Part shown: positions 1 to 64,000 of the stretch, piece after piece | Numbering within the stretch: the stretch's first letter is position 1 | How the letters are laid out: each line of letters starts with the position of its first letter | Virus record (IMG/VR): IMGVR_UViG_3300037067_016777 | Span: 32,001-96,000 of that record | Length of the DNA: 64,000 bases | Direction: 5' to 3' (one strand) | DNA from: a virus | Taxonomy: Duplodnaviria; Caudoviricetes | Position numbers and translations under genes: made by a program | The notes under the pieces: model-generated | The model's database searches: none | What the model was told of the DNA's origin: nothing | What the model saw: only the letters and a program-made list of their open reading frames with translations

Positions 1-127
1 CGACACTGTGGAGATCGATCGGTTTCCCGAGGCGAGCTAAGACTCCTTCCTCAGTCAGCTTAGTCGGCAATACAACCGGCTTCTTTTCTTCTTTGTCGAA
101 TTGCTTCCGTGGCTTCGTAGCTGTCAT
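1..127 (-). CDS. hypothetical protein, runs off the left edge of the window
   Basis: ATG at 127 preceded by CACAGGAG RBS and a promoter copy at 185-214; frame open to position 1. Confidence 0.6.
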   Translation of the reverse strand, partial: MTATKPRKQFDKEEKKPVVLPTKLTEEGVLARLGKPIDLHSV

Positions 128-184
128 ATAAGCTCCTGTGCAAATTCTTAAGTATTAATATTAGGGTTTTGCTGGGTATGCTTT

Positions 185-306
185 CTTATAGCACAACACA
201 CCCAGATCGTGAACTTGCCTAACTTAGGTTTATATGAACCTATGGTCAAATACACCCGAAGAGGTGCCAAGCAGAGGTTAAGGCTGGCACATTCTTGTGC
301 TATGAG
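185..306. promoter_or_regulatory. divergent pair of phage promoter copies (185-214 minus; 277-306 plus)
   Basis: GTTCACG-17-TATAAG and GTTAAGG-17-TATGAG, both with TGC immediately before the -10 box. Confidence 0.6.
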
Positions 307-331
307 TACTTAGACACCCAGGAGATTTATC

Positions 332-1792
332 ATGGCGACAGTTGGAATAGGCCCGCAGTTCTTCAAGAAATCACTCAACGATTACCGAGATTGGTTGTGG
401 GCGATGCCACGAGAGGCACTCCAGAACAGCATGGATGCACCACATTCGAAGAACATCCATACTTGGCTTGAACTAAAGGACGGCAACACCGTCTTTTCTT
501 GGGGTAATGACGGCGATCCGATGAGCAAAGAGGAGTTGATTGGTAAGCTCCTTACGCTCGGAGAGTCGGGAAAAGATTTTCAAGGAACAGTTGGCGGTTT
601 TGGCGCTGCGAAGCTTATTTTGTTGTTTGCTCATCTTCACTACGAGATTTACACCGGTAATTTCTACGTCACCGGTAGTGGTGGAAATTACACCCTTGAG
701 GAACGCGATCATTATTATCCCGGCACGCTGACGAAAGTTACGATTGAAGGCGACCAGCAGCAATCTCTATTAGACAACCTTCGTGCTTTTTTGTGTATGT
801 CGCAGTGGCACGGGAACATCAAAGTCAACAACCAAGACTTCACAGAGAAGATGAAGAAGGGATCACGTCGTCGCGAATTCGATTGGTGTACGATCTACAC
901 GAACAAATCGATCACCAATCGCATGATTGTCCGGATCCACGGTATCCCAATGTTCTACCGTTATGTTAGTTGCAATAATCGTTGTGTTGTAGTCGAGCTG
1001 AAGACCGCTGATGCGACGATTTTGCAATCGAATCGCGATGCTCTCAAAAGCGAATTCCAAGCTCAACTCGACACCTTTATCGACGAGATCACCGTTGATA
1101 AGGCGTCTGCTCTCAAAGACGATGAGCCACATTATACTCATTTTCACGGAAACAAGTTGTCGAACGTTGCGAGGGCGAAAGAGACTCTCAATGCTATCAT
1201 CACAGCAGCCTATGCTACGGTGCCTGTTCCTTGTGATGATGAAAAGACCGAAACGATCATTGAAGGACGTCAAACCGCCATCGCAGCACCGACACCAATC
1301 TCTACTCGCGACACTGGTAAGCACTCAAAGCTTAAGCATGAGTTCATTATCAAGAACAATACAGGAATGGAAATTCCTATTCACTACATCCCAAGCGATT
1401 TCAGCGAGTACAGCACGAAGCTTACGAAAATCTGGGTACAGGTGTTGCTTGGTTTGCACGATCTGTTCAATAAACAAGCCGATTTTACTGTCGGCTTTGT
1501 TTTCGATGAATCCGACGAAGCACAGTTCGAACGCCGTAGCGAATACGGTCAAGTCTACTACATCAATCCGATAACAGTTGTCAAACAGAAGGCGACCGGC
1601 AGCCGTTCATTGTCAAAGAGATGGAAATTCAACGCTGCCGGTCGATGGGCTATCCTTGCCGATGCCCTTCACGAGTTTGTTCATGGTGCTATCGGCCTTC
1701 ACTACCACGACGAATTTTTTAGCACTACTCTGACCGAGATGGCAGGTGTCTTACTCAGAGAGCGGCAGAAGTTCAATAAGTGCTTCAATTAA
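332..1792 (+). CDS. GHKL (HATPase_c) ATPase with C-terminal HExxH zincin-like motif
   Basis: REALQNSMDA, NDGDPM and GGFGAAK Bergerat-fold motifs; LHEFVH...YHDEFF near the C-terminus; CAGGAG RBS. Confidence 0.75.
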   Translation: MATVGIGPQFFKKSLNDYRDWLWAMPREALQNSMDAPHSKNIHTWLELKDGNTVFSWGNDGDPMSKEELIGKLLTLGESGKDFQGTVGGFGAAKLILLFAHLHYEIYTGNFYVTGSGGNYTLEERDHYYPGTLTKVTIEGDQQQSLLDNLRAFLCMSQWHGNIKVNNQDFTEKMKKGSRRREFDWCTIYTNKSITNRMIVRIHGIPMFYRYVSCNNRCVVVELKTADATILQSNRDALKSEFQAQLDTFIDEITVDKASALKDDEPHYTHFHGNKLSNVARAKETLNAIITAAYATVPVPCDDEKTETIIEGRQTAIAAPTPISTRDTGKHSKLKHEFIIKNNTGMEIPIHYIPSDFSEYSTKLTKIWVQVLLGLHDLFNKQADFTVGFVFDESDEAQFERRSEYGQVYYINPITVVKQKATGSRSLSKRWKFNAAGRWAILADALHEFVHGAIGLHYHDEFFSTTLTEMAGVLLRERQKFNKCFN

Positions 1793-1817
1793 AACCATGC
1801 CTATTTCCGGCTATAAT
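1788..1817 (+). promoter_or_regulatory. phage promoter copy
   Basis: TTAAAA-17-TATAAT; the -35 overlaps the stop codon of 332..1792. Confidence 0.65.
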
Positions 1818-1836
1818 TTGGTATAGGAGAACCAAC

Positions 1837-1995
1837 ATGGTCCAACTTGACGAAAACAAACGACCAGAAATTATCGTCCCTCTTTGTTGTTGGTGTGAAG
1901 AGCCATTAGACGGCGCTGGACAGAACGGAATGCACGGTCCTTGTGCCAACGAGTACCGAGAAGCCATTAGAGAAACAGGAGAGGATGAGCAATGA
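1837..1995 (+). CDS. small Cys/His-rich hypothetical protein
   Basis: AGGAGA RBS then ATG at 1837; CxxC...HxxC. Confidence 0.55.
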   Translation: MVQLDENKRPEIIVPLCCWCEEPLDGAGQNGMHGPCANEYREAIRETGEDEQ

Positions 1996-2177
1996 AAAGA
2001 ATCTGGGAATGGGCGTTTGCTACCTTCTTCCCTAATGCCTGTTTGCGCATTACGACTTATGCCTACAGCACATCTAATAGGCTGACGGAAGGAGATAAGG
2101 TTTTGATGGCGATCGATAGAGCTATCCGGCCGGAGTGGTGGCAAGAAGCTGAGGAGTATCTGGAATCAGAATCCTAA
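1992..2177 (+). CDS. hypothetical protein
   Basis: ATGA overlap with the upstream gene; GAGGA RBS. Confidence 0.55.
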   Translation: MKRIWEWAFATFFPNACLRITTYAYSTSNRLTEGDKVLMAIDRAIRPEWWQEAEEYLESES

Positions 2178-2249
2178 TCTGACTCTGCTTTGTGGATGAG
2201 GTGCTTCAGCATCCATGCGATTAAAGGATTATTTCCGGCTGTATTTGTA

Positions 2250-2279
2250 GTTTACGCATGATATCTCTCGTGCTAAAAT
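2250..2279 (+). promoter_or_regulatory. phage promoter copy
   Basis: GTTTACG-17(TCGTGC)-TAAAAT. Confidence 0.65.
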
Positions 2280-2328
2280 TGTTCAGTCAAAGGTGCTTTT
2301 GAACGGTAATGGTAAGGTTGGTGACCAA

Positions 2329-4380
2329 ATGAAAATCTCAGAGCTCCGTAGTGCGATCGATAGAGCTTCGCAGCTCTATTACACTCTTGGCACGATCTCA
2401 TCAACCTCAGATACCGAGTATGATGTGTTGATGGACGAGTTGAGGCGATTAGATCCATCAGATCCTCGACTAACTAGAATCGGTCCCCCATATTCTGCTG
2501 CTGATTTCGCTGCCAAGAAACAACACCTAATCCCAATGGGGTCTCTCGATAATACTGATGGTGGTATTAGTGGATTTGCTAGTTGGTACGACAAGACTTG
2601 TGCTCTGCTCGGTGTCGAGAGTTTCACGATCAACGCTTCCTTGAAGATGGATGGCAACAGTGTTGCGTTAAATTATGAAAAAGGTATGCTTAAGGAAGCG
2701 ATCAGCCGTGGAAACGGTACCGAAGGTTTGGATATCACAGCAAATGCCGTAAAGTGGATGGGCGTTCCGACCTGCTTGCCAGTCACATTCACTGGTACGG
2801 TCCGTGGCGAGGCGATTCTCTACAAGGCCGAATTTGACGCGATGAAGGAGAGCGACCCGACACTCACCAACCCCAGGAATGTGGGTAGCGGTATTCTCGG
2901 TCGAACTGATGGCACACAGAATGAACTGATTCGTTTTGTCGCTTTCAACATCGTCGATCCGAAGACGGGTTTCTCCTCTTTGAGCACCAAATTCAAGGTT
3001 CTTGAGAGGCTCGGTTTCAGTCCAGTACCACATATCGTCATCAGTGGTGATCATCGCCAAGCCATCATCAAATCGTTTGAAGACAATTTCGCTGAGACGG
3101 AAGCGCAACGCCCGATGTTGCCTTTCGAGATCGATGGCGTCGTGGTGATGGTCGATGACGTTCCAGCACAGAAATCGATCACGAAGGACCGAAAGGATGA
3201 GCTACGACCGAAGTATGGTCGGGCTGTGAAGTTCGTCACCGCCAAAGCACAAACGACAGTGACCGGCGTCACCATCACCATGGGCCATACCGGCTCTATC
3301 ATCCCAACGGCGATTCTTGAGCCGGTCTTCGTCGGCGGCGTCACTGTCACCAACGTCCTGCTCAACAACTGGAACGCGGATAGCGAAGCTCCATCAGCCG
3401 CTCATGTCGCAATCGGCGACACTGTTGAGATTGCCAGGCAAGGCGACGTCATCCCGAAGATTGTCCGCGTCATCGATCGTCCATCCGATCGCCAGCCGAT
3501 TGAAGAGCCGAAAGTATGCCCCGTCTGTGGCTCGCCGACAACAAGGACATTGCGAGACAAAGAAGGCGTCGTCACCTACTGCACGAACGCTGACTGCGGC
3601 GGTGCATCGGTCAGCAAGATCAAGCACTACATCGGAAACTCCGACAAGGGTGCTGGTATCATGGGCGTCGGCGATAGTGTTCTCGAAGCACTCACGAGCA
3701 ACGGACTTGTCACAACACCCGGCGACCTTTACCGGCTCAAAGCTGAGCAGTTGATTGATTTGCAGATCGGCACGAGCAAGAGCGGTACGCCAATCCGGCT
3801 CGGCAACACCAGAACAAACAACCTTCTCGCCGAAATCGAGAAGTCCAAGCAACTTCCGCTCACTAAGTTCCTTGGCGCTCTCGGCATTTCGCTGCTCGGT
3901 CGGCGTCGTGTCGAAATCGTCGCCCAGGAGCAAGGACTGACGACGCTTGAGGATTGGTTGAATGAAGAGAAACTCGCCACGATTCCCGGTGACGTGATAC
4001 GGAAGACGATTATCGATGGGCTGCAAAAGGTGCGGCCCGTCATCGACGATCTGCTTGCCGTTGGCATCGTTGTTTCGCCTGTTGTTCCTATCGAAATCCT
4101 GGAGACTACAACCGTCGCAACGGCCGATGACGGCGTGATTGGTCCCAAGCAGATCGCTGGCAGCACGTTCTGTTGGACTGGCTGCCGCGATTTTATCGAT
4201 GAGGTTGTTGCGAGGGGTGGTGTCGTGAAGAGCGGTGTGAGCAAAGGACTCCATTATTTGGTGCAGAAAGATGCTACGTCATCGTCTGGTAAGACCTTGA
4301 AGGCCGAAAGCTACGGCACGAAAATCATCAGCATCGACTGTCTGCGTGAAGTCCTTGACGGTCTTCGAGAGCTGCCATAG
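2329..4380 (+). CDS. ligA: NAD-dependent DNA ligase
   Basis: SDTEYD, KMDG adenylation motif, NPRN, EIDGVVV, GDVIPKI, C4 zinc finger, C-terminal BRCT (SGVSKGLHYLV); start assumed at ATG 2329. Confidence 0.95.
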   Translation: MKISELRSAIDRASQLYYTLGTISSTSDTEYDVLMDELRRLDPSDPRLTRIGPPYSAADFAAKKQHLIPMGSLDNTDGGISGFASWYDKTCALLGVESFTINASLKMDGNSVALNYEKGMLKEAISRGNGTEGLDITANAVKWMGVPTCLPVTFTGTVRGEAILYKAEFDAMKESDPTLTNPRNVGSGILGRTDGTQNELIRFVAFNIVDPKTGFSSLSTKFKVLERLGFSPVPHIVISGDHRQAIIKSFEDNFAETEAQRPMLPFEIDGVVVMVDDVPAQKSITKDRKDELRPKYGRAVKFVTAKAQTTVTGVTITMGHTGSIIPTAILEPVFVGGVTVTNVLLNNWNADSEAPSAAHVAIGDTVEIARQGDVIPKIVRVIDRPSDRQPIEEPKVCPVCGSPTTRTLRDKEGVVTYCTNADCGGASVSKIKHYIGNSDKGAGIMGVGDSVLEALTSNGLVTTPGDLYRLKAEQLIDLQIGTSKSGTPIRLGNTRTNNLLAEIEKSKQLPLTKFLGALGISLLGRRRVEIVAQEQGLTTLEDWLNEEKLATIPGDVIRKTIIDGLQKVRPVIDDLLAVGIVVSPVVPIEILETTTVATADDGVIGPKQIAGSTFCWTGCRDFIDEVVARGGVVKSGVSKGLHYLVQKDATSSSGKTLKAESYGTKIISIDCLREVLDGLRELP

Positions 4381-4384
4381 CTCG

Positions 4385-4414
4385 GTTAATACTGACCTGT
4401 CCTCGTGCTATAAT
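4385..4414 (+). promoter_or_regulatory. phage promoter copy
   Basis: GTTAATA-17(TCGTGC)-TATAAT followed by AGGAGG RBS. Confidence 0.85.
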
Positions 4415-4433
4415 GAAATAGGAGGACACACAG

Positions 4434-4934
4434 ATGTCGAAATACCGAGTTTGCAGGTGCTGCGGTCAGAAAATCCGCCCCCAATTACACTGCCATTACA
4501 GCGGTGATGGATGTCTCTCGCTTAGCTGGGTATACCACAACAACGGCAAGATAGAACATGCCAATCGCAAGGTCACAAAGGCCGATTGCCAACGCTATCT
4601 GCGACGAAAAGACAACCAGCGCATGGTCGAACGCGATTGGTTGCCGGTTCAGATCAACGACAAATGGAAGCTCGTTCGCTACGTCAAGCGGACCGGTCCG
4701 GCTCGGCTCAACATCAGCGGCCACGTCTTCTACTACAATGCCATCAAGATGCGTGACGGTCGTATTTTCGACTGTGACCTGAAAGTCACGTTCAAGATGC
4801 GAGTCAAGGGTAAGATGGTCGAGCACGAAATGCAGAACATCAGCATTCGCAGTGAGATTCGCTTCTTCCTTGAAAATGAGAAGGTTCTTAAGCCACAATT
4901 CAAGGGCTTCAAACCGGTCAGAGGAGAGCTATGA
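4434..4934 (+). CDS. basic hypothetical protein
   Basis: promoter and AGGAGG RBS directly upstream. Confidence 0.7.
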   Translation: MSKYRVCRCCGQKIRPQLHCHYSGDGCLSLSWVYHNNGKIEHANRKVTKADCQRYLRRKDNQRMVERDWLPVQINDKWKLVRYVKRTGPARLNISGHVFYYNAIKMRDGRIFDCDLKVTFKMRVKGKMVEHEMQNISIRSEIRFFLENEKVLKPQFKGFKPVRGEL

Positions 4935-5221
4935 TGTTGGCTGTTGATGAGGAATTGCAAGCGATTGCTGATGAGAAAGACGCCGACAAGATCAGTGAAG
5001 CCGCCGATGTGACTCTTGTATTGGATGGTGATGATAGCACTATCGATGGCATCGTAACTGGACTAAAACTTGCTGCTAAAGCACAAAAACTACAGAGGCA
5101 GACTGTCGGTAAGAAGGTAATGATATTCAAGATTACTTTCTCCGAATACGTTGACGATGATGGTATTGCCATTTTCGTAGGAGCCAAAGAATCGGTGCGG
5201 AAACGGCTTAAAAAACTATGA
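4931..5221 (+). CDS. hypothetical protein
   Basis: ATGA coupling; GAGGAG RBS. Confidence 0.65.
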   Translation: MMLAVDEELQAIADEKDADKISEAADVTLVLDGDDSTIDGIVTGLKLAAKAQKLQRQTVGKKVMIFKITFSEYVDDDGIAIFVGAKESVRKRLKKL

Positions 5222-5229
5222 TCACAGAA

Positions 5230-5259
5230 GTTAACTGCCCACCCTGGTCGTGCTATAAC
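5230..5259 (+). promoter_or_regulatory. phage promoter copy
   Basis: GTTAACT-17(TCGTGC)-TATAAC, then CACAGGAGA. Confidence 0.85.
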
Positions 5260-5278
5260 TAATCACAGGAGAACCAAC

Positions 5279-5494
5279 ATGACCGACCGAATCGAGCGTA
5301 CCTACAACTCCGCAGAACTCAAACACACCAGCGTTGATATCGCACGCGTTGTCATCGAGGACGAGCAGGGGCGTCGAGGTATTGCGTTCCTCTCGGCTCA
5401 TATGAGGAATGGTCGCCCCTGCTTCGTACTCACGACCAAGAAGAATCACGACAAGGAAACCATTGTCGCCTCCACGGCAGATTGGCTAATCTGA
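5279..5494 (+). CDS. hypothetical protein
   Basis: promoter plus ACAGGAGA RBS. Confidence 0.7.
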   Translation: MTDRIERTYNSAELKHTSVDIARVVIEDEQGRRGIAFLSAHMRNGRPCFVLTTKKNHDKETIVASTADWLI

Positions 5495-5967
5495 TGCGAG
5501 TGCACCATACATGCGACACGATGAATTGCGATGTTCGCGACGTGAATGATGCGGCCAAGTTTACCAAGCTTCGGGTCCGCAACGACGCTCAGATCGGTAT
5601 CGGCATTTGGATTGATGGGTACTCAACCCATACAGCCACTGATGATGACCCCGATGCCGTTTTCTACCTCGAAGTCCAGGATGGTAAGCCTGTCCTGCGG
5701 GTATGGGCCGACATCAATTCTGAAGAGCCGACCCATACCATTGACCTGTCGGGTGCCCATATCAATTGTCGTCTGTCGATCTTCAAGGGCAACCTTTACT
5801 ACTACGGTGACGACCACGAGGTCAAGCATCACCTTGCTAGTTTCGAGGAGCAGGCCGTAAATGCCACCCTCCTGGAGCGGAAGGTCCTCGACAAGTATTG
5901 GGATGATCGGCTCGACGCGGCTAGCTGCTCGCCCCATTTCGAATACGAGGTAGTTGTTGATGAGTGA
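5494..5967 (+). CDS. hypothetical protein
   Basis: TGATG coupling to the upstream gene; exact start uncertain. Confidence 0.6.
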   Translation: MRVHHTCDTMNCDVRDVNDAAKFTKLRVRNDAQIGIGIWIDGYSTHTATDDDPDAVFYLEVQDGKPVLRVWADINSEEPTHTIDLSGAHINCRLSIFKGNLYYYGDDHEVKHHLASFEEQAVNATLLERKVLDKYWDDRLDAASCSPHFEYEVVVDE

Positions 5968-6160
5968 ACAGATCACGGCTGAACTTGCTTGGAGATTGCG
6001 TAAGCGAGGTTTCATTCTTGAGACCGGCAAACAATATGAAGACGAGGCTGTTGCGGCTATTGCCAAGCGACAAGAAGAATTAATGGCTGATAAGTGGCAG
6101 ATTCAAGTTGAGATGGGTAGGCTTGATTTGCAGCTCCAGCAGCTTGCCAAGGAAGTATAG
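5960..6160 (+). CDS. small coiled-coil hypothetical protein
   Basis: GAGG RBS; overlaps the upstream stop. Confidence 0.55.
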   Translation: MSEQITAELAWRLRKRGFILETGKQYEDEAVAAIAKRQEELMADKWQIQVEMGRLDLQLQQLAKEV

Positions 6161-6241
6161 TCGGATGGGTGAGGGAAGGCGTTATTTGCTATATGTCGCA
6201 CCGTGATGACGACGGCTCAGCGACCAACTCACCCATCCGAC
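6160..6241. other. structured intergenic element (14-bp perfect closing stem with inner hairpin)
   Basis: GTCGGATGGGTGAG 6160-6173 pairs with CTCACCCATCCGAC 6228-6241. Confidence 0.7.
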
Positions 6242-6316
6242 CTTTCCACCTTGGAAATCTGAGGATGTATTTAATGGTTCCAGATTTTGGTGATTGCAGG
6301 AGGAGGAACCATTTAT

Positions 6317-6604
6317 ATGTCCGTGAAGCTTTTAAAGTTATCTTGCGGCGATCTTCTTATTGCCGAAGTAGAAGATGATCAGTCGGGAGAGAACCTATTG
6401 ATCAAGAGACCTCTCCGTATGATTATCGGCAGAGAAGGGATTGGCCTTCAGATGTGGATGCCGTGCAGCCTCGATCAAGAGGTTCCGGTTTGCCGGGCTC
6501 ATATCGTTACCGAAACAGAAGCCGAAGGTCCTCTAGCTCAAGAGTATCAGAGCAAGTTCGGTGGTGCTATCGTTACACCAGAGAAGCCGAAACTGGTCAT
6601 TTAG
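6317..6604 (+). CDS. conserved T4-like phage small protein (possible Sm-like fold)
   Basis: MSVKLLKLSCGDLLIAEV...WMP...YQSKFGGAIVTP pattern recalled from T4-like myovirus proteins; AGGAGG RBS. Confidence 0.6.
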   Translation: MSVKLLKLSCGDLLIAEVEDDQSGENLLIKRPLRMIIGREGIGLQMWMPCSLDQEVPVCRAHIVTETEAEGPLAQEYQSKFGGAIVTPEKPKLVI

Positions 6605-6812
6605 GTTCGCAGAGCGATAAGTAAGCATCACGCTGCCCACGCAGATATGCGACCTGCAGGGCGAAGTGCAGGCTGCCTACAAACGCATCACGAAGATCCT
6701 TTGGAAGCCATATTTTAATTTGTTCTTCCAGCAGGTTTTGTTCTTGCGTCGGCTCGTTGCTTGCTTCTTTTGCAATCTTGGCGACCGCTTCGTCACTAAG
6801 GATATTGCTCAT
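6597..6812 (-). CDS. hypothetical protein
   Basis: AGGAG RBS then ATG at 6812. Confidence 0.55.
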   Translation of the reverse strand: MSNILSDEAVAKIAKEASNEPTQEQNLLEEQIKIWLPKDLRDAFVGSLHFALQVAYLRGQRDAYLSLCEPK

Positions 6813-6820
6813 GTCTGCTC

Positions 6821-7249
6821 CTAGTCGAGATAAATGGTGCGGATAATTCCCGGCTTTGCTACCGGCAGATCTTCTTCCGGTCCGTTGCCGCCGAAGTACG
6901 GCAAAAGTGCTTGGGCAAGGCGGGCAAGCTTGTGCTGCATTGCTTCGCCCGACACACATGACGCTTTGATGGGGTCATAGCAACCAGACGTCCGCAGACA
7001 TTTCTCGATGATCTGAACTTCGGTGAGTTCGATGGTCTTCTGCGTCTTGCCGTTTTCAGCCAGGTAAGCCTTAATGTGCTTGCAAGACTTCGGGACTTCC
7101 TTAGAGAAGATCCAGCCTTTGCAGTTGCAATGGTGGATGCCGTCCTTAAGACGAATCTTGTATGGCTCCTCGCCCGGATCAGTGCGGCTCTGGACGTGGC
7201 ACACAACCACGCCATATTTCTGGATTTTGTCGTTTTCGGTCATCGCCAT
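6821..7249 (-). CDS. SWIM zinc-finger protein
   Basis: YKIRL...CNCKGW...CKHI (CxC-xn-CxH). Confidence 0.75.
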   Translation of the reverse strand: MAMTENDKIQKYGVVVCHVQSRTDPGEEPYKIRLKDGIHHCNCKGWIFSKEVPKSCKHIKAYLAENGKTQKTIELTEVQIIEKCLRTSGCYDPIKASCVSGEAMQHKLARLAQALLPYFGGNGPEEDLPVAKPGIIRTIYLD

Positions 7250-7294
7250 CTGAATTACCTTTCCAATCTGGAAACTGACACAGTCTTTATATTC

Positions 7295-7744
7295 TTATTT
7301 GGAGTATCCCGGCATCGTCCGGATAGCAGCGGCGAGAATCTTGGCCTTCGGCATATCGCCAGCTTCCACAGCTTCGAGAAGGTGGAAGAATACCGCCTTC
7401 GCTTCCTGGTTGATCGGCTCCATTTGCGGCGTTGTCATACCCTTTCGTCGTTGCATTGCAACAAGGGCCGGATGGTCAGGGCTGGCATGACCGACGACAG
7501 TTGGGCGGTGCTTGTATCCGAACTTATATTGAGCACCTTGACCGTTGACCAGGACGCCAAGGAATGGGTTGGCCGGTCGGCTTGCCTTAATGTCGGTGAC
7601 AATCATCTGCTGGCGATCACCGTAAAGCTGCACGATATCGAAGAGCTTGATTTCGGAGATTGTCGTAGTCGGGCGGGTGTTGAATCGCGGGCTGGCGTTT
7701 GCCATTTGTTGGGCGATGACGTCGGCTCGGTCGCTATTCATCAT
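7295..7744 (-). CDS. hypothetical protein
   Basis: promoter 7787-7816, hairpin leader and ACAGGAGA RBS. Confidence 0.7.
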   Translation of the reverse strand: MMNSDRADVIAQQMANASPRFNTRPTTTISEIKLFDIVQLYGDRQQMIVTDIKASRPANPFLGVLVNGQGAQYKFGYKHRPTVVGHASPDHPALVAMQRRKGMTTPQMEPINQEAKAVFFHLLEAVEAGDMPKAKILAAAIRTMPGYSK

Positions 7745-7811
7745 GAGTCTCCTGTGTGCTGGAGAGGGCATCCCTCTCTCTAATTTATCATAGCACGAAC
7801 AGAAGTAATTA

Positions 7812-8486
7812 TTAATCGGGCTTTGAGTAGTCGATCTGAATGACCGGTGCTTCTTCGGTCGATCCTAACTCATTGAATGCCTTGATGCCCAAATCAGAGA
7901 TTCGATGCGTGATGGCAGCTTCAAAGGAGCTTTTGGCATCCGTTACGACCTTGTCCATCGCTTCATTGAACTGTGTGCCGATAAAGGGCAGATTCGATCT
8001 GAGGTTTATCGAAATTTTTCTGAGGAGTTCGAGAAGCTCCTTTCGGTCTGATACCTTGACCGTTTTTTGGTCAAGTAATGCCTCTGCCTTTTTGATCAGG
8101 TTGAAAGCTATGTCTGAAGTCTCGACACAGGCGTCCTCAAATTCTGCCTCAAACAGTTGTCGCATTGAGGTTTCTGGACAGTTCTCGACACCTTGCTTTC
8201 CGATGCGACGGACAGTGCACGGAACGCCGTCGCCAACGTTGAGTGTTGTGATTGCTTCGGCGAATTGGGCAGGGCTCATCTCGACTTCGATGATTGTCTC
8301 ATCGCCGTAATAGCGATCTTCATTTAGTGAGCGTATTTTGGTAGCTTGTTTGATACGAAGGGCGATCGTGTGGTGGTGGCTCAACGAGGAGCCGAAGAGG
8401 TTAGTTCCTCCTCTTGCTCCACCATGTGTGATACGGGAGAAGCCGACCATTCCGTAGCTTGGGTGCTTTTCTCTTTGTTCTGCCAT
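7812..8486 (-). CDS. conserved phage hypothetical protein
   Basis: 224-aa ORF; HPSYGMVGFSR...LFGS...GDGVPCT pattern recalled from phage proteins. Confidence 0.7.
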   Translation of the reverse strand: MAEQREKHPSYGMVGFSRITHGGARGGTNLFGSSLSHHHTIALRIKQATKIRSLNEDRYYGDETIIEVEMSPAQFAEAITTLNVGDGVPCTVRRIGKQGVENCPETSMRQLFEAEFEDACVETSDIAFNLIKKAEALLDQKTVKVSDRKELLELLRKISINLRSNLPFIGTQFNEAMDKVVTDAKSSFEAAITHRISDLGIKAFNELGSTEEAPVIQIDYSKPD

Positions 8487-8506
8487 TATTACTCTGCTGG
8501 GTTAAC

Positions 8507-9070
8507 TTAGAACTTGGTGGCTTTCAACAACCCAAGGTCACGACCTAGAAAGCGTTGAATGGCTTTTACGTCATCTATTAACATCCGCTCGTGGTCGTCG
8601 TATTCGAAGACCCATGAACCGGATGGTAGGTTGAATCTGGACGCTATCAGCTTTGCTGGGCTTCTGACCGGTGAATCGCCACCATGCAATATGAGATACT
8701 TTGCAGGAGCACCACGTTTCATGATGCCTCTGGTTACGCGGCCACGAGGAAGACCACTATAGCAGTGCGATATGTTCCTGACCGCTGCAGGATCATCAAG
8801 ACGCAGCATAGTGCTAGACCACTTCTTCCATATCGTAGCATGGTCCAAGTCAAGACCGCGACTTGACGGGAATTGGGAATCGAAAAACGACTCCAAACGC
8901 CATCCCGATGCTAGTGGAATCCAGAAATAAATGCCGGTTTGTGGCTCTTTTTGGCCCTCGACCAGATGCCGTAGAAACCGCATAGCTGCCGCTCGTCTCC
9001 GATAATCCTTGACCCCATCTTCGTTGATCAAGGATAGCGTTTTCCAACCATTCATTTCAGACAATTTCAT
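8507..9070 (-). CDS. hypothetical protein (possible head-packaged protein)
   Basis: GGAGG RBS; N-terminus MKLSEM...LINE resembles a protease-cleaved leader. Confidence 0.6.
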   Translation of the reverse strand: MKLSEMNGWKTLSLINEDGVKDYRRRAAAMRFLRHLVEGQKEPQTGIYFWIPLASGWRLESFFDSQFPSSRGLDLDHATIWKKWSSTMLRLDDPAAVRNISHCYSGLPRGRVTRGIMKRGAPAKYLILHGGDSPVRSPAKLIASRFNLPSGSWVFEYDDHERMLIDDVKAIQRFLGRDLGLLKATKF

Positions 9071-9093
9071 AATGGGTCCTCCAACTTATCTTT

Positions 9094-9348
9094 TCAGAAC
9101 CCATTCCTTTCTAGCCAGTCGACTTCAGCTTGTAGTGCGTCGGACCGTAGACGATATGGCCCTAGTTTCGGCCCGTTCACCGGCGACAAATCGGCCACCC
9201 AATTCACTTGCTCGCCACCATCGATAGGCTCGACATGGCTAGCACGTCTGATGGTGGTTTCGCCCTCATCGTAGAGAGTGACAAGGGCATCGTTGTGGAT
9301 GGCCGCAATGCTGCCGTCAGGTTTGATCGCAAGGCTAATAGCTGACAT
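9094..9348 (-). CDS. small conserved protein of the DUF1257/DUF2997 module
   Basis: IRRASHVEP...WVADLSPVNGPKLGPY.LRSDALQAEVDWL, recalled as the neighbour of DUF2997 genes. Confidence 0.7.
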   Translation of the reverse strand: MSAISLAIKPDGSIAAIHNDALVTLYDEGETTIRRASHVEPIDGGEQVNWVADLSPVNGPKLGPYRLRSDALQAEVDWLERNGF

Positions 9349-9517
9349 GATTCTGCTGCGGCCTTTCGTACATTTCCGGTGTGTCTTTGTCTGTGGAGAC
9401 GGTCCCGAGAGCCTTTTCGACGGCTTTCGTAACGTCTTTGCAGGATTGGCCCTTCACGCCGTTGACTTCGATTTTCGGCGTCCCGTCCGGAGAGACTGTG
9501 ATCGTGATTGTCTGCAT
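9335..9517 (-). CDS. DUF2997 family protein
   Basis: ITITVSPDG.PKIEVNGVKGQSC.DVTKAVEKALG...TPEMY. Confidence 0.85.
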   Translation of the reverse strand: MQTITITVSPDGTPKIEVNGVKGQSCKDVTKAVEKALGTVSTDKDTPEMYERPQQNHVSY

Positions 9518-9526
9518 GGTGTACTC

Positions 9527-9970
9527 CTACTTCATTGCGACCAAGCGGACATCGCCGGTCTTTGCGTCAGCTTTTTCGGTAACGTGCCACCCTTGGCTCT
9601 GCAACGTTCGAGCGGCGACGGCAACACCGTATCGCTGCTTAAGCTTTTGCATTCCTTGGCCGAATACCTTCGCCAAGCCACCGGGACCCCACTCGTCGGC
9701 AACGACCACGAATGATCCGTTTGGTTGTTTGACCAGGCCGATGTCGTAATTGCATTCCGGATGCGTGATGACGTGATCACACTTGCCGTAGTCTTTCGGA
9801 CTGATGCCCTGCTTGTATGCGGCATTGTCCGCACTGTAATCGTTCATCCAGCGACCATACCACCGGAAGGTTTTCTGGTCTCGGACGAGCTCAGCACCAA
9901 GAAACCTCGCGGCGACTTCCAGTGCTTTCAGGTCCCTTACTTCGAGTTGAATCGTGACGACGTGTGACAT
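9527..9970 (-). CDS. DUF1257 (Ycf35-like) protein
   Basis: MSHVVTIQLEVRDL.AL..A...YDIGL...DEW...LKQRY. Confidence 0.8.
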   Translation of the reverse strand: MSHVVTIQLEVRDLKALEVAARFLGAELVRDQKTFRWYGRWMNDYSADNAAYKQGISPKDYGKCDHVITHPECNYDIGLVKQPNGSFVVVADEWGPGGLAKVFGQGMQKLKQRYGVAVAARTLQSQGWHVTEKADAKTGDVRLVAMK

Positions 9971-10236
9971 TGTTGTCTCCTGTGTGAAATCCCCTCTATT
10001 TCATCATAGCACGAAAGAAGGTGATTATTAACTCGTTGCCTATATCAAATCAGCACGAGCATTTTGGTAGTCGAGTGATTCGGATAGGCCCGATGTCGGT
10101 TGTGTTGCCACGAATTTGGATCGGCCAGAATCGCCAGCCGATCGGAGCAGACGGATATGATTGCCCATCCCGGTAGATCCATCGTCCGAACGTTGTACGC
10201 CACCCAGTCCACAACCATTCGACTTTCCATTCCATG

Positions 10237-11199
10237 TTATTCGTCCTCCTCGTCTTCGTCATCGCCCAGATCGATCGCTCTGGCTGGCATATCACGCAAC
10301 AACTTATCCAGATTCTCCTTGACAGTTGACATACGTTCGGCGACGACAGTAGCAATTCCCTCGTCTCCCTTGATGGATTCCGGAGTCTGCCCAGAAAGAA
10401 CTTCTTTGGCTTCGTCGGCAAGCAGCGCAAGCTCCTTGTCTCCGCAGACGTTGCGGGCCGAGAATAGCTCCAAGAAATCGACGATCTTGGTGATAGTGGT
10501 CGTGGCGAATTGCTTCCGCTTTCCGTTCGGCTGCGGAGACAGCCGATCAACGAGGTGATCGACAAGTTTCTTCAATCCAACCCTCAAGGCTGCCTTGATT
10601 TGAAGGGCCATGTCCTTGATTTCGGTTGCCTGTCGGTTCCTTTCCTGATGGGCAATCGCCTTGCTTACCTTCTTGTCGCTGGAGGGCGACCAGTCGAACC
10701 AACGCCGTTCGACCCAGAACTTGGCACGGAGAGCGTTGCGACCAGCTTCGGTGCTCACATCGAAATAATTCGATGCAAGAAATTGATCTTGCAACTCGAT
10801 TTTGGCTTCCTCTACCAAGTCGGCGTATTCGGCGACGAAGTGATCAGCCCACTTATTGTAGGCTTGTTCGGCGTTGGTGATCTTGTCATTGAGGTCATCA
10901 ACGAGCGGCAGCGGGACCAGATGCGTCCCTTCGGAGAATGGAGAGCCTGGGACTTGTCGCTTGACGGCGTAGCGGCGCATGTCTCGGGCGATGAAGAGCA
11001 ACTGCTCGTAGTTATCGCTCTGTAGGATTTTCTTGCTCAATCCGAGACGCTGTTTGTTTGCAATCGTCTGGATTTTTGCAAGGTTCCCTGTCCGGATGAT
11101 GCCGGTCTTGTGAAACCGAAGCAGCAAACAGGTCGTTAATTGGAGGACGTTTGCTGTTTCTTTGGCGTCTTCGGATTGAGCGGTTTCGATGGCGGTCAT
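10237..11199 (-). CDS. DUF3150-like helical protein
   Basis: LSKKIL...PF.EGTHLVP...LVDHLVDRLS...GKRKQF...FLELFSARNV...LDKLL pattern; has its own promoter and RBS. Confidence 0.65.
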   Translation of the reverse strand: MTAIETAQSEDAKETANVLQLTTCLLLRFHKTGIIRTGNLAKIQTIANKQRLGLSKKILQSDNYEQLLFIARDMRRYAVKRQVPGSPFSEGTHLVPLPLVDDLNDKITNAEQAYNKWADHFVAEYADLVEEAKIELQDQFLASNYFDVSTEAGRNALRAKFWVERRWFDWSPSSDKKVSKAIAHQERNRQATEIKDMALQIKAALRVGLKKLVDHLVDRLSPQPNGKRKQFATTTITKIVDFLELFSARNVCGDKELALLADEAKEVLSGQTPESIKGDEGIATVVAERMSTVKENLDKLLRDMPARAIDLGDDEDEEDE

Positions 11200-11265
11200 T
11201 TCAGATCTCCTGTTATTGTTTCCCTCTGATCTATTATAGCACGACGAGAGGGAATTATTAACCGA

Positions 11266-11550
11266 TTAGCGGGAGAGTGGCTCGAACTGTAGCATATCTC
11301 GGAAGCTTTGGTGCCAGATACGCCGATTGTCGGGAGGGAAGATGACCGGACCGAACCACGGCGAAACGATAGTCCAATAGCCCAATTCTACTCCCCTCTC
11401 ATCGAAGAAATAAACGATGGAGGTAAAAGGCTCTTTGGTTTCGTTACCGGAATACCAGTTGCGGCCGGTCAAGGTTCCACAACCAACTTGGGTGGCTCCG
11501 AGAGCCTTAAATTGTTCGATGATTTCGTAACTAACCTGATTTGCGAACAT
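11266..11550 (-). CDS. hypothetical protein
   Basis: AAGGA RBS; fits between a terminator and the next promoter. Confidence 0.6.
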   Translation of the reverse strand: MFANQVSYEIIEQFKALGATQVGCGTLTGRNWYSGNETKEPFTSIVYFFDERGVELGYWTIVSPWFGPVIFPPDNRRIWHQSFRDMLQFEPLSR

Positions 11551-11572
11551 GCTGAGTCCTTAGAAAAAGACA

Positions 11573-11614
11573 CTCTTGGCGGGGGCGACTACGAGCCGAC
11601 AGCCCCGCCAAGAG
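11573..11614 (-). terminator. intrinsic terminator after the AAA ATPase gene
   Basis: CTCTTGGCGGGG / CCCCGCCAAGAG stem followed on the minus strand by TGTCTTTTT. Confidence 0.65.
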
Positions 11615-11634
11615 CGACACACAGGACGCACAGA

Positions 11635-13200
11635 TCAGACGTGCAAAGCCCGATTGGGCTCATTGTTTCCCGGCAGCTTATAGACGCCTTCACGACTCGC
11701 GGACAAATAGCGTTCGTTCGCCGACTCCCGCAGCCGCTTGATTTCTTCCCGATCGGTCATACCAACGGGAGTGATGTAGGTGGCGGCTTCGGCAATCGGA
11801 ATGTTCATCCGGAACGCCTTGTCGCAGCAATGCTTGATGTCGCGAGCAGCCCATTTGTCGTCGTCCTTGAATGGCTTATCATCAAGCCCGTACTTCTTGA
11901 GGAGCACATCCCAGATTGGGCGACGTTCGACCTTCGGCGGTAGATCGAAGAAGAAAATGTCGGTGAATCGAGACTTCATTGCCCCCGATAGGCCGTCGAT
12001 GCTGTTGCTCGTGGCCAGCCACAGCGTTTCGTTGCCGCCGATAGCTTGCACGACCTTCAACGCCGACCGAATGAGGTTCTGGCTCTGGCCGACCAAAGAG
12101 CCCTGCATCGCACCAAGATCGATCCGGATAACGACGCGATCAAACTCGGCTCCGACTGCCTTGCAGATGGCCGACTTACCGCAGCCGGGAACACCTAGCA
12201 ACATGACACCGAACACATCAAAATCTTCCATCCAGGAAAGCAGCGTGCCTTCCTGGTCCTGATTGACGCCGCTCGTATCGCCACGAGCTGCCAAGCCGGT
12301 CTTCTCGATTTCGTCCAACCAGACGATAAGCTTGGGTTGTTTACGGCCGGTCATGATGCGGCTCAGGTAGGTCTTGATTTGGTCGAGGCCACCGAGATCC
12401 GTGAACTTCTCACCGCCACGATGGATCGAGAGTCCTTTCGTCTGTTCGACTTGCTTCCGCTTTGCAATCCAGCAATGCTCAAGGTCGATGCCACTCGCTG
12501 GGACCTGCCCTTCGACGGTCTGCGGACGTAAAGCCATTGCCACGACCTGTTCGGCTCCGAAGTATGGGAGGCCCTTAACGGCTTCGACGACGCGATCGAC
12601 CGCCTCGTCGCTCGCCAACGGCCGCTTCTTCTTGATGCCGGTCCCACCACAAACCTTGCAGCTTTTCAACCCATCACAGTCACAGAGGCTGACTTGTGCA
12701 TCGAGGTCCTTGACGCACTTTGCCAATTGCTCCTCGTTGGGCATCGGCTCTTCGATGATGATGACGTCGTTCTTGAGGCTCGCCGGAAGTTGGATTGTGT
12801 CGGCAAGCAATACGAGAGTGCAGCACGCCCGTTTGAAATCGTCGCGAAGGTTCCAAACGGCCTGACGGACAGTGGGGTTGTCGAGCCAGTCCGTTGCAGC
12901 TTGCATCGCGATGATGGAACCGCTCGGGATCAGGCTCAGATCTGAAATCGCCTTCAGGAAGCCAAAGGGCGACAGGGTGTTCAAATCGTCGTTCAGTGTG
13001 GCCACCGTTTTGGTGGCCATCTTGTTGTAACCATTCACGCCGCTGGCAGAGTTCCACATCATTAGCGCGGCATTCCGTGGGATTTCGCAGCAGTCCTTGA
13101 GGAGCGTCTGTATCGTGGCGGCAGGGTCAGAACATTCGATGCCGATGAGAGGCACACCAGCCTTGCGAGCAGCCAAAAATTGTTCAGTGAATGTTAACAA
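11635..13200 (-). CDS. Ycf46-like AAA+ ATPase with permuted Walker motifs
   Basis: DLGGLDQIK, IVWLDEIEK, GVPGCGKS, IDLGAMQGSLVGQSQ, ATSN, SRFTDIFFFDLP; TTG start after ACAGGAGA. Confidence 0.9.
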   Translation of the reverse strand: MLTFTEQFLAARKAGVPLIGIECSDPAATIQTLLKDCCEIPRNAALMMWNSASGVNGYNKMATKTVATLNDDLNTLSPFGFLKAISDLSLIPSGSIIAMQAATDWLDNPTVRQAVWNLRDDFKRACCTLVLLADTIQLPASLKNDVIIIEEPMPNEEQLAKCVKDLDAQVSLCDCDGLKSCKVCGGTGIKKKRPLASDEAVDRVVEAVKGLPYFGAEQVVAMALRPQTVEGQVPASGIDLEHCWIAKRKQVEQTKGLSIHRGGEKFTDLGGLDQIKTYLSRIMTGRKQPKLIVWLDEIEKTGLAARGDTSGVNQDQEGTLLSWMEDFDVFGVMLLGVPGCGKSAICKAVGAEFDRVVIRIDLGAMQGSLVGQSQNLIRSALKVVQAIGGNETLWLATSNSIDGLSGAMKSRFTDIFFFDLPPKVERRPIWDVLLKKYGLDDKPFKDDDKWAARDIKHCCDKAFRMNIPIAEAATYITPVGMTDREEIKRLRESANERYLSASREGVYKLPGNNEPNRALHV

Positions 13201-13270
13201 GGCAATTCTCCTGTGTTTCGGGGAGGACCTCCCTCCCTCTGATCTGTCATAGCACGAAATAGTTACGTGC

Positions 13271-13612
13271 TTAACTCGTAGTCGTTGACGTTGCCAGAAA
13301 ACGAGATACTTTCCATCGGTTGCTGAGAAGAGCTTTCAGATGCGTTTTGTCCAGCGTGCTGTGTGTCATCAGGGTGGGATTGACGTTATCGGGTAGATTG
13401 TCAAGCACGTTCTGGAAGACGAAGGCAACCTCAATGGCCCCTGAATGTGGCTCTTCCCAAAGACGCACTTCACAATGCTTCATCAGCATTTCGCGATTAC
13501 TGCCCTTTTCAATCTTGAACTCTGGACCAAGCTTTCGCAAAAGTCGATCTCGCCAAGTGGTAGGATCGACGCCAACATCGCCCTCTAAGGAACAAGCTCT
13601 GTAATTTGGCAT
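13271..13612 (-). CDS. hypothetical protein
   Basis: promoter, hairpin leader and ACAGGA RBS. Confidence 0.7.
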   Translation of the reverse strand: MPNYRACSLEGDVGVDPTTWRDRLLRKLGPEFKIEKGSNREMLMKHCEVRLWEEPHSGAIEVAFVFQNVLDNLPDNVNPTLMTHSTLDKTHLKALLSNRWKVSRFLATSTTTS

Positions 13613-14361
13613 CGTGAGTTTCCTGTGTTTTGAGGAGGACCTCCCTCCCTCTGATCTATCATAGCACGACGAGAGGTAATTATTAACTCGGCTTGCTGGA
13701 TGGCTTCTTCCATCAACAGGACTTCATGGTAAGCCATCCAGCCATCGGGGTGTTTGGGGCAAGGGTAGCCTGTTTTATCCCACGCCTCATAAATGGGAAT
13801 GCGGTATTCTGCCATAGGGAGAATCAGAGCATTCGAATAATCAGACATTGTGGTTGCTCTTTGCTTGCGACCAGTTGGGCGAACATTGAACTTCGTGCAG
13901 CGATGGACCGAGGTAAGTCGTCTCTGATCCAATAATGAACCAACCACGCCTGGCCCGGTTCTTTTCGTCTCTGGCCGTTGTGAATGCGACGGCCGATGGA
14001 AGTACCCCGAAATGCTTTGCGATCTTTTCTTGTTTTGTCATTTTCCTTAATCGGCTATGGCTTCCTCGACCGCTTCATCGACCATCTGTTGAAAATACCC
14101 GCTGTTCTTGATGAAGTCTTGGGCGCTCTGATAAGAACAGTTGCTAAGATAGTTCGGAGTTCCATAGGATGACTGGCGCAACCATCCGATCGTAATCTTG
14201 ACGATGCACCAGCCCCATCGGCCCTCTGCCGTCTTCATGTTCTCACGGACACACTTGGCGTAGCCTTTCATCGAGCCGGTCCGCTTCTCGGATTGTTCCG
14301 GTGTTTCTTCTTCGGCCAGCGCTTCGATGGTGATGGTGAGTTTGTTTTTGCCAGCAGCCAT
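13585..14361 (-). CDS. three small hypothetical genes (14047-14361, 13841-14041, 13585-13848)
   Basis: coupled ORFs downstream of promoter 14410-14439. Confidence 0.6.
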
Positions 14362-14447
14362 TTCGATTCTCCTGTGTGTCGGAGCGGACCTCCCGCCCCC
14401 TCCTACCTAGTTATAGCACGAGGGGCGGGAACTATTAACCGACTTCA

Positions 14448-14687
14448 TTACTTCGCTTCTGTGGTGAGTGCGTCGGTCAGGCTTGAGTAGTAACGATGAT
14501 TGACCCAACTACCGTTATCCATCTCAGCGCATGCCCAATGGATTGAGCGATTGTTGACGCATGCCCAAATCCTGATTCGAGGATGTGGGAGACGCGAACG
14601 GCTGAAGATCGGCGGATCACCGACCATGCGTTGCGGTTCGATAGTGTAGCCAAGGATCTCAGCGAGTTCAATCTCTTTTTGGTACAT
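14448..14687 (-). CDS. hypothetical protein, paralogue A
   Basis: shares GDPPIFSRSRLPHPRIRIW with 15334..15576. Confidence 0.75.
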   Translation of the reverse strand: MYQKEIELAEILGYTIEPQRMVGDPPIFSRSRLPHPRIRIWACVNNRSIHWACAEMDNGSWVNHRYYSSLTDALTTEAK

Positions 14688-14719
14688 TGTGGTTTCCCTC
14701 ATATATAGTCCCAGTCAGA

Positions 14720-15106
14720 TTAACGACGGGGCGAATCGTAGAACACGACATTGGGCATATGCCTGTTCTTACAAATCTTACGAGCTTTCTGCTCCACCTT
14801 CTCTGTCCACCTTCCACCCTGGATGTGGTGGCTACGGCATGGGCATTGAATGCAGAAATACGGTTTGCCGTTGTAGCGAAAGCTACTGACGAAGATGGGA
14901 ACAGGCAGAGAGACAGGGCGAAAGTATGCCTCGATATACCTGCTGCCGTCAATCGACGAAAACTTCGCCAGTACTTCGCCGTCCATGATGCTCTGCCGTA
15001 CTCCAGCCATGACACGGAAGACGAATAAGCCTTTGTGCCCTTGGATGGTCCAGCGAATGACATGACGACCGTTCTCGACGACGCGCTTGGAGCGTGCTAT
15101 TGCCAT
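14720..15106 (-). CDS. hypothetical protein with Cys/His motifs
   Basis: promoter and ACAGGAGA RBS. Confidence 0.65.
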   Translation of the reverse strand: MAIARSKRVVENGRHVIRWTIQGHKGLFVFRVMAGVRQSIMDGEVLAKFSSIDGSRYIEAYFRPVSLPVPIFVSSFRYNGKPYFCIQCPCRSHHIQGGRWTEKVEQKARKICKNRHMPNVVFYDSPRR

Positions 15107-15151
15107 GTGTGTTTCTCCTGTACCCCGTTATAGCACGACGACGGGGAACTA

Positions 15152-15337
15152 TTAACGGTGCTCGAATCTGACCAGACGCCTATTCAAGTCATAGACGCGC
15201 TCCAAGATGTCAAGAACATGTGAAGCCATCTTGCGGTTCCACGTCTCACCTGGAACGTTCTGCCAATGGCCGTCGCCCCACTTAAGCTGGAAATAGAGGG
15301 TCCGGCCATTCGTGCACTGTTCAACCTTGATCTTCAT
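15152..15337 (-). CDS. hypothetical protein
   Basis: ATGA coupling; GGAGG RBS. Confidence 0.6.
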   Translation of the reverse strand: MKIKVEQCTNGRTLYFQLKWGDGHWQNVPGETWNRKMASHVLDILERVYDLNRRLVRFEHR

Positions 15338-15576
15338 TTTGCCTCCATCGTGATGGCTTCCGTCAGGTCCGCATAATAGCGGTGGTTCTTCCAACCGCCA
15401 TTGTCCAACTCGGCACACGCCCAACGGATCTTGCAATCGTGGACGCATTCCCAAATCCTGATTCGAGGATGTGGTAGACGCGACCGGCTGAAGATCGGCG
15501 GATCACCGGCTTGCCGTTGCGATTCGACTGTGTAGCCAAGGCTTCGAGCGAGTTCAATCTCTTTTTGGTATCCCAT
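15334..15576 (-). CDS. hypothetical protein, paralogue B
   Basis: highly similar in DNA and protein to 14448..14687. Confidence 0.75.
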   Translation of the reverse strand: MGYQKEIELARSLGYTVESQRQAGDPPIFSRSRLPHPRIRIWECVHDCKIRWACAELDNGGWKNHRYYADLTEAITMEAK

Positions 15577-15699
15577 GTGGTTCCTTTCAACATGAGCATC
15601 GGTTGTGCTGCTCAACCCCATGTCGCCATCGGTACTGGCGTAAGGGACAGACAACCGATGTCTCTCGGTACTAAGTTATAGCACGAGTGGAGGGAACTA

Positions 15700-16226
15700 T
15701 TAACCGATGACGGTGACGCTCTTACGGAAGGCAACCCGACATTCCTGTAGGTTGTCGTTGTCGATACCACCATCAAGCTGCCAGCATTGGTATCGGATAG
15801 CCTTGGCTGCTTGTCGGATCGTCGCCATGATCGGCTTGAATCCTGGAAGGCCGAAACCCCAAAAGCTGTCGTCGTTTTCACCCGACAGATCAACCGCTCT
15901 GTCGAATGCCAGTTTGCAGGCTGTCTTGAACTCGGCTGCTATCATTCGTCGTCCTCCTCTTCCTCTTCCCATTCTTCAACGAGATAGCCGAAACTGGTCG
16001 CCATTTCGTTGATGAGTTGGGTCTTGGTCATATGATCGTAGCCAACGCAGCCATCACGCAGCATATCGCCGTACATGTCTGCTCTGTCCGTGGAGCTACT
16101 GTCGATGAAAGCACTAACCAAATTGTCGACAAGACGCTCGATGACGTCTTCCATCCCGTGCCGCTCGATAATCTCGGCAGCGGCTTTCTTCAACCGTCGT
16201 AGTTCTTTTTGTTCGGCTGGTGTCAT
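15700..16226 (-). CDS. two small hypothetical genes (15942-16226, 15700-15945)
   Basis: downstream of promoter 16244-16273; ATGA coupling; the first has an acidic tail. Confidence 0.65.
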
Positions 16227-16342
16227 GGTTTCCCTCCTACCTAGTTATAGCACGACAACAGGGGATTATTAACCTCGGGTTTGGATACGACAGCACCCCC
16301 CCCATGGCGACTACGGGCCACCTCTTGACTTGTTAGGGCCTT

Positions 16343-17433
16343 TCAGCCAGCGCCTGATAAAGCGCTGCGTGGGACGCCCAATGGCAAAATGTCAGTTTCT
16401 TCGGTCGTCACCTTTCCGCCATTTCGGATTGCCCAATCGGCTCGACTGGCAAATTCCCTTTGGGCATCTCGATCATCCCAGTCGATGACTCGCTTGTTGC
16501 ATTCACCAGTATCAGAATAAAAGACGGTGCAAAGAACCTTCAACATGGTTGTCCTTTCCAAGTAGGAAATCTACTAATCCCATTCGCCGATGACGGCTCG
16601 CAAATCCTTTTCGAAGGCATCACCGCACCATGAGTTCAGACCGAACTCGATTACACCAGCCCCAAGCTTCTGGCGGTCAAATACGGCCACCTTGCCGGGT
16701 TCCTTGAAGACGACGGCAACCATCGGGTATCGCGAACCTCTGACGACACAATCAAAAGTGACGACACAGAAGCCCGCGTTTTGTCCGTTCCGGTGGTAGG
16801 TTTTTTCAGTCGAGCCAGGAACGATAGGGGTGAATTCGTCGTGCTGGCTTTTCATGCTCTCCCTTTCCAAGTTGGAAACCCGATGGCAGAGGGTGTCGTC
16901 ATTAACGGCAGCCTCTGCCATCCTCCCTATTCAGGAGAATGGCGAAAATAATTCCCTGCTAGGTGGTCCTGTCACTCAACCCCATTCCGCCTTCCAAACG
17001 CCGTACAACGGCAGGGCTGGATGGCCTATGGAACCGTGGCTATCAACCACGGTGATGCAGGGTTCGAGTAGCAGGCACCGCAACAGCAAAATCGCGATGC
17101 CGAGCATGTTTTCTCCTCCTCTACCCAATCGTAGCACAAATGCAGGTGATTGTTAACTTGTGTCCTTTCCACTCTGGAAATCTAACCGCCATATCCGACG
17201 ATCAGACCAGCGACAACTCGGCCGATGGTAGAACACCAAATCCCGTTGACCTTCACAATCCAACCAACGCCGTCGATCGGGCGTAGCTCTGACAGAACGA
17301 TTGGACCGCTAAAGCCGAACATTTCGTGGCCGACAATCTCCACTCGACCAACAAGTCCAGTAAAGGTGGCCTTCACGCCGTGGTCTTTTTTGAGCCACCA
17401 GCATACGCTTTCGCCAAGTTCGTGATATTCCAT
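16343..17433 (-). CDS. four small hypothetical genes (17182-17433, 16976-17107, 16574-16855, 16343-16546)
   Basis: each has a purine-rich RBS; three RBSs overlap the TTTCC-N5-GGAAA palindrome. Confidence 0.6.
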
Positions 17434-17454
17434 GTTTTTCTTCCACGAAGGAAA

Positions 17455-17984
17455 CTACATTTCCTCGAATTGGACGCTCTTCACGAAGACACGGACACCA
17501 AGCCGCACAGTCTTCCGCGTGTCGGTTTCTTCGTCTTCTCGCACGTGAGTGACACAGCCGTCTCTCCACTGGAACTCCGTTTCTTTTCCGTCGGAGTCCA
17601 CGACAACACGACTCCCCATATCGTCCAGCGACGACCGCAGTTCTGCTGCGACTGCTTTGCAAAACTCCTCGGCATACTTTTCCGGTGCTTGCATCGATCA
17701 ATCTCCTGTGTGTTGGGGAGGGCTTCTTTCCACGAAGGAAAGTACGATCACAAATCCTCTTCCGTCACGGAGACGACGACGACTCGCACATCGAGCTGCA
17801 CAACCGTCCGTTTGCCAGTTTCTTCGTTCTCTTTCGTCACGCGACCACTTCTCCAGTCAAGATCGTATTCGCTGCCATCGGGCAAGAGCAGCATCCAGGA
17901 GCCGTTGCACAACGCCTCTCCCACGTTGTCCTCTGCTGCTTTTCGGACTTCTTCTGCAAACTGCGTTTGTTCTGGTGTAGACAC
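17455..17984 (-). CDS. tandem paralogue pair (17748-17984, 17455-17694)
   Basis: shared PE..AEE..KA...GS......DG.E....WR.G.VT...EET..R..V.L.VRV.V.SV..E; ACAGGAGA RBS on both. Confidence 0.7.
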
Positions 17985-18075
17985 GTTCGTTCTCCTGTTG
18001 TTTTGGGAGGACCTCCCTCCCTCTGGTACGTCGTAGCACGACGAGGGCACTTTCTTTCCACGAAGGAAAGCACGA

Positions 18076-18627
18076 TCAGCTTTTTGCGGCTGTGATCAAC
18101 AACTCTCTGTTGTGGGCGATTGCCAGCCCGATGCCGAGTCGCGCTTCCTCTACGGAAAGTAGAGGGTATCGTTTGCGCATCTCGTACACAAGACCGTCGC
18201 AGATCCGCTGCAGCCTCTTTTTTGGCGGCAGCTTGATCGGTGAGTGGTAAACGATGGTTTCAGACATGCTTGCCTCGTGAAAAAGGAGGGTGTCGGTCGT
18301 AGGCAACAATCCCTATCTTGCGATATTGGACCACAGTGTCGGCTTTTCGCCGTCTTTGGCTAGGATGACTTGTGCCTACGACCGACACCCTCCCCAGCCA
18401 GACGGACCAGGGGAGGGTGTCACCACGACGGATCAGATCGGGCCGATCACGGGTGCTGCGGCAACGAGCTTCTCTCGATGCGCGTTGAGCGTCATTCCGG
18501 CGAGCATCCGGGCTTGATCGTAGTCAGCGGGCGTCGGGACATACTCGTCGCCCTTGTCAGCCGTGTCGCGAAGGACGATCCCGTTGACAATGCTCTCGGT
18601 GATAGCGTGGAATTGCTTCTGGGTCAT
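18076..18627 (-). CDS. two weakly similar small genes (18433-18627, 18076-18267)
   Basis: shared AR...G.......RE.L..AA C-terminal pattern. Confidence 0.55.
18285..18421 (-). promoter_or_regulatory. alternative-hairpin element (21-bp stem plus U-run versus a competing 12-bp stem)
   Basis: 18285-18305 pairs with 18373-18393; 18384-18395 pairs with 18410-18421. Confidence 0.6.
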
Positions 18628-19071
18628 GACGAATCCTGTGTGTACTGGAGGAGGGCCGGACCGACTGGCCTCGCGTCACCCTCCCCCTCTGGTACGTCGT
18701 AGCACCGCGAAGGCAGCCGCTTTCAGTTAACGAGGAGGGCTCGTCGGGCTAGTGGGAGTGCTCTCCCTCCCCGTACCCCTATCCCCCTCTACTGGGAGAG
18801 TATAGTAACTATGCCCCAGGAGAATGGGGGTTGTGCAAGGGGTGGCCGGGTTTCTCTCTGTATCGAGTATATTTTCCGCGTGCGTGAGGGCCATATACCC
18901 CTTCTGGGTGGGATGCTAGCTTACACTTTTCTGCTAGCCAGTTGCCGACGTAGAGTTTCCGCTTTGTTTCCGATGTATCTCGTCAGAATAACAAGATTCT
19001 TTCAGCTCGATAAGCAATCTAGATAGTTTCACTTTAGCCCTGGCCTGTATTTCTGGTACGAGACTTGCGTA

Positions 19072-19102
19072 GGAAGATTGGAAGATTGGAAGATTGGAAG
19101 AT
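19072..19102 (+). repeat. tandem 8-bp repeat GGAAGATT, ~4 copies
   Basis: directly visible in the non-coding divergence zone. Confidence 0.85.
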
Positions 19103-19279
19103 GGGGAAGTGGGGCACTTATTTCACGCCCCGGACAAATACTCAATATCCAGGAGGACCCAATATCGAATTTCCGCGAGAATAAATTTCTAAATATGCGA
19201 AGGCTACCTGTCTCACCATATATACATATCAGGAGATTTAGAATGTGCCAGAATCACAAATATACTTCTGAGGTGTCCG

Positions 19280-20167
19280 ATGAAACTAGCATTACTGTGT
19301 GAAGATTTCGATAGCCAGTTCAGAAACCAGCAGTTATCATGGGGAGAAAGAAATCGTGAATTTATCAAGATAAGAACAGAGGAGACGAAAAAAGAATTAT
19401 TGCGATTGGCAGTAAATGGTGCCAGACGACCAAAACCAACATCGTCAGATGCAAAAGAGCGACGGTTAGCAAATTCACTGGGCAGTTATACCGGCAAGTC
19501 GCGTTCCTATGATAGAGAATTCGATGATAAAATTCGTGCTTTAGCACCGCAATGGTTCCTCCATGTAAATGAACATAAAGAGGAATTGTTGACGTTGGCT
19601 AAAAGTGGTGCCGCTAGGCCGAGCTTTGCTAAAAATAGATCGCGGAAAGAACGAATACTGGCAGGAAGATTGAATAATTATATACAACCAACTAATAAAT
19701 CATATGACGCCGAATTCGTCGAGAAGTTGAGAAAGATAGCTCCAGGATGGCTAGTCGATAAGGTAGCGGAAAACAGAAAGAGGATATTGGAAATCGCTAA
19801 AAGTGGAGGAAAACGTCCCTGGATAACATCTACTGACCTGGAAGAGAAACGGATAGCATTAGCACTCAATAACTATCTCAAAAAGAGCCATCCCTCTTAC
19901 GATAGCAGATTTGTTGAAGAACTACAAAAAATTAGACCAGATTGGTTTCCACAATCAGTTGTGGCCGAGAATAAAAGAAGACTGCTAGCAATAGCTAAAA
20001 GCAGCGGAGCGCGTCCAAAGTTCACAGACGACAAGCAACTAGCACGAGCTATTATGACTTATACTGATAGAAATGGGCCATCCTATGATGAGGCGTTCGA
20101 TGCAGAAATTCGCAGATTAAGGCCAGATTGGTTCGGACGTGGATATCATCCTAGACGAGGTGTCTGA
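19280..20167 (+). CDS. tandem ~69-aa repeat protein 1 (4 repeats)
   Basis: KxxLLxxAxSGxxRP...ExRLA..L..Y...SYDxEF...IR...PxWF units. Confidence 0.85.
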   Translation: MKLALLCEDFDSQFRNQQLSWGERNREFIKIRTEETKKELLRLAVNGARRPKPTSSDAKERRLANSLGSYTGKSRSYDREFDDKIRALAPQWFLHVNEHKEELLTLAKSGAARPSFAKNRSRKERILAGRLNNYIQPTNKSYDAEFVEKLRKIAPGWLVDKVAENRKRILEIAKSGGKRPWITSTDLEEKRIALALNNYLKKSHPSYDSRFVEELQKIRPDWFPQSVVAENKRRLLAIAKSSGARPKFTDDKQLARAIMTYTDRNGPSYDEAFDAEIRRLRPDWFGRGYHPRRGV

Positions 20168-21084
20168 TGAAACTCAGTTTGCTAATAGAAGATTTCGATA
20201 GCGAATTTCGCGATGATTATACACCATACGCTGATAGAAATAAAGAACATGATAGATTAAGGATAGCAGAGACGAAACGAGAAATAATAAAATTAGCGGC
20301 AAGCGGTGCAAAACGACCAAACCCAAAATCAAAAGACCCAAAAGAAAGACGACTAGCGAATTTTATAAACTCCCATGCAAGCCCCGCATCTCACGTTTAT
20401 GACATGAAATTTCGTGGCGCTTTGCGTGAAATAGCCCCGCATTGGTTTAGCTGGGCAGTAGAGTTAAAAGATGAATTGCTAAATCTTGCTAAAAGCGGCG
20501 CAAAACGACCGAACATCAGATCCAAGGATCCGAAGGAAAGAAAGCTCGGGCAGGCGTTTGATAGCTATTATCGCCGAACGTCCAAAGCATACGATCCAGA
20601 ATTCATTAAGAAAATCAAAGCGATAGCTCCAGAATGGCTAATATATAAGACGCCAAGAGTAGAAGAGAACATACGGAAGCTGTTAGAGATAGCCAAGAGC
20701 GGAGGGCAGCGGCCTAGTTGGATGTCGAGCGATCCTGAAGTTAGGCGATTAGCAAACGCATTAACCAGCTATATGAGAGTGGATTCTACAACCTATAGAA
20801 AAGACTTTGCCAATCAATTGCGTAAATTGCGGCCAGAATGGTTTATAGATATACTGGTAGCGAAGCATAAAAAACGGATACTAGAAATAGCTAAGGGCGG
20901 AGAGAAGCGACCACGATATAATGCTGGTCCTGAGGAGAGGCGATTAGCAGTAGCACTTGCTCTCTATATTGATAAATCTGGTAACTCGTATGATAAGGAA
21001 TTTGATGAGATGCTTCGCAAAATGAGGCCAGATTGGTTTATTAGGAGACATAGAGGATACGGCGACAAGAAACAACCGCTCTAA
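20167..21084 (+). CDS. tandem ~69-aa repeat protein 2 (4 repeats)
   Basis: same repeat; GAGGTG RBS; MKLSLLIEDFDSEFR N-terminus. Confidence 0.85.
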   Translation: MKLSLLIEDFDSEFRDDYTPYADRNKEHDRLRIAETKREIIKLAASGAKRPNPKSKDPKERRLANFINSHASPASHVYDMKFRGALREIAPHWFSWAVELKDELLNLAKSGAKRPNIRSKDPKERKLGQAFDSYYRRTSKAYDPEFIKKIKAIAPEWLIYKTPRVEENIRKLLEIAKSGGQRPSWMSSDPEVRRLANALTSYMRVDSTTYRKDFANQLRKLRPEWFIDILVAKHKKRILEIAKGGEKRPRYNAGPEERRLAVALALYIDKSGNSYDKEFDEMLRKMRPDWFIRRHRGYGDKKQPL

Positions 21085-21094
21085 GAGGTGTCTG

Positions 21095-22234
21095 ATGAAA
21101 CTCAGTTTGCTAATAGAAGATTTCGATAGCGAATTTCGCAGGGAATATGTGCCATTCGGGCAGCGGAACCTTAAATATATTAGGTTAAGAATGGAGGAAA
21201 CTAAGGAGAAATTATTAGAGCTAGCAAGAAGCGGAGTGAAACGCCCAAAATATAAATCGCTTGATCCAGAAGAAAGGCGACTAGCTCGTGCATTAAATGA
21301 TTTTACAAGCCTAGACGTTGCACGGCGTGACCCAGAATTCTGTGCTAAGATATATGCCCTCGCTCCAGGATGGTTTGATCCAGACAGGAAAGCTAGGGTA
21401 ATAGCTACAAAAAAGAAGCTATTAGAGATAGCGAGAAGCGGGGGAGAGCGACCAAGATACAACTCTACCGATCCAGAAGAAAGACGACTAGCGATCTCAT
21501 TAACCCGTTATGCCGTTCATCCGGATACAAAAGATGACGAATTTGCAAAAGAGATATTCGTAGCAAGGCCAGAATGGGCACCGGGGTATCGCACAATCCT
21601 AATGGCAAGAACAAAAGAGAAATTGCTGAAGATGGCTGCGAGTGGAGCCGCACGCCCGGACCGATATTCAACAAACCGGGAAGAGGCTAAATTAGGAATA
21701 GCCCTAAATAATTATACTACTAAGAGCCAGCGACAATATGATGCAGATTTCTACAATAAACTCGTTAAAATCAACCCTGATTGGGTTGATAGATTGGATC
21801 AGATATATAAAAGAGTGGCAGAGACGAAGAAGAAACTGCTGGAAATGGCAAGGAATAACGAAAGACGACCAAACATCAGATCTAATAATCCAGAAGAAAG
21901 ACGACTAGGAATAGCTCTCAGCGTCTATGTCAACAAATTAACAAGATCTTATGATGCAATATTTACAAGAGAAATCCGTGCACTTAGACCAGATTGGTTT
22001 GATTCAGACAGAAAAGCAATAGTGGCAGAGACGAAGAAGAAACTGCTGGAAATGGCAAGGAATAACGAAAGACGACCTCAATACAAGTCAAGCGATCTAG
22101 AAGAGAAGCGATTGTCTAGCGCATTAATGACTTACACTTCAACCGGTAGTGGTTCTTACGACGAAGCATTTACAAGAGAAATCCGTGCACTTAGACCAGA
22201 TTGGTTTGATTCAGACAGAAGAGGAGCAATATGA
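21095..22234 (+). CDS. tandem ~69-aa repeat protein 3 (5 repeats)
   Basis: same repeat; the last two units are a 207-bp duplication (starting 21814 and 22021). Confidence 0.85.
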   Translation: MKLSLLIEDFDSEFRREYVPFGQRNLKYIRLRMEETKEKLLELARSGVKRPKYKSLDPEERRLARALNDFTSLDVARRDPEFCAKIYALAPGWFDPDRKARVIATKKKLLEIARSGGERPRYNSTDPEERRLAISLTRYAVHPDTKDDEFAKEIFVARPEWAPGYRTILMARTKEKLLKMAASGAARPDRYSTNREEAKLGIALNNYTTKSQRQYDADFYNKLVKINPDWVDRLDQIYKRVAETKKKLLEMARNNERRPNIRSNNPEERRLGIALSVYVNKLTRSYDAIFTREIRALRPDWFDSDRKAIVAETKKKLLEMARNNERRPQYKSSDLEEKRLSSALMTYTSTGSGSYDEAFTREIRALRPDWFDSDRRGAI

Positions 22235-22249
22235 TATTAGTATAACGTT

Positions 22250-24499
22250 TCACGATACTCCTAGGGCTATATCTGGTGGGAGCATCTGTATCCGATGAAG
22301 TACAGTTTCTACATCAAGATTCAACTTATGCCCCCATTCCGCTGCCGTGAGCTTCTCATTATTATAAATGAATTTCGTGACTTGATGGCCTACCATTATA
22401 GCCTTGTGGAATTTAGCATAATTTGCCCCTAATTTTCTTGCCCACTCAGCCATTAATAATGTCTGACCATTATATTCATATCTTGTCCTGCCCACGCCTC
22501 TACATCTCAATTTCACCACAGCCGTGAATCTGCTTGCCCACTCCCTTAGCGTCAACGACTCACCATTATATGTGAATAACTTTGTGTCATATGCTTTTAA
22601 TTTCCTCTGTTTATAGCATTCGACAGCTAATGCCTTTTCTACTGGCTGTCGAATCAAACGACGCTGCATTGCTTTTACTGAGCACTGTCTTCTTTTTGCC
22701 CATTCCTCTATTGTAAGAGATTCGCCATTATAGGTGAATAGATGCGTTGGAGTCAGATTATGCAGTCGCTCCAACAGAACCTCTATTGGTATTTTGCTAG
22801 AATAAACAGCAAGCGTGTCTGGCGATATATCAAATGTTTTTGCCCATTTATGCAATGACATCGTTCGGCCGAGATATGTATATTTCTTCACATTTGATGA
22901 TTGATTCGTCTTTTGTTCTGCGTCGGGACTTACCTGATTTGCCTGGATCTGATCTGTTTTGATATGCTCCGCTTGTGCTTTCTCGACCTCAGCGAAACAT
23001 GTGAGGCGTTTAACCGCCTTTGATTCTATCTGACGTATCCGTTCTCTCGTAACCTTGTATTTTACAGCTATTTCTTGAAGACTTAATCCTTGTGCACGTA
23101 ATTGCAGTACCTTGATGGCTCTCGCTGACAATTTGTCGTTCTGAGATTTATGTGATTTGTTATACCATTCCACGACTTCATCTAGTGATATGCCGAATAT
23201 GTTTTCAGGCTTCGAGACGTTTCGACAACAAGCATATTCCTTCTCCGCTTCTCGTCTCTCATATAGCATAATGAGATGCGACATCTTATGTCTTCCAACT
23301 ATCGACAAATAATTTAATATGTGCTGGTTCGACTCGAATTTATCAATATTGTTCTTCATTAAGATTGTGCAAGCCGCTGTCCAAGCAAGATCTTCAATAT
23401 CTTCGTCAGTACAAGGTTTTCGACGCACTTGATTGCAGTAAAACGTCAATACAGACACAATCATATCGGCAATCGGTTTGCCATCACCCGTTAAGAAATA
23501 ATTCTTAAAAGCTGACAACATATCAAATCTAGCGTACTTCGCTGGCAATTTTACGAAGTGCTGCGATTTTCGCATCGGATTTATGATAATATATGGATAA
23601 TCCGGGGCGTGGCTTGCTTTACGAGTTTTATGCCTAGTCCTGACATTTCTTCTTTTGTGTTTTCTCTCTGCTTTTCCGAGCCTATAACGCTCTACTGCTT
23701 CTGCTAATGAATGGGAAGCAACGTAGCCTTGAAACGTCATCTTACTCACATTTAACTCTGTCGCCCATTCTCTACATGTCAACGATTTACCGTCGTATTC
23801 GTATCTCGGTACAACATATTTCACATTTATTGCCTCTTCAATCGGCAATCGCCGTAACCGCCTCGACATCTGTGTCATAGATAGGCCCAGCTTCTGAGCC
23901 CATTCAGCGGTTGTTAATGATTCGTCGCCAAATGTATACCTCCTAGTCCTGTTCTCTTGTACAGCCTTCTGAAATTTTTCGTTATCAAGTGCTATTTCAT
24001 GCGAATAGCTATTCAATCTGTTTCGCAATTGCGAAACAGAGATTCCTAACTCGGTCGCCCACTCTTTGGTTGTTTGTGATTTTCCATTGCACTTATACCG
24101 CCTCGCCCTATTTGCCTCAATAACCGCTTTGAATCTTTCATTATCCAACGCCACATCGACTGCATAACGCCTCAACCTGTGTCTTAGTTGGTCATATGAA
24201 ATGCCCAATTCAATTGCCCACTCATCCAACGTTTTCCCACCATGCGTGAACTCTTTTGATATTACACCAGCGACTTTCCTGTACTCCGTGTTATCTAATG
24301 CCACCTCCGGGATATAGTCCCTTAACCTGCGCAATAGCCGTCGTGGTGTAATCCCTAACCTAGATGCCCACTGATGCAATGCCAGCGTTTCGCCGTCGAG
24401 CGTCAGTATCTTCTCATATTCCGGTTTTGGATAGATATCGACGTTATATTCATCACTATCAAGGGCAATAGTAAAACTCACACAGTTAGCGTTGTCCAT
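22250..24499 (-). CDS. sigma70-like protein (region 4, probable region 2) flanked by ten HTH-like repeats
   Basis: LSARAIKVLQLR...SLQEIAVKYKVTRERIRQIESKAVKRL; DIEDL...IDKFE...YL; ten YxGxxxTxxEWA repeats. Confidence 0.8.
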   Translation of the reverse strand: MDNANCVSFTIALDSDEYNVDIYPKPEYEKILTLDGETLALHQWASRLGITPRRLLRRLRDYIPEVALDNTEYRKVAGVISKEFTHGGKTLDEWAIELGISYDQLRHRLRRYAVDVALDNERFKAVIEANRARRYKCNGKSQTTKEWATELGISVSQLRNRLNSYSHEIALDNEKFQKAVQENRTRRYTFGDESLTTAEWAQKLGLSMTQMSRRLRRLPIEEAINVKYVVPRYEYDGKSLTCREWATELNVSKMTFQGYVASHSLAEAVERYRLGKAERKHKRRNVRTRHKTRKASHAPDYPYIIINPMRKSQHFVKLPAKYARFDMLSAFKNYFLTGDGKPIADMIVSVLTFYCNQVRRKPCTDEDIEDLAWTAACTILMKNNIDKFESNQHILNYLSIVGRHKMSHLIMLYERREAEKEYACCRNVSKPENIFGISLDEVVEWYNKSHKSQNDKLSARAIKVLQLRAQGLSLQEIAVKYKVTRERIRQIESKAVKRLTCFAEVEKAQAEHIKTDQIQANQVSPDAEQKTNQSSNVKKYTYLGRTMSLHKWAKTFDISPDTLAVYSSKIPIEVLLERLHNLTPTHLFTYNGESLTIEEWAKRRQCSVKAMQRRLIRQPVEKALAVECYKQRKLKAYDTKLFTYNGESLTLREWASRFTAVVKLRCRGVGRTRYEYNGQTLLMAEWARKLGANYAKFHKAIMVGHQVTKFIYNNEKLTAAEWGHKLNLDVETVLHRIQMLPPDIALGVS

Positions 24500-24508
24500 A
24501 ATACTAAT

Positions 24509-24578
24509 GTCATAGCACGAAAAGCGGAAATTATTAATCTCCTTAATAGTTAATAATTTCCGCTTTTCGTGCTATGAA
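24509..24578. promoter_or_regulatory. back-to-back promoters forming a 28-bp perfect inverted repeat
   Basis: 24510-24537 is the reverse complement of 24550-24577, with a 12-nt spacer. Confidence 0.9.
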
Positions 24579-24638
24579 TGATTGAAGAAGAACTGTATGT
24601 TAGTACTTTCTTGGCTAACTGTAACGTAAAGTTAAATC

Positions 24639-25025
24639 ATGAACAATAGAGTCCAAGGTGCAAACGCAGAAAATTCCATTCCAATCCTCATAAAAACGAA
24701 GGTTGGTTATGTAGAATTGTTGTTATCATTCATATCAAGCGATAACATCGAGAACTTCCCAGACAATGCAAGAGAATGTGCCGTAGAAGTGGACGGCCAA
24801 TGGATGGTACCTGGAATAACAGGGGCGAGAATGTTGCTGGGTCCATTAATGGAAAACGTGCCCGCTGGTGATGGAGGAGTGCCTATAAAACCAGAAATGG
24901 CACAACGAATAGCAGAAGGCATCGACCTGCCTGAGTTTCTGGCTAAATTCCGTGGTGAAGTAGACGACAATAGTATCGTCGCACGGATTATAGACGCATT
25001 TTTACAGAAGTATCGTGGCTACTAA
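24639..25025 (+). CDS. hypothetical protein
   Basis: ORF downstream of the rightward promoter. Confidence 0.6.
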   Translation: MNNRVQGANAENSIPILIKTKVGYVELLLSFISSDNIENFPDNARECAVEVDGQWMVPGITGARMLLGPLMENVPAGDGGVPIKPEMAQRIAEGIDLPEFLAKFRGEVDDNSIVARIIDAFLQKYRGY

Positions 25026-25237
25026 CTGTCGTAAGAGACGATTGCGGCAACATCTGTATTTGGAAGTTGGTTTCTAGGGCGGAGAGTAATCTCAATCCGA
25101 CCAACCGGCATCTTTCCAAGGCCACAAATACGCATGACGGTTGTAGTCTGGTAAACTTCCAAAGCTTTGTCGTCGGCTGTGTGGAAATATATCACACCAC
25201 GTTCATGGTCAATCTCTAATGTACCGGGTATTTCCAT
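25022..25237 (-). CDS. hypothetical protein
   Basis: GAGGA RBS. Confidence 0.55.
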   Translation of the reverse strand: MEIPGTLEIDHERGVIYFHTADDKALEVYQTTTVMRICGLGKMPVGRIEITLRPRNQLPNTDVAAIVSYDS

Positions 25238-25398
25238 TATTTCCTCGCTACTTCACACATGATAGAAAGCTTGGCCTGTAAAGCTCCAATTTTGACGCCG
25301 TCTTGTTCAACACTACTATAGCCATGGCCAAATTTCTCTTGTATAAGAGATAAAATTAAGCTGATTTCTTTTGCTGTCAATTGTCCCATTGCAATCTC

Positions 25399-28300
25399 CT
25401 AGTAATCGTAGTCTTCGTCGTCGTCATCTTCCGTGGCCGGTACGTATTCGACTTCCATGTCTTTGACTTTATCGTAGAACTTAATCTCATCAACCTTCAC
25501 GCCACAGCCGTATTGATTGGCCTGCACGTAAAGCTTGTTTATTGTCCATCCGTTGATATCAATCCCACGCTCGATGACGTAACCAACCATATTCTCGATC
25601 CATCTAGGCCAGAGATTACTTGGCACCGACAGATCTTCTTTGTGATCTTCCCACAGATCGCCGTCGTCATCAACGTAATCTTCGAGGAACTTGGTACGTT
25701 GCTCTTCATACCAAGCTGCTCTAATCAATTCATACGCTTTCTGTTCTATGGCATGGATCGGCCTTCTCATCAGCCGTTCCTTCTTCTTCGCCTTCTCCGC
25801 TTTCTGCTCCTCTACCACGAACGAAGTGATGTTATCTTCGAAGATGATAACGATGGTTTGATTTCTCCAAGTCAGATCGTCTGGTTTTAGAGAAATACCA
25901 CGGCAACCTGATAACCTGAAATGCAACTCGTCTTGCTTCTTTTCCCATCTGACGCGAACTGTGGCACATTCCGGGCTTTCGACGCGACCTGTCATCAATT
26001 TCTTCGTCATCGAAGCGTGATATTGCAAGTAGTAGAGACAGACGCTCTCGTCCTTCGGATCGGCAGCCACCGCAAGCGGCTTTAGCCACGGCCTACGACC
26101 GTGCTCACGTCTTCCATCAAGAAATTCTGACCATTCAGGTGGATTCGCAGCCACATCAGCCAATTCTGCCAATGCGTAATCAGCAGCCTGCTTCCGTTCT
26201 GCGTCTGTCAGATGTTCTTGTGATCGTGCACCGATTAGCCATTCACTCCATCGCGGATGACTCCACACCAATTGCCAACTCTCATGTCGCTTGTCGACGA
26301 CGGCCCACTCTTTCATGGATGCACGACGCACAAACACGCCACAATCAAATTGGATGATATTCTCACCGTTTGTAGATGCAAGAACCGATCCAAGCTGCGT
26401 GTCAGCACACAATTTCCAGATTTCCTCTTGGACCCAAACATTCTCGGAATTCTCGCACCGTAGAACTGCATAGCTTTTGTCTGGTCGGTAGAAGATCGCC
26501 AGAGCCTTGTCGTCTCGAAGTTTTTCTACCGCTTGCTCGTGTGCTTCGGCCAGTGCCTCATTGTCGAGCAATTTCCGACGACCGAACTCGGCCACAATCA
26601 TTCGCAACGCTTTGGCGTCTTCTGACAGTAACGCCCGATGCTCTCGTGTCTTGAATTTCCACCATTTGATCAATGCATCAATACTACGTTCTGCTCTCGC
26701 AAATGATACATTGTGTTTTCCTGCAATGACGCCGATCAACAATTGGCGAAATGGAGCTTCTTCCTCTGCCTCCTTTTTCTTGATCGCGAGTGCGACCTTG
26801 AGTAGCGGAATCATATTGAGATAATGGTGCCGGTTCGTCCGCGACCGAATGTAAAACTCGATATCAGCAACAGTGACGCTATCGATGTTGATAATGAAAT
26901 CATCGGCCTTGTAGATCAGATAACTCACGCGTGGCGCATTTTGATTCCGGCCCCGCCAGTTGTTGTGGTCTGACTTATATAGGAACCTAAAACTTCTTTC
27001 ATCGACCTTTCTATCGATGATGTGGATTTCGTCGCTTGATGGCCTGTAAGCATGCTTGGTCCCTTGCCGCTCATGCAGATCGCGTCTGCCAGCATAATGA
27101 CCCTCAAACTCACCGATAATCCTACAACCAACCTCCAATTCACCATTCACGGCACCTAGCCATTTGTCAAAATCGGGCCGTCCTGTTCCAAGCAGATTCT
27201 CTGCGTCGTATCGCAGCGTTACGTGCTTCTGTCCTTCCAAGTTGCAGACGTTTATCGGCTCGTTGATGGGAAGCGGATGAAACACCTTCGTTCGATCAAG
27301 CAGACCTTGGATCATAATTAGGACGGTGTAGAAACGACGCTTCTTCGCTTCTGCCTTATCCATAGCCTGCATATACTTCGCAGAACCCGGCGTCAGCGGT
27401 TTCTTCACCTTATCGTGCGTATCCCAATCGGTGTGCGACTCATAGAAGAAGTGCTCGAATTCGTCTTTTCGCGGCAAGAACACTTCATCGACCCACAACG
27501 TTGTGTGAATGCGATATAGGTTCTCGCCATTGCGAATCAGAATGTAGAGGCATTTGTTTTGCCGGTTCAACTCTGAATTGACAAACGGATTGTCGTCGTA
27601 GAATTTCGGATTACGACGCGGCTTGATTGCAACAACGCCCCTGATCTCAGGGAGAACTTGTTGTAGATGCTCGGGGTCACTAACCCATGCGTCGAACTCT
27701 TCGACCGCTTTGAAATCGAGGCCACCACGTTTTGCAAAGTCTGCAGCTACCGCTGATTCTTCGTCCATGAATAAAACTTGTTGCCGAATGACGATCTTCT
27801 CGTCTTCTGATGCTGGTTCACCAGACTTGATTCGGACAATCTCTTCATCCTGACCAAGATATGCATTAATCATGTAAATGGCTTCCTGTGCCATTTCGAT
27901 CTGTCGTGTCAGAATAGCCGTCTTGGCTTTCAGAATCAGTGCTTGCTCTTGAATGAGCGTTTGCAATGCCGAGTGACGCTTCGCTATTTGATTCTTCGTG
28001 ACTGCGAACGCCGTCTTCACTCGCTTGAGATTCTTGGCGGCAATAGCCGGGTTCGTACGACTCGCCATTGCAACGAGATCGGTGCTGGTCGGCTGCCTTT
28101 GTGCTGGCCGTGTGTTGTCGGCCAATAGTTTCGGTGTCGAAGCCGACTCGATAAGGTTGTCTTGGCGGTCGCCGACTGCATGTAAACTCGACATAAGATC
28201 GGCAAGCTCATCCTGTCGTTCTCTAATCCCCTCTGGAGCATATGCAAAATGATCCAAGAAAGTATCGAGCGAGAACGTCCAAGTACTTTCACCTTGGATG

Positions 28301-28422
28301 AGCGTTACTTCATCCCCCTCAATCTCCGACAAATACCATAGACTTCCGACCTCACACCGGTTGCTGTCTCGGTCTTCGGACTCGTCGATACGCTCAATCA
28401 GTCTATAATATCCTTGTTCCAT
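25399..28422 (-). CDS. large hypothetical protein (1007 aa)
   Basis: long ORF with N-terminal coiled coil and acidic tail; no recognised catalytic motif; apparently leaderless start. Confidence 0.85.
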   Translation of the reverse strand: MEQGYYRLIERIDESEDRDSNRCEVGSLWYLSEIEGDEVTLIQGESTWTFSLDTFLDHFAYAPEGIRERQDELADLMSSLHAVGDRQDNLIESASTPKLLADNTRPAQRQPTSTDLVAMASRTNPAIAAKNLKRVKTAFAVTKNQIAKRHSALQTLIQEQALILKAKTAILTRQIEMAQEAIYMINAYLGQDEEIVRIKSGEPASEDEKIVIRQQVLFMDEESAVAADFAKRGGLDFKAVEEFDAWVSDPEHLQQVLPEIRGVVAIKPRRNPKFYDDNPFVNSELNRQNKCLYILIRNGENLYRIHTTLWVDEVFLPRKDEFEHFFYESHTDWDTHDKVKKPLTPGSAKYMQAMDKAEAKKRRFYTVLIMIQGLLDRTKVFHPLPINEPINVCNLEGQKHVTLRYDAENLLGTGRPDFDKWLGAVNGELEVGCRIIGEFEGHYAGRRDLHERQGTKHAYRPSSDEIHIIDRKVDERSFRFLYKSDHNNWRGRNQNAPRVSYLIYKADDFIINIDSVTVADIEFYIRSRTNRHHYLNMIPLLKVALAIKKKEAEEEAPFRQLLIGVIAGKHNVSFARAERSIDALIKWWKFKTREHRALLSEDAKALRMIVAEFGRRKLLDNEALAEAHEQAVEKLRDDKALAIFYRPDKSYAVLRCENSENVWVQEEIWKLCADTQLGSVLASTNGENIIQFDCGVFVRRASMKEWAVVDKRHESWQLVWSHPRWSEWLIGARSQEHLTDAERKQAADYALAELADVAANPPEWSEFLDGRREHGRRPWLKPLAVAADPKDESVCLYYLQYHASMTKKLMTGRVESPECATVRVRWEKKQDELHFRLSGCRGISLKPDDLTWRNQTIVIIFEDNITSFVVEEQKAEKAKKKERLMRRPIHAIEQKAYELIRAAWYEEQRTKFLEDYVDDDGDLWEDHKEDLSVPSNLWPRWIENMVGYVIERGIDINGWTINKLYVQANQYGCGVKVDEIKFYDKVKDMEVEYVPATEDDDDEDYDY

Positions 28423-28427
28423 GATTA

Positions 28428-28481
28428 GTTATAGCACGAGTAATTATCGATGTTAACTAAGACATCTGTTCGTGCTATAAC
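28428..28481. promoter_or_regulatory. overlapping divergent promoters sharing a GTTAAC palindrome
   Basis: minus 28428-28457 and plus 28452-28481, each TATAAC-5 nt-ATG. Confidence 0.85.
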
Positions 28482-28486
28482 TAACC

Positions 28487-28642
28487 ATGGCCAACCGAAT
28501 ACGTACCTACGACAAAGTTTTTATTCGATGCCCATACTGTAGGGTGGGCTATTGGGTGATGCCCAAATCTGACGGTCGCAGCGCCAGGTGTCACAAATGC
28601 AACAAATCGTTCATTGTCGATATTGGTAGAAAGAAGCGGTAA
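28487..28642 (+). CDS. small zinc-ribbon protein (not in the ORF track)
   Basis: MANRIRTYDKVFIRCPYC...ARCHKCNKSF; stop overlaps the next ATG. Confidence 0.7.
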   Translation: MANRIRTYDKVFIRCPYCRVGYWVMPKSDGRSARCHKCNKSFIVDIGRKKR

Positions 28643-29127
28643 TGAGACAACTGGTGATAACAGAGATCGAAGAACTGATCATGTCGCTTGGCAACCACCC
28701 AGGATTGTGTTTTTATTATACCAAATATATAATCGACATCTTGAAGCGATATGGCTATAACGCAGTGCCGCAAGCAGGATCGATGCAATGGAGGCGATTG
28801 AAGGAAGACGATGGTGTATGCGCTACGCATTTCTCATATATGTGGAATCCAGCTACACCAATAAGCACAATTTCTATGGCACTTGGTCAGTTGCCAGAGA
28901 TGCACTGCTGGGTTGGATTAATCGACGAGCAGGAGGTTGTCGATTTCAGTACTAGACATTTGAAAAGTGCTGCTGCGGCAATAGGGATGGAATGGACAGC
29001 TGAAGATCCGCCGCAGTATTTATGGTGTGCGGTAGGCGATATCCCGGAGTCAGCTTATTATATACCAAACCGCGAAGCAACAATCTATGCTGGATTGTTA
29101 ATGGAGCAGTTCAAAAATAGACTATGA
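28642..29127 (+). CDS. hypothetical protein, possible transglutaminase/papain-like fold
   Basis: GLC...MHCWV...VVDFS gives Cys-His-Asp order. Confidence 0.5.
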   Translation: MRQLVITEIEELIMSLGNHPGLCFYYTKYIIDILKRYGYNAVPQAGSMQWRRLKEDDGVCATHFSYMWNPATPISTISMALGQLPEMHCWVGLIDEQEVVDFSTRHLKSAAAAIGMEWTAEDPPQYLWCAVGDIPESAYYIPNREATIYAGLLMEQFKNRL

Positions 29128-29251
29128 GAAAAGATGATAGTAATGTAAGGGAACGAGTGCGACACACGCGTAATGCTGGCGGATATGGCAAACGCGGAGT
29201 GAATAAGCGAGTTCGGAAAAATATCAAACAGAAAATACAACGCGGACAAGT

Positions 29252-29491
29252 CTAGCTCTTCTGTGCAATCAGATAACGCCGTAGAGAGTTGAGCCCGCAG
29301 CAACAACCGGCTCCGAAGGCAGGAGATATATCTGCAGTTGGTTGTCCTGCTATCTTATCATAAATGCTGCAGATAAAACGGCATTGAAGACTCGGATGTG
29401 GTACTAAATAGACACACGAGCCATCGACATCAGCTTGTCCCCAGCCGCAAGGAGCTTTTCGACAACAATAGCCACAATGTATGCATTCCAT
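29252..29491 (-). CDS. Cys-cluster (YkgJ-like) protein
   Basis: CIHCGYCC...C...CVYL...CSIY; promoter at 29499-29528. Confidence 0.6.
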   Translation of the reverse strand: MECIHCGYCCRKAPCGWGQADVDGSCVYLVPHPSLQCRFICSIYDKIAGQPTADISPAFGAGCCCGLNSLRRYLIAQKS

Positions 29492-29689
29492 TTGTATTTT
29501 CATAGCACAAAGGTAGCCATTCTTAAACTGCGTATTTTAGGTCTAGGAGGGAAATATGCAAGTAAATATTTGCGGCAAATGTCAACAAGATGAGACATGC
29601 GATCAAGAGTGCTATTGTCCATATATTATCAGATTCTCTGGTAGTTTAGAAGAATTTGAGAAACTTATGAAATTCGTCGAAGAAAAGCA

Positions 29690-29719
29690 ATTAAATAGTT
29701 GATAGCCTCGTGCTATGAC
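29690..29719 (+). promoter_or_regulatory. phage promoter copy (leaderless arrangement)
   Basis: TTAAAT-17(TCGTGC)-TATGAC, ATG 5 nt later. Confidence 0.75.
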
Positions 29720-29724
29720 CATTT

Positions 29725-30966
29725 ATGGTGAATAAGAAAACCAAGAAATTTGATAGGAAGAAGACGTATAACGGCGCATCGCTATTTCGCAGTTTTGTGG
29801 ATTATGTCTTCGAAAGAGATTCGACTCCAGAGGCCATTCGTCTTGATTTGGTGAAGGCGTTCAACCGATCAATGAAATGGGCATTAAATAAAGGTGAAAT
29901 CGTACGAAAGCCAGTTCGCGTAATGGCTGTGAACGAAATGGACGATTCTATCGTCCGATATGCCAGAAAGGTAATGGACGCAACACAATCATCTATATTC
30001 GGATTCGAGCAGCCGGCACAACTATTGTGGACGATTCTTAACCCAGCAATTCAAATTATGAAAGCGCTTGGCGATAAGCAATACGCCAAGCGTAAGAAGA
30101 TGAATGAACAGGCAGAAGCAGATTTTTCCATATTGGCGGAATTTGTAACTCCAGCGTACGATAAGCATGTTCTCGGTAAGCCGATTAATGACATGCTAAA
30201 CGACGTAATGCGATACTTGATTGATTTAAGCACATTCGATGGTGGTATCTATGTTGCAGATATGCTTGATAGCGATCATGGGCCGTTATTTCCCACGCCG
30301 GTCGTGGGAATAGCGAAAGAGATGAGGGTAAAAGATTTCAAGATAAACCGCAAAGTAAGGTCCGGCTATGGTATAGGTATGTTGAATAAGGGTGACCTTA
30401 AGTGGCTGGAGATTGAGTACAACGGTAATCAATTGCCTGTCTACATCCAAAAGCATGCTATAGACAGGCTTGTTGAAAGAACCGCACCAATAAGCGATTC
30501 AAATGCAGCAATATATATGATGGTGTGCGATTCTGTCTCAGAACCGGCTATATGCAGCCGCAACCATGACGGCTTTCTATTAGAGTGTAGATCACACAAT
30601 CGAAAGCTTGGATATTTCGGTTGCGTAGCAATACACAATGCTATCCTTATCACGACATTCCTGTTCTTGACGATGGATGGTACGCCAGAAGGCGAGCGGT
30701 TATGGCAGAAGCTGCGCCTCGGGCGTCAAGATAAAGAGTATCTTGGACTTGACAATTTACGAACATTTGTGAGCTCGGATATACGTTCTGATATTGCGCT
30801 ATCGCGTCTTCTTGGTGAATGTAGCTGCGGGCACCTGCTAAAGATAGAAGATAGCAATAGTATTGTGGTGTCTGGTGTGGCGGAGGATGTTCGGAATTAT
30901 CTGAGCAGTAATGAGAAGATACCAGTTTCAGTCATAAGTGCAGACCTCAGTAGTATACTGGGCTAA
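29725..30966 (+). CDS. hypothetical protein (413 aa)
   Basis: long ORF; HAIDRLVER motif. Confidence 0.8.
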   Translation: MVNKKTKKFDRKKTYNGASLFRSFVDYVFERDSTPEAIRLDLVKAFNRSMKWALNKGEIVRKPVRVMAVNEMDDSIVRYARKVMDATQSSIFGFEQPAQLLWTILNPAIQIMKALGDKQYAKRKKMNEQAEADFSILAEFVTPAYDKHVLGKPINDMLNDVMRYLIDLSTFDGGIYVADMLDSDHGPLFPTPVVGIAKEMRVKDFKINRKVRSGYGIGMLNKGDLKWLEIEYNGNQLPVYIQKHAIDRLVERTAPISDSNAAIYMMVCDSVSEPAICSRNHDGFLLECRSHNRKLGYFGCVAIHNAILITTFLFLTMDGTPEGERLWQKLRLGRQDKEYLGLDNLRTFVSSDIRSDIALSRLLGECSCGHLLKIEDSNSIVVSGVAEDVRNYLSSNEKIPVSVISADLSSILG

Positions 30967-31158
30967 TCTTCCAGTAAGCTCTTCTTCGGCTCTATAGATC
31001 TTGTCGAAGTAGTATGTGTTTGGTTTAGCCTTCACATGGGCTCGCTCTAATCTGAAAAAGTCGATATAATCGCCCATCTGGCACCACATGACGGCTGGCC
31101 ACCAAACATTTGGCCCGTGTGAAGCTGGCTGAACTTGAATAATCATAATACTTAAATA

Positions 31159-31193
31159 CGACAACGGGGAGCAATTACCGCTCCCCGTTGTCG
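31159..31193 (+). terminator. intrinsic terminator
   Basis: 14-bp stem CGACAACGGGGAGC / GCTCCCCGTTGTCG with a T-rich tract downstream. Confidence 0.75.
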
Positions 31194-31250
31194 ACGCATT
31201 TCACTTTTTCTTTTTCATTTTAATATTATATATCGCACATGCCAGATTAT

Positions 31251-31495
31251 AGGGCTTATCGGTAGCGGGGTGGTTCGTTGATAATTCTAGACTTATCAAT
31301 GAGACCCGGAACGTTTAAGTTACCCTAGGCGGGCAATCCCGTAGACCTTATCTGGTCGGTCACGACTACCACTATTTTCCAAGTGGCAACCGAGTTGTAT
31401 CTTCTCCTTTCTTGACAACTATTTGGTGGAATGAGCTTATAAGCGACGGGTACGTGTCGGTACTATGAGCCGACCCCTACTCCAAACAGGGCTTA
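31251..31495 (+). ncRNA. candidate structured non-coding RNA (~240 nt), family unrecognised
   Basis: no ORF of 60 aa or more in the track; nested long-range helices and at least six hairpins; G-U pairs favour the + strand. Confidence 0.55.
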
Positions 31496-32164
31496 ATCAG
31501 GCACCCACAGACGCTTGTCATCTGCCCATTCAGGGATTAATAATTCACGCTTTCGCGTGAACCACAAAAGAAGTTTCGTTGCACGATCGGCATTTGCTTT
31601 ACTGATGCGACCGCACCGAAGCGTAAACGACGCTAGCTTTTGAGCGAGCGAATCGCGGCCGTCTTGGTTGAGCATCATTGTGAAAGGCTCGACATAGTTA
31701 ACTGGTCGTTCTGATTTCTGCAGCGATGTTGCTAAGAATCGGCGAAATGTGGTCATATTGCCGATGGAGACGGCATTGGCGTAATGGTGCGCTGCTTCGA
31801 AAGCTTCCTTCCGTAGCATTTCACGTGCTTCCTTATGCTCGTTGGACCATTCGCTGTGGCGGGCGAGAGCGTTTCGGCCCATGGCGTTGAACCCACCGCG
31901 AAACGCGCCGTCGATACGCATTTTTCGCTCCCACCAGTTCACTTCATAGAGTGTTGGGGTGGGGATAAATAGTTCAGTCTGCAGGCTCGTCTTGGCGACG
32001 GCTTCGCTGTGGCCATTGCCCATCTTGGACAAGTGCAACCACTGACCGAACTTGCGCAGCCATTGCCCGAGTTTAGAAATGCGTTGCTCGGTCGGTGTGC
32101 CAGATGAGCGGTCGTCATCGTCGTGATCAGGATATTGGACAATACTATGACACGGTTCGCACAT
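31493..32164 (-). CDS. hypothetical protein
   Basis: promoter 32189-32218 and AAGGAGA RBS. Confidence 0.7.
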   Translation of the reverse strand: MCEPCHSIVQYPDHDDDDRSSGTPTEQRISKLGQWLRKFGQWLHLSKMGNGHSEAVAKTSLQTELFIPTPTLYEVNWWERKMRIDGAFRGGFNAMGRNALARHSEWSNEHKEAREMLRKEAFEAAHHYANAVSIGNMTTFRRFLATSLQKSERPVNYVEPFTMMLNQDGRDSLAQKLASFTLRCGRISKANADRATKLLLWFTRKRELLIPEWADDKRLWVPD

Positions 32165-32206
32165 TTTCAAATCTCCTTTGTCTATTGTATTATAGCACGA
32201 CGGCAA

Positions 32207-33082
32207 CTAAGCGTTAACTTTTGCTTTGTTGTATCGAAAAGACCCGTCGAAAGGGGTATGCCAGCAAAATAAACATGGGTCGGTAAGTTCGAAGAATGGA
32301 TTAATCTCCAGCAACTTCACCTCGACATCACGCGAATTTGGTGATCTTTGCTTAACATCTAAGAATACATCGAATACAACAGAAGTTAAAGTCGTAGCCT
32401 TGAGGAATCTATGAAAAAACACGCCAATAGCCCATTCACACAAACCTGGATCAATCTCTTCAAAAACCTCGCCATCTAAATAATTATATTGCGATACGCC
32501 CACAAGCTTGCGATCTTTCATAAAACAACGAAATTCTGCCCATCGTGGGATGTCTATCCATTCTCTAACCCATATGTATGGTGTATAATGCTGCTGAATA
32601 GCCAGCATCAAATCTTCATAGATACGTTCAGAACAATCCAATATAAATCGCAGCGGATCTTGACCAGGCGAGATTTTGCCACTTTCCTTGTAAAGAAGAT
32701 AACTATCTTTTGGCGATCTGCTGCCTAATCGGATAAACGCACCTTTTGGCATTTTATCGACAGCTTCAGATACTTCAGTCTTGATGTCAGAAATGTCGCC
32801 ACGCACATAGGTTGGTTTGATGTATTCGATTTTGTTTGGCGGTTCTGGTTTTCCTGTCATTTTAGCACAACAGGCTTGTTCACTCCATTGTATAGCGAGC
32901 CTGTTATGCTCTCTCTCGGCATCTGTTTGACAGAATGCTCCACCCAATTCGATAATATTTGACCCTAGTCTCTGCGGCGCATCCCCTAATAGAGGAATAC
33001 TTATAGAAGCAATGCTTAATGAATGTAGTGGACGATCCCAGTTTTCGATATATGTCGGTTTAACGATATCCCAGTAATTCAT
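32207..33082 (-). CDS. Cdc123/D123-like (R2K clade) ATP-grasp protein
   Basis: FIRLGSRSPKD, WVREW, EFRCF...VGVSQY, VVFDV, LLEINPF. Confidence 0.85.
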   Translation of the reverse strand: MNYWDIVKPTYIENWDRPLHSLSIASISIPLLGDAPQRLGSNIIELGGAFCQTDAEREHNRLAIQWSEQACCAKMTGKPEPPNKIEYIKPTYVRGDISDIKTEVSEAVDKMPKGAFIRLGSRSPKDSYLLYKESGKISPGQDPLRFILDCSERIYEDLMLAIQQHYTPYIWVREWIDIPRWAEFRCFMKDRKLVGVSQYNYLDGEVFEEIDPGLCEWAIGVFFHRFLKATTLTSVVFDVFLDVKQRSPNSRDVEVKLLEINPFFELTDPCLFCWHTPFDGSFRYNKAKVNA

Positions 33083-33139
33083 TGTGGTAGCTCTACTTCG
33101 AAGTATAACCCGCAATGAGGGCAATTTGGCGTGATTGAG

Positions 33140-33346
33140 TCATGACGAACCGAAACGAAAAGGAGGATTATTGCCAATCTGAATGACATCATTCGGCTTG
33201 AATTCAAAGGTATTGACCAAGTCCTTGACGATAATCCCATTAATTTTCACGCCCCCTTGGATCGCGACTCGACGTCCTTGTGATATACTGGTAGTATATC
33301 CGAGATAGTCGAGAAGTTGCGTAATAGTCCCCTGGAATGTTGTCAT
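33140..33346 (-). CDS. stand-alone S4 RNA-binding domain protein
   Basis: TSISQGRRVAIQGGVKING resembles the TyrRS C-terminal S4 domain. Confidence 0.7.
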   Translation of the reverse strand: MTTFQGTITQLLDYLGYTTSISQGRRVAIQGGVKINGIIVKDLVNTFEFKPNDVIQIGNNPPFRFGSS

Positions 33347-33400
33347 AGCGACCCTCCATAAAATAAAAATACCTAGCAGTATTGTAATTTTGTCGGAGTG

Positions 33401-33430
33401 GTTTACTGTAACAACTCGTCGTGCTATAAT
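33401..33430 (+). promoter_or_regulatory. phage promoter copy
   Basis: GTTTACT-17(TCGTGC)-TATAAT. Confidence 0.85.
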
Positions 33431-33444
33431 AGATCGGAGAGATT

Positions 33445-33840
33445 ATGGTTGAGTCGACTACCTACCGAGAATTATGTGTCGCGATGATAGCTGAATTGCG
33501 AAAAACTGCCAATCTAATTGGTGGTCCGCGAACAGATCTCGCTGTTGAATCAGCGATGCGGCTACAACTGCAACTAAAGAAGATTGATAGATCTCAGTTA
33601 TCTGATTTGAGGGAAAAATCAGATAACCCTGAAGGGCTTTATCGGAAATATAACATCACAAAAGCCGATGGCAGTCCATGCAACCCAAAGGCAAAATATT
33701 TCGTTCTTCGTTTGGACTGGAATGGAAGCGATAAAGATCACGTAGAGGTATGCCGCATGGCGGCACGCACCTACATAAGAAATGCTCCAAAGCGCTTGCA
33801 AAAGGTGGCCTCCGAATTAGCGGAATGGATAGGTCTATAA
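33445..33840 (+). CDS. hypothetical protein
   Basis: GGAGA RBS; GLYRKY...YFVLRLD phage-type motif. Confidence 0.7.
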   Translation: MVESTTYRELCVAMIAELRKTANLIGGPRTDLAVESAMRLQLQLKKIDRSQLSDLREKSDNPEGLYRKYNITKADGSPCNPKAKYFVLRLDWNGSDKDHVEVCRMAARTYIRNAPKRLQKVASELAEWIGL

Positions 33841-34355
33841 TGAATATTGTTCAAAAAGCTGAACGACTCGCACGTGATGCACACGAAGGTCAATATCGGA
33901 AATATACCGACGATCCTTATATAGTGCATCCAGAAGCCGTCGCCAACATAGTGGCATCGGTCACTGACGATCCCGTTATGTTGGCGGCAGCTTGGTTGCA
34001 TGATGTCGTAGAAGACACTAATGTGACCATCGATATGATTGAGGTTGGCTTCGGACCAGAAATTGCCTCAGTCGTATCCGACGTCACAAATGTCACAAGG
34101 AAGTCTGACGGCAACCGTCAATATCGCAAGGGAGTCGAGAGGCAGCATTTAGCTGGGGCGTCTCCGAAAGCTAAAACTGTTAAGCTTGCTGACATATTGC
34201 ATAACGTTCCAGATATTATCAAGAACGATCCTGGATTCGCACGTACTTATGTTGCTGAAAAGCAGGCCGTCTTAGAGGTTCTGGTTGGTGGCGACGAAAC
34301 GCTATACGCCGCAGCAAAGCAAATCATAGACGGTTTTATGCAATTTGTGCTATAA
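33840..34355 (+). CDS. SpoT/MESH1-like HD-domain hydrolase
   Basis: AHEGQYRK...PYIVHP...AAWLHDVVEDT...VKLAD..HN. Confidence 0.9.
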   Translation: MNIVQKAERLARDAHEGQYRKYTDDPYIVHPEAVANIVASVTDDPVMLAAAWLHDVVEDTNVTIDMIEVGFGPEIASVVSDVTNVTRKSDGNRQYRKGVERQHLAGASPKAKTVKLADILHNVPDIIKNDPGFARTYVAEKQAVLEVLVGGDETLYAAAKQIIDGFMQFVL

Positions 34356-34559
34356 TTAATTGAGCATATCTATGAATTGGCGAGAACACTGGAAACAAGC
34401 GAATCCTTTTGATCAGTTTATGTGTATTTTGATGTCTGTTGACGGCAACGTCCAGAATATCAAAGATTGTATCGGCGGCGATTTACCTGTTGGTCGACTG
34501 GAGCGACATGTTGAAGAGCTACGTGCTTTAGAGCCTTACTTGCGTCGAGGGTCGTGGGA

Positions 34560-35012
34560 ATGACGAAGTTGTATATTCTGCGTGATGATATTACTGTATA
34601 TTGCGGTGATAAAGAGTGCTTGTATCCCAATTGGGCTGGTACACCGTGTAGAAGCTTAGCGACTGTATGGAGTAATGCCAGTGAGGTTGCACAGGCTTTG
34701 GTGAAGTTGTCTGTCAACAACAAAGTCTGTGTTGTTGAATTCAGCGATGAGAAGACATGTTTGTTCCAGACATGTGAGAGCGAAGTAATTCATGTTAGCG
34801 GCGATCAAGTTGTGGTTGTAATAGCCATCGACGACGATTTAGTTGAACAAAAGTATGGCACGTCACAATTTATAGATGGTCGTATACCACAGAAGGGCGA
34901 TATGCTCGAAATGCGTGTCCAATTCATCAAGCTCGACTCACAGGAACACGCACAACCAGGGCAAATATCTAAACCACGAAAGAATGTTGTGCCACTTCCA
35001 CGCACATTTTGA
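34560..35012 (+). CDS. hypothetical protein
   Basis: coupled to small ORF 34360..34563. Confidence 0.6.
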   Translation: MTKLYILRDDITVYCGDKECLYPNWAGTPCRSLATVWSNASEVAQALVKLSVNNKVCVVEFSDEKTCLFQTCESEVIHVSGDQVVVVIAIDDDLVEQKYGTSQFIDGRIPQKGDMLEMRVQFIKLDSQEHAQPGQISKPRKNVVPLPRTF

Positions 35013-35019
35013 ATACGCA

Positions 35020-35051
35020 ACCGCCCCATAAGCCTAAGCAAATGGGGCGGT
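35020..35051. terminator. hairpin between convergent genes
   Basis: ACCGCCCCAT / ATGGGGCGGT stem. Confidence 0.65.
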
Positions 35052-35060
35052 GTACTATCG

Positions 35061-35630
35061 CTATGCTACTGGTGTTTCAGCAGCGGTAGCAGCTTCAGCA
35101 GCGGTAGCAGCTTCAGCAGCGGTAGCAGTTTCGGCGGTAGCAGTTTCGGCGGGTGTTTCCACTGTTACTATGATATCCTCCGGAGTTCCGGCAACAATGT
35201 TTAATCCGGCCGCTACGCCACCAACCACTTCTATGTCAACCATACCAGAGATGGTCTTAACGCCCTCGCCCAAATCAGCGTCGGCTGTGATTGTGATTTG
35301 GGTCGTGCCGATTGCACCAGTCGTCGTAGCTACGCAAGTCAAGCCATCAGTTGATGGTGTAAGAGTGAGGATTGCTGGATCGGCAACAACCCAAGTGGGT
35401 ACTCCATCAACCCGTGCAGCATTACCCTTTGCGTCAACCGGGGATACTGTGATGGTAACTTTCTGAGCGTCTTTCAAAACTAACATCGCAACTTCTCCTG
35501 ATCTCGGTGATGATTCAACAGGGCCAATACGCCACCGGAAACATACGGCCTTGCGTTTACAAAACATTCCCCGGATGTCTTGAGCCAGCGACACTATTGC
35601 AGTTTTCAGCTGTATGAGCCATCTTAGCAT
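35061..35630 (-). CDS. Ig-like beta-domain protein with TAAEAA repeat tail
   Basis: beta-strand pattern VTITVSPVDAKGN...PTW...; 18-bp tandem repeats at about 35077-35150; CAGGAGG RBS. Confidence 0.65.
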   Translation of the reverse strand: MLRWLIQLKTAIVSLAQDIRGMFCKRKAVCFRWRIGPVESSPRSGEVAMLVLKDAQKVTITVSPVDAKGNAARVDGVPTWVVADPAILTLTPSTDGLTCVATTTGAIGTTQITITADADLGEGVKTISGMVDIEVVGGVAAGLNIVAGTPEDIIVTVETPAETATAETATAAEAATAAEAATAAETPVA

Positions 35631-35698
35631 AGTGCCCTCCTGTTATATTTACATTGTGTATTTGAACTCAAAAGCTCTACAGAACTAGATGACAAAAG

Positions 35699-36326
35699 GT
35701 GATTATGATTGACGAAGAACTCGAAGAGGATGAAGAAGTTGAACAAGCTGAGATTGAGGAGGACGGCAGCCGGATAGTAGAGATTGTGAAGCCAAAGGCC
35801 ATAATATTATATGGGCATATTAATATTGCTAGGAAAGGCATTGCATACCTCACATTAAAAAATTCAATCGGACAGGAGTCGTTTGCAGAATGCAATAAAA
35901 ATATTCTGCGAATACTCGGCATTGGTATCAAAGATGCATTTGAGATTATTATTTCTAAACCAGATGGCGTCATAACAGTTTTCATCCAATCGCCGAAGAA
36001 GAGCCAGCAGTTGTTTGATTGGCGGTTTATGCGCGAGACTGTCGAGCAGGCGTTATCAGATAATAAAATGGCCGATATTGAGGAGAAACGACATGGTAAC
36101 TGAAATCGAGGAACTGCGTCTCAAAGTCGCCAACCTGCAAAGGCTACTAAAATCAGTTCACAGTGTTGCTGGAGAAGCATTTGATGCTTGGGATTCTGAT
36201 AATGATATGAGAGTTGGTAAAATTCTTAATGCATTATCTGGTGGTATTCCTGGATATAGATCAGATATAGATGAAATTGTGGAAGCTGTACTTCAGATAG
36301 ACCGGTTGACTATAACCCAGCCTTAA
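35699..36326 (+). CDS. two hypothetical genes (35699-36103, 36093-36326)
   Basis: RBS-supported coupled ORFs. Confidence 0.55.
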
Positions 36327-36676
36327 AATGAAACGTTTGTCGCATTTATATCGTGCGATTTGACTTTTTCAAGTGCGTTTTGTGCTGCTGTGATGTGTCT
36401 TAAATCGAAAAATGCTGTTGCACCTGGATCTGCTTCGATACAACGAAGAAGTAAAGAAAGGGCTTTGAAAAGGTCGTCGTGGCAATTGCAAGCACAAACG
36501 ATAAACTGTGCATCTTCTTCGCTGATTTGAACGCCAGATATAGTTCCATCTTTCGATGAGTCATAGGCTGCAGAACAAATAACCGGCTTATTCTTGGCAT
36601 AAATTTCACGCCAATTCTTCGTAAAGCCGCTTTTAGTTTGTGTGTTCCTGACTTCCCAGGGTGTTGCAGTGTGCAT
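36323..36676 (-). CDS. phage hypothetical protein
   Basis: HTATPW...EDAQFIVCACN.HDDL phage motif. Confidence 0.6.
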   Translation of the reverse strand: MHTATPWEVRNTQTKSGFTKNWREIYAKNKPVICSAAYDSSKDGTISGVQISEEDAQFIVCACNCHDDLFKALSLLLRCIEADPGATAFFDLRHITAAQNALEKVKSHDINATNVSF

Positions 36677-36778
36677 AATCAATCCCTGAAGAGATCGGAG
36701 GGGCCGGGCTAAAATTAGCCTCACGTCACACCTCGTCTCTTTCCCCATTCCTAAAATACATATTGCTAGTATTTAAAT

Positions 36779-37939
36779 GTGATGAGCATAAAGGACACAG
36801 AACATCTTGGACAGGTTTTTACGCCCCAGTCTATAGTAACTCATATGCTGACGTTGCGGCAGCGTCTTGGTACTGTTCTAGAACCAAGCGTAGGCGATGG
36901 TGCTTTCTGGCAGCATTTATGCGGTGAAGATGCAGTAGGGATTGAAGTTGACCCTAAGTATTGCCCGTCAGATTGTCTTAATATAGATTTCTTCGACTAC
37001 GATATCAGCCATCGATTTAACACAATCATAGCAAACCCTCCCTATGTCGCAGGTAAGAACATCTGCGCGTCGACTAGATCGAAGCTATCTAAGTTATTCC
37101 CATTCAAAACGAACCTTTATATCCACTTCATAGCTAAATGTCTTGCACATCTCAATAGGTATGGTGAGTTAATAGTTATCACTCCACGCGATTTCATTAA
37201 ACTCACGCTCGCGGCCCCTATTAATAACTTGATGTCTTCAACCGGTTACATAACACATTGGCTCGAATTCGGTGAAGACAATCCTTTCACAGGCCCGACT
37301 GCACACAATCTTGTAATATGGAGATTTGAAAAAGATTACACTGGACATCAACTGACATTCGTGAATGATTCTATCAGAAGGATGGTTAACTCGAACGGTC
37401 AGCTGATGTTTGTGTCGGCCGATTATTCTGTTCCGTTTTCAGAATTATTTTATGTGAAGGTTGGTGCTGTTAGCGGTGCCGACAAGGTATTTGTTGATGA
37501 AAAGGGTAATCTTGATATAGTTTATTCTGGTACAGCTAGAACTGGCAAGACAAGAAAGGTCTATTATGACCATTTTGATGATCATTTGCTTGAATCAAAA
37601 GAGCGGCTAAAGACTAGACGGATCAGAAAATTCAATGACGAGAATTGGTTTAAGTGGGGACGCTCGCTTTGCGCTGATAATTCTGACAGGATCTACGTCA
37701 ATTGCAAGACACGTAGTAGTAGACCATTCTTCTTGCATCAGTGTAAGAACTTCGATGGTGCAGTATTGGCTGTGTTCCCGAAGAAAAAGATGAATTTACA
37801 AAAAGCCTGTGGCATGCTGAATGATGTTGATTGGCACGATCTCGGCTTTAGTTATGGTGGTAGATTCATTTTCAACCAGAGGGCATTAGAGAATTCATTA
37901 CTACCAGCCGACTTGGCTGCTGGGGTCTTAAATGGGTAG
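36779..37939 (+). CDS. amino (N6-adenine) DNA methyltransferase, gamma class
   Basis: GQVFTP, LEPSVGDG, IANPPY. Confidence 0.9.
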   Translation: MMSIKDTEHLGQVFTPQSIVTHMLTLRQRLGTVLEPSVGDGAFWQHLCGEDAVGIEVDPKYCPSDCLNIDFFDYDISHRFNTIIANPPYVAGKNICASTRSKLSKLFPFKTNLYIHFIAKCLAHLNRYGELIVITPRDFIKLTLAAPINNLMSSTGYITHWLEFGEDNPFTGPTAHNLVIWRFEKDYTGHQLTFVNDSIRRMVNSNGQLMFVSADYSVPFSELFYVKVGAVSGADKVFVDEKGNLDIVYSGTARTGKTRKVYYDHFDDHLLESKERLKTRRIRKFNDENWFKWGRSLCADNSDRIYVNCKTRSSRPFFLHQCKNFDGAVLAVFPKKKMNLQKACGMLNDVDWHDLGFSYGGRFIFNQRALENSLLPADLAAGVLNG

Positions 37940-38729
37940 ACACGTAAGAAAAAGCAAGCAGTGTGCTTTCTTCACTAAACCAGAGATAGCAAAACAGCTA
38001 ATCGATGAGGCACATACCGAGCGTTTCAAGCTTATCGTTGAACCATCTGCTGGTGATGGGTCATTCTCAAGACAGATTGAAGGATATCAATGGGCTCTTG
38101 ATATAGACCCGAAGCACCCATCAATAGTCAAGTGCGACTTCTTGAAATTTCAATATAAAGGTGAAATCGACCGCAAAGACATACTATGTATAGGTAATCC
38201 TCCGTTTGGTCCCAACGGCTCACTTGCACTAGCTTTCATTAAGAAATGTGCTGAGATAGCTGATACTATCGCATTTATCTTGCCGTTATCATACAAGAAA
38301 GAGAGTATGCAGGCGAGAATACCAGCGAATTATCATTTGGCAAAGCAGATCGATCTGCCATTAGAGAATGCGTTGCTCGATGGCGAACCGCAAGAAGTAC
38401 CGGTTGTGTTTCAGATTTGGGAAAATAAGTGGTATCTTCGGCCAAAACCTGTCTATATTCAACCAATCGGCTTCTCTTATGTGAAAAGAGATCAAGCGCA
38501 CTTTTGTGTCAGGCGGGTCGGAATGCGTGCTGGCAAAGCGTCTCGTGAATTATCGCCATCCATTACTGCACACTATTATATCAGACTTGATTTGGATAAT
38601 GTCGTCTGGGTTGATACGGCAATACAACAACTTAATATGGTGAAATGGGAGCATAATAACACGGTAGGTCAGAGGTCAATATCGAAGAATGAGTTAACTA
38701 GAGTATTAATTCCGATATTGATGCTTTAA
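37932..38729 (+). CDS. amino DNA methyltransferase
   Basis: FFTKP, VEPSAGDGSF, IGNPPFG. Confidence 0.85.
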   Translation: MGRHVRKSKQCAFFTKPEIAKQLIDEAHTERFKLIVEPSAGDGSFSRQIEGYQWALDIDPKHPSIVKCDFLKFQYKGEIDRKDILCIGNPPFGPNGSLALAFIKKCAEIADTIAFILPLSYKKESMQARIPANYHLAKQIDLPLENALLDGEPQEVPVVFQIWENKWYLRPKPVYIQPIGFSYVKRDQAHFCVRRVGMRAGKASRELSPSITAHYYIRLDLDNVVWVDTAIQQLNMVKWEHNNTVGQRSISKNELTRVLIPILML

Positions 38730-39520
38730 TCTTTCTCTTGCGATATTAACTTACGGATAAATGTGCCGTATGCATCCTTCATCGGTAATTCAAGTTCTCG
38801 ACGTAGCCACCTACGGCTCACCACCACCGGCTGTTGTGTGGCTTTGTTGATAGCGTGTTTTTCGTATTCCTGCCAATAGACACCTACACCGCGTTTTTGC
38901 CAACTCGGCAAGTCGTTGAAGTTGATATTGTGGTCGAATAGTAACTCGTTCTTTTGTGCGACAGTGAGACCGAGCATCTCAGACGTTGCTTTTTTCGCAC
39001 TTCTACCAGCGTTTCGAAGGCACCAGTAGCAATGCGAATTTAGTGCATTCCGACAGGCATCCTCGTTTCGCCAGCGGAAGTAATCGACGATCAGTGTTGT
39101 GGTCGGGAGCTCGGAGATTCTGCAATCGAAAGCAACTGTGTCCTTGCCGGTCGTCGCCGGAAAAAGGCCGATCAACAACGACGTGAATATCGAACTCGCT
39201 TCACTGGCCAGGACGGAAGTCAATTTACGGATCTTCCTGCCGAAGGTTTGCTCATTCAATGCGAAAAGCAGCGAAATCTCATCGCTCTCCGTGTAGCCAT
39301 AGGTGATATCAAAGCCACACTTCATCAGATGTTCAGTGGTGCTGATCATCATATCACGAAATGTAATGTCAAAAGGTACGTCGAACCTGCCGCCCTCCTT
39401 CGTCAGCCGTGTGAAGCTACGCCCGTCAAGCCGAGCGACCATACGAACACCGGGAAGGACGCAATAGTCGTGTGCTGTCTCAAACACACGCATCTTAGTG
39501 TCGAGGTCATCGAACTTCAT
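38726..39520 (-). CDS. thg1: Thg1-like tRNA(His) guanylyltransferase / 3'-5' polymerase
   Basis: RLDGRSFTRLT, GYTESDEISL, AFDCR, DYFRWR..DA.RN, INFNDLP.WQKRG. Confidence 0.92.
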   Translation of the reverse strand: MKFDDLDTKMRVFETAHDYCVLPGVRMVARLDGRSFTRLTKEGGRFDVPFDITFRDMMISTTEHLMKCGFDITYGYTESDEISLLFALNEQTFGRKIRKLTSVLASEASSIFTSLLIGLFPATTGKDTVAFDCRISELPTTTLIVDYFRWRNEDACRNALNSHCYWCLRNAGRSAKKATSEMLGLTVAQKNELLFDHNINFNDLPSWQKRGVGVYWQEYEKHAINKATQQPVVVSRRWLRRELELPMKDAYGTFIRKLISQEKD

Positions 39521-39532
39521 TACTTCTCCAAA

Positions 39533-41179
39533 TTATTCCAATTGAACAAACTCGTAGGCGTCAAGGCATTCATTGAGCGTACACCACTTCGAACCATCGC
39601 TTATGGATAGTATCTTTTCGTCTCTCCAAGCACCTTCTGGGTCATTCGGAATAAACACGGCAGCAACGCATTGGCCGTTCTTTTCGAGTAGGTCTCGTAG
39701 TTCGCTTAATGCTTGAACCTTAGTGCAATCTTGTTTCATGACCAGCTTAAGGTGCATCGGCTTTGCGACTATTTTGAATCGCTCAAACACATCAGCACCT
39801 TGCATAAATTTCGTTATGCGTTCGTCACCAAAAACAGCAACAACAACCAATTCACGCATTATACCCTCCTAGTACTCCATCTGGCAAAATGCTTAATGGT
39901 ACAATTGCCATCTACCCACGTTTTACGAATAAAGCGTCCGGTTTTCCTTTCACGCACTAACTTAACGTAAGCGAGGTCTGTCGGTTTATAACCATGTTTG
40001 GGAGACCAAAAGAACACAACACGACGATATGTACCATTGATACAACGATATATATCATCAACTTTTATATCGCTAGGTTTCATATATCACCTTCAAGATT
40101 ACTTCACAGGGGTGAAAATTAACGATATATTTTTAGATCTGCAGTTTGGGCAATAAGCTGGTTTTGACGTCTTCCTTGATTTCCACTCATAGCCACAATC
40201 ATTACATTTCATACCACCAGCCCACACAGTTAGGTGTGTCTTTTCACCGCCCCAAAAAATTCGTCTGATCAGCAACATCAAGGGAAGTATTATAGAAATT
40301 AAAAAAGCATTCACATCTATCTCCGCATTCAATCGTTACCAAACACCCACAAGTGATCGAACTCGGCAGCAGCCATTGCTGGTGTGTCGCCGGTTGCTGA
40401 TACTCCATCGAGTTCCATTACCCAATGATCGTCGACTTGCTTGATGCTAATGCCTGGCTGATGTGATGGCCGTTGGAATTCTTTGTAGTGTTGTATTGCA
40501 AGTTGGGCCATCCTTAATCGTTCTGCACACTCTGCTTGCTCTGATTGTATTCTCGTCCTCATTGCATCAACGCTTAGCAGTGCTGCATCGCGGTTGATCT
40601 CAGCAACTTCACGCTCCAATTCAGTACGGCGTAAAGATTCACCTGCTGATTTCAGCGAAATCTCTTCCATACGCTTCTGGAAGTCCGAGTAGCTGCTCGT
40701 TCCGAGCATTTTTGCAAATTTGTCTAACCGCTCTTCGGCCGCTGTGAGAATAGGGTCATATTGTGAATCTTGGTTTTGCGGCATTTCGCTCTTTCTGTGA
40801 TTGGCAGAATCTATGGATTTAATTCGGATAAAATACGGTCTGCGTCTTGTATGCATTCCGCCATCGCATCCATATGCATCTTCTTGTAGAATGCGTAATC
40901 TTTGACGATTAACTTGATGAGCGATATGGCGTGGCTATTAACCATCGTTCCACCTGTAATCTCGCCTCTCGTCGGCGAAATCGTCAGGGTTGCAAATTGT
41001 CGCTTGCCTCTGTTGCACCGCAAATCGATATAGGCTTCTACCGATATATTACAGAATGCAGCGGCACCAGTGGGGAGGCGGCGCGGTGTGCGTATGACTA
41101 GTTTGATGTGTAGCGGCCCTAATGTTTCCTCTACACATCGCTTGACACCACGACAAAATTCTGGTGCGGTCATGCTCAT
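39533..41179 (-). CDS. run of five small hypothetical genes (40811-41179, 40329-40784, 40099-40332, 39859-40083, 39533-39859)
   Basis: contiguous co-oriented ORFs; 40099-40332 has a TM helix plus a C4 zinc ribbon. Confidence 0.6.
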
Positions 41180-41601
41180 GTGAATAACGTCCCTTCCATC
41201 TTACGCCGTCGTGCTTCTCCGAGACTAATGCTGAGTTCGGCAGCGATTTGCTTCATGCTCATTCCAGCAAACCTATGATCGCCCGGAGCGTTTTTTGGAG
41301 TACCATTCAGACGAATCTCTTCGTCGTGTGCTTTCTTCCATGAGATATAGGCTGAATGGTAATTTTGGAATGCTACGCACTTGGGACCTTTTCGTTCCCA
41401 TACTGGACAACCTGCACATGGATTACGCCCAGTTAATCCCATTAATGCGTAGAACATTTGTCTGAGTGAATCTGCCTCGGCTTGAATGCAGCCGTCAGAT
41501 TTCAACTGATCGAAGTCGGCACTTAGTGTTCCGACAGGCGGTAAGTACCTACTGTCTCTGAATCGTTCCTTACTTTGTGGAAAAGCTTGTTCTAATAGCA
41601 T
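41176..41601 (-). CDS. hypothetical protein with C-terminal HTH
   Basis: CAGC...C motif; GMSMKQIAAELSISLGEARRR. Confidence 0.65.
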   Translation of the reverse strand: MLLEQAFPQSKERFRDSRYLPPVGTLSADFDQLKSDGCIQAEADSLRQMFYALMGLTGRNPCAGCPVWERKGPKCVAFQNYHSAYISWKKAHDEEIRLNGTPKNAPGDHRFAGMSMKQIAAELSISLGEARRRKMEGTLFT

Positions 41602-41669
41602 TTATTTCTCGTGCTATAATTGATGTACTTCGGCCCTATCAATTATAGCACGAGAAATAAATGCTATTA
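41593..41669. repeat. 32-bp perfect inverted repeat made of face-to-face promoter copies
   Basis: 41593-41624 is the reverse complement of 41638-41669, with a 13-nt loop. Confidence 0.9.
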
Positions 41670-41698
41670 ACTTGGCCTTCTACTGGCTATCTCTAACA

Positions 41699-42251
41699 CT
41701 ATTTTCGAGTGCTAGCTAATTCCGATAAGACGTGTTCCTTGAACGTCTCGCGTTCGTTTTCATCTTCGATCACGACATCGGCTAGTATACACATCTGTAT
41801 TTCTGTTAGATTTTTTAATTCCTCCTCCGATGGTATATATGGCACCCGACGATCACGCCAATGCCTCTTACATATCGTACGCGATATCAAATATTGTCTT
41901 GTGTTATATAGCCAACTTAGTCCTCTGTGCCGCAGCTTACCTTTTTTATCGATCGGCTCTTCATAGAACCGCTGAATTTTAATGGCTGTTCGGAGTCGCA
42001 TCGAGCAGAACCTTAACTTTTTTCGGGGTCGCACCATCAATCAGGCCGGTACGGTCGATGACATCATTTAATATCTGCCTGATTTCTCTGTATTCAGAAG
42101 TCTGTCTAAATGTTATTCTGTCTGCTCTAGTTGGATATGCGACAGCCACTATTCCATTCACCGGATTGAACAGTGCATTTGATAAGTCTGCCCAAGTCTC
42201 AGCAGATCGGGCTAAAATTTTTGCAGTTTCAACTATCTGGTTGGATGTCAT
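41699..42251 (-). CDS. two hypothetical genes (41979-42251, 41699-~42001)
   Basis: overlapping co-oriented ORFs. Confidence 0.55.
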
Positions 42252-42288
42252 TATCTTTCCTAGATAACACGAATCTGATCAGCTAATT

Positions 42289-43482
42289 CTATTGACCATT
42301 TATTTCAATCGCCTCCTCTAATGGATACCATGATAGCTCGCTCATTTGCCGGTCGGCGTAGGTTGGACCTCTGCCGGTGACGACAACAGGGGCCAATATT
42401 TGTCGAATCATCTTCTTGAGTTCGACGTAGTCGACGTGTTTAGTCTCGCCATTTAGGACGGGAATCAAGCGATTCATGTGGTCAATACAACTCAAAGAGA
42501 TGCTGTGTAATTGTCCGCCTAAAGCTGCCTTCGAATAAGCCAAGACATTCAAATCGAGCATACCATATCGTATACGTCCCTGCCATTCATTTGGCGGATT
42601 GCCGACGTCGATGTTTAGTGCATCGGACATCATATTCTGGTCATGTGATAAGAACGTCCCCGCACCATGGCGTGTCATATAAGGCCGGATACAACCCATG
42701 ACGTTGACTTCAGTATCCGACCCTCGCAACAATTCACCGGCATGCTTCAACGTAACGGTCGACCAAGTAGTGTGGGGATGATAGCCGTGATTCTCGTCGA
42801 GAAGTATACCCTGGGCACCCTCAAAGACAGCCATCTTGAATTCTGGCATCTTCTCGACGACGTTGATCTTGAGTGAAGCGTCTATTAGATGGATGTAGAG
42901 CGAATCTGGATCAAGACATTCGCCTACCGGCATACCAGCCTGCTTGGATGCCCATTGCTGAATCTTCTTCAATTTGTCAATAGCAGCCTTGCGTCCGTTG
43001 TAGGATAGAACTCGCAAATCCTTCATGTGTAAAGCGTCGTCTGGGTGAAGGATAGAATGCTCGCGTGTCGCACCTATCCCAAGGCCACAAGACCCATGCC
43101 TATCATCGCCCCTCTTACATTCCAGGGTTCTGTTCAACGATTGATGATAAGGCGTTGTAATAAGGCATTCTTGGTCGACGCTCAACAGCTTCCATGGATT
43201 CAAACCAAGTTCAGCAAGATGTTTTGCCTCATTGACCATGAAAAATGGTGAGATGATGACGTTTGGACCTATGTAGCTCGGCACATGGTGTAATGAGCCG
43301 GAGCCGAATTGGCTAAATGTGTGATGTGTACCGTTTGGTAGAATTACATTATGTGCAGCTTGGCATCCACCACAATAGCGAACAACAAGGTCGGCGTGCA
43401 ACTCTCGACACAAATAGTCACAAGTGGCCCCCTTGCACTCATCCCCGAATCCCATGCCGACAGTGATGACAGCTTTTCTCAC
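42289..43482 (-). CDS. divergent adenylosuccinate synthetase (PurA)-like protein
   Basis: GMGFGDECKG, RYCGGCQAAHNV, GSCGLGIG, FEGAQGILLD, YMTRHGAG; GTG start. Confidence 0.88.
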   Translation of the reverse strand: MRKAVITVGMGFGDECKGATCDYLCRELHADLVVRYCGGCQAAHNVILPNGTHHTFSQFGSGSLHHVPSYIGPNVIISPFFMVNEAKHLAELGLNPWKLLSVDQECLITTPYHQSLNRTLECKRGDDRHGSCGLGIGATREHSILHPDDALHMKDLRVLSYNGRKAAIDKLKKIQQWASKQAGMPVGECLDPDSLYIHLIDASLKINVVEKMPEFKMAVFEGAQGILLDENHGYHPHTTWSTVTLKHAGELLRGSDTEVNVMGCIRPYMTRHGAGTFLSHDQNMMSDALNIDVGNPPNEWQGRIRYGMLDLNVLAYSKAALGGQLHSISLSCIDHMNRLIPVLNGETKHVDYVELKKMIRQILAPVVVTGRGPTYADRQMSELSWYPLEEAIEINGQ

Positions 43483-43510
43483 TTACCATTGTCTCCATGG
43501 TAAATAGGGT

Positions 43511-44248
43511 ATGGATATTACAGATATAGAATATTGTCCCAAGTGTGGCATAGTCCCAGTCAAGCGTAAGGGAAGATTTAAGGCTTTGGTGCCTTGTGAT
43601 GGTTGTCGCGAAGAGAATAGAAAACATAGGAATGCAAGACGTGCTGAACGGCGCAGATCACTAGAGGTCAAATCGCACCGCAACGCTGCAGATGTCAGGT
43701 ATCCAAACAAGGTGATACCATTAGAGGTTACTTGTGATTTCTGCCACAAACCTTTCATCAAGACAGATAGACAATCTGGTAGGTTGGCTTGTACTAAATG
43801 TCGTTCTCTCAAAAAAGATGAACTGCGCAGGAAGAAAATCGAACTAATAAGAGCCAAATATTGGAAAGACCCTGCAGCAGCCAAAAGAAAGCGATTAGCC
43901 AACACTCTGAGGCATATGGGTCTTAGTATAGAATGGTATGATGCGCAACCAAAAGTATGTGCGATTTGTGGAACTGATGACCCAGGTGAAAAAGGTTGGC
44001 AACTAGACCATGACCACGACTGTTGCCCATATGGTACTCGACAAGGCTGCGCTAAATGCATACGCGGCTTGTTGTGTACTAAATGTAATCGTGGGATTGG
44101 GTTTTTCAATGAAGACACCGACCGTATGCTTTCTGCAATCGCTTATATCAAGAAACACAAGCGATTGCTAGCCTCCCGATTAAAGGAGGCTAGCAGTCGC
44201 CACGATGTTAGACCCTCGCCAATCCGGTTCCGGAAACAGAACCCTTGA
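43511..44248 (+). CDS. endonuclease VII-type HNH (putative homing) endonuclease
   Basis: CAIC...LDHDH...IRGLLC..CNRGIG.F; N-terminal zinc fingers; lies on the opposite strand within an operon. Confidence 0.85.
   Translation: MDITDIEYCPKCGIVPVKRKGRFKALVPCDGCREENRKHRNARRAERRRSLEVKSHRNAADVRYPNKVIPLEVTCDFCHKPFIKTDRQSGRLACTKCRSLKKDELRRKKIELIRAKYWKDPAAAKRKRLANTLRHMGLSIEWYDAQPKVCAICGTDDPGEKGWQLDHDHDCCPYGTRQGCAKCIRGLLCTKCNRGIGFFNEDTDRMLSAIAYIKKHKRLLASRLKEASSRHDVRPSPIRFRKQNP
44161..44200. terminator. 16-bp hairpin just downstream of the vWA gene
   Basis: GCGATTGCTAGCCTCC / GGAGGCTAGCAGTCGC. Confidence 0.55.
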
Positions 44249-45197
44249 CCAACTTGCGACCAGCCGAGTCGGCCAGTGGCACGAGTGCTTTGGTGATTGA
44301 AGCACGTCGGTCCTTCGAGACACCGGCGTCATCAAGGTTGCGGCCAACCGAATCGAGGTCATAGCCCTCGGCAAGGCTGATCGTACTTGCGATGACCTCG
44401 CTGATGGCATCGGGGTCATCGAGACGGAGAACTTGCTGACCGAGCAATTTCTGCCAGCCTTCCAACAACCACGGGGCGTCGTAATGGTTAGTGCCCTTCG
44501 GAATCAGGAAGTAGACGTCATACATCGTCTGCAATTCTTCCATAATCGTCTCGACGGGGATGTTCTCCTGCAGTGTGTCGCCGATAAGCCGTTTGACTTC
44601 TTCGGCCTTCACTTGCGGATAGTACAACTCGTCGCCGGTCAGGAAGAGGTAGCCCTTCTTGTTCCGCTTCTCGAAGCAATCGAGAGCCGTATGCCGGGCC
44701 ATGAAGTACATAGCCAACTCATAGCTCTCGGTATTCTGCCCGCCGCCAGCCCCTTCCAGGTAAATGTTGGTCAGGCAGTCTTCGATCTCGATTCCCGATT
44801 CGAATTGGCCGACTTGTAGCGGTGCGACTTCGCCGCCACCGCTCGCATCGCCGAAAGCGCCGATCAGGACTTGCGGATGTTCGACGACGCCCTTCCGCAT
44901 CAGAAGACCCATCAATTGCGGGAGTGCGGTCTGGAATTGCACCGGGACTCGTGCCATGGAGCCGGTTTCGTCGAAGAACACGCCGATAGCCAAGCTCGTC
45001 GGGTGTGCATCACTATCGCGGCTTTCACGGAATTTCACTCCGAACGGGTTGAGGCTGTCGTGCACTTTGCGGGCACTGACAGGGGCCGATCTCATCGCAC
45101 TGTCATATGCGAAGGTTGGCTTGCCGGTTGCGGCTCGCACTGTAGCACGATCTTTGTAATGGTCGTTAGACCAACTGGTACCACCCATAGTAATCAC
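44208..45197 (-). CDS. vWA-domain protein
   Basis: MIDAS-type FDETGSM, GGGQNTESY, FLTGDE. Confidence 0.85.
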   Translation of the reverse strand: MITMGGTSWSNDHYKDRATVRAATGKPTFAYDSAMRSAPVSARKVHDSLNPFGVKFRESRDSDAHPTSLAIGVFFDETGSMARVPVQFQTALPQLMGLLMRKGVVEHPQVLIGAFGDASGGGEVAPLQVGQFESGIEIEDCLTNIYLEGAGGGQNTESYELAMYFMARHTALDCFEKRNKKGYLFLTGDELYYPQVKAEEVKRLIGDTLQENIPVETIMEELQTMYDVYFLIPKGTNHYDAPWLLEGWQKLLGQQVLRLDDPDAISEVIASTISLAEGYDLDSVGRNLDDAGVSKDRRASITKALVPLADSAGRKLVKGSVSGTGLARV

Positions 45198-45224
45198 TCC
45201 ATAAGTTAAAGGAACACGGGTTAA

Positions 45225-46229
45225 TTACATCGGTAAAGCGTCGTATCGTGGAGGTCCGTAGACCTTCTTGAGCAGATGTTTCCATTCGTCAAGCAATTTC
45301 CAAGCGTCTTGTGGTCTTTGCAACGGCTTCGGATTGATACACGATTCCAAAAACACAACCAACTGCGATGGAATTTCACCGTGTTTGTGTTGCTTGCACA
45401 TTTCCAACATCGTCTTTGACGCTAGATAAATATCGAGGCTTGGCGTTGCCGGATATTGTTTTGTGATTTCTGGTTTTGGATACCATGCCTTGTGAGACAA
45501 TGGCGCAACAGAAAGTTTCTGTTCCATCCGGCAGCAGCTTGCCCAACTTATCAATTTGCAGCCGCGATTGACGTTGTTGAACAACAAATGCATCGGCAGT
45601 GGTGCACAATGCATATAGTTGATTGCGTGAACGAAGCCAAGGATGGTGAGTGTCCGGTTGAACATCCACGCAATATGTCTGCCGCCAACACCGTTTGGAT
45701 ACTTCGCCATGTACTCATTGACGGTGTAGAATCCATCATAATGCTGCTGAACTGCGACCAATAATTCATTGTGCGTGAAAAGATCAATCGGCTTGGCTAC
45801 ATATTCGCTATACTTTCGATCACCGGCCTGTACACGTATATCATCCAAAATTTTGGATTCTTTTTCGATGTACTCATTCGCCTCTTTAACGTGGGCGACC
45901 TTGAGGATGACAGGTTTCGAATCGCTGCCTTTCTTCCGTGTGGCGAGATAAACTTTTGAGACTTCGCCACTACCAAGCTGCGGACCAAGATGGTATTCGA
46001 AATCCGGAGAAGTCCAGATTGTCGGTGGTATCTTCAATTCTTCATGGCGTTTTTCAAGCAGCGTGAAGACGTCTTTCGCGTGTTCTTTTACATCATCGGT
46101 GCTGGACGCGAATCGGTCTGGGTGGCATATTAATGCCCATTCTCGATAAGTCTTGTCTGGGTCGTCGCCGAACAGGTCTTGTGCGGTTTTAGCCGACTTT
46201 AGTAGTGCTTCGAGTTGATTTAAGTTCAT
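45225..46229 (-). CDS. J-domain-like plus Ser/Thr pseudokinase fusion
   Basis: YREWALICHPDRF; GSGEVSKVY, VILKV; catalytic loop HCAPLPMH and ISW in place of HRD and DFG. Confidence 0.8.
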   Translation of the reverse strand: MNLNQLEALLKSAKTAQDLFGDDPDKTYREWALICHPDRFASSTDDVKEHAKDVFTLLEKRHEELKIPPTIWTSPDFEYHLGPQLGSGEVSKVYLATRKKGSDSKPVILKVAHVKEANEYIEKESKILDDIRVQAGDRKYSEYVAKPIDLFTHNELLVAVQQHYDGFYTVNEYMAKYPNGVGGRHIAWMFNRTLTILGFVHAINYMHCAPLPMHLLFNNVNRGCKLISWASCCRMEQKLSVAPLSHKAWYPKPEITKQYPATPSLDIYLASKTMLEMCKQHKHGEIPSQLVVFLESCINPKPLQRPQDAWKLLDEWKHLLKKVYGPPRYDALPM

Positions 46230-46978
46230 TTATTCTTTTTCTTGCTTGGCTCTTTACGGAAGCTGAATCTATCAAATCCTTTAATACTAACCATATCCTT
46301 ATCTGATGGTACCGGTATTGGATTCTGCGGAATGGCAAGCCCGCCAAGAAACATAGCAATTTCTTGGTAAGTAGTGACGGGATCTTGTACCTTGAAGAAT
46401 TTGAACGCTTTCAAAGAGCAATTATAACAAACGTACCAACCGTCATGGCGAGATTCGATTGCCCATATCGGATATTGTGTGAACAGTAAGCGAACCTTGT
46501 CTGCTTTGTTCTCTCTATTCCATTCTGTGAAGAAAGTTTCGAATTCTGCACGTCTCGTCGAAATTGAGTACCGCCGAGAAAATGGGTCTCGCCTCTTCGA
46601 CGCTGTCGCCCCGTTGAATATATCTTGCACTTTCCTGTTGCATTTAGTCTTGATTACCTTGTCGATATCAGCAAGGCTGTAGCAGAAGGCTTCACAATCC
46701 TTTTCTAGGGTATTTGGATACTGCCAAAACAATTGAAAGCAAGGATATACTTTCCCAGCTACGCCGATGACGTAGAATCGCATACCAGTCGGTAGTTCAC
46801 CAATTCTTGTATATCCTCGATGGGCGTCGACGTCTGGTAGAGGGAATGGTGCTCGTTTTGTTTTGAGTTCGGTTGCTAGCGGGAAGTCGATCTTTTTGCG
46901 GACATAGACAAGTTCTTGGTCTTGCCCGAAGGCTTGAGCACAATCGTAATAATCGTGGAAGTCAGATTTTATCCGCAT
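46226..46978 (-). CDS. conserved large-phage hypothetical protein
   Basis: MRIKSDFHDYYD...YQEIAMFLG...KGFD..SFRK. Confidence 0.7.
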   Translation of the reverse strand: MRIKSDFHDYYDCAQAFGQDQELVYVRKKIDFPLATELKTKRAPFPLPDVDAHRGYTRIGELPTGMRFYVIGVAGKVYPCFQLFWQYPNTLEKDCEAFCYSLADIDKVIKTKCNRKVQDIFNGATASKRRDPFSRRYSISTRRAEFETFFTEWNRENKADKVRLLFTQYPIWAIESRHDGWYVCYNCSLKAFKFFKVQDPVTTYQEIAMFLGGLAIPQNPIPVPSDKDMVSIKGFDRFSFRKEPSKKKNK

Positions 46979-46990
46979 TTGTGACTACCC

Positions 46991-47656
46991 TCAATTCGAC
47001 TCGATTATTTCTTTCATTGCCGCTTGCATGATTTCTGGTTCAATCGCTGCATGGGCTATGCCAATCAATCTGAAAAAATTGTCATCGTCTATCAGTCTGT
47101 CAATTCTTTCCTGAGACAGCGATATGAATCTTTTTACAACAACACAATCCTGACATACTAATAGTAGCGGTTCCTCAATACCCATCGATTTTTGGAATTG
47201 TGTAAATTGATAAACGTCGAAAGGCACCTTTATTTTAGTGTTCTCGCCATGCCATAGTACGTAGAATAGGCATGCAGTACCTTTTAAAGCGTCGAACTGA
47301 CTGGCTTCTGTGAATGGGTTGAATAACTTGCCGTGGGTGATCTCGTACTTCTTCATCTCGATCATATAACGGGTGTACCATTCTTCCTGCCTCAAGCCCT
47401 TTTTACCACAAATCAAGCAATGTGGTTCGACAGTTATACTCTGCCTTTCTTTTTCTTGTCGTTTTGCTTCCTTCGCTTTAGCTGCACTTTCAATTTCATC
47501 TTTCTTTTGCTGTGCAATTTTCGCCAATTCTAGCTTACTTGACTCCAGCGTTCCTTCGTGGTTTTTACAAGCACGCTTGCCGCCGCCGATATGTAGTGTC
47601 TGTGCTTTATTGACTTCTTGCCCGCAAACACAACAAATAACTTTTGGAATCGGCAT
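46991..47656 (-). CDS. Cys-rich hypothetical protein
   Basis: several CxxC pairs; GAGGGAG RBS. Confidence 0.65.
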   Translation of the reverse strand: MPIPKVICCVCGQEVNKAQTLHIGGGKRACKNHEGTLESSKLELAKIAQQKKDEIESAAKAKEAKRQEKERQSITVEPHCLICGKKGLRQEEWYTRYMIEMKKYEITHGKLFNPFTEASQFDALKGTACLFYVLWHGENTKIKVPFDVYQFTQFQKSMGIEEPLLLVCQDCVVVKRFISLSQERIDRLIDDDNFFRLIGIAHAAIEPEIMQAAMKEIIESN

Positions 47657-47834
47657 CAGTCTCCCTCAACTTTCACACCTTCTTCATCATGCACGAAAAT
47701 CAAGATCTCTCCACCACCAGAAAAGTGCAAAATCACTTCATCACTACCTGACGCTGATCCTTTTGCGGTGTTTTGCTCGAAATCAATCAGTGTCTGCCCA
47801 ACGATCTGATCTAGATTGCACGCCGTTACTTGCA

Positions 47835-48707
47835 TTAGGATAATCCTAATGATAATAGATGCTCTGGCGGCAGGTCTGTTTCGATATATTGGTAATCCTG
47901 TTGCGATAACACTGATTGAGCCGAGTCGTAAACTTCCTTGGCAAGATCGCGGTATCTTGCCAAAAGGTCATGTTTGTGTCGCTCATAATCTCTGATGATC
48001 GCACACAGCAAGAAATGCTCAATTGATTTGAACTTACATCTGAATCCGTTTGCCTCTGTTCGCCACTTATAAATATTGAGATAATCGCGTATCATCAGAT
48101 ATTTATTGTATGACCGACCGGGATTGACCTGTAAGTCTTTAATGAGAAGTTGCAAATTGCGATCTGATACCTTTGCACGACACATCTTCTCATCAATACA
48201 ACCAAAATGGGCGAAACACACATCCTGAACGAACATATAAGGCGATATGGCTTTATCAGGGCCGGTCGCCTTCATATCTTCTGGCATTTCATGAATGCAG
48301 CCGACATACCTATAGTGTGGCCGGTTCCGAAATAACCGCATGCCCATCGCCGTCTTGTTACCGCCAAGTATCAAATGCTCTTGCGCCAGCACATAAGCTT
48401 CGTAATAACTTGATTCAACTAGTGGTAACAAGCCCTCAGGATTGAAAAGAACCTCGTCAGCATCAATCTGTAGAATCCAGTCGCCGATCAATCCCTCCTT
48501 TGCTAGATTTCGTGCTTGTGCGAAATCTTCAAAAGGAATATGACGAATATGGCATCCTAATGATTCTGCTATGCTGACTGATGAGTCGGTACTTCCTGTA
48601 TCGGCATAGACGATGGTTTTGGCAATGCACTTAACTGATTTGATGCACCGGCTAAGATAATCTTCTTCGTCCTTACCAATCATCGATACTGTGATAGAAG
48701 TCATCAC
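47835..48707 (-). CDS. family 2 glycosyltransferase
   Basis: DTGSTD, DFAQARN, WILQIDADE, RLFRN...IHE. Confidence 0.9.
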   Translation of the reverse strand: MMTSITVSMIGKDEEDYLSRCIKSVKCIAKTIVYADTGSTDSSVSIAESLGCHIRHIPFEDFAQARNLAKEGLIGDWILQIDADEVLFNPEGLLPLVESSYYEAYVLAQEHLILGGNKTAMGMRLFRNRPHYRYVGCIHEMPEDMKATGPDKAISPYMFVQDVCFAHFGCIDEKMCRAKVSDRNLQLLIKDLQVNPGRSYNKYLMIRDYLNIYKWRTEANGFRCKFKSIEHFLLCAIIRDYERHKHDLLARYRDLAKEVYDSAQSVLSQQDYQYIETDLPPEHLLSLGLS

Positions 48708-50171
48708 ATTTTTCCCTTGTATGGGAATAGTGGCTTGTCTTCCACAACTTTCAAGGTAACACTCATACGAGCGGCCTTGACTACTTCAAACCGTGTTCCT
48801 GGTTTAACATAATGCTTGATCAGTAAATCTGGCACAAATGCTGTGGTCCCACGACAGATTCCCTGTTGTCTCACGAACCATCGCGGTCCGGTACCATCGA
48901 GCATAGCCCATAATTGCACCTTGAGTACCGGCGTTTTCAACTGGTTATGCGCGAGCACATAACCACCCTCGCATTCAAGAACATCACCTACCTTGATGCC
49001 ACGATCCAACAATTCTCTGGTTTTGTCTGCGTCGTCAGCCATTGTCGTAATATAAAAGATATGTTCTAGTTCGGATGGTTATAGCACGACAACTCAATAC
49101 GATTAATCGCAGCCAGGTTTCTCGCCGGGCCATTTATCAAGCCAATCCCCTAATCCGAGTTGTCTTGCAGCTTTTTCCATTGTTGATCTCGGGATGCACA
49201 TCTTGTTTTCACCCGACATTTGGATGGCTAATTCCTCGATATCTTTCCTGATGTATTGCTGTAATGCTGCAAGGAATAGAATCGAATCGGTGTCGTACGA
49301 AAAATCTTGCTTGAAGTTAGTAAAGGAGCCGCACGAAAGCTTTCCCCTACCAGACGGTTTCTTTTTTTTCTTTGCCATCATCTAGGTTCTCTTCGTGAAA
49401 AGGAACTCGGCAACAAATAATTCCAACCCAATAAATACGATAAATGGGCAAAACACGATCTGGCCGAGCAAATTCAGCTTTGCTTCTTTGCCATAGAAGC
49501 AAGCGAACCAGAACTTCGTCTCTTTGATTGCGTTTTCCATTATCGCCCCTGAGAACTCTTCTTCAGTGTCCGCTCACACAAGCCGTAAGCCGACACCAGC
49601 TTGTCTTTCGGTACACCGTTCGGAAATACACACTCATGAAAGAACTTCCGCTGTTCTGGCGAACACAACTCTAATATCTCAGCAAGCTCTTGTCGCTGGA
49701 ATTCTTCTGTCTTAGTGTTAAGTGTCGACATTAAACAGTTCCTGTCAATCGGTGTAACAACCTTGCTTGGAAGAACGGGATAGCCATCCATGTCGGCGAC
49801 AGCTACGATGCGGAAGTTTTCTGTAGCAAAACACTGTGCCGTGCCTACCTCGACGATTTCGCCGTGAATGGTACTCTCAAACCAGACGTCACCAATCCGG
49901 TCCCGAATTCGAGTCAATTCTTCAATCGCTTGCGTTATCGTTATCATCTGTGCACTTTCTTCACGACCGTCGCTTTATGCTCACGGCACCAACGACGCCA
50001 GGTTTCAAGGGAGCATGCACTATCTGAACGATATTCTGCTCCCCCGCCTTTCCAAGGACTGTAATCAACTCGGAAGCGATCGACGTGATTCACTTCTCTG
50101 CCAATATCACAGTTATCGGCGGAAATAACATCTCCTCGCCTCGGGTCTGTCAGCGGGTTTCTGCTGGTCAT
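48704..50171 (-). CDS. four small hypothetical genes (49944-50171, 49540-49947, 49103-49381, 48704-49042)
   Basis: co-oriented ORFs; promoter copy at 49078-49107. Confidence 0.55.
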
Positions 50172-50195
50172 CTTTTCCTCATTTCGACTAATCAG

Positions 50196-50269
50196 TATGC
50201 CCGGAGGGACTCGGACCCCCGACCTGGGGGTTAGAAACCCCCTGCTCTATCCAACTGAGCTACGGGCAC
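50196..50269 (-). tRNA. tRNA-Arg(UCU)
   Basis: GTGCCCG acceptor stem, GGGGG-TTTCTAA-CCCCC anticodon arm, T-loop TCCGAGT; no encoded CCA. Confidence 0.88.
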
Positions 50270-52130
50270 GTCGGTCCTTCGTTGTATCTTTTGACTGCCT
50301 GAAATTGATCTTCTAGCGATTGCATAATTACTACTTGGTCGGCTAGCGAATTCACTATAAACCAATCGTCACCACGCTGATCTAATTGGAATTTGTCGTC
50401 CATTTCTGGGTATGAACATACCCACAAAACATCATCTCTATCCGAATAGACAATAAGCTCACAGAGCTCCTTTTGCAGCAACAATAATGGTGATGCCGCC
50501 GAATCCACAACAATTCGAGTGCTCCAATCATTGGTTTTAGCAATGACTTCAATTGTTTTCAGGACGTCTTTTTTGGTCATATTTCCGTTCGCTTGATTTT
50601 GGTGTCGCCAGATGGAACACATCCGGTCAATTGCATCCGTATCTTCGTGCAGTTGATGCAATAAACTTTAGGAGGCTCATTACATCTGCCTGTATATCTG
50701 ACCTCGCATCGTCTGCCGCAAGAACACCGGTAATATGCTCTTGGCATCATTGTGTTCCTATATCGGGCGGCAATTCGGGCGGCAATGCCTGCCAAGGGTC
50801 GCGACACCAAACATCATCGCGATGCTCTTCTGCCTTATCGAAATCGTCCTTGCCAGGATCGTCGTCGGTATCGCCGATACTGTCGTCAGCAAAGTCGAAA
50901 GCTGGGACGAACGAGTCTTCGCCAATGCTGAGATTGGTATGATCAACAGCAGCATCGACTCTATTTTCGATCATACTGACGAATTCGACAATTGTGTCGG
51001 AGATATCAGGTGCATTTTGCTGATTGGCACCACCGCGTAGCGATTCATAATACGCAGTCATGATCTGCGTATTGAAGTTTACGGCATGAAAGTTCGGGTG
51101 GCGTTCGAGTGACATATTATAATCTGCTGTATTTCGACGCGGTCGCGGCTGAAATTCCGAGCTCTTCTCCGATATGCTTGAACGACTCGCCCTTCTTCCT
51201 GCGAGATTTCACGGACTTGATGTTGCGCTTCAAATTGTATTCTTTGGCTTGTAATAGTCGACGGCCGATCTTTCTAATGCTTACATCGTCACTGCCGTTT
51301 GTTTTGATGAATTCACCCAGTGCGATGCAAAAGTCTTCGTCCAACAATATCGGTAGGGTGTATTCGTTTACTTGCCCGACCTTTACGAATGCGGATTTCC
51401 GCATTCGTTCCAGCGATTCGAATTCGTCTTGGTCAAGTACATCGTATTCTCCGCTTTGTTCTGCTCTTTTTTGTGCTTTGCAGTGCCGCTTGCATTTGCG
51501 TAGCTGATGCGCGAATGCTATGATGGCTGAGTTGTCGGAGCCATGGCGTAAGATATAATCTCCAAGTGCTGTACACGTTATGACATCAAGCAGTAATACG
51601 AGATAATCACAGAAAACCATATAGGCTCCAGCCTCAAACTTTTCTGACTTAGCCTTTTTTGCCATTTCTTCCTCGTTTCTTGGTTTCTTGTTCGATAGAT
51701 CGGTAGCCGACAAAATCTCCACAAACCTTACAAACGGTACGAATCCTTCGACCGTCTTTGGTTATCATGTCAACAAAATTCTTCTGATCTGAACACGTCG
51801 AGGCCGGGTCAAGAAGATTGTGGATGTTCATCTCTTCCCCCTCTTGATTTTGGGCTCTGGTGGCCACTGGACCAACACCGGTTGTCCCTTAATCCATTTC
51901 GACCCACATTCCCGCCACTTCTCGATGTCTGCGGCCCACCGCGCCATGTCTTCCGGATCTATACCTCTTTCGAGGAAGTATTGGGCCGACAGGATACCTT
52001 GAGCAAAGCCACGGCGGTAAGCCTTCTCAATGTCGGCCTGAACAATCGCACCCGGAGCCGCACCGTCGTCTAACTTCCAAGCCGGGTCGCTCTTCGCCTT
52101 AACTTGCGGAGGAATGAATTTCTTTGTCAT
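50260..52130 (-). CDS. run of hypothetical genes (51828-52130, 51649-51831, 51117-51665 with C-terminal HTH, 50747-51115, 50577-50750, 50260-50580)
   Basis: contiguous ORFs under promoter 52146-52175; GESFKHIGEELGISAATASKY HTH. Confidence 0.6.
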
Positions 52131-52145
52131 AGTTTTCTCCTGAAT

Positions 52146-52175
52146 ATCATAGCACGAAGAAGATGAATAGTAAAC
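52146..52175 (-). promoter_or_regulatory. phage promoter copy abutting the tRNA-Thr 3' end
   Basis: GTTTACT-17(TCGTGC)-TATGAT. Confidence 0.8.
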
Positions 52176-52178
52176 TAG

Positions 52179-52251
52179 AGCCGATGGAGGGAATCGGACC
52201 CACAACCCTGTGATTACAGATCACATGCTCTACCAATTGAGCTACACCGGC
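52179..52251 (-). tRNA. tRNA-Thr(UGU), atypical C33 and C55
   Basis: GCCGGTG acceptor stem, TGTGA-TCTGTAA-TCACA anticodon arm, T-loop TCCGATT. Confidence 0.82.
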
Positions 52252-52262
52252 TAATTTTAACG

Positions 52263-52625
52263 TTAGTCGCTTCTACCAAAGCCATTTCTAGCCGAACCAG
52301 CTGCCTTTGCGCATAATATATTGGGATCTGGGATAGGCAATGGATGGTTTTCAGCACATTTTACACAATATCGTGTGTCTGGCAATAGTTCTAAGCGTTC
52401 AATCGGAATTATTGTCCCACAATCATCACACAGCTTGCTTGGTTTCCGAGTTGAATAACTGACAGAAATTGTTCGAGACCAATAGAATTCCTTACCGCAC
52501 CTACCACATTCATCTTGGCTATCTTCTTCGCCACCACCACCATATTCATAACTCTCGCTATGAACATACCCGCAATGCGGACACACTATTTCTTTGGTAT
52601 ATTCACAATCAATCTTTTCAGCCAT
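52263..52625 (-). CDS. zinc-ribbon plus DksA/TraR C4-type zinc-finger protein
   Basis: CDDCGTIIPIERLELLPDTRYCVKC; N-terminal CPHC...CGRC. Confidence 0.75.
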   Translation of the reverse strand: MAEKIDCEYTKEIVCPHCGYVHSESYEYGGGGEEDSQDECGRCGKEFYWSRTISVSYSTRKPSKLCDDCGTIIPIERLELLPDTRYCVKCAENHPLPIPDPNILCAKAAGSARNGFGRSD

Positions 52626-52639
52626 TTGAGTAGTACTAT

Positions 52640-53289
52640 CTAATGGTGTTTATACCAATCTTTTAGGCCAGCTGCAAGAAGCCCATTTTCTAGAAATTGT
52701 TTCTGCGATCTACTAAAACCACGCCGCTTACACATCTGCTCGAATTCATCTTTGTTGACCGGCACGGCAATATCTGCCCACATTATCAATTCTTGTCTAA
52801 CAAGTTGACGCCAACGAAAAGTGGCACTCGGATTCCTCTTAATTCTAGCCCGTACCCAATCTTCATTGGTTGTGAGGAAATCGGTAATCTTGCCGATATA
52901 GCGTTTCGACAATATAAGACGCTTGCGTTCTTTCCTGCGCGTTGCTATTAACTCGCGGACCGCCACTAAGTCATCTTCTCGTACTTTGAGCGTAGTGAAT
53001 TTCATATGAGCAAACCACCAATGTTTTCATAGATACTCTGCACAATCTTCAAATCGCGCATGTCGAATTCATCACAGAACTTGACTTCAAATAGTCCAGG
53101 GATTGCTATTATACGGTCAATTTTCAGAAATGGAGAGTCACCAACAACACGAACTAAGTAATGGCTCTCAGTTGCAGGCTTTCTACGTGCATTACATACA
53201 TCAATTGCCAGATATACCCCGGCTTTCAATTCCTGAATATCGCTTTGAATGGTGTTTCCAAGTAGCATGTTGCTCTCCATCCTACTCAA
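52640..53289 (-). CDS. two hypothetical genes (53002-53289, 52640-53005)
   Basis: ATGA-coupled ORFs. Confidence 0.55.
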
Positions 53290-53295
53290 ACTAAG

Positions 53296-53591
53296 TAGAC
53301 CCGGCAGGACTCGAACCTGCGAACCAAGAAATTATGCATACCACTTCGTTTTTCAACGCCTCTTTCGAGTTCGTGGTCTGGACCATACCTTCACTTTACG
53401 TGTCTGCCGTCTGGTCTCTACACCTTCTGCTAAGCAGCTTGGCTCGGTATTAGCATTGCAGCCTTCACCGAATTTGACAGATTCTACCACAACCCTCATA
53501 AGAAAGCTGTAGCAACCCAATAGGATAATCATGCTTGCGTTTAGATTATCCTGCAAAAGTTTCCTGCTCTAACCAACTGAGCTACGGGTCC
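53296..53591 (-). tRNA. intron-containing tRNA(CAU), most likely Ile2
   Basis: exons 53558-53591 and 53296-53336 join to give a GGAAA-CTCATAA-TTTCT arm; GGACCCG acceptor, A73. Confidence 0.88.
53337..53557 (-). ncRNA. group I self-splicing intron (221 nt, no ORF)
   Basis: 5' exon ends in U, intron ends in G; P AAATTCGGTGAA, Q AATACCGAGC, R GTAGAGACCAG, S AAGGTATGGTCC; P3 TCTGTC/GGCAGA; P7 GACCA/TGGTC. Confidence 0.9.
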
Positions 53592-53866
53592 ATTCTCCTT
53601 AAATACTTCTTGTCATTTTCTAGTTTGGTATTTTCTGATAAGCCCAGCCAGCAAAAGTCTTCAGGGGGGTACTTCCTGATTCTTTCCCAGGCTTGCCATA
53701 ATGCATTTGTGGTGTCGTTCTGCGCCAATTAACAACGCCGTCGATGATGCTCTCGACGATTTTCTGTGTTCCATTACATCCCTCGTAAACTTCACCTTCC
53801 TTGATTTCGGTAGTTTTCATAGACATTAACTGACAACCTCCAGCGGTTTGTAAATTTGTAGCTTCC

Positions 53867-54484
53867 CTAGTCGTCACTGAGTCCGTGTTTGAATTTCTCG
53901 CAGCCCCTGATGTGCCGTGGGTCGATTCCTCTACATATCGGACATCTTGCAATCTTCAAGATTGATAATATTTCGTCAAGTGAAAATGGTCGCCACTCCC
54001 CAAGCAATGCGAATGCGTTATCTATTCCAACATCCATTGCTCTTCTTCCTGGAAAATGTTCGTTCAAGAATGCCTCAGATCTACCATGAGAATGGCCATA
54101 TAGGTGTATCGATTTTGGTTTTTCGCGCCCACGCCAAGAGAATATCGGATAATGGCATAGATGAAATCTAACACCATCGATTTTGGCGTAATCGATCTCT
54201 TTATATGACGAGACGTACTTTGAAAGAGATCGATAATCGTGGTTTCCGCCTATAACATGTATTCTGCGGACTTTGAATTTCGCACGGTAATGCCCATACC
54301 AGCTAGCGCCCCAAATCCAATCACCAAGAACACGTAATTCATCGCTCGGCTTCACAACGCGATTGCACTCACTTATGAAGTGTTCGCTCATTGTGTCTAT
54401 ATCGCCGAACGTAGCGGCTCTAAGCGGCATATGCTTGAGTACGTTCCCGTGCCGGATATGCATGTCAGCAACGAACCAGATCAT
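53867..54484 (-). CDS. calcineurin-like metallophosphoesterase
   Basis: ADMH..H, LGD, GNHD, LCHYP, LYGHSH, DVGID. Confidence 0.9.
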   Translation of the reverse strand: MIWFVADMHIRHGNVLKHMPLRAATFGDIDTMSEHFISECNRVVKPSDELRVLGDWIWGASWYGHYRAKFKVRRIHVIGGNHDYRSLSKYVSSYKEIDYAKIDGVRFHLCHYPIFSWRGREKPKSIHLYGHSHGRSEAFLNEHFPGRRAMDVGIDNAFALLGEWRPFSLDEILSILKIARCPICRGIDPRHIRGCEKFKHGLSDD

Positions 54485-54843
54485 ACTTCGATCTCGACAC
54501 GAGTAACAGTGCAACACTTCGCACTGCGAACATCGGCTACTGCCGACTTGATGGCTTGTTCAAGCGACTCGGCCTCTCGGCTGAATCGTATCCAAACGCG
54601 ATCACCACAACTAGCGATTGTGCCATCGCCACATCCAGCTTCCATGAGAGGGTCAGCTATCAACTTCATATTAGTGCCACTATCAAGGCACACAATGAAG
54701 TCGAATGTTTTCTGTTTGCTACTGAAGATTCGACGTGCTTCCTCCCAATCTACACGATCTACCACAACATGCTCGTGGTCAGGACTTTGTTGTAGACTGT
54801 CGTGGTTATGTAAGAAATTGATTCGTTGCATTAATGCTGCCAT
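54481..54843 (-). CDS. hypothetical protein
   Basis: GGAG RBS; EAGCGDGT...FSREAESLEQAI.SAVADV motif. Confidence 0.6.
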   Translation of the reverse strand: MAALMQRINFLHNHDSLQQSPDHEHVVVDRVDWEEARRIFSSKQKTFDFIVCLDSGTNMKLIADPLMEAGCGDGTIASCGDRVWIRFSREAESLEQAIKSAVADVRSAKCCTVTRVEIEV

Positions 54844-54861
54844 AGTAATCTCCGTAAATAC

Positions 54862-55902
54862 CTACAAATTGCTGAGTTTGGTCTCGTCCTCCGCTATCCA
54901 TTCAAGAATTCTATTGATATATTCTTCGACGTTTTCTATTTTGTCCTCCAAATCGCTTAGCCACCCTTCCGCTCTTTCGCGATAGTCGTCATTCCAAGCA
55001 GAAAATATTTTATCTTGGAGATCTGAAGCACTAGCACGCATTTTTGTGAGATTAGATTTAGCAGTACAAAGCCGTTCTCTGTTGCTTTCCAGATTGGTCG
55101 TTATCCTTTCTCTAATCCCAGACCTTTTATGCTCGTGGTGCTCGTCTAGCCGACGCCTCAATTCTTCCCACCATATATCATGAGTCTTGCGCATCTCTTG
55201 GATGGCATGAAAGCATTCTTGCTTGTGTTCGCCAAACATCTCTTCTTTGTGATTATGCAGTCTATCTCCGGCATTCTTCAACAAGCGCGACATTGCCTTC
55301 ATTTCATCGGTATCAACAAAACCAATACCACCAGGCAAGATAGCTAGTTCGCACGGTCGTGCGTTCTCGATATCAGACAGAATATCATTCCTTAAGTATT
55401 CCGATTGACGTCTCCTATTTGTCTGGTTTTCTTTTACGCGATCCCAGCATTCATTATGCCTCTCGCGCATGCTTTGCAGAGCCTCAAAACACGCTTTTTT
55501 ATGCTCTGCGATCATTTCACGCTTATGGTCACTAAATTTCCTATTGGCGTCGTTAAGTATAACACCCAGATCTTTAAGCGAATTGCGGAGCTCGCCGTGC
55601 GACAAAGCAAACGATAGCGGTTGTGCGTTGGCGATATCGCTTAATATCTCATCCATTAAGTGTTCTGAGCGTACGCGAAAATTCTTTTGCTGGTTTTTGG
55701 CGTCATCGCATAACAAGCTAAACGAGTCCCAAAGTCTTTCTCTGTCGTTAGACGATAGAGGTTTTAGAGTTTTAAATAATACATTGATTTCTTTTACCAA
55801 GTCCCAAAAATCTCTATAACTTCTCGAAGATAGGTGGTCCTCTAAGCTGCCAATAGCATCGCTAATTATTCTCGCATTAGCTTCACATCCACTATTTTGC
55901 AT
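54862..55902 (-). CDS. all-helical protein with an internal repeat (DUF349-like)
   Basis: duplicated ILSDI.NA.P...HK.EM..EHK..CF.A.Q.MR..H...W unit; start uncertain. Confidence 0.65.
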   Translation of the reverse strand: MQNSGCEANARIISDAIGSLEDHLSSRSYRDFWDLVKEINVLFKTLKPLSSNDRERLWDSFSLLCDDAKNQQKNFRVRSEHLMDEILSDIANAQPLSFALSHGELRNSLKDLGVILNDANRKFSDHKREMIAEHKKACFEALQSMRERHNECWDRVKENQTNRRRQSEYLRNDILSDIENARPCELAILPGGIGFVDTDEMKAMSRLLKNAGDRLHNHKEEMFGEHKQECFHAIQEMRKTHDIWWEELRRRLDEHHEHKRSGIRERITTNLESNRERLCTAKSNLTKMRASASDLQDKIFSAWNDDYRERAEGWLSDLEDKIENVEEYINRILEWIAEDETKLSNL

Positions 55903-55932
55903 AATCCACCATGGCGTAGATTGTTGCGTATT

Positions 55933-56253
55933 TTATTCTCTACAAACTCTTTTCATAGCCTCTTCAAAAGAAATCCTCGTGCTGATGTCTTCAACCTTCA
56001 CATTAGCACCAGTGTACGGTTTCGCCATATGCCGCCCGACAGGAACTTCGAGTTGCTCGCTCAAAGTCTGTGCCACTATTTGCGCGGCGATCCTATGACC
56101 AAAAGTCGAAGGACAAGCCGATGTGCCCATCCATGACTTGGTTTTCATATCAAAGATACCCCAGGCTTTGGGGCTCTTTAAGGTGCCAGGAACGAAATCT
56201 TCTTTTGTAAGCTCCGGTTCTTGTGCTGATTCGAATTTAAGAATGTCGCTCAT
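55933..56253 (-). CDS. hypothetical protein
   Basis: ATGA coupling. Confidence 0.55.
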   Translation of the reverse strand: MSDILKFESAQEPELTKEDFVPGTLKSPKAWGIFDMKTKSWMGTSACPSTFGHRIAAQIVAQTLSEQLEVPVGRHMAKPYTGANVKVEDISTRISFEEAMKRVCRE

Positions 56254-56696
56254 TTGTTACGATACTCCATCATAGTCCGATAAACCAACATATTTGGCGT
56301 ATGCAGCCTGAAATAAAGGCTATCATCGTCATACTTAATCTTGGCGACAGCGGCGGCAACTGCGGGCGAACGGCACGTACCCGCAAGGCAATGAATCAAT
56401 AGTAAATCAACTTTATCCCAAACAGATTCAACAAAATCCCAAATCTGTGTAGCATGGCTTTTGTCGAATAAGATTTTGTCTCCGTTCGGCTTATCAATAT
56501 CGTCGAATGCGATCCGTAACCAGTCGACAAGCTGGTATTTGTTGATTTTAGGCCAATCGCCCGGTTCGCAGCCAATAGAGATGCAAGCCCAAGGCTTGTC
56601 ACTTACGAAGCCATTGGCCGCTGCCTTGCCTACAACTAGCAACTTGCCGTTGATGGGCTGCCCAAATCGCGACTCACTATCATCGTAGTTGTACAT
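56250..56696 (-). CDS. protein tyrosine / dual-specificity phosphatase-like protein
   Basis: IHCLAGTCRS (CX5R), FDD acid loop, PNMLVY. Confidence 0.85.
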   Translation of the reverse strand: MYNYDDSESRFGQPINGKLLVVGKAAANGFVSDKPWACISIGCEPGDWPKINKYQLVDWLRIAFDDIDKPNGDKILFDKSHATQIWDFVESVWDKVDLLLIHCLAGTCRSPAVAAAVAKIKYDDDSLYFRLHTPNMLVYRTMMEYRNK

Positions 56697-56758
56697 CTTA
56701 CCTCAATCTTGATAGCCACAATCAGGGCGTAATTACCGTTTGCGTATTTCGGTTATCT

Positions 56759-57423
56759 TCATATATCTTCCTCGCCGAGAGCTACACGACAAACGTAACG
56801 CAACACACGCACTTGATATTCGAATAATTCAATTTGAATTTTCTCGCCTTCTTTATTCCGAATTACATCAAGGATATATTGCGGCGGCGAATTATTCAAC
56901 ATTTCTGTCAGTTTAGCATCCATCTCTCTGATGCCATCTAACACGACAGATGCATTTTCTCCAGTTCCCCAAACTGGATCGTACGAGTCGCTTACTGGTC
57001 CTGGCATTGATTCTTCAATTCGTCAATTCGTTGTTGTAAAGTCGTATAATCGCCACTGTAATAAGCCTCCATCGACTTTGCTTCCATTTCAAGATCGCGC
57101 GGCGGCAACATATACGGTTGCTTTCCTAATTGCTCTTGGATTTTGGGATTCAAATACTTTGCCTTACTGGCGACACGCAGAAATAACATACCGGTGAGAA
57201 TGAACACAGCACCAACATAAGCGGCGGCTATACCTAAAACGAGGGATAGATCGCTAATATGAGGTAGCCATATCTTGAAGATCGGAAAAGTGCCGACGAT
57301 TATAAACATACAAGCCTGATAAGTCGTACTCCTCTTTTTGACGACCATTTCAACCATCATCGCCAAGCCTATAATCTGACCCAGACTCAAAGCCAATATG
57401 AGGATTACTGATACATTATCCAT
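56759..57423 (-). CDS. membrane protein (56992-57423) and hypothetical protein (56759-57007)
   Basis: three hydrophobic segments in 56992-57423. Confidence 0.6.
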
Positions 57424-57481
57424 TTGTTATTTCCTAAAGATGTGTGCCAAGAGGGTTAACCCTCTTGGCACATTTGAATAT

Positions 57482-57820
57482 CTACCACCCATACCAATAG
57501 GTAGGCTGTGGGTAGACGTAATAAGACGAGGGACAGGAATAGATTGGTGGACAGACATAAACCGGTTGTGGACAGCTATAAACCGGAATAGTAGAGTAAA
57601 CAATCGGCTCGTCGACCCAGTATATCTGTCGAACGGTCCTGGTTCGCTCTTCCCAATACGGTGCCGGTTGAACAGCATGGAGGCAGCCGTGATCACACCG
57701 CTCCCAGGTTGTGGCAGGATAGACCTTGATTTGATATTTCTCCTCAACCAATCGTTCATGCCAACCGGCGTTTGCTACGTTGGCGGTAAACAATAACAGA
57801 CACACCACTAACCATCTCAT
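57482..57820 (-). CDS. secreted Pro/Tyr/Cys-rich protein
   Basis: signal peptide MRWLVVCLLLFTANVANA; CAGGAG RBS; PVYSCP repeats. Confidence 0.65.
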   Translation of the reverse strand: MRWLVVCLLLFTANVANAGWHERLVEEKYQIKVYPATTWERCDHGCLHAVQPAPYWEERTRTVRQIYWVDEPIVYSTIPVYSCPQPVYVCPPIYSCPSSYYVYPQPTYWYGW

Positions 57821-58071
57821 GATAGTCTCCTGGAAAGAGCATATACTTGAAGAACGTACCAAAAATAGGTCATAGCCTGACGGCAATAGACGTTTAACTG
57901 AAGACGTTGTGTAGCTCGGCGTAATTATGCACCGCCTCCTCGGAAGTAGTTATGCAGCAATTCGTATTTCTTCAATCTTTGCTATAATATAGATAGTCTC
58001 ATAAAATTATCTTTGGTGAGATAAATTATAAAACCTGAAGCATAAGTATATCAGTTACGTATTTTGATTAT

Positions 58072-59208
58072 ATGGAACCTTTAACTCTACAGCTACGGCC
58101 CAAGATATTCGATGACGTTATCGGACAATCGCATCTCATTGCTTCTGGAGCGGCGTTTAGAAAATCAATCGAATCTAATAAATTCGGTAATTTTATCCTT
58201 TATGGCGTACCGGGTTGCGGCAAAACAAGCATAGTTAATGTTGTCGAACAACAACATAAAATCCATAAATTCAATGCTACTACTTTCACAGTAAAAGAAT
58301 TACGTAAAGCTCTCGATGTTACGGAAGATGTAATTGTCTTTATCGATGATTGCTATAGATTGACGTCAACACAAAGTGATGTACTATTACCATATTTAGA
58401 AACCAGCAGGGTGCGCTTCATTGGTGCTTCGGCGGACAATCCTTTCTTGACGTTGAGGTCGTCTTTACTTTCGCGATGCCAGATATACACTCTGGAACCT
58501 CTTACGGAAATCGACATCGCAAGAGTGATTGTGAAAGGGGTTAAACACCTAAAAGCAATTGATGAATTCACTAGCATCGACAAGGACGCAATACTTTATA
58601 TATCGCGAATCGCCTGTGGTGACGCTAGGAAAGCGTTATCTATTTTAGAGACTGTTTATAATTACAACTGCAAGATAAATCTTGAAAACGTCAAGAAGAT
58701 CGCACCATCAAAATATTATAGACGATCGGAAGACGACAAATACGACTATGCCAGTTGGTTCCAAGGTGCTGTACAAGCTTCTGATCCAGACGCAGCAATT
58801 TACGCAATGGCGGCTTGGTTAGAAAGTGGTGAAGATCCGAGATATGTTGCACGCAGGCTCTTGGTTAGTGCGGCCGAAGATGCATACTCTAATCCGATTT
58901 GTACAGCCGTAGCGCACGCGGCATATATATCGGCGTGTGAAATAGGTCGTCCTGAGTGTGATTTAATCATGGCTCAAGCTGTTTGTTTGATAGCAACAAG
59001 CAAACGCGATAAAACTTCACATGATGCAGTTCGTGCTGCTGTTGAGGACGTGCGGCATGGTGTGCATCTTGAAGTGCCGAAAACGATGAAGGACAGCCAC
59101 TATCGCGGGGTTGCTATTCTTGGTAATGGGCAATATCATGATGGTGCAGATCAAAGTTCATACGCTGGCGTTCGCAAAAAATATTTTAAGCCGGAGAATT
59201 GGCAATGA
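58072..59208 (+). CDS. rarA: replication-associated recombination protein A (RarA/MgsA)
   Basis: PL...LRP...IGQ.HL, GVPGCGKT, NPF...LLSRC, GDARKAL, SDPDAAIY, GEDPRYVARRL. Confidence 0.92.
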   Translation: MEPLTLQLRPKIFDDVIGQSHLIASGAAFRKSIESNKFGNFILYGVPGCGKTSIVNVVEQQHKIHKFNATTFTVKELRKALDVTEDVIVFIDDCYRLTSTQSDVLLPYLETSRVRFIGASADNPFLTLRSSLLSRCQIYTLEPLTEIDIARVIVKGVKHLKAIDEFTSIDKDAILYISRIACGDARKALSILETVYNYNCKINLENVKKIAPSKYYRRSEDDKYDYASWFQGAVQASDPDAAIYAMAAWLESGEDPRYVARRLLVSAAEDAYSNPICTAVAHAAYISACEIGRPECDLIMAQAVCLIATSKRDKTSHDAVRAAVEDVRHGVHLEVPKTMKDSHYRGVAILGNGQYHDGADQSSYAGVRKKYFKPENWQ

Positions 59209-60112
59209 TTGATTTCGTCCACTTATTAGAACGCTTAAGGTCTTGGTCCAACGCAAAGCATGCATGCACACAATGCAGTATGCTTGAACCAGCTTGCGAA
59301 TGTCGTAGTGGGCACGAAGAGGGACAGAATTGGGCACCTACTGAAGAATCGCGATTTATCGATGAAGCAATTTCTGCAATGGAAATGTTACTAAATTTCG
59401 CAGAAAGAGCATGTCCTAAATGCGATGGCTGCGGCAAGCTTTTATTGCGGGGCGGTATTACTGAAGCTGACGGTATCACGAAAAAGCCAGCACGTGTTGT
59501 ATGCGTCAAATGCAAAGATCCGAACTTTGTACCAGAACCATCTAGTGCTTCTCTGTCATTAGAACACTGGACTTTGACTGATGGTGATGCCGAGACAGTT
59601 TTGAAGGCGTTGGCAGACGGATTAGCTACAGCAAGAATAGAGATAAAACAACTCAAACCGTTTTCATGATCGGTAGCAAAACAGAGGAACTTCCTGAAGA
59701 TTTACGGTCGTTCGCACGACATTTTCAATCCGGATGCGAATGCAAGTGCGATCTATCTGTTGGATATGTTTGCGAATCGTGCGTATTACATGGATTGATG
59801 TTTGACGCAGCAAGGGAAATCGAAAAATTGAGAGGTATAACTGCCGAAAAAAGAAAGACTGATAGAGAGCGAGTGGCTACTCTGCCGATTGCTTATCGCA
59901 CTAGTGTGACGTATGTTGGTCGAAATATTTACACCATTGATGGCGTGAAAGGTTTGTATTGGCTATACAAAAGGCTACAAGACAAAGATCTACCAAAAGT
60001 ATCAGCCAGACGTAAAAGTACGCGTGGATGTAGTTGGGCTGAATCAGTTTTTGTACGAGTAAAAGAATTAGAGGAATTGCTAAAACCAGTAATCTGTCAA
60101 TTGGAAACTTGA
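59199..60112 (+). CDS. two Cys-rich hypothetical genes (59199-59669, 59666-60112)
   Basis: coupled ORFs. Confidence 0.55.
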
Positions 60113-60115
60113 ACT

Positions 60116-60424
60116 ATGAGTGAAGCCATTAGACATACACCGAAATTAGCCGAGCGACAGCACGATGGTATTTCATATTACATTTTTTGGTGTCCTGGCT
60201 GCAAGTGTGGGCATTCTTATTGTGTTGGTGGTCCTACTTCTTGGGAATTCAATGGCGATGTAGAAGAACCAACATTCAAACCATCACTGTTGAATTATAA
60301 TGAAATTTCCAGATGCCACCTTTTTATAATAGATGGCAAGATTAGTTACTGTGGCGATTGTTCCCATGAACTGGCTGGAACTACGATAGATATGGCTCCT
60401 ATTCCAGTTGGCTATGGAATATAA
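60116..60424 (+). CDS. DUF6527-like Cys/His protein
   Basis: FWCPGC..GH...WEFNGD...PTF.PSLL...CH.FI.DG.I.YC.DCSH.LAG. Confidence 0.65.
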   Translation: MSEAIRHTPKLAERQHDGISYYIFWCPGCKCGHSYCVGGPTSWEFNGDVEEPTFKPSLLNYNEISRCHLFIIDGKISYCGDCSHELAGTTIDMAPIPVGYGI

Positions 60425-61227
60425 GATCTTCTACACTGTGAGCAGCTAGCACACAACCCAAGTTCCGATTGCTGCGATTCAATATGATAATTTCTGACAG
60501 CATTGTATTCTATGCTATTCCAAACTTCTTCGATTGTCTGCTGATAAACGTTACCAAGGCAATGCTCGCCATGGACGTCCGCATGGCATTGGGCGACTCT
60601 GCCATCTACTAGTATCGTAAATGTTCGCCATAGACGATTGCATTTTATGAATTTACCAGCAGTTTTATTTCCATGCTGCCCACCCCAGTTGTGTTTTGGC
60701 CCAAGCGCAAATTCAACAGGGAAGTGTATCAGTGAGGTGGCGCTGTGGTTGGTGCAGCACGTCACATAAATGCGTGTCTTTGATTTCAAAGAATCACGCG
60801 TTTTTATTAATCCTTTGATATTCTTTTCCACCTCTGACCATTTAAGAGGCTGCCTTATTTCTTCAAATTGTTCTGGCGTCGAGCCGTCTACGCTTATCTT
60901 GATTTCATCTATTCCACTATCTAATAGCCTTTGTGCTCTATCTGAAGTGAGCAGGGATCCATTAGTGAAAATCTTAGTGTAAACTCGGCATTTCTGCTTT
61001 GCTAGCCTAATTCTGTCTTCTAGATTGGCGTCAAGCAGAGGTTCGCCAAAATTGTGTAAGTGTATCTCTGACAATTTGTTCCGAGAACATTCGGCAATTA
61101 TCTTATCAAAGAGGTCATCAGGCATGATACGCACAGGGCGTAGCATACTATTATGCGGACACATAATACAATGAGCATTACATGCGTTGGTTGTCTCAAT
61201 TCGTACGACTGGCGGAAATGTAGCCAT
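60412..61227 (-). CDS. radical SAM / SPASM(twitch) protein
   Basis: CNAHCIMC, GEPLL, TNGSLL, C-terminal C...C...CxxC. Confidence 0.9.
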   Translation of the reverse strand: MATFPPVVRIETTNACNAHCIMCPHNSMLRPVRIMPDDLFDKIIAECSRNKLSEIHLHNFGEPLLDANLEDRIRLAKQKCRVYTKIFTNGSLLTSDRAQRLLDSGIDEIKISVDGSTPEQFEEIRQPLKWSEVEKNIKGLIKTRDSLKSKTRIYVTCCTNHSATSLIHFPVEFALGPKHNWGGQHGNKTAGKFIKCNRLWRTFTILVDGRVAQCHADVHGEHCLGNVYQQTIEEVWNSIEYNAVRNYHIESQQSELGLCASCSQCRRSYIP

Positions 61228-61315
61228 ATACTTTTATGGTTTCTATGTTTAATTACTGCCAAAGAATGTCGGAAGATTGCGAGGTGAAATATAAAAAGGA
61301 AAAGGAGACATCATT

Positions 61316-61552
61316 ATGTTAAAGATTTTGATTGCGGCGTATCTTGGCGGCTGGTTTTCATCAGCATGTCCTTTCTATGCGACAACGAAAGCGGCGAATC
61401 CGAACCAGCCGATTAGGAATGCTTTTAAAGCATTTGGATTGTCGGCCGCTTGGATTATCTCGATTATACCTATAATGATAACATTCATCAAGGATCTGGT
61501 CGAGAGATTCAAACCGAAGGCGACCACAGCAGCCACAACAACACAAACCTAG
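61316..61552 (+). CDS. small membrane protein
   Basis: AAGGAG RBS; two hydrophobic segments. Confidence 0.6.
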   Translation: MLKILIAAYLGGWFSSACPFYATTKAANPNQPIRNAFKAFGLSAAWIISIIPIMITFIKDLVERFKPKATTAATTTQT

Positions 61553-61677
61553 GTGTGACTACATTTCTTGCGAAAAAACTTGTGGCTGATTGCGATAATC
61601 GTTTATGTCGCGTTGCTGTGACTATGTGGTCCTACCTCCATAACACTGGCGCAGAGCGACTGATCGTCGGTGGTATC

Positions 61678-61887
61678 TTATGGCCGATTAGATTGATTAA
61701 ATTGCTGCTTGGCGGGGGATAATTCCAGCCGCAGCCGATCGATCTCAGCGAGAGCCATCTTAAATGCCTCTAAGATTTCCGTTTCCACCATTAATTGAAT
61801 AAACTCTTGGAAAGGTTGCCTCTCATTATCTATTTCGACTAGTCGGCACCGCCACATCCGCTCGAATTCTGGCGTCCATTCTATCAC
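61678..61887 (-). CDS. hypothetical protein
   Basis: GTGA coupling to the FHA gene. Confidence 0.5.
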   Translation of the reverse strand: MIEWTPEFERMWRCRLVEIDNERQPFQEFIQLMVETEILEAFKMALAEIDRLRLELSPAKQQFNQSNRP

Positions 61888-62177
61888 GGCGATACTCCAA
61901 TCAATGCCGTAAAACTATTATCACCTATTGTTATCTTATCTCCGTGTTGCAATGGTGTATTCTTATTGATGCGCTGCCCATTGATGATTGTTCCAACCTG
62001 TGTACCCAAGTCCCATATCATGAATCCGCCAATATCTCTATCGATCATGCATTGATAGTGACCGATAGATGAATCATCTAGACTAACAATATCACCATTG
62101 GTACCACGACCAATAATTACTGGGAATTGATGTAGTTTGATAGACTTAACTGGTGATAATAATGATAATTCTAACAT
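61884..62177 (-). CDS. FHA-domain protein
   Basis: VIIGRG...DLG..VGTIING...LQHGDKITIG; Ser/His/Asn phospho-binding residues degenerate. Confidence 0.8.
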   Translation of the reverse strand: MLELSLLSPVKSIKLHQFPVIIGRGTNGDIVSLDDSSIGHYQCMIDRDIGGFMIWDLGTQVGTIINGQRINKNTPLQHGDKITIGDNSFTALIGVSP

Positions 62178-62497
62178 ATAACCTATTAAATACATTCTAA
62201 GTATTTAATAGCAACATGATTATTCTCACAAGCATAGATGAAATTATGACCTGTTATCTGAACGGTTTCAGGCTTAGTGAAGAAGCTCAACAGTTAGCTC
62301 AACAGTTAGCTGCAGGCCACGATTCATCTGCAATCTCAAATACATTTTCTGGCAATCAACCCTGGCTAGCTTGGATTATCTAGAGCCTCATTTAATGCTG
62401 TTTTGAAGTCTTTTCTGACGCTTTCCCAATTACATCATTTGGTGCGACGAGATTGTCTCGTTGCGGAGCAAAGATATATAGTAATAGGAGTATGTAT

Positions 62498-63238
62498 ATG
62501 TTGATGACAAGAACACAGCAATCTGGTCGGTACAATCCAAAAATCAGCTTCAATCGCGGCCTCACAGCGCAGACCGGATTTATGCCAGAAGGCACTCAGC
62601 TTCTACAAGACGTTTGGCCACTAAAGATTGTTGATACGAAACAGGTCATCGGCGAGGGTGCCCTTGGCGGCGTCCCTTTGACGCGTGTTACTGGTATCTT
62701 TCAAATCGCAGACGATCTAAATGCTAATGGTCGAATCTATCCGCGACCGGTTGTACGCGAGGCTGTTGAAGCTATTCAAGAAGATCTCAGCAATAGGAGT
62801 GTGTGGGGAGAATTCGACCATCCGGCTGACGCTAAAATACATTTGGAGCGTATCAGCCATCTTCTGACCAAGATATGGATGGAAGGTAAGAATGTCTATG
62901 GTGAAGCGGAAATCATTGATGAGCTTCCGTTTGGCCAGCAATTGAAAACTCTAATTAAGCGTGGCCGTATTGGTATCTCCTCCCGTGGCATTGGAGATAT
63001 GGACGTAAGGGACCAAGGTGGGCAGGAGATATATACTGTCACAGAAGGGTACCGTTTTGTCACTTGGGACGCGGTGGCTGAGCCCAGTGTAACTGGCGCA
63101 ATTTTACATATTTGTGAAGGCAAATTAAAGCCGCTGAATCGCTCGGTCAAACGAGAGATTCCAAAAGGTGTGTTTACAACCGAAGCCTATCAAAAGCGGC
63201 TGGCTAAAGAGATTTCTGAATATCTGCGAAAGAAGTAA
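62498..63238 (+). CDS. prohead core protease (T4 gp21-like)
   Basis: N.NGRIYP, GEFDHP, ISH, IGISSRGIG, WDAVAEPS. Confidence 0.92.
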   Translation: MLMTRTQQSGRYNPKISFNRGLTAQTGFMPEGTQLLQDVWPLKIVDTKQVIGEGALGGVPLTRVTGIFQIADDLNANGRIYPRPVVREAVEAIQEDLSNRSVWGEFDHPADAKIHLERISHLLTKIWMEGKNVYGEAEIIDELPFGQQLKTLIKRGRIGISSRGIGDMDVRDQGGQEIYTVTEGYRFVTWDAVAEPSVTGAILHICEGKLKPLNRSVKREIPKGVFTTEAYQKRLAKEISEYLRKK

Positions 63239-64000
63239 ATCGCACGAAACATAGCTTTTCGCCGCCATATTTCTTCACATAGCCCTTCGCTTCTGCAAAT
63301 TCATTTTCCGTCATTTTGAGATTTCTCGCCCTTCCGTATAACGTTCTTTTATGCATTACATAGCCTTGTGCGTCTACGTACCAATAATCTGCTGGAACGG
63401 TGTGATGTAATTGGAAATTACTAGCTTTATAAATTCCACCATTATGCCCGACTGTAGTGTCGGCGTACGCAACGACTAATTTGCACTCTATTTGTTTGAG
63501 TGCTCGCTTTATAAACCAACTAGCGAAATTCTTTTTATGATAAGATGGATGAATACACAGCCTGGATAATTCCCTAACTTCTCCGTCGAGCAATCCGAAT
63601 TGTCCTGCCGTGTTCTGTCTTAAAGGCGGACTGAAAACAATAGCGGCTACTAATAAATCATCATCAAAAACTCCAAAAGCCTTACCACCACGGTCTTTAC
63701 CAAGGTAGTGATAAAGGTCCAGAAAAGTTTTTGTTTCTGCACTGTTGATTTCTCGTATAACTAAATCCGAAAATTTAAATTCTTTTGTTTCTATACCAAT
63801 TCCCAGTTTTAATTTAAGCCTATCTAATACTCTGTCCTTACAGTAAAATTCGTGTTCCCAGACATACATTATTTCATGTTCTGGAAAATATTTAGAAATA
63901 TATGTAAACTTACCTCTGTCTCTCCTTTCCATGTCTTCTAGTGCATGCCAGTAATCGCCTTGACATTCAATTAATAGCCTCTTGTTATCATTAATGATCA
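63204..64000 (-). CDS. Vsr/DUF559-like nuclease domain fused to a Mom-like GNAT DNA-modification domain (start lies beyond the window)
   Basis: frame open to the window edge: LLIECQGDYWH...RD..K...VWEHE; then YHYL, ELSRLC, ASWFI, AYADTTVGHNGGIYKASNF. Confidence 0.75.
   Translation of the reverse strand, partial: IINDNKRLLIECQGDYWHALEDMERRDRGKFTYISKYFPEHEIMYVWEHEFYCKDRVLDRLKLKLGIGIETKEFKFSDLVIREINSAETKTFLDLYHYLGKDRGGKAFGVFDDDLLVAAIVFSPPLRQNTAGQFGLLDGEVRELSRLCIHPSYHKKNFASWFIKRALKQIECKLVVAYADTTVGHNGGIYKASNFQLHHTVPADYWYVDAQGYVMHKRTLYGRARNLKMTENEFAEAKGYVKKYGGEKLCFVRFTSFADIQKSL

Follow-up and report, generated by a model that had tools for sequence, protein, structure and literature searches.

A giant uncultured phage carries five co-oriented, intact genes on the minus strand at 9094-13200 of the 64,000-nucleotide stretch of DNA that was analysed (hereafter, the window), and these genes constitute one self-contained module of mobile genetic elements. 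The overall explanation that we find best, and to which we give an even chance, is that the five proteins are built around a Cdc48/p97-like unfoldase and help the DNA of the element to replicate or establish. In module order, the genes are as follows.

11635..13200, minus strand: AAA+ ATPase, 521 aa, TTG start (Pfam, alignment, AF2 and Foldseek)
10237..11199, minus strand: DUF3150-like protein, 320 aa (Pfam via relatives, and AF2)
9527..9970, minus strand: DUF1257 (Ycf35-family) protein, 147 aa (PF06868, phrog_20456)
9335..9517, minus strand: DUF2997 protein, 60 aa (PF11211, phrog_23133)
9094..9348, minus strand: acidic protein of an unnamed family, 84 aa, hereafter the RASHVEP protein (jackhmmer)

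To reveal how often these genes travel together, their neighborhoods were surveyed at 126 related loci that extend 4.5 kb or more past the ATPase on its downstream side. The DUF3150-like gene was detected in 122 loci (97%), the DUF1257 gene in 111 (88%), the DUF2997 gene in 86 (68%) and the 84-aa gene in 39, always on the ATPase strand, and 38 loci had the complete five-gene set. No further family common to the module loci was found by all-against-all clustering. Gene order varied across the loci and unrelated genes were often interleaved; the most frequent order among the viral loci matches that of the window. The carriers of the module are unrelated phages, prophages and plasmids and span many phyla and types of element, and on the plasmid CP114559 the same set was independently annotated by NCBI. 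The original prediction, made from the window, had described five co-oriented genes with interleaved ORFs and three promoter copies, assigned the families (here confirmed by Pfam for AAA, DUF1257 and DUF2997, and through relatives for DUF3150) and expected their co-occurrence in other genomes, all of which was borne out. The separate promoters, the terminator after the ATPase gene and the unrelated interleaved ORFs of the window would also fit five chance neighbors in a packed early region, each with its own promoter, but the same-strand co-occurrence and the lack of other common genes contradict this reading and make it scarcely credible. The module is undescribed in the papers searched, and DUF1257, DUF2997 and DUF3150 are seldom mentioned in the full-text literature searched, never in a phage context.

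The ATPase matched the Pfam AAA profile PF00004 with 54.8 bits (cut-off 21.2), the best stretch covering only profile positions 1-53, and at least 918 relatives were found. Both domains of its AF2 model (pLDDT 89, pTM 0.80) were aligned by Foldseek to D1-D2 of p97, Cdc48, Rix7 and NVL (E values of 3e-14 to about 1e-13), over ~590 columns with TM scores of 0.38-0.49 and identities of 12-15%. A P-loop is absent from residues 1-170, where VPLIGIECSDP occupies the expected Walker A site; a Cys-rich knuckle (CxC...CxxCxGxG) lies at 173-188, and D2 has the Walker A motif GVPGCGKS at 336-343. No N-domain family was detected by Pfam or NCBIfam. Across 34 relatives there is no variation in the Walker A Lys (K342), the Walker B Asp-Glu (D296/E297), the sensor-1 Asn (N399) or the Arg finger (R411). 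In some relatives, an intein of either of two types interrupts the P-loop, and such insertions are typical of sites critical to function. Judged from the model, the ATPase has a Cdc48/p97-like fold with a degenerate D1-like domain and a catalytically complete D2. This predicted fold and the invariant catalytic residues back the reading of the ATPase as an ATP-driven protein-remodelling machine, as the original prediction had it.

The Walker B segment of D2 (IVWLDEIEK, 291-299) is located 40 residues ahead of Walker A, and the canonical position, after helix 2 and between Walker A and sensor-1, holds merely GGNETL. ATPases homologous to it along the entire protein are encoded by Rhizobium phage vB_RleS_L338C (E = 1e-18) and Aeromonas phage HJ05 (E = 3e-15). 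The alignment to the canonical ATPase of L338C has reciprocal gaps, and residues 291-325 align with the Walker B region of that protein (z = 7.6). On the basis of these alignments, the strand and helix carrying Walker B in D2 are transposed in the sequence to before Walker A, and the transposed segment is kept across the whole ATPase family examined. In L338C and HJ05, genes for DUF1257, DUF2997 and a remote homologue of the 84-aa protein accompany the ATPase in the same order, and the cassette adjoins DnaB and Pol I. Their ATPase, in contrast to that of the window, keeps Walker B in its normal place, and their second gene (208-212 aa) has no detectable kinship to the DUF3150-like protein.

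Like the type II proteins Cdc48/p97/VAT and Rix7/NVL, the phage ATPase has two stacked AAA-fold domains, a classical-clade P-loop, sensor-1 and an Arg finger; like the Cdc48/p97-type systems, it comes with dedicated cofactor genes, and the C-terminal tail motif of the motor is analogous to the docking tails of other AAA motors. Unlike them, it has no P-loop in D1, no recognised double-psi-barrel N domain, a rearranged D2 connectivity, a pore loop (S-L-V-G) without the usual aromatic residue, and cofactors unrelated to Ufd1/Npl4. The Cdc48-like fold would also suit a ubiquitin-like tag-and-unfold pathway in which the ATPase is the unfoldase and acts with a Bil/Bub-type tagging operon. We consider this quite improbable, given that neither a ThiF-type E1 (PF00899) nor a Prok-JAB (PF14464) was found in the 269-kb record of the phage (74% complete), that no recurrent E1/E2 family was found among 160 loci, and that the planctomycete and Gemmatimonadetes loci examined have YqaJ-RecT or RadC upstream instead.

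Among the partner proteins, the DUF3150-like protein of the window scored 18.9 bits against PF11348 (cut-off 24.9); this profile was matched by 21 of its 31 aligned relatives at E <= 0.01 (best 1.5e-9), and a plasmid homologue is named 'DUF3150 domain-containing protein' by NCBI. Its AF2 model (pLDDT 80) has a mixed alpha/beta N-terminal half, then a four-helix bundle on the C-terminal side and a disordered tail. No specific PDB match was found for the model, and the DUF3150-like profile recovered 9,969 representative clusters at 50% identity. The DUF1257 protein matched PF06868 with 37.2 bits (cut-off 22.2; E = 3.6e-9); its N-terminal Met-Ser is invariant in the alignment, and no solved structure was found among its relatives. 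The DUF2997 protein covered the full PF11211 profile (positions 1-47) with 55.4 bits (cut-off 24.1; E = 5.7e-15), and the end of its gene is overlapped by the start of the 84-aa gene by 14 nt. The 84-aa family, located by jackhmmer in 46 loci, has the pattern PDG...RASHVEP...W.ADLSPV.GP.LGP...AE..WL, and a Pfam domain was detected in none of the at least 323 proteins sharing RASHVEP. The window protein is 47% identical to the product of an 84-aa gene closing the same cassette on a plasmid of Ca. Manganitrophus.

The ATPase ends in RALHV and the DUF3150-like protein in ARAIDL followed by an acidic run, an R-x-hydrophobic-x-hydrophobic tail common to both. This motif was found in 24 of 34 ATPases and 111 of 146 DUF3150-like proteins, versus 6% of the other genes at the same loci; over all ATPase ORFs of the loci, with fragments counted, it falls to 28%. 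The molecular picture that we draw from these features, and consider rather probable, is of an unfoldase ring with a tail-docked cofactor and an accessory trio. The ATPase would form a hexameric ring and, powered by ATP in the second ring, would pull on a protein via the S-L-V-G pore loop, or unfold or extract it; the DUF3150-like protein would act as a cofactor or platform that docks by means of the conserved tail. The DUF1257, DUF2997 and RASHVEP proteins may form an accessory sub-complex, since the same trio also accompanies the canonical, non-rearranged ATPase in other phages.

The regulatory elements and interleaved ORFs of the region are listed below.

13235..13275, minus strand: promoter ahead of the ATPase gene (motif match with one mismatch; aligned with four other copies)
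11562..11618, minus strand: intrinsic-terminator-like hairpin with a T-run, 3' of the ATPase gene (RNA fold)
11266..11550, minus strand: interleaved candidate ORF, 94 aa, outside the module (no relative in 164 loci)
11222..11262, minus strand: promoter ahead of the DUF3150-like gene (exact motif match; alignment)
10050..10235, minus strand: interleaved Trp-rich ORF, 61 aa, outside the module (conserved frame)
9992..10032, minus strand: promoter ahead of the DUF1257 gene (exact motif match; alignment)

The promoter motif TCGTGCTATRAT..AGAGGG has 10 copies in the window versus 0.02 expected by chance. One copy of this sigma-70-like, phage-wide promoter is found ahead of each of the ATPase, DUF3150-like and DUF1257 genes (motif at 13235-13257, 11222-11244 and 9992-10014, respectively, on the minus strand), each with a TTAATA-like -35 element 17 nt upstream. 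The ATPase promoter has a -35-like GTTAAG, within which a 113-aa ORF lying upstream has its stop codon, and TGCTATGAC with the conserved AGAGGG; its leader has a GGGAGG/CCTCCC hairpin and an ACAGGAG ribosome-binding site. The DUF3150-like promoter reads TTAATA-17-TATAAT with TG (10 of 12 consensus positions) and the DUF1257 promoter TTAATA-17-TATGAT with TG. Because the promoter copies resemble host sigma-70 promoters, early expression of the module in the phage is plausible, and its genes would be transcribed early from strong host-type promoters.

The terminator-like hairpin has a folding energy of -33.7 kcal/mol (z = -5.67), and none of 200 shuffled sequences was equally stable. The 94-aa ORF had no match in Pfam, PHROG or NCBIfam and no relative in 164 loci. 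The 61-aa ORF begins 1 nt past the stop codon of the DUF3150-like gene and is preceded, 8 nt upstream, by a GAGGAGGA ribosome-binding site. It shares 77% identity with the last 60 residues of an ORF located elsewhere in L086, a related 364-kb phage, and for this reason the frame at 10050-10235 was preferred; the overlapping frame at 10045-10230 is not conserved and was rejected. Within the window, the neighbors of the module are small orphan ORFs.

Genes found near the module elsewhere, on prophages, on plasmids and in other phages, include RNR, primase, SNF2 helicase, Gp157, YqaJ-RecT, DnaB/Pol I and RadC, and the bacterial copies lie within replication/recombination regions of prophages or plasmids. 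We tentatively suggest that the module removes or remodels a protein complex and thereby lets the DNA of the element replicate and establish; this link to replication is guilt by association and could merely mirror a common early timing. The original prediction had placed the remodelling machine in host takeover or counter-defence; on such a reading, the motor would unfold or extract a host protein, such as an immune effector or a regulator, early in infection. The reading as a remodelling machine is supported, and the proposed use was not supported, as no PADLOC or anti-defence signature was found and replication/recombination genes are the neighbors elsewhere. A counter-defence role would be consistent with the host-type early promoters amid small orphan genes, typical of takeover regions, with the patchy spread over phages, plasmids and prophages that differ widely, a pattern also seen for accessory conflict genes, and with the RadC-like JAB and Fic neighbors on some elements. 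However, the partners match no PADLOC model, the sole match being to the generic AAA core of the ATPase, and the module is steadily embedded in replication/recombination operons of temperate elements. Gene context favors replication at least as strongly as counter-defence, which we regard as a lesser possibility.

The several copies per bacterial genome and the carriage on prophages and plasmids could suggest a system that defends against or excludes competing phages, in which the ATPase would be sensor or effector by analogy with IetAS or other AAA-based systems. IetAS likewise involves an AAA ATPase on mobile elements, and the P-loop region of the phage ATPase has a weak likeness to IetA (30.5 bits in PADLOC; 24 bits in NCBIfam, cut-off 510). 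With PADLOC-DB 2.0, this region gave only weak IetA and TRIP13 matches, and the other nine proteins tested gave none. Such a role is improbable: the IetA match is confined to ~50 residues around Walker A, the module has other partners and no IetS-like protease, and clustering found no conserved protease, nuclease or other effector in the set. Moreover, large virulent-type phages carry the module with early promoters, co-oriented with lytic replication genes. Most likely, the module is a protein unfoldase of mobile elements, equipped with its own cofactors and active early during infection.

In cyanobacteria, DUF2997 adjoins ycf35 in the cluster 'duf2997-ycf35-fed7' (PMC4284462), and Ycf46 has been reported as a KaiC-interacting, stress-induced ATPase (PMC13683863). 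The phage set resembles the Ycf46/Ycf35/DUF2997 set of cyanobacteria and plastids in the Pfam families DUF1257 and DUF2997 and in an AAA ATPase of the SpoVK/Ycf46/Vps4 group ('SpoVK/Ycf46/Vps4 family' being the source label on one ATPase relative). It differs in being carried on mobile elements, in its fixed DUF3150-like and RASHVEP partners, in the transposed Walker B of its ATPase and, compared with the cyanobacterial cluster, in having no ferredoxin gene. 'Ycf46' is a loose name for the ATPase, a rearranged relative of canonical AAA proteins. More speculatively, the module may be a machine that is widespread on mobile DNA and unfolds or extracts a single specific protein complex while the element establishes, with a Walker B-rewired motor and the shared tails as a docking code, and the ycf46/ycf35/DUF2997 orphans of cyanobacteria and plastids may be its cellular version; we hold this wider view to be possible but doubtful.

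The transposition of Walker B rewires the AAA+ core in a way rarely seen in nature and bears on the tolerance of the fold to changed connectivity. The protein families of the module are large and without assigned function, and the module gives the DUF families, possibly also ycf35 and ycf46, a defined set of candidate interacting partners. Culturable carriers are available for testing, namely Rhizobium phage L338C, Aeromonas phage HJ05 and Tunturiibacter phage Tunturi_3. If the ycf genes are indeed the cellular version, solving the machine in a culturable phage would provide a function for these long-orphaned genes.

The window spans bases 32001-96000 of a virus record (IMG/VR) that is 269 kb long with an estimated completeness of 74% (CheckV). 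At the module locus its two closest relatives are viral contigs, one of 388 kb and one of 364 kb, so the carrier is a very large uncultured phage. The module comprises five genes on the minus strand with two small open reading frames (ORFs) interleaved:

11635-13200, minus strand: AAA+ ATPase gene (521 aa), with a TTG start after an ACAGGAG ribosome-binding site
11266-11550, minus strand: interleaved 94-aa ORF, between the ATPase and DUF3150-like genes
10237-11199, minus strand: DUF3150-like gene (320 aa)
10050-10235 (preferred frame), minus strand: interleaved 61-aa ORF, between the DUF3150-like gene and DUF1257
9527-9970, minus strand: DUF1257 gene (Pfam)
9335-9517, minus strand: DUF2997 gene (Pfam)
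9094-9348, minus strand: 84-aa gene, the last of the five

The ATPase starts at the same residue as its relatives in the alignment. The AAA, DUF1257 and DUF2997 families named in the original prediction were all recovered above the Pfam cut-offs, and in PHROGs the three proteins fall in families of unknown function. The window's DUF3150-like protein scored just below the Pfam cut-off; 21 of its 31 aligned relatives match PF11348 (best E-value, 1.5e-9), so the sequence-based assignment is solid at the family level. The module's neighbours in the window are small orphan ORFs, and the gene for an NAD-dependent DNA ligase (adenylation, OB and zinc-finger domains) lies ~5 kb away (2293-4380, plus strand).

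To determine how regularly the five genes occur together, we sampled 80 bacterial or archaeal loci and 80 viral-contig loci, each encoding a relative of the window ATPase, and used the window's proteins as queries for iterative searches of the ORFs. Co-occurrence was counted in the 126 loci that extend for 4.5 kb or more downstream of the ATPase gene. A DUF3150-like partner was found in 122 of these (97%), DUF1257 in 111 (88%), DUF2997 in 86 (68%, probably an undercount, since a protein of only 60 aa is probably under-detected) and the 84-aa family in 39 (31%), all on the strand of the ATPase. All five genes were found together in 38 loci, and the commonest viral order is that of the window (ATPase, DUF3150-like, DUF1257, DUF2997, 84-aa). 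All-against-all clustering of the 2,883 genes of the surveyed loci revealed no further family common to the viral and bacterial sets. The NCBI annotation of one Ca. Manganitrophus plasmid (199 kb) provides an independent check on the module: it lists an AAA family ATPase, DUF1257, DUF2997, DUF3150 and an 84-aa hypothetical protein, the last 47% identical to that of the window. The genes grouped in the original prediction thus do co-occur in other genomes, both in the survey and on this plasmid.

The whole module was also identified in Tunturiibacter phage Tunturi_3 (gp103, gp102, gp101, gp99 and gp96; locus L001). Its gp96 (L001 9696-10655) is annotated as 'HNH endonuclease' and was placed in the DUF3150-like family by the iterative search; neither HNH nor any other Pfam family matched it at E <= 0.01, and the product name is probably wrong. 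A nucleotide search with the cassette gave no matches among 50,697 phage records, and tblastn with the DUF3150-like protein gave none against phages and only three Ca. Manganitrophus plasmids against plasmids. Among the papers that a full-text search gave for DUF1257, DUF2997 and DUF3150, none concerned phages or the five-gene set, and Ycf46 and Ycf35 are treated in the searched literature only as orphans of plastids or cyanobacteria, or as an ATPase that is induced by stress and interacts with KaiC (PMC13683863).

The two interleaved ORFs had been taken as unrelated to the module. No relatives were found for them among the module loci, with one exception. Downstream of the DUF3150-like gene (10045-10235, minus strand), two open frames of 61 codons overlap, and the Trp-rich one (10050-10235) shares 77% identity with an ORF of a related phage (locus L086, 3700-4077, minus strand). 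That counterpart has a different place and orientation, so the ORF looks like a small mobile gene. No conservation was found for the overlapping frame at 10045-10230, which base composition per codon position would favour over 10050-10235.

The AlphaFold2 model of the ATPase is confident (pLDDT 89, pTM 0.80) and has a Cdc48-like fold, with both halves aligned by Foldseek to the D1-D2 tandem of p97, Cdc48, Rix7 and NVL. The first half lacks a P-loop. The second half holds a complete catalytic site, in which the Walker A lysine, the sensor-1 asparagine and the arginine finger are invariant, and the Walker B (IVWLDEIEK) stands before Walker A, its usual place being empty. The protein is homologous over its full length, with two reciprocal gaps, to the canonical ATPases of Rhizobium phage L338C and Aeromonas phage HJ05, and the displaced 35 residues align to the normally placed Walker B region of L338C (z = 7.6 against shuffles). 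The rearrangement was seen in all 34 of 34 aligned relatives. The ATPase would be expected to work as a hexameric unfoldase whose upper ring is inactive. A search for genes of a ubiquitin-like tagging pathway gave none in this phage (269-kb record, 74% complete).

Inteins settle at the P-loop in functionally critical ATPases. Some relatives of the window ATPase (P0014, P0015, P0071, P0077 and P0087) have an intein exactly inside the Walker A loop, after GVPG, at the position of residue 340 of the window ATPase, with the Cys of GVPGCGKS at the junction. Two types are represented, Intein_splicing and Hom_end_hint with LAGLIDADG. The first ATPase domain also has a Cys-rich CxC...CxxCxGxG insert (residues 173-188, window 12640-12690) resembling DnaJ-type zinc knuckles. 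The large-phage relatives share this insert with some other members; most of the family lacks it.

The DUF3150-like family is large, with 9,969 representative clusters. In the model of the window's protein (pLDDT 80), the N-terminal half is mixed and a four-helix bundle makes up the C-terminal part. The model showed no specific match to solved structures, and no fold was assigned: Foldseek and an all-against-representatives search returned generic helical bundles only, and the best structural Z of 9.5 falls short of what helical models would be expected to reach. PDB sequences searched with profiles of the DUF3150-like and DUF1257 families yielded chance-level matches only. An ESCRT-III/Vps4-like pairing, considered for this helical protein, was dropped for want of a supporting fold match.

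The C-terminus of the DUF3150-like protein is disordered and carries a conserved P-x-R-x-hydrophobic-x-hydrophobic motif followed by acidic residues, and its R-x-hydrophobic-x-hydrophobic part recurs at the end of the ATPase (RALHV in the window's ATPase, RAIDL in its DUF3150-like protein). Of the aligned ATPases, 71% carry this motif, as do 76% of the DUF3150-like proteins, versus 6% of the other genes at the same loci. The DUF3150-like protein may be a tail-docked cofactor or platform.

For DUF1257, DUF2997 and the 84-aa family, neither solved relatives nor informative fusions were found, and Atlas searches with the module proteins returned only their own viral DUF clusters. Three longer, fused DUF1257 proteins were detected. 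In a single one of them, P0243 (metagenomic, 356 aa), PDZ domains and weak Tricorn/S41 peptidase matches are joined to a C-terminal DUF1257; this is no more than a thin hint at a link to proteolysis and was set aside. In L338C and HJ05, the canonical ATPase is likewise followed by DUF1257, DUF2997 and a member of the 84-aa family, which marks this trio as a unit able to serve either form of the motor. In those cassettes the Walker B is in its normal place, whereas that of the window precedes Walker A, and relatedness of their second gene (208-212 aa) to the DUF3150-like protein is not detectable. The trio would form an accessory sub-complex.

The predicted phage promoters were confirmed as a motif present 10 times in the window versus 0.02 expected, with three separate copies exactly 5' of the ATPase, DUF3150-like and DUF1257 genes. 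All three pair a TTAATA-like -35 element with an extended -10 across a 17-nt spacer, and a strong terminator-like hairpin follows the ATPase gene. From their consensus, the promoters are predicted to be early ones used by the host polymerase. The TAA stop codon of an upstream 113-aa ORF falls within the -35 element (GTTAAG) of the ATPase promoter (13271-13275); the 94-aa ORF breaks this pattern, with its TAA 4 nt ahead of the -35.

Bacterial copies of the module map to regions that resemble prophages or belong to plasmids. In Nitrospira moscoviensis, the module is flanked by a ribonucleotide reductase on one side and by a primase and an SNF2-type helicase on the other, and the complete genome has two copies of the ATPase and DUF3150-like pair (loci L048 and L049). 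ORFs of 104 and 73 aa lie between the paired genes (L048 8552-9112; L049) and may be very divergent equivalents of DUF1257 and DUF2997; comparison with DUF1257 gave an hhalign probability of 19%. In Bryobacteraceae, an SNF2-type helicase, Sipho_Gp157 and a CAAX protease precede the module, and at two prophage-like loci (L015 9204-9806; L020 9648-10571) a radical-SAM/Fer4_12 gene (NrdG- or QueE-like) between DUF2997 and the DUF3150-like gene takes the place of the 84-aa gene. YqaJ, RecT and an SMC-like ATPase precede the module in a Planctomycetaceae genome, RadC is nearby in the Gemmatimonadetes and plasmid copies, and in L338C the sister cassette is directly before DnaB and DNA polymerase I.

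This genomic company slightly favours replication or recombination over the counter-defence role originally suggested, and no support was found for a known defence system; shared timing could explain the association just as well. The module is most probably built around an AAA+ unfoldase that has cofactors of its own, is related to the Ycf46/Ycf35/DUF2997 set, and would act early in infection on a protein complex.

Follow-up and report, generated by a model that had tools for sequence, protein, structure and literature searches.

The window analysed here, a stretch of 64,000 nt, includes a gene for an AAA ATPase in which the Walker B motif lies upstream of Walker A. This raises the question of whether the order is genuine and, if it is, whether a domain threaded in this way could still form a catalytic AAA core. 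To our knowledge, no AAA protein described so far has Walker B ahead of Walker A, and the succession from Walker A through Walker B and sensor 1 to the arginine finger has been treated as fixed in AAA+/ASCE ATPases, with domain models and annotation pipelines assuming it.

Domain layout and motif order

The gene (11635..13200, minus strand, as are all features located below) is from a jumbo phage. Its reading frame of 521 aa is intact and begins with TTG, and homologues share the start residue. The product can be matched structurally over its full length to the D1-D2 portion of p97/Cdc48/NVL, and is a tandem AAA protein whose first domain is degenerate and whose second, with its segments swapped, is probably active. 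D1 (residues 1-252, 12445..13200), delimited by structure matches and by an HMM of relatives with the normal order (the cousins), is a degenerate AAA-like domain with a helical lid. Both the Walker A lysine and the DE are absent from it (there is no GK[ST]). A WNLRD.FK motif is conserved in D1, and R119, D120 and K123 are invariant in the family alignment.

In D2, the N-loop (F.DLGG) and helix alpha0 (residues 262-288, 12337..12417) are followed by a short new linker that leads to the moved strand. Segment B (residues 289-329, 12214..12336) contains the Walker B strand IVWLDE, the pore-loop-2 region GDTSGV and helix alpha3. Segment A (residues 330-391, 12028..12213) follows, with beta1, the P-loop GVPGCGKS, alpha1, beta2, pore loop 1 (LVG) and alpha2. 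Next are beta4 with sensor 1, TLWLATSN (12004..12027; strand 392-398 in the AF2 model), R411, which is the arginine finger and belongs to the second region of homology (SRH; 11968..11970), and the C-terminal helical lid (residues 423-500, 11701..11934), which was defined from AF2 helices at 423-494 and superposition on p97 D2. N399 of sensor 1 and R411 both have counterparts in the aligned SRH of paraplegin and spastin.

The translation therefore reads FTDLGGLDQIK (266-276), IVWLDE (292-297, nt 12310-12327), LLSWMED, GVPGCGKS (336-343, nt 12172-12195), LVG (369-371, nt 12088-12096), TLWLATSN, R411 and FFFDLP. Walker B is upstream of Walker A, as an earlier note on this DNA had claimed, at a distance of ~45 residues, and N399 and R411 come after them in the usual order. 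All of the elements expected of a classical AAA domain, namely Walker A (GxxGxGK[ST]), Walker B (hhhhDE), sensor 1 and the SRH arginine finger, were found; the colinear order Walker A, Walker B, sensor 1, arginine finger of classical AAA domains (PF00004) was not. The Pfam AAA model (PF00004) scores 54.8 bits against a cut-off of 21.2, with its best stretch placing profile positions 1-53 on residues 332-384, and the broken core order explains why the coverage of these proteins by Pfam is partial. The earlier note had also anticipated partial profile matches that are out of order, and these were obtained with paraplegin as well as with the cousins (see below). In a phmmer comparison with paraplegin (2qz4), query residues 331-353, 263-331 and 391-439 correspond to chain residues 41-63, 72-141 and 145-195, respectively.

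The reading that we prefer, and in which we have considerable confidence, is that this is a Ycf46-like tandem AAA protein of the classical clade, in which D1 is degenerate and nucleotide-free and D2 (residues ~255-500) is catalytic, with two blocks exchanged and the core fold unchanged. The blocks would be A (beta1, P-loop, alpha1, beta2, pore loop 1 and alpha2) and B (beta3 with Walker B, pore loop 2 and alpha3), and the resulting D2 chain would run alpha0, beta3, alpha3, beta1, alpha1, beta2, alpha2, beta4, alpha4, beta5. Only three short loops would be rewired, leaving the same three-dimensional core, with sheet order 5-1-4-3-2 and the Walker B Asp-Glu beside the P-loop and sensor 1.

Predicted fold and state of the active site

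Structure prediction, which the earlier note had proposed as a check, gave a confident AAA-like AF2 model (pLDDT 94.4, pTM 0.88). D2 has exactly five core strands in this model, and the moved strand (291-295) is one of them; helix 273-284 precedes it, and helix 312-326 and strand 392-398 are further elements. Foldseek and VIA both returned p97, Cdc48, NVL and Vps4. Over both domains, the matches to p97/Cdc48/NVL reach a Foldseek E value of 1e-13 and a VIA Z score of 18.5 with 402 residues aligned. For D2 (residues 258-507), superposition on p97 D2 gave an rmsd of 2.4 Å over 198 aligned residues (Z 17.2), and the range for p97 D2 and Vps4 was 2.4-3.1 Å.

Co-evolution was examined by mean-field DCA using 387 sequences of the permuted family only (Neff ~303, which is modest), and the top 200 of 18145 pairs were counted. 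Five pairs link the moved strand (beta3') to beta4 and four link it to beta2, where 0.8 and 0.6, respectively, would be expected. Beta1 is paired with beta4 four times and with beta5 twice, and the top 200 included no pairs for beta3'-beta5, beta1-beta2 or beta2-beta4. The highest-ranking pair overall, P289-A386, marks the place where alpha2 and beta3 used to be covalently joined. The pair E297-G336 ranks 47th of 18145, and the N-loop and P-loop are joined by the co-evolving pairs G270-G339 and T267-K342. These couplings suggest that the moved strand lies between beta4 and beta2 with its Glu beside the P-loop, and fit a sheet order of 5-1-4-3-2 and no other.

Residue conservation bears on whether D2 is catalytic. 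Among 148 sequences that are 33-91 % identical, there is no variation at E297, K342, N399, R411, G339 or the N-loop residue G271, and conservation at D296 is at least 90 %, so that the claim that the catalytic residues are kept holds family-wide. From this conservation we infer ATPase activity. Pore loop 1 is recognizable in the same 148 sequences, with G371 invariant and V370 at least 90 % conserved; its first position is aliphatic, as in the SLVGQSE of the cousin JP1_048.

Of the alternatives to an active, segment-swapped domain, the one that survives best, though we consider it improbable, is a pseudo-enzyme or an arrangement in trans, in which D2 would only bind nucleotide or the DE segment would be domain-swapped into the neighbouring subunit. 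DCA is blind to the difference between intra-subunit and inter-subunit contacts, and the degenerate D1 indicates that this lineage tolerates dead AAA domains. However, E297, K342, N399 and R411 are jointly invariant, as in a functional site for hydrolysis. The ~3 residues between the moved helix and beta1 would, going by the canonical AAA fold, be too short to reach another subunit and are enough for a connection in cis. The AF2 monomer is also confident over the moved segment, with block-mean pLDDT values of 85-97 across residues 289-329 and the minimum in the 301-310 loop. Inteins usually occupy conserved, functionally important sites, and those found in relatives are inserted in the P-loop and at sensor 1, which also argues against a dead domain. 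On the reading that we prefer, the protein would form a ring, hydrolyse ATP and use its conserved pore loops to remodel or thread a protein substrate.

Normal-order cousins and spread of the family

The cousins, which are annotated in their sources as SpoVK/Ycf46/Vps4 family proteins, include Agrobacterium phage JP1 gp048 (JP1_048), Mycobacterium phage Corndog gp96 and Streptococcus satellite Javan368_0002. They are homologous to the phage protein over its full length, and likewise have a degenerate N-terminal AAA-like domain, to which D1 is homologous, and a C-terminal AAA domain of the active type. The motifs hhWhDEh.K, GD.SG, LVG.S and FFFDLP-like are common to both. However, Walker A precedes Walker B in the cousins, whereas here blocks A (57 HMM positions) and B (~38) are exchanged, and the ~18-residue linker between alpha0 and beta1 in the cousins is replaced by an alpha0-beta3 linker of ~10 residues. 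The linkers at the new joints have medians of 3 and 6 residues.

An HMM built from 70 cousins, which were picked by similarity to one query, gave four matches to the phage protein, with the middle two exchanged. HMM positions 18-290 fall on residues 3-281, including D1 (E 5.6e-15), 369-405 (segment B) on 292-326, 309-365 (segment A) on 331-387 (E 1.3e-15), and 414-464, with sensor 1, on 393-444. The reciprocal search revealed the same exchange, and segment B was matched in each of the normal-order sequences examined, at E values of 1e-8 to 1e-5. The earlier description of a Walker B segment of ~40 aa moved intact is thus borne out.

The segment B match of this particular protein is weak (E 0.013, 8 bits), and would be consistent with convergence, namely deletion of the canonical Walker B segment and recruitment of an unrelated acidic strand upstream. 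We regard this as very unlikely. The corresponding segments of other members, P0261 and P0116, match HMM positions 368-406 at E values of 4e-9 to 5e-9, and the reciprocal matches are similarly against it, as are the segment B comparisons with Corndog gp96 (E 2.5e-11) and Javan368 (E 6.9e-10). The whole cousin signature, hhhhDEh.K...GD.SG....LL.W, is retained in segment B. When the two blocks were un-swapped in silico, the blastp score against JP1_048 rose from 58.5 to 90.9 bits, a gain of 32 bits.

The simplest origin of the exchanged blocks would be that A-B was duplicated in tandem and the outer copies were then lost. No B-A-B duplication intermediate was found among 239 family members sampled. 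The swap may have occurred once, in an ancestor already paired with the DUF1257, DUF2997 and DUF3150-like partners described below.

The family is large, with ~909 word-indexed matches and 955 cluster representatives (50 % identity clusters, E < 1e-30). Bacterial genomes account for 172 matches, two of them copies on the complete chromosome of Nitrospira moscoviensis, 207 IMG/VR contigs contain family members, and gp103 of the cultured Tunturiibacter phage Tunturi_3 has the same order. In the sample searched for a shared motif order (33-91 % identity), segment B precedes segment A in 237 of the 239 members, and the remaining two match A only. A 212 aa AAA ORF upstream of the Lignipirellula copy was considered and set aside as an unrelated small ATPase with the normal order.

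That the order is an artefact of assembly or annotation, arising from a mis-join or local rearrangement in one contig, is barely conceivable: the window does derive from a metagenomic virus record and no listed public contig crosses nt 12325-12346, at the first joint (~12336), a gap that we weigh as evidence neither way, but the order is conserved family-wide, in hundreds of independent assemblies, complete chromosomes and a cultured phage genome, independent contigs from other metagenome studies bridge the other two of the three joints (B/A and A/post) with zero differences and no joints reported, and an artefact is at odds with an intact frame and invariant catalytic residues.

Gene module, known systems and the 4-Cys insert

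The AAA gene heads a conserved module of DUF3150-like, DUF1257 (Ycf35-like) and DUF2997 genes. The first encodes a helical protein of 320 aa with an acidic C-terminal tail (10237..11199), identified by a weak Pfam DUF3150 match and its AF2 model (pLDDT 87.5), which matches DUF3150 phage proteins in BFVD at TM 0.71-0.77. Neither its fold (best E value 0.058) nor its sequence has a match in the PDB; of 135 loci, 126 have a homologue downstream of the AAA gene. The DUF1257 protein (147 aa, 9527..9970; PF06868, E 3.6e-9), for which the PDB also provided no sequence match, is represented in 123 of the 135 loci, and the DUF2997 protein (60 aa, 9335..9517; PF11211, E 5.7e-15) in 94. A further protein of 84 aa (9094..9348), which is without a family assignment, has homologues in 45. 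The Tunturi_3 module includes DUF1257 and DUF2997. Among the cousins, JP1_048 sits in a similar module with a DUF2997 gene downstream, and the DUF3150-like partner has a weak resemblance to one protein of Dylan, a Corndog-like phage. We suggest that, early in infection, the AAA protein works jointly with the proteins encoded downstream in the module. Searches of PADLOC found no match for the module partner proteins, and the defence ATPases IetA and TRIP13 matched the AAA protein only locally around the P-loop (IetA, E 5.9e-8, residues 332-381). NCBIfam returned weak local matches only.

Several known systems resemble this one in part. The motif order of Ycf46 is canonical. Ycf46 of cyanobacteria and plastids is of similar length (~500 aa) and a neighbouring cluster in the Atlas is named ycf46-like, the likeness to Ycf46 being drawn from source names and Atlas cluster names. 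Ycf46 is a cellular protein, whereas the family described here is carried by phages and mobile elements. DUF1257 is Ycf35, and ycf35 and ycf46 have been lost together in red-algal plastids (PMC5940233); DUF2997 and Ycf35 form a conserved gene pair in cyanobacteria (PMC4284462).

The best structural matches over both domains are the type II AAA proteins p97/Cdc48, NVL/Rix7 and AFG2, with sequence identities of 13-20 %. Unlike p97/Cdc48/NVL, the phage protein has no N-terminal substrate-recruiting domain, its D1 is without nucleotide motifs and the connectivity of D2 is permuted. D1 lies at the very start of the chain, where model residue 1-2 corresponds to p97 residue 209-220 in the alignment. 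Thus, two AAA folds are present, but the nucleotide motifs in both domains and the N-domain that characterize type II AAA proteins are not.

Among P-loop NTPases, a precedent for a changed motif order with the fold kept is provided by the circularly permuted GTPases YjeQ/RsgA and YlqF/RbgA. These are TRAFAC GTPases with a whole-domain circular permutation (G4-G5-G1-G2-G3), whereas the present case is an ASCE/AAA ATPase with an internal exchange of two blocks and unchanged domain termini. Although the AAA fold has been studied intensively, searches of the literature on permuted AAA or P-loop proteins, a Walker B-first order, DUF1257, DUF2997 and DUF3150 returned no such description. On balance, we lean towards the broader view that this is the first recognized natural AAA+/ASCE family with a non-canonical core order (beta3-alpha3 before beta1-alpha1-beta2-alpha2) that is fully functional, that it had a single Ycf46-like origin, and that it has since become widespread in the phages and mobile elements of many bacterial phyla, where it would be the motor of a Ycf46/Ycf35 (DUF1257)/DUF2997/DUF3150 machine that cyanobacteria and plastids would also have.

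A large natural family that breaks the order and keeps all of the catalytic residues would mean that the AAA core tolerates re-threading. It would be a naturally occurring test case for folding and for the influence of connectivity on the coupling among pore loop 2, Walker B and the P-loop, and protein engineers would gain a validated split or permutation site. The phage modules also become tied to ycf46, ycf35 and DUF2997, genes of plastids and cyanobacteria that have long lacked an explanation, and Tunturiibacter with its phage Tunturi_3 offers a cultured host-phage pair in which the module machine could be studied.

The degenerate N-terminal AAA domain and the lead position of the gene in a conserved module are additional to what the earlier note had described. 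The 4-Cys insert that it had described, CDCDG...CKVCGGTG (CDCDGLKSCKVCGGTG), is present in D1 at residues 173-188 (12637..12684), and is of the DnaJ-like CxxCxGxG type and putatively zinc-binding. It is found in 32-37 of 394 relatives, and is therefore a lineage-specific DnaJ-like zinc motif; several of these relatives have two full CxxCxGxG motifs.

Order of motifs in the AAA protein

The 521 aa AAA ATPase is encoded on the minus strand at positions 11635-13200 of the window, with a TTG start that gives the same first residue as in homologues. The motif order and coordinates described in the earlier note were re-read from the translation, and both were right. The classical AAA N-loop, F.DLGG...K (residues 266-276), precedes Walker B, IVWLDEIEK (residues 292-300, including D296 and E297; nt 12310-12327, minus strand), which is followed by a loop (GDTSGV) and then a helix (LLSWMED). 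Walker A, GVMLLGVPGCGKS (K342; nt 12172-12195, minus strand), lies downstream of Walker B in the chain, and is succeeded by beta2, by LVG (369-371) as the pore loop, by a long helix and then by TLWLATSN (sensor 1, N399), R411 and FFFDLP. Partial profile matches that are out of order, as had been expected, were obtained with the normal-order HMM described below and with paraplegin (PDB 2qz4), where phmmer aligned query residues 331-353 with chain positions 41-63, residues 263-331 with 72-141, and residues 391-439 with 145-195. Pfam AAA was above threshold, though its best stretch covered profile positions 1-53 only. The DnaJ-like CxxCxGxG insert is also present, as a four-cysteine zinc motif (CDCDG...CKVCGGTG, residues 173-188) between the core and the lid of the N-terminal domain, D1. 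Inserts of this type were found in 32-37 of 394 family members; several of the insert-bearing members carry two full CxxCxGxG motifs, in the manner of DnaJ.

Exchange of two blocks in the catalytic domain

Agrobacterium phage JP1 gp048 (JP1_048) is a relative with the normal order, and its motif signatures are nearly identical to those of the window protein. An HMM built from 70 JP1-like proteins matches the window protein in four pieces, namely HMM 18-290 on residues 3-281, HMM 369-405 on 292-326, HMM 309-365 on 331-387 and HMM 414-464 on 393-444. This exchanged pattern recurs in 237 of the 239 family members (the other two match with the 309-365 piece alone), and the reciprocal search, using the permuted-family HMM against normal-order proteins, gave its mirror image, which Corndog gp96 and Javan368_0002 likewise show. 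When residues 289-329 (block B, with the Walker B strand, beta3') and 330-391 (block A, P-loop through alpha2) were exchanged in silico, the blastp score against JP1_048 rose from 58.5 to 90.9 bits. Judged by these sequence comparisons, two homologous blocks are swapped in the C-terminal catalytic domain, D2, and the Walker B segment has indeed shifted upstream of Walker A. The HMM pieces in both directions and the gain in score on undoing the swap indicate, therefore, that an ancestral pre-A-B-post arrangement became pre-B-A-post. The new linkers joining the blocks are about 12, 3 and 6 residues long, and the ancestral linker between alpha0 and beta1 (~18 residues) has been lost in the permuted family. 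No B-A-B intermediate was seen among the 239 members.

The same motif order is also found in gp103 of the cultured Tunturiibacter phage Tunturi_3, annotated only as 'ATPase'. Whether 16 or 148 members (33-91 % identity) are aligned, they run colinear with the window protein, and Walker B is 43-50 residues ahead of Walker A wherever simple regular expressions detect both. Mis-assembly at the segment joins had been named as a possible refutation. Contigs in Logan that come from groundwater and landfill metagenomes of separate studies run without a single difference across the B/A joint (nt ~12212) and also across the A/post joint (nt ~12026), and no joints are reported in them; the pre/B joint (nt ~12336) is spanned by none of the Logan contigs listed. 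Chance or an assembly artefact as the source of the motif order is ruled out by the family-wide order together with the bridging contigs.

Predicted fold and active site

The AlphaFold2 model, made with the 148-sequence alignment, has a pLDDT of 94.4 and a pTM of 0.88. D2 consists of alpha0 (273-284), the moved strand (291-295), a helix (312-326), beta1 (330-336), alpha1, beta2 (356-360), alpha2 (370-388), beta4 (392-398) and beta5 (412-418), and in this model its core would be one strand short of five without the moved strand. With Foldseek and VIA-align, the whole chain resembles the tandem AAA proteins p97/Cdc48, NVL and Rix7 (E 1e-13; Z 18.5, ~400 residues). For D2 alone, the superposition on p97 D2 takes in 198 residues at 2.4 A (Z 17.2); Vps4 was also matched. 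The N-terminal half lacks both the Walker A lysine and the DE and, given the tandem-AAA match, is therefore a degenerate D1.

The position of the moved strand, for which a structural check had been proposed, was supported by co-evolution within the permuted family only (387 sequences, Neff 303; top 200 of 18145 residue pairs counted). The moved strand pairs with beta4 (5 pairs against 0.8 expected) and with beta2 (4 against 0.6), while beta1 pairs with beta4 (4 pairs) and beta5 (2 pairs). No top-200 pair was found for beta3'-beta5, beta1-beta2, beta2-beta4 or beta2-beta5, and the pattern fits only the canonical strand order 5-1-4-3-2. The highest-ranking pair of all, P289-A386, connects the beginning of block B to the end of alpha2, which followed each other directly in the ancestral chain. 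E297-G336 ranks 47th, and the alpha3'-alpha2 and pore loop-pore loop contacts are likewise canonical. A link of 3 residues between helix 312-326 and beta1 would fit packing in cis, which argues against a domain-swapped arrangement.

The catalytic residues are retained, as the earlier note held: E297, K342, N399 and R411, together with G339, are invariant in the 148-member alignment, and conservation is 90 % or higher at D296, S343, V370 and T397. D2 is probably active. Inteins in relatives interrupt the P-loop at exactly G339|C340 and K342|S343 (family members P0013, P0014, P0070, P0076, P0086, P0090, P0180, P0188 and P0209) or lie at T397|C398, just ahead of sensor 1 (P0139 and P0232). Intein-bearing members are 690-900 aa long, and the GCGKS cysteine of the window protein's lineage serves as +1 extein residue at the P-loop intein site.

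We class the protein as a classical AAA ATPase in which an exchange of internal blocks is conserved. Full-text literature searches returned no description of a permuted AAA or P-loop ATPase or of Walker B preceding Walker A. P-loop GTPases with a permutation are a known precedent in a different class.

Distribution and gene neighbourhood

A word-indexed search gave 909 matches to the window protein, and 955 representatives of 50 %-identity clusters were found at E < 1e-30. Relatives number 207 in IMG/VR and 172 in bacterial contigs (one genome per species), the latter mostly from Bryobacteraceae and other Acidobacteria, Nitrospira, Planctomycetes and Gemmatimonadetes. The window belongs to a 269 kb IMG/VR virus record, i.e. 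a jumbo phage, and two relatives (72-76 % identity) are on viral contigs of 364 and 388 kb. Some genomes (loci L009-L088) have more than one copy of the module: two loci lie in the complete Nitrospira moscoviensis chromosome, while Bryobacter sp. Bin_54_2 has it on at least five contigs and other Bryobacteraceae MAGs on several, a pattern suggestive of prophages or other repeated mobile elements as its carriers.

Downstream of the AAA gene are five genes on the same strand, encoding a 94 aa ORF, a DUF3150-like protein, DUF1257 (Ycf35-like), DUF2997 and an 84 aa product. For the 94 aa ORF (11266-11550, minus strand), which lies between the AAA and DUF3150-like genes, no homologue turned up in any of 159 related loci, and Pfam, PHROG and PADLOC gave no match; it is an insertion specific to this phage. 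The DUF3150-like protein (320 aa; 10237-11199, minus strand) ends in an acidic tail, DDEDEEDE, and resembles phage DUF3150 proteins, with a weak match to a protein of a Corndog-like phage as well. Its confident model (pLDDT 87.5) has long helices around a small sheet and found no fold match in PDB (best Foldseek E 0.058), so the fold may so far be without an experimental structure. Among the 135 loci with enough downstream sequence, DUF3150-like genes are present in 126, DUF1257 in 123 and DUF2997 in 94; the module takes one of two main gene orders. A DUF2997 gene also follows normal-order JP1_048, so the module is older than the swap. DUF2997-Ycf35 is a conserved gene pair in cyanobacteria (PMC4284462), and ycf35 and ycf46 were lost together from red-algal plastids (PMC5940233). 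Full-text searches on DUF1257, DUF2997 and DUF3150 likewise found no description. The window protein would be a ring-forming protein remodeller that acts with or on its module partners.

In a Gemmatimonadetes MAG contig (L001), genes for Ku, an ATP-dependent DNA ligase, RadC and a Mom-like protein are upstream of the module, and DUF4007, PAPS-reductase and aminotransferase genes are downstream; this setting looks like a mobile element or defence island. The Lignipirellula cremea locus (L002) adjoins a type I restriction-modification system and a transposase. Directly upstream of its permuted gene is a 212 aa normal-order AAA+ ORF (L002:7292-7930; GEPGVGKS ... VVIEELD ... VIATSN), which was rejected as a family member, being separate and unrelated. 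In the window, the G+C content is 0.50-0.54 at ~2-18 kb versus 0.41-0.47 over most of the rest, and the G+C-rich block takes in the AAA module and an NAD-dependent DNA ligase gene (2293-4380) along with many small genes.

Follow-up and report, generated by a model that had tools for sequence, protein, structure and literature searches.

According to our analysis, three adjacent genes of an uncultured jumbo phage, here called g1, g2, and g3, are tandem paralogues composed of 13 units that represent a diverged branch within the helicase-associated (HA, PF03457) domain family, and they probably encode stand-alone HA-like arrays which bind DNA. The genes lie in the window, the 64,000-nt stretch of DNA that was analyzed, which is part of the 269,105-bp virus record IMGVR_UViG_3300037067_016777. 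HA domains are widespread on the DNA motors of bacteria, phages, and giant viruses, while their function is hardly characterized.

The three genes are co-oriented open reading frames surrounded by DNA-metabolism genes, and their positions are reported in Table 1. The ribosome-binding block found before g1 recurs before g2 and g3 with T replacing its second-last C. The TGA stop codon of g1 overlaps the ATG of g2 by one base, and these two genes are translationally coupled; all three are probably co-transcribed. A scan of the locus for promoters and terminators returned matches at chance level only, and Rfam gave no match on positions 13000 to 19400. That g1 to g3 are real genes follows from the comparison between strains, where, among the best 40 of 119 differences, 30 fall on third codon positions and 27 of the 34 changed codons are synonymous; the variants in g3 are likewise mostly synonymous.

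Table 1. Positions of g1 to g3 and of their sequence features in the window
Feature	Positions	Strand	Description	Basis
g1	19280..20167	+	295-aa basic protein, pI 10.08; N-terminal leader and 4 HA-like three-helix units	ORF
g2 (P0011)	20167..21084	+	305-aa basic protein; leader and 4 units	ORF
g3	21095..22234	+	379-aa basic protein; leader and 5 units	ORF, AlphaFold2 model
Ribosome-binding block before g1	19270..19279	+	GAGGTGTCCG	Read directly in sequence
N-terminal leader, ~30 aa	19280..19369 (g1), 20167..20256 (g2), 21095..21184 (g3)	+	MKL-x-LL-x-EDFDS-x-FR...	Alignment
55-nt tract, g2 start region	20157..20211	+	Identical to 21085..21139; contigs of run X1 break here	
Partner of 55-nt tract, g3 start region	21085..21139	+	Identical to 20157..20211	
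57-nt tract, helix 1 of g3 unit 4	21814..21870	+	Identical to 22021..22077 (unit 5)	
Divergent middle of g3 unit 4 (loop, helix 2, loop)	21871..21960	+	51 of 90 nt differ from 22078..22167 (unit 5)	
53-nt tract, helix 3 and P-D-W-F of g3 unit 4	21961..22013	+	Identical to 22168..22220 (unit 5)	

Cutting the proteins at P-x-W yields 4, 4, and 5 units, which confirms the three tandem paralogues of 13 units described in an earlier sequence-only reading of this DNA. That reading also had every repeat end in PxWF; P-x-W is indeed present in all 13 units, but the terminal residue is F in only nine of them, being L in two, A in one, and V in one. Internal units span 62 to 71 aa, while the first units reach 93 to 94 aa because they include the common leader, which sits outside the repeat core and is modeled in g3 with a pLDDT of 46 to 52 for residues 1 to 20. 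A leader-like start was also found in the relative P0061, and the N-termini of most relatives are of other kinds. Each unit consists of a first helix with the consensus K-x-x-LL-E-x-A-x-x-G-x-x-R-P followed by the loop S-x-D-P-E-E, a second helix (R-L-A-x-A-L-x-x-Y) followed by a second loop, and a third helix with the consensus Y-D-x-x-F-x-x-x-I-R-x-x-x-P-x-W-F. The units are 31 to 64% identical overall, and the arrays were not reported by TRF since the units are too diverged. The three proteins have pI values of 9.8 to 10.1 and net charges of +21 to +24.

The Pfam scan of g1 to g3 detected neither PF03457 (E ≤ 1) nor a helicase domain, and PF03457 had no match anywhere in the 269-kb record at E ≤ 10. 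BLAST searches against phage and plasmid records, as well as searches of PHROGs, NCBIfam, and PADLOC with g1 to g3, gave no match, nor did a sequence search of the PDB, where the best E value was 0.088. The resemblance to HA repeats that had been loosely proposed from the sequence alone is nevertheless borne out by helicase fusions and by mixed arrays with canonical HA units among the relatives, together with matches of the predicted structure. We identified 47 homologues, and the search with a repeat profile, a check proposed beforehand, matched 1341 representative clusters when carried out with the 13 units (E ≤ 1e-3), so that the branch undetected by the Pfam HA model is a large one. An HA family extended by this branch would annotate many phage proteins now called "hypothetical". 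A ResIII, DEAD, or Helicase_C domain precedes the array on its N-terminal side in 21 of 31 long relatives and in six of nine long open reading frames from related viral loci. In the 925-aa phage helicase of L007, three units of the g1-g3 type precede canonical HA units, and PF03457 matches one of the latter with an E value of 1.6e-17 (64 bits). PF03457 matches were found in 10 of 113 relatives, and half a canonical HA unit stands at the start of eight relatives. When the 13 units of the window were compared with nine canonical units by hhalign, 30 columns were aligned with a P value of 0.0012 and a probability of 19.6%; the family-wide profile of 911 units aligned to canonical HA with P values of 0.05 to 0.18, which are not significant.

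The AlphaFold2 model of g3 (pLDDT 90.9, pTM 0.67) contains three helices per unit, and a single unit was modeled with a pLDDT of 94.0. In a Foldseek search of BFVD, the top matches of the g3 model were SF2 helicases and HA proteins of giant viruses (E value 6.1e-7, probability 1.0); five matches reached E ≤ 1e-3, with low TM scores of 0.25 to 0.35 to the viral helicases. The solved (NMR) HA domain 2KTA, from Bacteroides vulgatus A6KY75, ranked second of 48,161 when the full model was aligned by VIA-align (Z 4.8, rmsd 4.6, 72 residues aligned), and eleventh for the single unit (Z 3.8, 65 aligned), where it was tied with generic three-helix and helix-turn-helix (HTH) bundles. Foldseek against the PDB returned nothing at E ≤ 1e-3. 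In the ESM Atlas, PF03457 is present in the clusters that are nearest by features, and the structure match (TM score 0.47) aligns with the HA portion of a helicase. Small stand-alone arrays that fold this well in prediction, with pLDDT values above 90, would be convenient material for testing what HA arrays bind.

Binding of nucleic acid by g1 to g3 is suggested by their basic pI and by published statements, according to which canonical HA domains bind DNA. Every unit would contact DNA, with the near-invariant basic residues (Lys in helix 1, Arg or Lys before the Pro, and Arg or Lys in helix 3) holding the backbone and the loop-helix 2-loop middle, which varies more and contains many S, N, R, and K residues, tuning what is bound; the array would thus cover an extended stretch of DNA. 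Since the arrays stand alone and no helicase fusion is present in the record, the proteins would either bind DNA on their own or act as tails that attach to a motor and can come off it. The function of any single residue is putative, as is the biological role.

The second of these options, in which the arrays dock on an SF2 helicase, possibly through the leader or a partial unit, and serve as its substrate-binding arm, is compatible with DNA binding, and we deem it unlikely as the specific role of g1 to g3. It draws on related jumbo phages, in which stand-alone arrays are placed beside helicase-array fusions: one related contig encodes a 1314-aa fusion next to stand-alone arrays of 496 and 228 aa, and a related 234-kb contig carries nine array genes, two of which are helicases. 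Many stand-alone relatives, moreover, begin with a partial unit. However, the record, which is 74% complete, contains no helicase carrying units of the g1-g3 type, and no truncated unit was found on any of its other open reading frames, even with relaxed thresholds; the link to helicases is therefore one of the family and not of the locus. Furthermore, the large helicases encoded by related phages do not break off within a unit; they possess an additional C-terminal domain. As to distribution, members of the g1-g3 branch occur mainly in large phages, where stand-alone array genes are often clustered, and tandem clusters of array genes are present in seven of 18 HMM-positive viral contigs. A pattern scan of genome contigs gave 62 matches, close to the chance estimate, and eight HMM-positive loci, two of which hold arrays.

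The exact identity tracts reported by the sequence-only reading were recovered by direct sequence comparison, as listed in Table 1. The tract shared by g2 and g3 spans the ribosome-binding site, the ATG, and 15 codons, while the other two are shared by units 4 and 5 of g3, which start 207 nt apart at 21814 and 22021. Unit pairs within g1 to g3 are 41 to 63% identical at the nucleotide level, and the tracts are far beyond chance since the longest in-register exact run in the other 76 of 78 pairs is 21 nt. Recombination acting on the flanks, also proposed beforehand, is supported by the exact tracts and by 19 unit pairs, spread over seven of 17 locus groups (six besides that of the window), which combine flanks at least 90% identical with a divergent middle; the converse, a middle at least 90% identical with a divergent flank, was found in none of 1624 within-locus unit pairs. 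Homogenized flanks with distinct middles are consistent with gene conversion over short stretches of the conserved flanks. The exact tracts are recent short conversions between neighboring units or paralogues; they are restricted to the flanks, and the middle of each unit remains distinct. This recurrent combination of uniform flanks and separate middles is a testable hint that the units are not interchangeable.

Other origins of this pattern were considered. An assembly artefact as the source of the tandem formed by units 4 and 5 of g3 is ruled out, since both middles occur in the same order in an independent protein with 86% identity and since contigs of the best-matching public run (X1) match the stretch with no differences, breaking at the repeated blocks. 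Joints going back by 207 nt in two landfill runs were not counted as variants in unit number, the contigs being about 4x deep across repeats of 53 to 57 nt. A diversity-generating retroelement is ruled out as well because the mismatches between the two middles involve all bases and not adenines only. The record has a reverse transcriptase about 70 kb from g1 to g3, and the 147-nt repeat pair beside it shows no A bias and no match to the g1-g3 locus.

With regard to the middles, the sequence-only reading had described a variable middle between constant flanks. The mean column entropy is 2.82 bits in the middle versus 2.02 and 1.76 bits in the flanks, so the first part holds; constancy of the flanks applies to units 4 and 5 of g3, but not to the 13 units as a set; 15 of 35 flank columns are also highly variable, and the 31 of 56 profile columns with at least 2.5 bits are distributed over all three segments. 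In the relative P0002, which is 86% identical, each of the middles of g3 units 4 and 5 keeps 24 of 30 residues. Among the best 40 of 119 strain differences, the middles underwent 11 synonymous and six non-synonymous codon changes, and thus show no sign of positive selection; the middles are mostly under purifying selection and preserved between strains.

These data bear on the idea, advanced in the sequence-only reading, that the arrays are a programmable binder, in which the middle helix of each unit reads a few bases and constant, recombining flanks shuffle specificity cassettes as in TALE, PUF, or PPR proteins. What speaks for it is that variability peaks in the middle segment, whose variable columns abound in S, N, R, and K, that the identical flanks with divergent middles recur among locus groups with no converse case, and that non-synonymous strain changes concentrate in the middles (six of 17 changed codons versus one of 17 in the flanks; Fisher P = 0.085, from the best 40 of 119 differences). 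On the other hand, the units diverge in their flanks too, no middle is reused in another unit, and the middles are preserved under purifying selection; a TALE-like code is therefore unsupported, and we consider such a shuffled reader improbable. Little more than a slight chance is likewise given to a version in which every unit is a DNA-reading module with a specificity of its own, its middle recognizing a separate short DNA element. With flanks kept uniform as a scaffold by recombination and middles kept different by selection, each array would then spell a composite target, and the three paralogues would read three extended sites, possibly including (GGAAGATT)x4, a tandem repeat with an 8-bp unit which lies 180 nt upstream of g1 and is unique in the genome. 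If this were true, HA arrays would constitute a hitherto undescribed natural class of modular DNA readers. As an operator, the repeat was not retained, since no comparable short tandem repeat was seen beside the array genes when 19 related loci were looked through as a whole.

A helical array might instead bind host or phage proteins as a scaffold or decoy with no role on nucleic acid. The whole-model matches in the PDB, peptide-binding armadillo and designed helical repeat proteins, are of this kind, but with E values of 0.02 to 0.1 and TM scores of 0.1 to 0.16 they are not significant, and the high net charge of g1 to g3, the presence of the unit family on DNA motors, and the DNA binding stated for HA domains make this role very unlikely. 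In phage T4, the protease gp21 cleaves after L/I-x-E, and internal proteins carry a leader of the L/I-x-E type. The least probable proposal is that g1 to g3 are packaged in the head and injected with the DNA, the leader M-K-L-x-L-L-x-E acting as a capsid-targeting peptide cut by a T4-type prohead protease and the arrays coating or protecting the incoming, probably modified, DNA: the very basic proteins, the L-x-E in a leader conserved in the three paralogues and P0061, and a Peptidase_S77 prohead protease encoded in the window (E value 2.6e-21) would agree with it, but L-x-E is a short and common tripeptide, most relatives begin differently, and head genes are not among the neighbors.

As far as known systems are concerned, the DNA-binding arrays proposed here are closest in kind to canonical HA repeats, with which they share a three-helix unit of about 65 aa that closes with a conserved aromatic residue, the occurrence in tandem C-terminal to SF2 helicases (both unit types being present in the L007 array), and apparently also the segment comprising helix 1, the Pro, and S-x-D-x-E-E-x-x-L, to which the hhalign match corresponds. 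They differ in the second half of the unit, which reads G-x-W-x-x-x-Q-R...L-E-S-x-P-G-W in the canonical units of L007, L022, and L023, whereas it reads Y-D-x-x-F-x-x-x-I-R-x-L-x-P-D-W-F in g1 to g3, and also in forming stand-alone arrays in three paralogues with a private leader. TALE, PUF, and PPR proteins are programmable repeat binders made of near-identical units with few hypervariable positions; tandem helical units, a basic protein, and variable positions gathered in one part of the unit are shared with g1 to g3, which instead lack near-identical units, reuse of cassettes, and a signal of positive selection. The neighboring gene, at 22250-24499, encodes a sigma factor with ten HTH modules. 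Like g1 to g3, it is an array of small three-helix modules of DNA-binding type, and HTH proteins are among the weak fold matches of the single unit, but its repeats belong to a different family (HNH-associated HTH, phrog_3377) with no sequence similarity found; when shared synteny was looked for by tblastn, this protein had no match in the related loci. Streptomyces TtrA and telomeric Tn7-like TniQ also contain tandem arrays of the same kind of domain, HA; these arrays are proposed to recognize DNA targets and are attached to, or work with, DNA motors or transposition proteins (10.1101/2024.11.13.623437). As described there, those arrays consist of canonical HA units in cellular and plasmid proteins of actinomycetes, whereas the arrays of g1 to g3 are phage-borne and unfused.

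According to our analysis, the three tandem paralogues g1 to g3 encode strongly basic proteins (pI 9.8 to 10.1, net charge +21 to +24), in each of which a leader of about 30 aa (M-K-L-S/A-L-L-I/C-E-D-F-D-S-E/Q-F-R...) precedes the first unit. Splitting the ORFs at the recurring P-x-W motif yields 4+4+5 = 13 units, the count already proposed in the sequence-only reading; these are 31 to 64% identical to the last unit and share six invariant columns (A, R-P, F, P, W). One ribosome-binding block is common to the three genes, and the g2 ATG is overlapped by the g1 stop.

Array genes and genes of the likely DNA-modification cluster, in window positions
Feature	Position	Strand	Description
g1	19280-20167	+	ORF, 295 aa
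g2	20167-21084	+	ORF, 305 aa
g3	21095-22234	+	ORF, 379 aa
Likely DNA-modification gene cluster	33750-48707 and 60412-63932
HD phosphohydrolase	33750-34355
Two methyltransferase-like genes	36779-38729
Thg1-like gene	38726-39520
PurZ-like adenylosuccinate synthetase	42289-43482		phrog_1211, E 4.5e-59
Mom	63204-63932
Kinase, glycosyltransferase, radical SAM gene	within 33750-48707 and 60412-63932

No significant family was found for g1 to g3 in Pfam, PHROGs, NCBIfam, or PADLOC, and the Pfam model of the helicase-associated (HA) domain, PF03457, had no match at E ≤ 10 in the whole 269-kb record. A homology search returned 47 proteins, one of them 86% identical and three of them paralogues on one 234-kb contig, which carries nine array genes, two of them helicases. 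A repeat profile search had been proposed earlier; among 1.84 billion representatives, the 13-unit profile matched 1341 proteins at E ≤ 1e-3, of which 380 reached E ≤ 1e-30. Of the 31 longest matches scanned, 21 have an N-terminal SF2 helicase core (ResIII, DEAD, Helicase_C), and in the helicase relatives the units occupy the C-terminal part, typically up to the last residue. A degenerate DNA pattern of the conserved unit end detected 35 stretches, spread over 22 viral contigs; HMM-verified units are present on 18 of the contigs, of which six exceed 200 kb, and seven have array genes in tandem clusters.

The related locus L007 encodes a 925-aa protein in which an SF2 helicase core is followed by three units of g1-g3 type and then by canonical (PF03457-type) HA units, one of which scores E 1.6e-17, over the Pfam cut-off; this mixed array is deemed the decisive locus for tying the g1-g3 unit to HA. 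PF03457 is also matched by 10 of 113 shorter relatives, where the eight localisable matches show a canonical half-unit at the N-terminus with units of g1-g3 type directly after it. By hhalign, the 13 units aligned to nine canonical units with P 0.0012, the alignment covering helix 1, the loop, and the first part of helix 2; the family-wide 911-unit profile against canonical HA was not significant.

AlphaFold2 predicts three helices in each unit (pLDDT 90.9 and pTM 0.67 for g3; pLDDT 94.0 for a single unit). Foldseek searches of predicted viral structures placed giant-virus SF2 helicases and HA-domain proteins on top (E 6.1e-7 to 1e-3, probability 1.0), with a TM of only 0.25 to 0.35, and gave no significant match in the PDB. 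The solved HA structure 2kta ranked 2 of 48,161 (Z 4.8) for the full model and 11 (Z 3.8), level with generic three-helix bundles, for the single unit. The nearest ESM Atlas clusters have PF03457 in 69 to 98% of their members. The suspected likeness to HA repeats is thus borne out by the SF2 helicase fusions, the L007 mixed array, and the predicted-structure matches, and we place the g1-g3 unit with the HA kind, as a divergent branch outside PF03457 as that model is defined.

Several related loci were observed alongside. Small phage proteins of three to four canonical HA units (L022:4563-5312 and L023:4410-5312) have a loop, P-S-x-x-S-K-x-x-E-E-K-x-L-G, closely like that of the window's units, and may be intermediates between the two unit types. 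In related jumbo phages, SF2 helicases of 1142 to 1355 aa (L009:4990-8934, L012:2710-6666, L017:734-4162, L018:9128-13195) carry the units mid-protein; at their C-terminal end they have another conserved domain, which contains a Cys-Cys motif and for which no family match was found. Scanning genome contigs gave one clear case from a cellular bin, L062 (a Paludibacteraceae MAG contig of 18,753 bp with three tandem array genes of 3, 6, and 3 units), which may be a phage contig binned with the MAG.

The fourth and fifth units of g3 (r4 and r5) are identical over 57 nt (21814-21870 = 22021-22077) and 53 nt (21961-22013 = 22168-22220), and the intervening 90 nt differ at 51 positions; the g2 and g3 start regions have 55 nt in common (20157-20211 = 21085-21139), all as first read from the sequence. 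The remaining unit pairs show 41 to 63% nucleotide identity, with a longest in-register exact run of 21 nt. Contigs of X1, the public metagenome run that covers the region best, match it without a single difference and are interrupted at the repeated blocks. Joins that go back 207 nt within 21814-22220, placing r4 and r5 in another order, were seen on low-depth contigs of the landfill runs X2 and X4; these may be unit-number variants or contig mis-joins across the 53- to 57-nt repeats.

The family-wide comparison took in 912 units of 177 proteins. Column entropy averages 2.02 bits in helix 1 plus R-P, 2.82 bits in the middle, and 1.76 bits in Y-D plus helix 3 plus P-x-W-F, with 9 of 18, 16 of 21, and 6 of 17 columns, respectively, highly variable. 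The middle is therefore the more variable part, as had been claimed, yet variability also lies outside it, and among the 13 units only the g3 r4/r5 pair has constant flanks. Unit pairs were also compared within loci (1624 pairs from 187 unique units in 17 locus groups). Seven of the groups contain a total of 19 pairs that combine ≥90% nucleotide identity in a flank with ≤65% in the middle, and no pair shows the converse, an alike middle with a divergent flank; the only three pairs in which every segment reaches ≥90% were artefacts of overlapping loci. Together with the exact tracts above, the 19 pairs uphold the recombination that had been supposed, as acting on the flanks. In the 86%-identical relative, the middles of r4 and r5 are both retained, at 24 of 30 residues apiece; the flanks of these two units are unlike each other there, and a sixth unit is present. 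In a variant strain in X1, 30 of the 40 best-supported of 119 differences fall at third codon positions; these 40 comprise 27 synonymous and 7 non-synonymous codon changes, split 11:6 in the middles and 16:1 in the flanks (Fisher p 0.085).

On our reading, short conversion tracts homogenise the flanks; the middles change faster than the flanks, still with purifying selection acting on them, and are not swapped between units. Stalling of conversion in diverged sequence and selection for distinct middles would fit the data equally. A diversity-generating retroelement (DGR) was excluded as the source of the variable middles. A reverse transcriptase gene (RVT_1, E 4.1e-24) lies outside the window at G000:C1:125057-125692, in the full record, near a 147-nt imperfect repeat pair (126578-126724 and 127051-127197, 71% identical) whose mismatches are without adenine bias, so this locus is not an obvious DGR.

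HA domains bind DNA, according to two papers that cite a 2013 NMR study. Given how basic the proteins are and that certain Lys and Arg positions are conserved, we infer DNA binding by the g1-g3 units, each of which would contact DNA, with the whole array giving extended binding. Four rival readings are considered unlikely. Variable middles would suit a programmable sequence reader, to be weighed against the variability also seen in the flanks and against the result that no middle is reused in another unit. A detachable helicase tail is suggested by related jumbo phages in which stand-alone arrays occur next to helicase-array fusions, but the large helicases of such phages are not cut off within a unit. 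In the 269,105-bp virus record, of which the window is positions 32001-96000 (CheckV completeness estimate 74%; end repeats looked for, none found), we detected neither a helicase bearing g1-g3-type units nor a partial unit on any other ORF, so g1 to g3 would be independent actors or dock onto a partner encoded in the missing quarter of the genome. A packaged internal protein would give the common leader a role as a cleavable segment, and a T4-type prohead protease is encoded nearby; against it, the array genes are surrounded by genes of DNA metabolism. A protein scaffold, finally, would have to be squared with the high net charge and with the family's place on DNA motors.

The genes around the arrays belong to phage DNA metabolism and modification (NAD ligase, clamp loader, methyltransferases, PurZ-like synthetase, Mom, and the protease), and the phage DNA may be hypermodified, possibly with 2-aminoadenine. 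The next gene downstream of g3, convergent with it, encodes a sigma factor that has HTH arrays on either side (22250-24499). Among the structural neighbours of g3 in the ESM Atlas are Bacteroidota clusters joining HA with Sigma70_r4 and the RNA polymerase alpha C-terminal domain; a link of g1 to g3 to transcription is possible. By tblastn, no copy of the sigma protein was found beside the arrays of related loci. Positions 19072-19102 (degenerate to 19114), some 180 nt before g1, are taken up by a perfect tandem repeat, (GGAAGATT) x3.9; it is the sole copy in the 269-kb record, and 19 related loci showed nothing comparable close to their array genes. Just upstream of g1, a segment of about 54 nt (19150-19203), single-copy in the genome and without a match in Rfam, has 5 to 14 times the surrounding word depth in four metagenome runs, on contigs diverging at both sides, and may be a phage promoter or regulatory element common to several phages. 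The composition shifts at the start of the array operon, from 52 to 54% GC in the 6 kb at 13271-19078, which holds only small minus-strand ORFs without family match, to 41 to 45% downstream.

In the paper library searched, no paper dealing with stand-alone HA arrays of jumbo phages turned up. Two papers, among them 10.1101/2024.11.13.623437, report HA domains in tandem in TtrA, a telomere protein of Streptomyces, and in telomeric TniQ. HA is thus a known, if uncharacterised, kind of domain. New in the present case are a sequence branch missed by Pfam's HA model, the spread of that branch in large phages as tandem paralogues that stand alone, and a conversion pattern confined to the flanks.

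Follow-up and report, generated by a model that had tools for sequence, protein, structure and literature searches.

A gene on the minus strand of a jumbo-phage genome (22250..24499, stop codon included) encodes a 749-aa protein, P0001, which is probably a minimal two-domain phage sigma factor, made early, that would redirect the host polymerase and carry accessory DNA-binding arms. The window analyzed, a stretch of 64,000 nt, corresponds to bases 32001–96000 of a 269-kb IMG/VR virus record; the phage is a jumbo phage, since the record reaches this length at an estimated 74% completeness. The ORF is intact, and an orthologue, P0002, with 80% identity comes from a different metagenome. In order, P0001 consists of five HTH modules of about 50 aa each, a 205-aa core, and five more modules, one of them truncated. 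Five repeats, a sigma-like core, and five further repeats, one partial, had been read from the sequence alone in the original prediction, and this layout is correct, its coordinates included: there are ten modules of ~50 aa, each anchored on a tryptophan. The full-length protein is basic (pI 9.6), with twelve HTH-type domains in a single chain. HA-like repeat proteins are encoded next to the sigma gene, both here and in two relatives.

Sigma domain 4 (regions 4.1–4.2) occupies aa 455–505 (22985..23137, minus strand). Pfam Sigma70_r4 (PF04545) matches aa 455–499 with an E-value of 2e-13 and 49.9 bits, above its cut-off of 24.1, bearing out the clear region 4 originally called from a helix at aa 470–496 (nt 23090–23010). 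A profile of six family cores matches solved region-4 chains (E 1e-10), and structural matches at Z 7–8.8 are to SigR, SigD, and region 4 of SigA. The recognition helix, TRERIRQIE, is conserved; its R-E-R-x-R-Q-I-E pattern is invariant in all six family cores and aligns with the corresponding residues of RpoD/SigA region 4.2.

Upstream of this lies a family-specific beta-hairpin (PDYPYIIINP...FVKL) followed by sigma domain 2, together spanning aa 301–430 (23210..23599, minus strand) and identified by structure models, fold searches, and hhalign; the region-2-like segment first noticed is aa 365–399, at about nt 23405–23300. Pfam Sigma70_r2 (PF04542) has no match in P0001 or in relatives P0003–P0006, and because Pfam did not see it, region 2 was examined separately. 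AlphaFold2 models reached a pLDDT of 77 for the core and 82 for aa 318–430 alone, and the latter model was compared with the whole set of 48,161 representative solved chains, bypassing a Foldseek prefilter. The sigma2 fold, on which the original prediction had been staked, is present: each of the 17 best-scoring chains in that set is a sigma domain 2, led by ShbA (Z 9.6, 103 residues aligned, rmsd 3.7), with further sigma2 matches to SigC (8.1), SigK (8.0), BldN (7.7), and RpoS region 2 (7.6). Z-scores of 7–9.6 are middling for a helical domain, and the case for sigma2 rests on the uniformity of the matches. Similarly, all Foldseek matches at a TM of at least 0.5 are sigma2 domains, with E-values (0.18 or worse) that are not significant.

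Profile comparisons point the same way. By hhalign, the family core matches P0033, a sigma factor with both Pfam r2 and r4 domains, at 97.3% over 169 columns, and the sigma2 part alone matches it at 65% (E 6e-5). With a sigma2-only profile SigW ranks first in the PDB, at a non-significant E of 0.19 and in the register of the structural alignment. The sigma70-ECF model TIGR02937 aligns aa 362–499 in one stretch to positions 25–161 of its 165, at a score of 35.1 bits that is below the cut-off of 42.9. The columns invariant across the family sit in the equivalents of regions 2.1–2.4 (EDxED, F-S-H-N-L) and in the 4.2 helix. Co-folding of the sigma2 domain with residues 1–345 of E. coli beta-prime gave a score of 0.49, against 0.51 for a control with an unrelated first chain.

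The two domains are separated by an acidic, low-confidence linker (aa 431–454, 23138..23209, minus strand; pLDDT <50 for model residues 142–150), ~25–30 aa long between the model helix 107–141 and sigma4. No Pfam Sigma70_r3 or r1 match, for sigma3 or region 1, was found in P0001. By fold and profile, then, the core is a minimal sigma-70-family factor of ECF size, sigma2–linker–sigma4 without sigma3. With both domains identified, the sigma-70-type phage core that had been proposed is upheld.

Among known systems the core most resembles the ECF (group 4) sigma factors, which share the sigma2–linker–sigma4 order, the length of ~200 aa, and the lack of region 1.1 and sigma3, and which provide the best structural matches to sigma2 (B. 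subtilis SigW, 5WUR/5WUQ; M. tuberculosis SigK, SigC, and SigL; Streptomyces ShbA, 9M84/9ISN). The pattern F-E-S-x-x-H-x-L-N-Y-L-x-I-x-x-R resembles, by inspection, the ECF region 2.3/2.4 motif. Unlike the ECFs, however, P0001 is under the TIGR02937 cut-off, lacks a Pfam r2 match, and has its own N-terminal beta-hairpin, and its 4.2 helix is like that of primary sigmas rather than typical ECFs. The phage sigma factor T4 gp55 (7D7C/7D7D) also has a sigma2-like domain, a weaker match further down the fold list (Z 6.5, TM 0.51). It has no sigma4 and acts together with gp33 and the sliding clamp, whereas P0001 has a full sigma4. A comparison with MzaA, the sigma of the MZA anti-phage system (NF041931), aligned region 4 alone, at 35 bits against a cut-off of 800.

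Of the two arrays flanking the core, the N-terminal one (aa 26–275, 23675..24424, minus strand, pI 9.4) has five HTH modules with tryptophan anchors at aa 44, 94, 147, 200, and 245, and was delimited by its matches to PHROG 3377 and positional orthology with P0003. It is connected to the core by a very basic linker of 25 aa, recognized by its composition (aa 276–300, 23600..23674, minus strand; 11 K/R per 25 residues, pI 12). Beyond sigma4, an acidic, Q-rich spacer (aa 506–535, 22895..22984, minus strand), weakly conserved at 46% identity with P0002, leads to the C-terminal array (aa 536–749, 22253..22894, minus strand, pI 9.8), defined by the repeat motif and a module HMM. Its five modules have anchors at aa 552, 600, 654, 686, and 722; the one at aa 654, the eighth overall, stops after ~20 residues, and the ninth (aa 686) has a short tail. 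A module comprises a short beta-hairpin (Y-x-Y-x-G-x-S-L-T), the HTH (E-W-A-x-x-L-G-I-S-x-x-x-L-x-x-R-L), and a closing helix, and the anchor motif, (E/K/Q)W(A/G), occurs in ten copies. An HMM made from these copies detects ten domains in P0001 itself, a circular result given how it was built, and no domain in the other reading frames of the 269-kb record.

The resemblance of these repeats to the DNA-binding tails of phage HNH endonucleases, suggested beforehand, is supported: PHROG 3377 (“HNH endonuclease”) matches P0001 in five stretches with an E-value of 1e-33, and the part matched is the tail only (profile positions 95–185 of 196). The modules also match PHROG 8446, and NCBIfam TIGR04111 (BcepMu gp16 family) scores 38.6 bits, above its threshold of 34. 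In the ESM Atlas, I-HmuI_NUMOD-like and NUMOD1/I-TevI DNA-binding families are among the nearest clusters, with scores below 0.9 that make them leads only. The closest known counterparts of the repeat unit are in homing-endonuclease tails (PHROG 3377 and 8446; NUMOD type, as in I-HmuI and I-TevI), and it matches the C-terminal half of PHROG 3377, which has two such modules in tandem. In contrast to the HNH endonucleases, P0001 carries ten modules rather than one or two, on a sigma core, and has no nuclease domain; no HNH match was found in it with Pfam or NCBIfam.

An exhaustive HMMER search with aa 285–520 against 1.84 billion representatives yielded a small family, P0002–P0006, with P0033 found in the same search at an E-value of 7e-4. 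On the shared core, the number of modules ranges from none to six at the N-terminus and from none to five at the C-terminus. P0001 has five and five, P0002 five and two, P0003 six and none, and P0005 and P0006 none and two, while P0004 and P0039 (215 and 223 aa) have none at either end; P0004 is a sigma-70 family factor by its NCBI name. Since these two relatives are bare cores of 215–223 aa, the arrays are add-ons. P0002 has just the first two C-terminal modules and not the last three; this protein comes without a contig, and its end may be incomplete. Neither megablast nor tblastn matched the gene or P0001 to anything in the phage GenBank collection, and a search there with aa 440–650 gave only two weak region-4 matches (E 4e-3). 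Other phages in an IMG/VR scan with the core profile gave region-4 matches only. The family is tiny in very large databases, and a sigma core with HTH arrays on its ends was found in a few related phages only.

Within this family, each module of the N-terminal array is conserved position by position and about as well as the core. Identity is 80% for the array and 87% for the core with P0002, and 55 and 54% with P0003. The five modules share 68, 53, 63, 42, and 63% identity with the matching modules of P0003, against just 18–47% among modules inside one protein. This retention of individual identity is expected if each module has its own partner or sub-site.

The sigma gene belongs to the regulon of the main promoter of this phage, a compact and nearly invariant element with the consensus G-TTAAYA, 17 nt, TCG-TGC-TATRAY; 28 strict copies occur, all within 4–144 kb of the record. 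The copy of it that had been predicted to drive the gene is real: it is on the minus strand at 24509..24537, reads TTAATA (24537–24532), 17 nt, (TCG)TGC-TATGAC, and ends 9 nt before the ATG. With a predicted transcript start at ~24502, this would leave an mRNA leader of ~3 nt; several neighboring genes likewise have their ATG 5–8 nt past the -10 element and are leaderless in appearance. Back-to-back with it lies a divergent twin (24550..24578, plus strand, -10 TATGAA) facing the ORF at 24639–25025, and the two form a perfect 27-nt inverted repeat (24511–24537 / 24550–24576). Contigs of the relatives have the main promoter as well. On L006 a back-to-back pair again precedes the sigma gene, and its -10 elements are the same two variants, TATGAC and TATGAA, although the proteins are just 31% identical.

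In its geometry, with a 17-nt spacer, TGn-TATAAT, and a conserved extended -10 (TG), the main promoter suits a primary (host) sigma, but its invariant G-TTAA and TCG positions differ from the standard bacterial consensus. An ECF-type reading (AAC ... CGT) was tried and rejected: the gap between AAY and CGT is 13 nt, and the usual gap in ECF promoters is roughly 16 nt. Its geometry, TTAAYA / 17 nt / TATAAT, is instead in keeping with a promoter of primary type.

No RNAP beta or beta-prime domains were found in the 269-kb record, itself 74% complete; a T7-type RNAP model was also run on it, with a control that matched nowhere. Group 2 (T4-type) jumbo phages reportedly have no RNAP and encode sigma factors (Iyer et al., 2021, PMC7824862). 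The present phage is similar, in that it has a phage sigma and no RNA polymerase genes were found, and recruitment of the host polymerase is presumed, as in that group (PMC7824862).

The domain identities, the folds, the differing architectures in the family, the pattern of conservation, and the promoter copy are observations; how P0001 would contact polymerase, how its arrays would bind DNA and lie in the complex, and which promoters it would serve may be pictured as follows. P0001 would be made early from the main promoter. It probably redirects the core polymerase of the host, as the available part of the phage genome yielded no polymerase gene. Its sigma2 would dock on the clamp helices of beta-prime and recognize or melt the -10 region, and its sigma4, with the same recognition helix as primary sigmas, would bind the beta flap and read a -35 element. 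From the geometry of a holoenzyme, the C-terminal array, following sigma4, could reach DNA upstream of the -35 element, and the N-terminal array, which precedes sigma2, would lie near that domain. The two basic arrays would anchor the holoenzyme to phage DNA or direct it there, in the role of built-in activators or UP-element readers.

A more specific form of this proposal, possible if somewhat doubtful, is that each of the ten diverged modules reads its own sub-site, which would direct the holoenzyme to, or fix it on, a small number of long composite sites of the phage chromosome. Built-in recognition of long DNA sites had been part of the original prediction. It is made plausible by the module-by-module conservation, but the DNA site itself was not found. 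Clusters of repeated 8-mers, considered as sites for the arrays, were mostly coding repeats, tandem repeats gave nothing relevant, and no non-coding repeat arrays stood out. When the 28 copies of the main promoter were aligned, the information profile upstream was flat beyond -37.

Alternatively, P0001 could be the sigma factor of a separate middle or late promoter class, with the host sigma reading the main promoters first; this seems unlikely. The sigma gene is itself behind a main promoter, so another sigma must transcribe it first. In addition, the main promoter combines primary-sigma geometry with an extended -10 element, which primary sigmas read through region 3; P0001 has no sigma3 and would not be expected to read it, which fits a host sigma in this role. 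No second two-part (-35/-10) class, however, was found upstream of genes in the 269 kb, any one motif pair being common to at most four genes, although a small regulon would go unnoticed in such a search. GTATTTWA and AAAGATAT, the remaining motifs enriched upstream of genes, are each a single -10-like element, better suited to a gp55-type factor than to one with sigma2 and sigma4. A gp55-like reading of a 346-aa ORF at ~248 kb of the genome was not confirmed; its Sigma70_r2 match is faint (E 0.055), and no PHROG, Pfam, or PDB sequence match was found for it. The suggested switch to a later promoter class is accordingly weakened, because the main promoter alone was found as a two-part class in the 269 kb, and P0001, instead of opening a new class, may reinforce this one or take it over.

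The core might also have lost polymerase binding and serve as extra DNA-binding or dimerizing domains, making P0001 a multi-HTH regulator or an organizer of phage DNA. Twelve HTH-type domains in a basic protein (pI 9.6) would suit such a role, the perfect 27-nt palindrome before the gene could be an operator, Pfam r2 has no match, and HA-like repeat proteins are encoded next to the gene here and in two relatives. Bare cores of 215–223 aa in relatives, however, make sense for a sigma factor and less so for an array protein, and the invariant columns are in the 2.1–2.4 equivalents and the 4.2 helix, as expected where contacts to polymerase and promoter have been kept; we regard this reading as quite improbable. 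Very improbable, in our estimation, is a decoy that binds the host core polymerase through sigma2 and sigma4 and parks it on DNA through its arrays, turning host transcription off and making no productive transcripts; the original prediction had named an anti-sigma decoy as an alternative. It is the architecture alone, a core of polymerase-binding type with many DNA anchors, together with an early-type promoter, that brings it to mind; helix 4.2 keeps its DNA-reading residues unchanged throughout the family, though a pure decoy would not need them, and the relatives without arrays cannot act in this way.

Phage sigma factors are already known, as are ECFs with a single fused C-terminal domain; the flanking HTH arrays are the new part. 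The phage sigma forms described in PMC7824862 are minimal single-HTH and RpoD-like, none with flanking HTH arrays. In the accessible portions of the reports on ECF41 and ECF56 (SnoaL-type), the extensions are single fused C-terminal domains, regulatory in ECF41 (PMC3426412, PMC7730460), unlike the HTH-module arrays at both ends of P0001. No description of a sigma factor flanked by NUMOD or homing-endonuclease HTH arrays was found in the searchable literature.

Promoters are normally located by two to four domains that belong to the sigma factor itself, and further DNA contacts come from separate activators. If the ten extra modules of P0001 do read sequence, promoter recognition by a bacterial polymerase could be extended within one polypeptide, and DNA-binding modules of homing endonucleases would have found a second use in transcription. 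Sigmas engineered for long target sites of choice could then be modeled on this protein. Because the relatives bear the same core with anything from none to six modules at the N-terminus and none to five at the C-terminus, the idea can be tested directly. Should long-site reading also hold, the family would be a natural case of sigma and activator combined in a single chain, whose specificity evolves through the gain and loss of modules.

Many genes under the main promoter (G-TTAAYA, 17 nt, TCG-TGC-TATRAY) have a start codon only 5–9 nt past the -10 hexamer, according to the genome-wide promoter list, and from sequence these look leaderless. Within the window, sites with a close start codon are at 28422-28480, 29691-29727, and 24499-24537; examples are the 1007-aa ORF at 28422 and ORFs beginning near 28472 and 29725. 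Other copies of the promoter have a 5' hairpin and an ACAGGAG ribosome-binding site, so that two modes of translation start would exist within one promoter class. For P0006, a two-HTH-module relative of the window sigma protein (P0001), the start annotated in the database (TTG at L006:1068) is probably incorrect. An alternative in-frame ATG at L006:981 is located 5 nt past the -10 hexamer, and the added span (L006:981-1067) extends the protein by 29 residues, including a PDYxYhhIxP beta-hairpin conserved across the sigma family of P0001 and P0006.

Two other upstream motifs are candidates for -10-only middle or late promoter classes. GTATTTWA is found 10–20 nt upstream of many start codons genome-wide, frequently as an inverted pair (TTAAATAC...GTATTTAA), as at genome positions 68759/68769, 94193/94201, and 97556/97567 (window 36759, 62193, and 65556). 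AAAGATAT is positioned 11–30 nt upstream of starts in the 200–267 kb region of the record.

The HMMER search with the P0001 core also matched two long, unrelated proteins which, judging by their domain content, are further unusual fusions of transcription-machinery parts. P0028 (1050 aa) carries a pair of RNA polymerase alpha-CTD domains alongside Sigma70_r4, and P0013 (1289 aa) has Sigma70_r4 and a weak, sub-threshold AAA_29 P-loop match.

The orphan 1007-aa protein (window 25402-28422), with no match in Pfam or PHROG, is 95% identical to a 998-aa protein from contig L087 (L087:8486-11479), but identity between their sigma proteins, P0001 and P0004, is only 32%. This contrast suggests either that the sigma protein is evolving very fast or that the two genomes are mosaic.

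By tblastx, genes for basic HA-like repeat proteins, with units of the form AKSGxxRP...PDWF, adjoin the sigma gene both in the window (19280-22234) and in L006 (L006:1-873); those in L087 (L087:1-414) are ~2 kb from it. This recurring linkage might hint at a functional partnership. The L087 sigma protein, P0004, which is a bare core without modules (L087:2667-3314), begins with MKLNLLAE, and an MKLxLLxE start is common to it and to the three HA-like repeat proteins beside the window sigma gene (19280, 20167, and 21095). P0001 does not have this start. If MKLxLLxE is a capsid-targeting peptide of the T4 type, some members of the sigma family could travel inside the virion and be delivered on injection as ready-made sigma.
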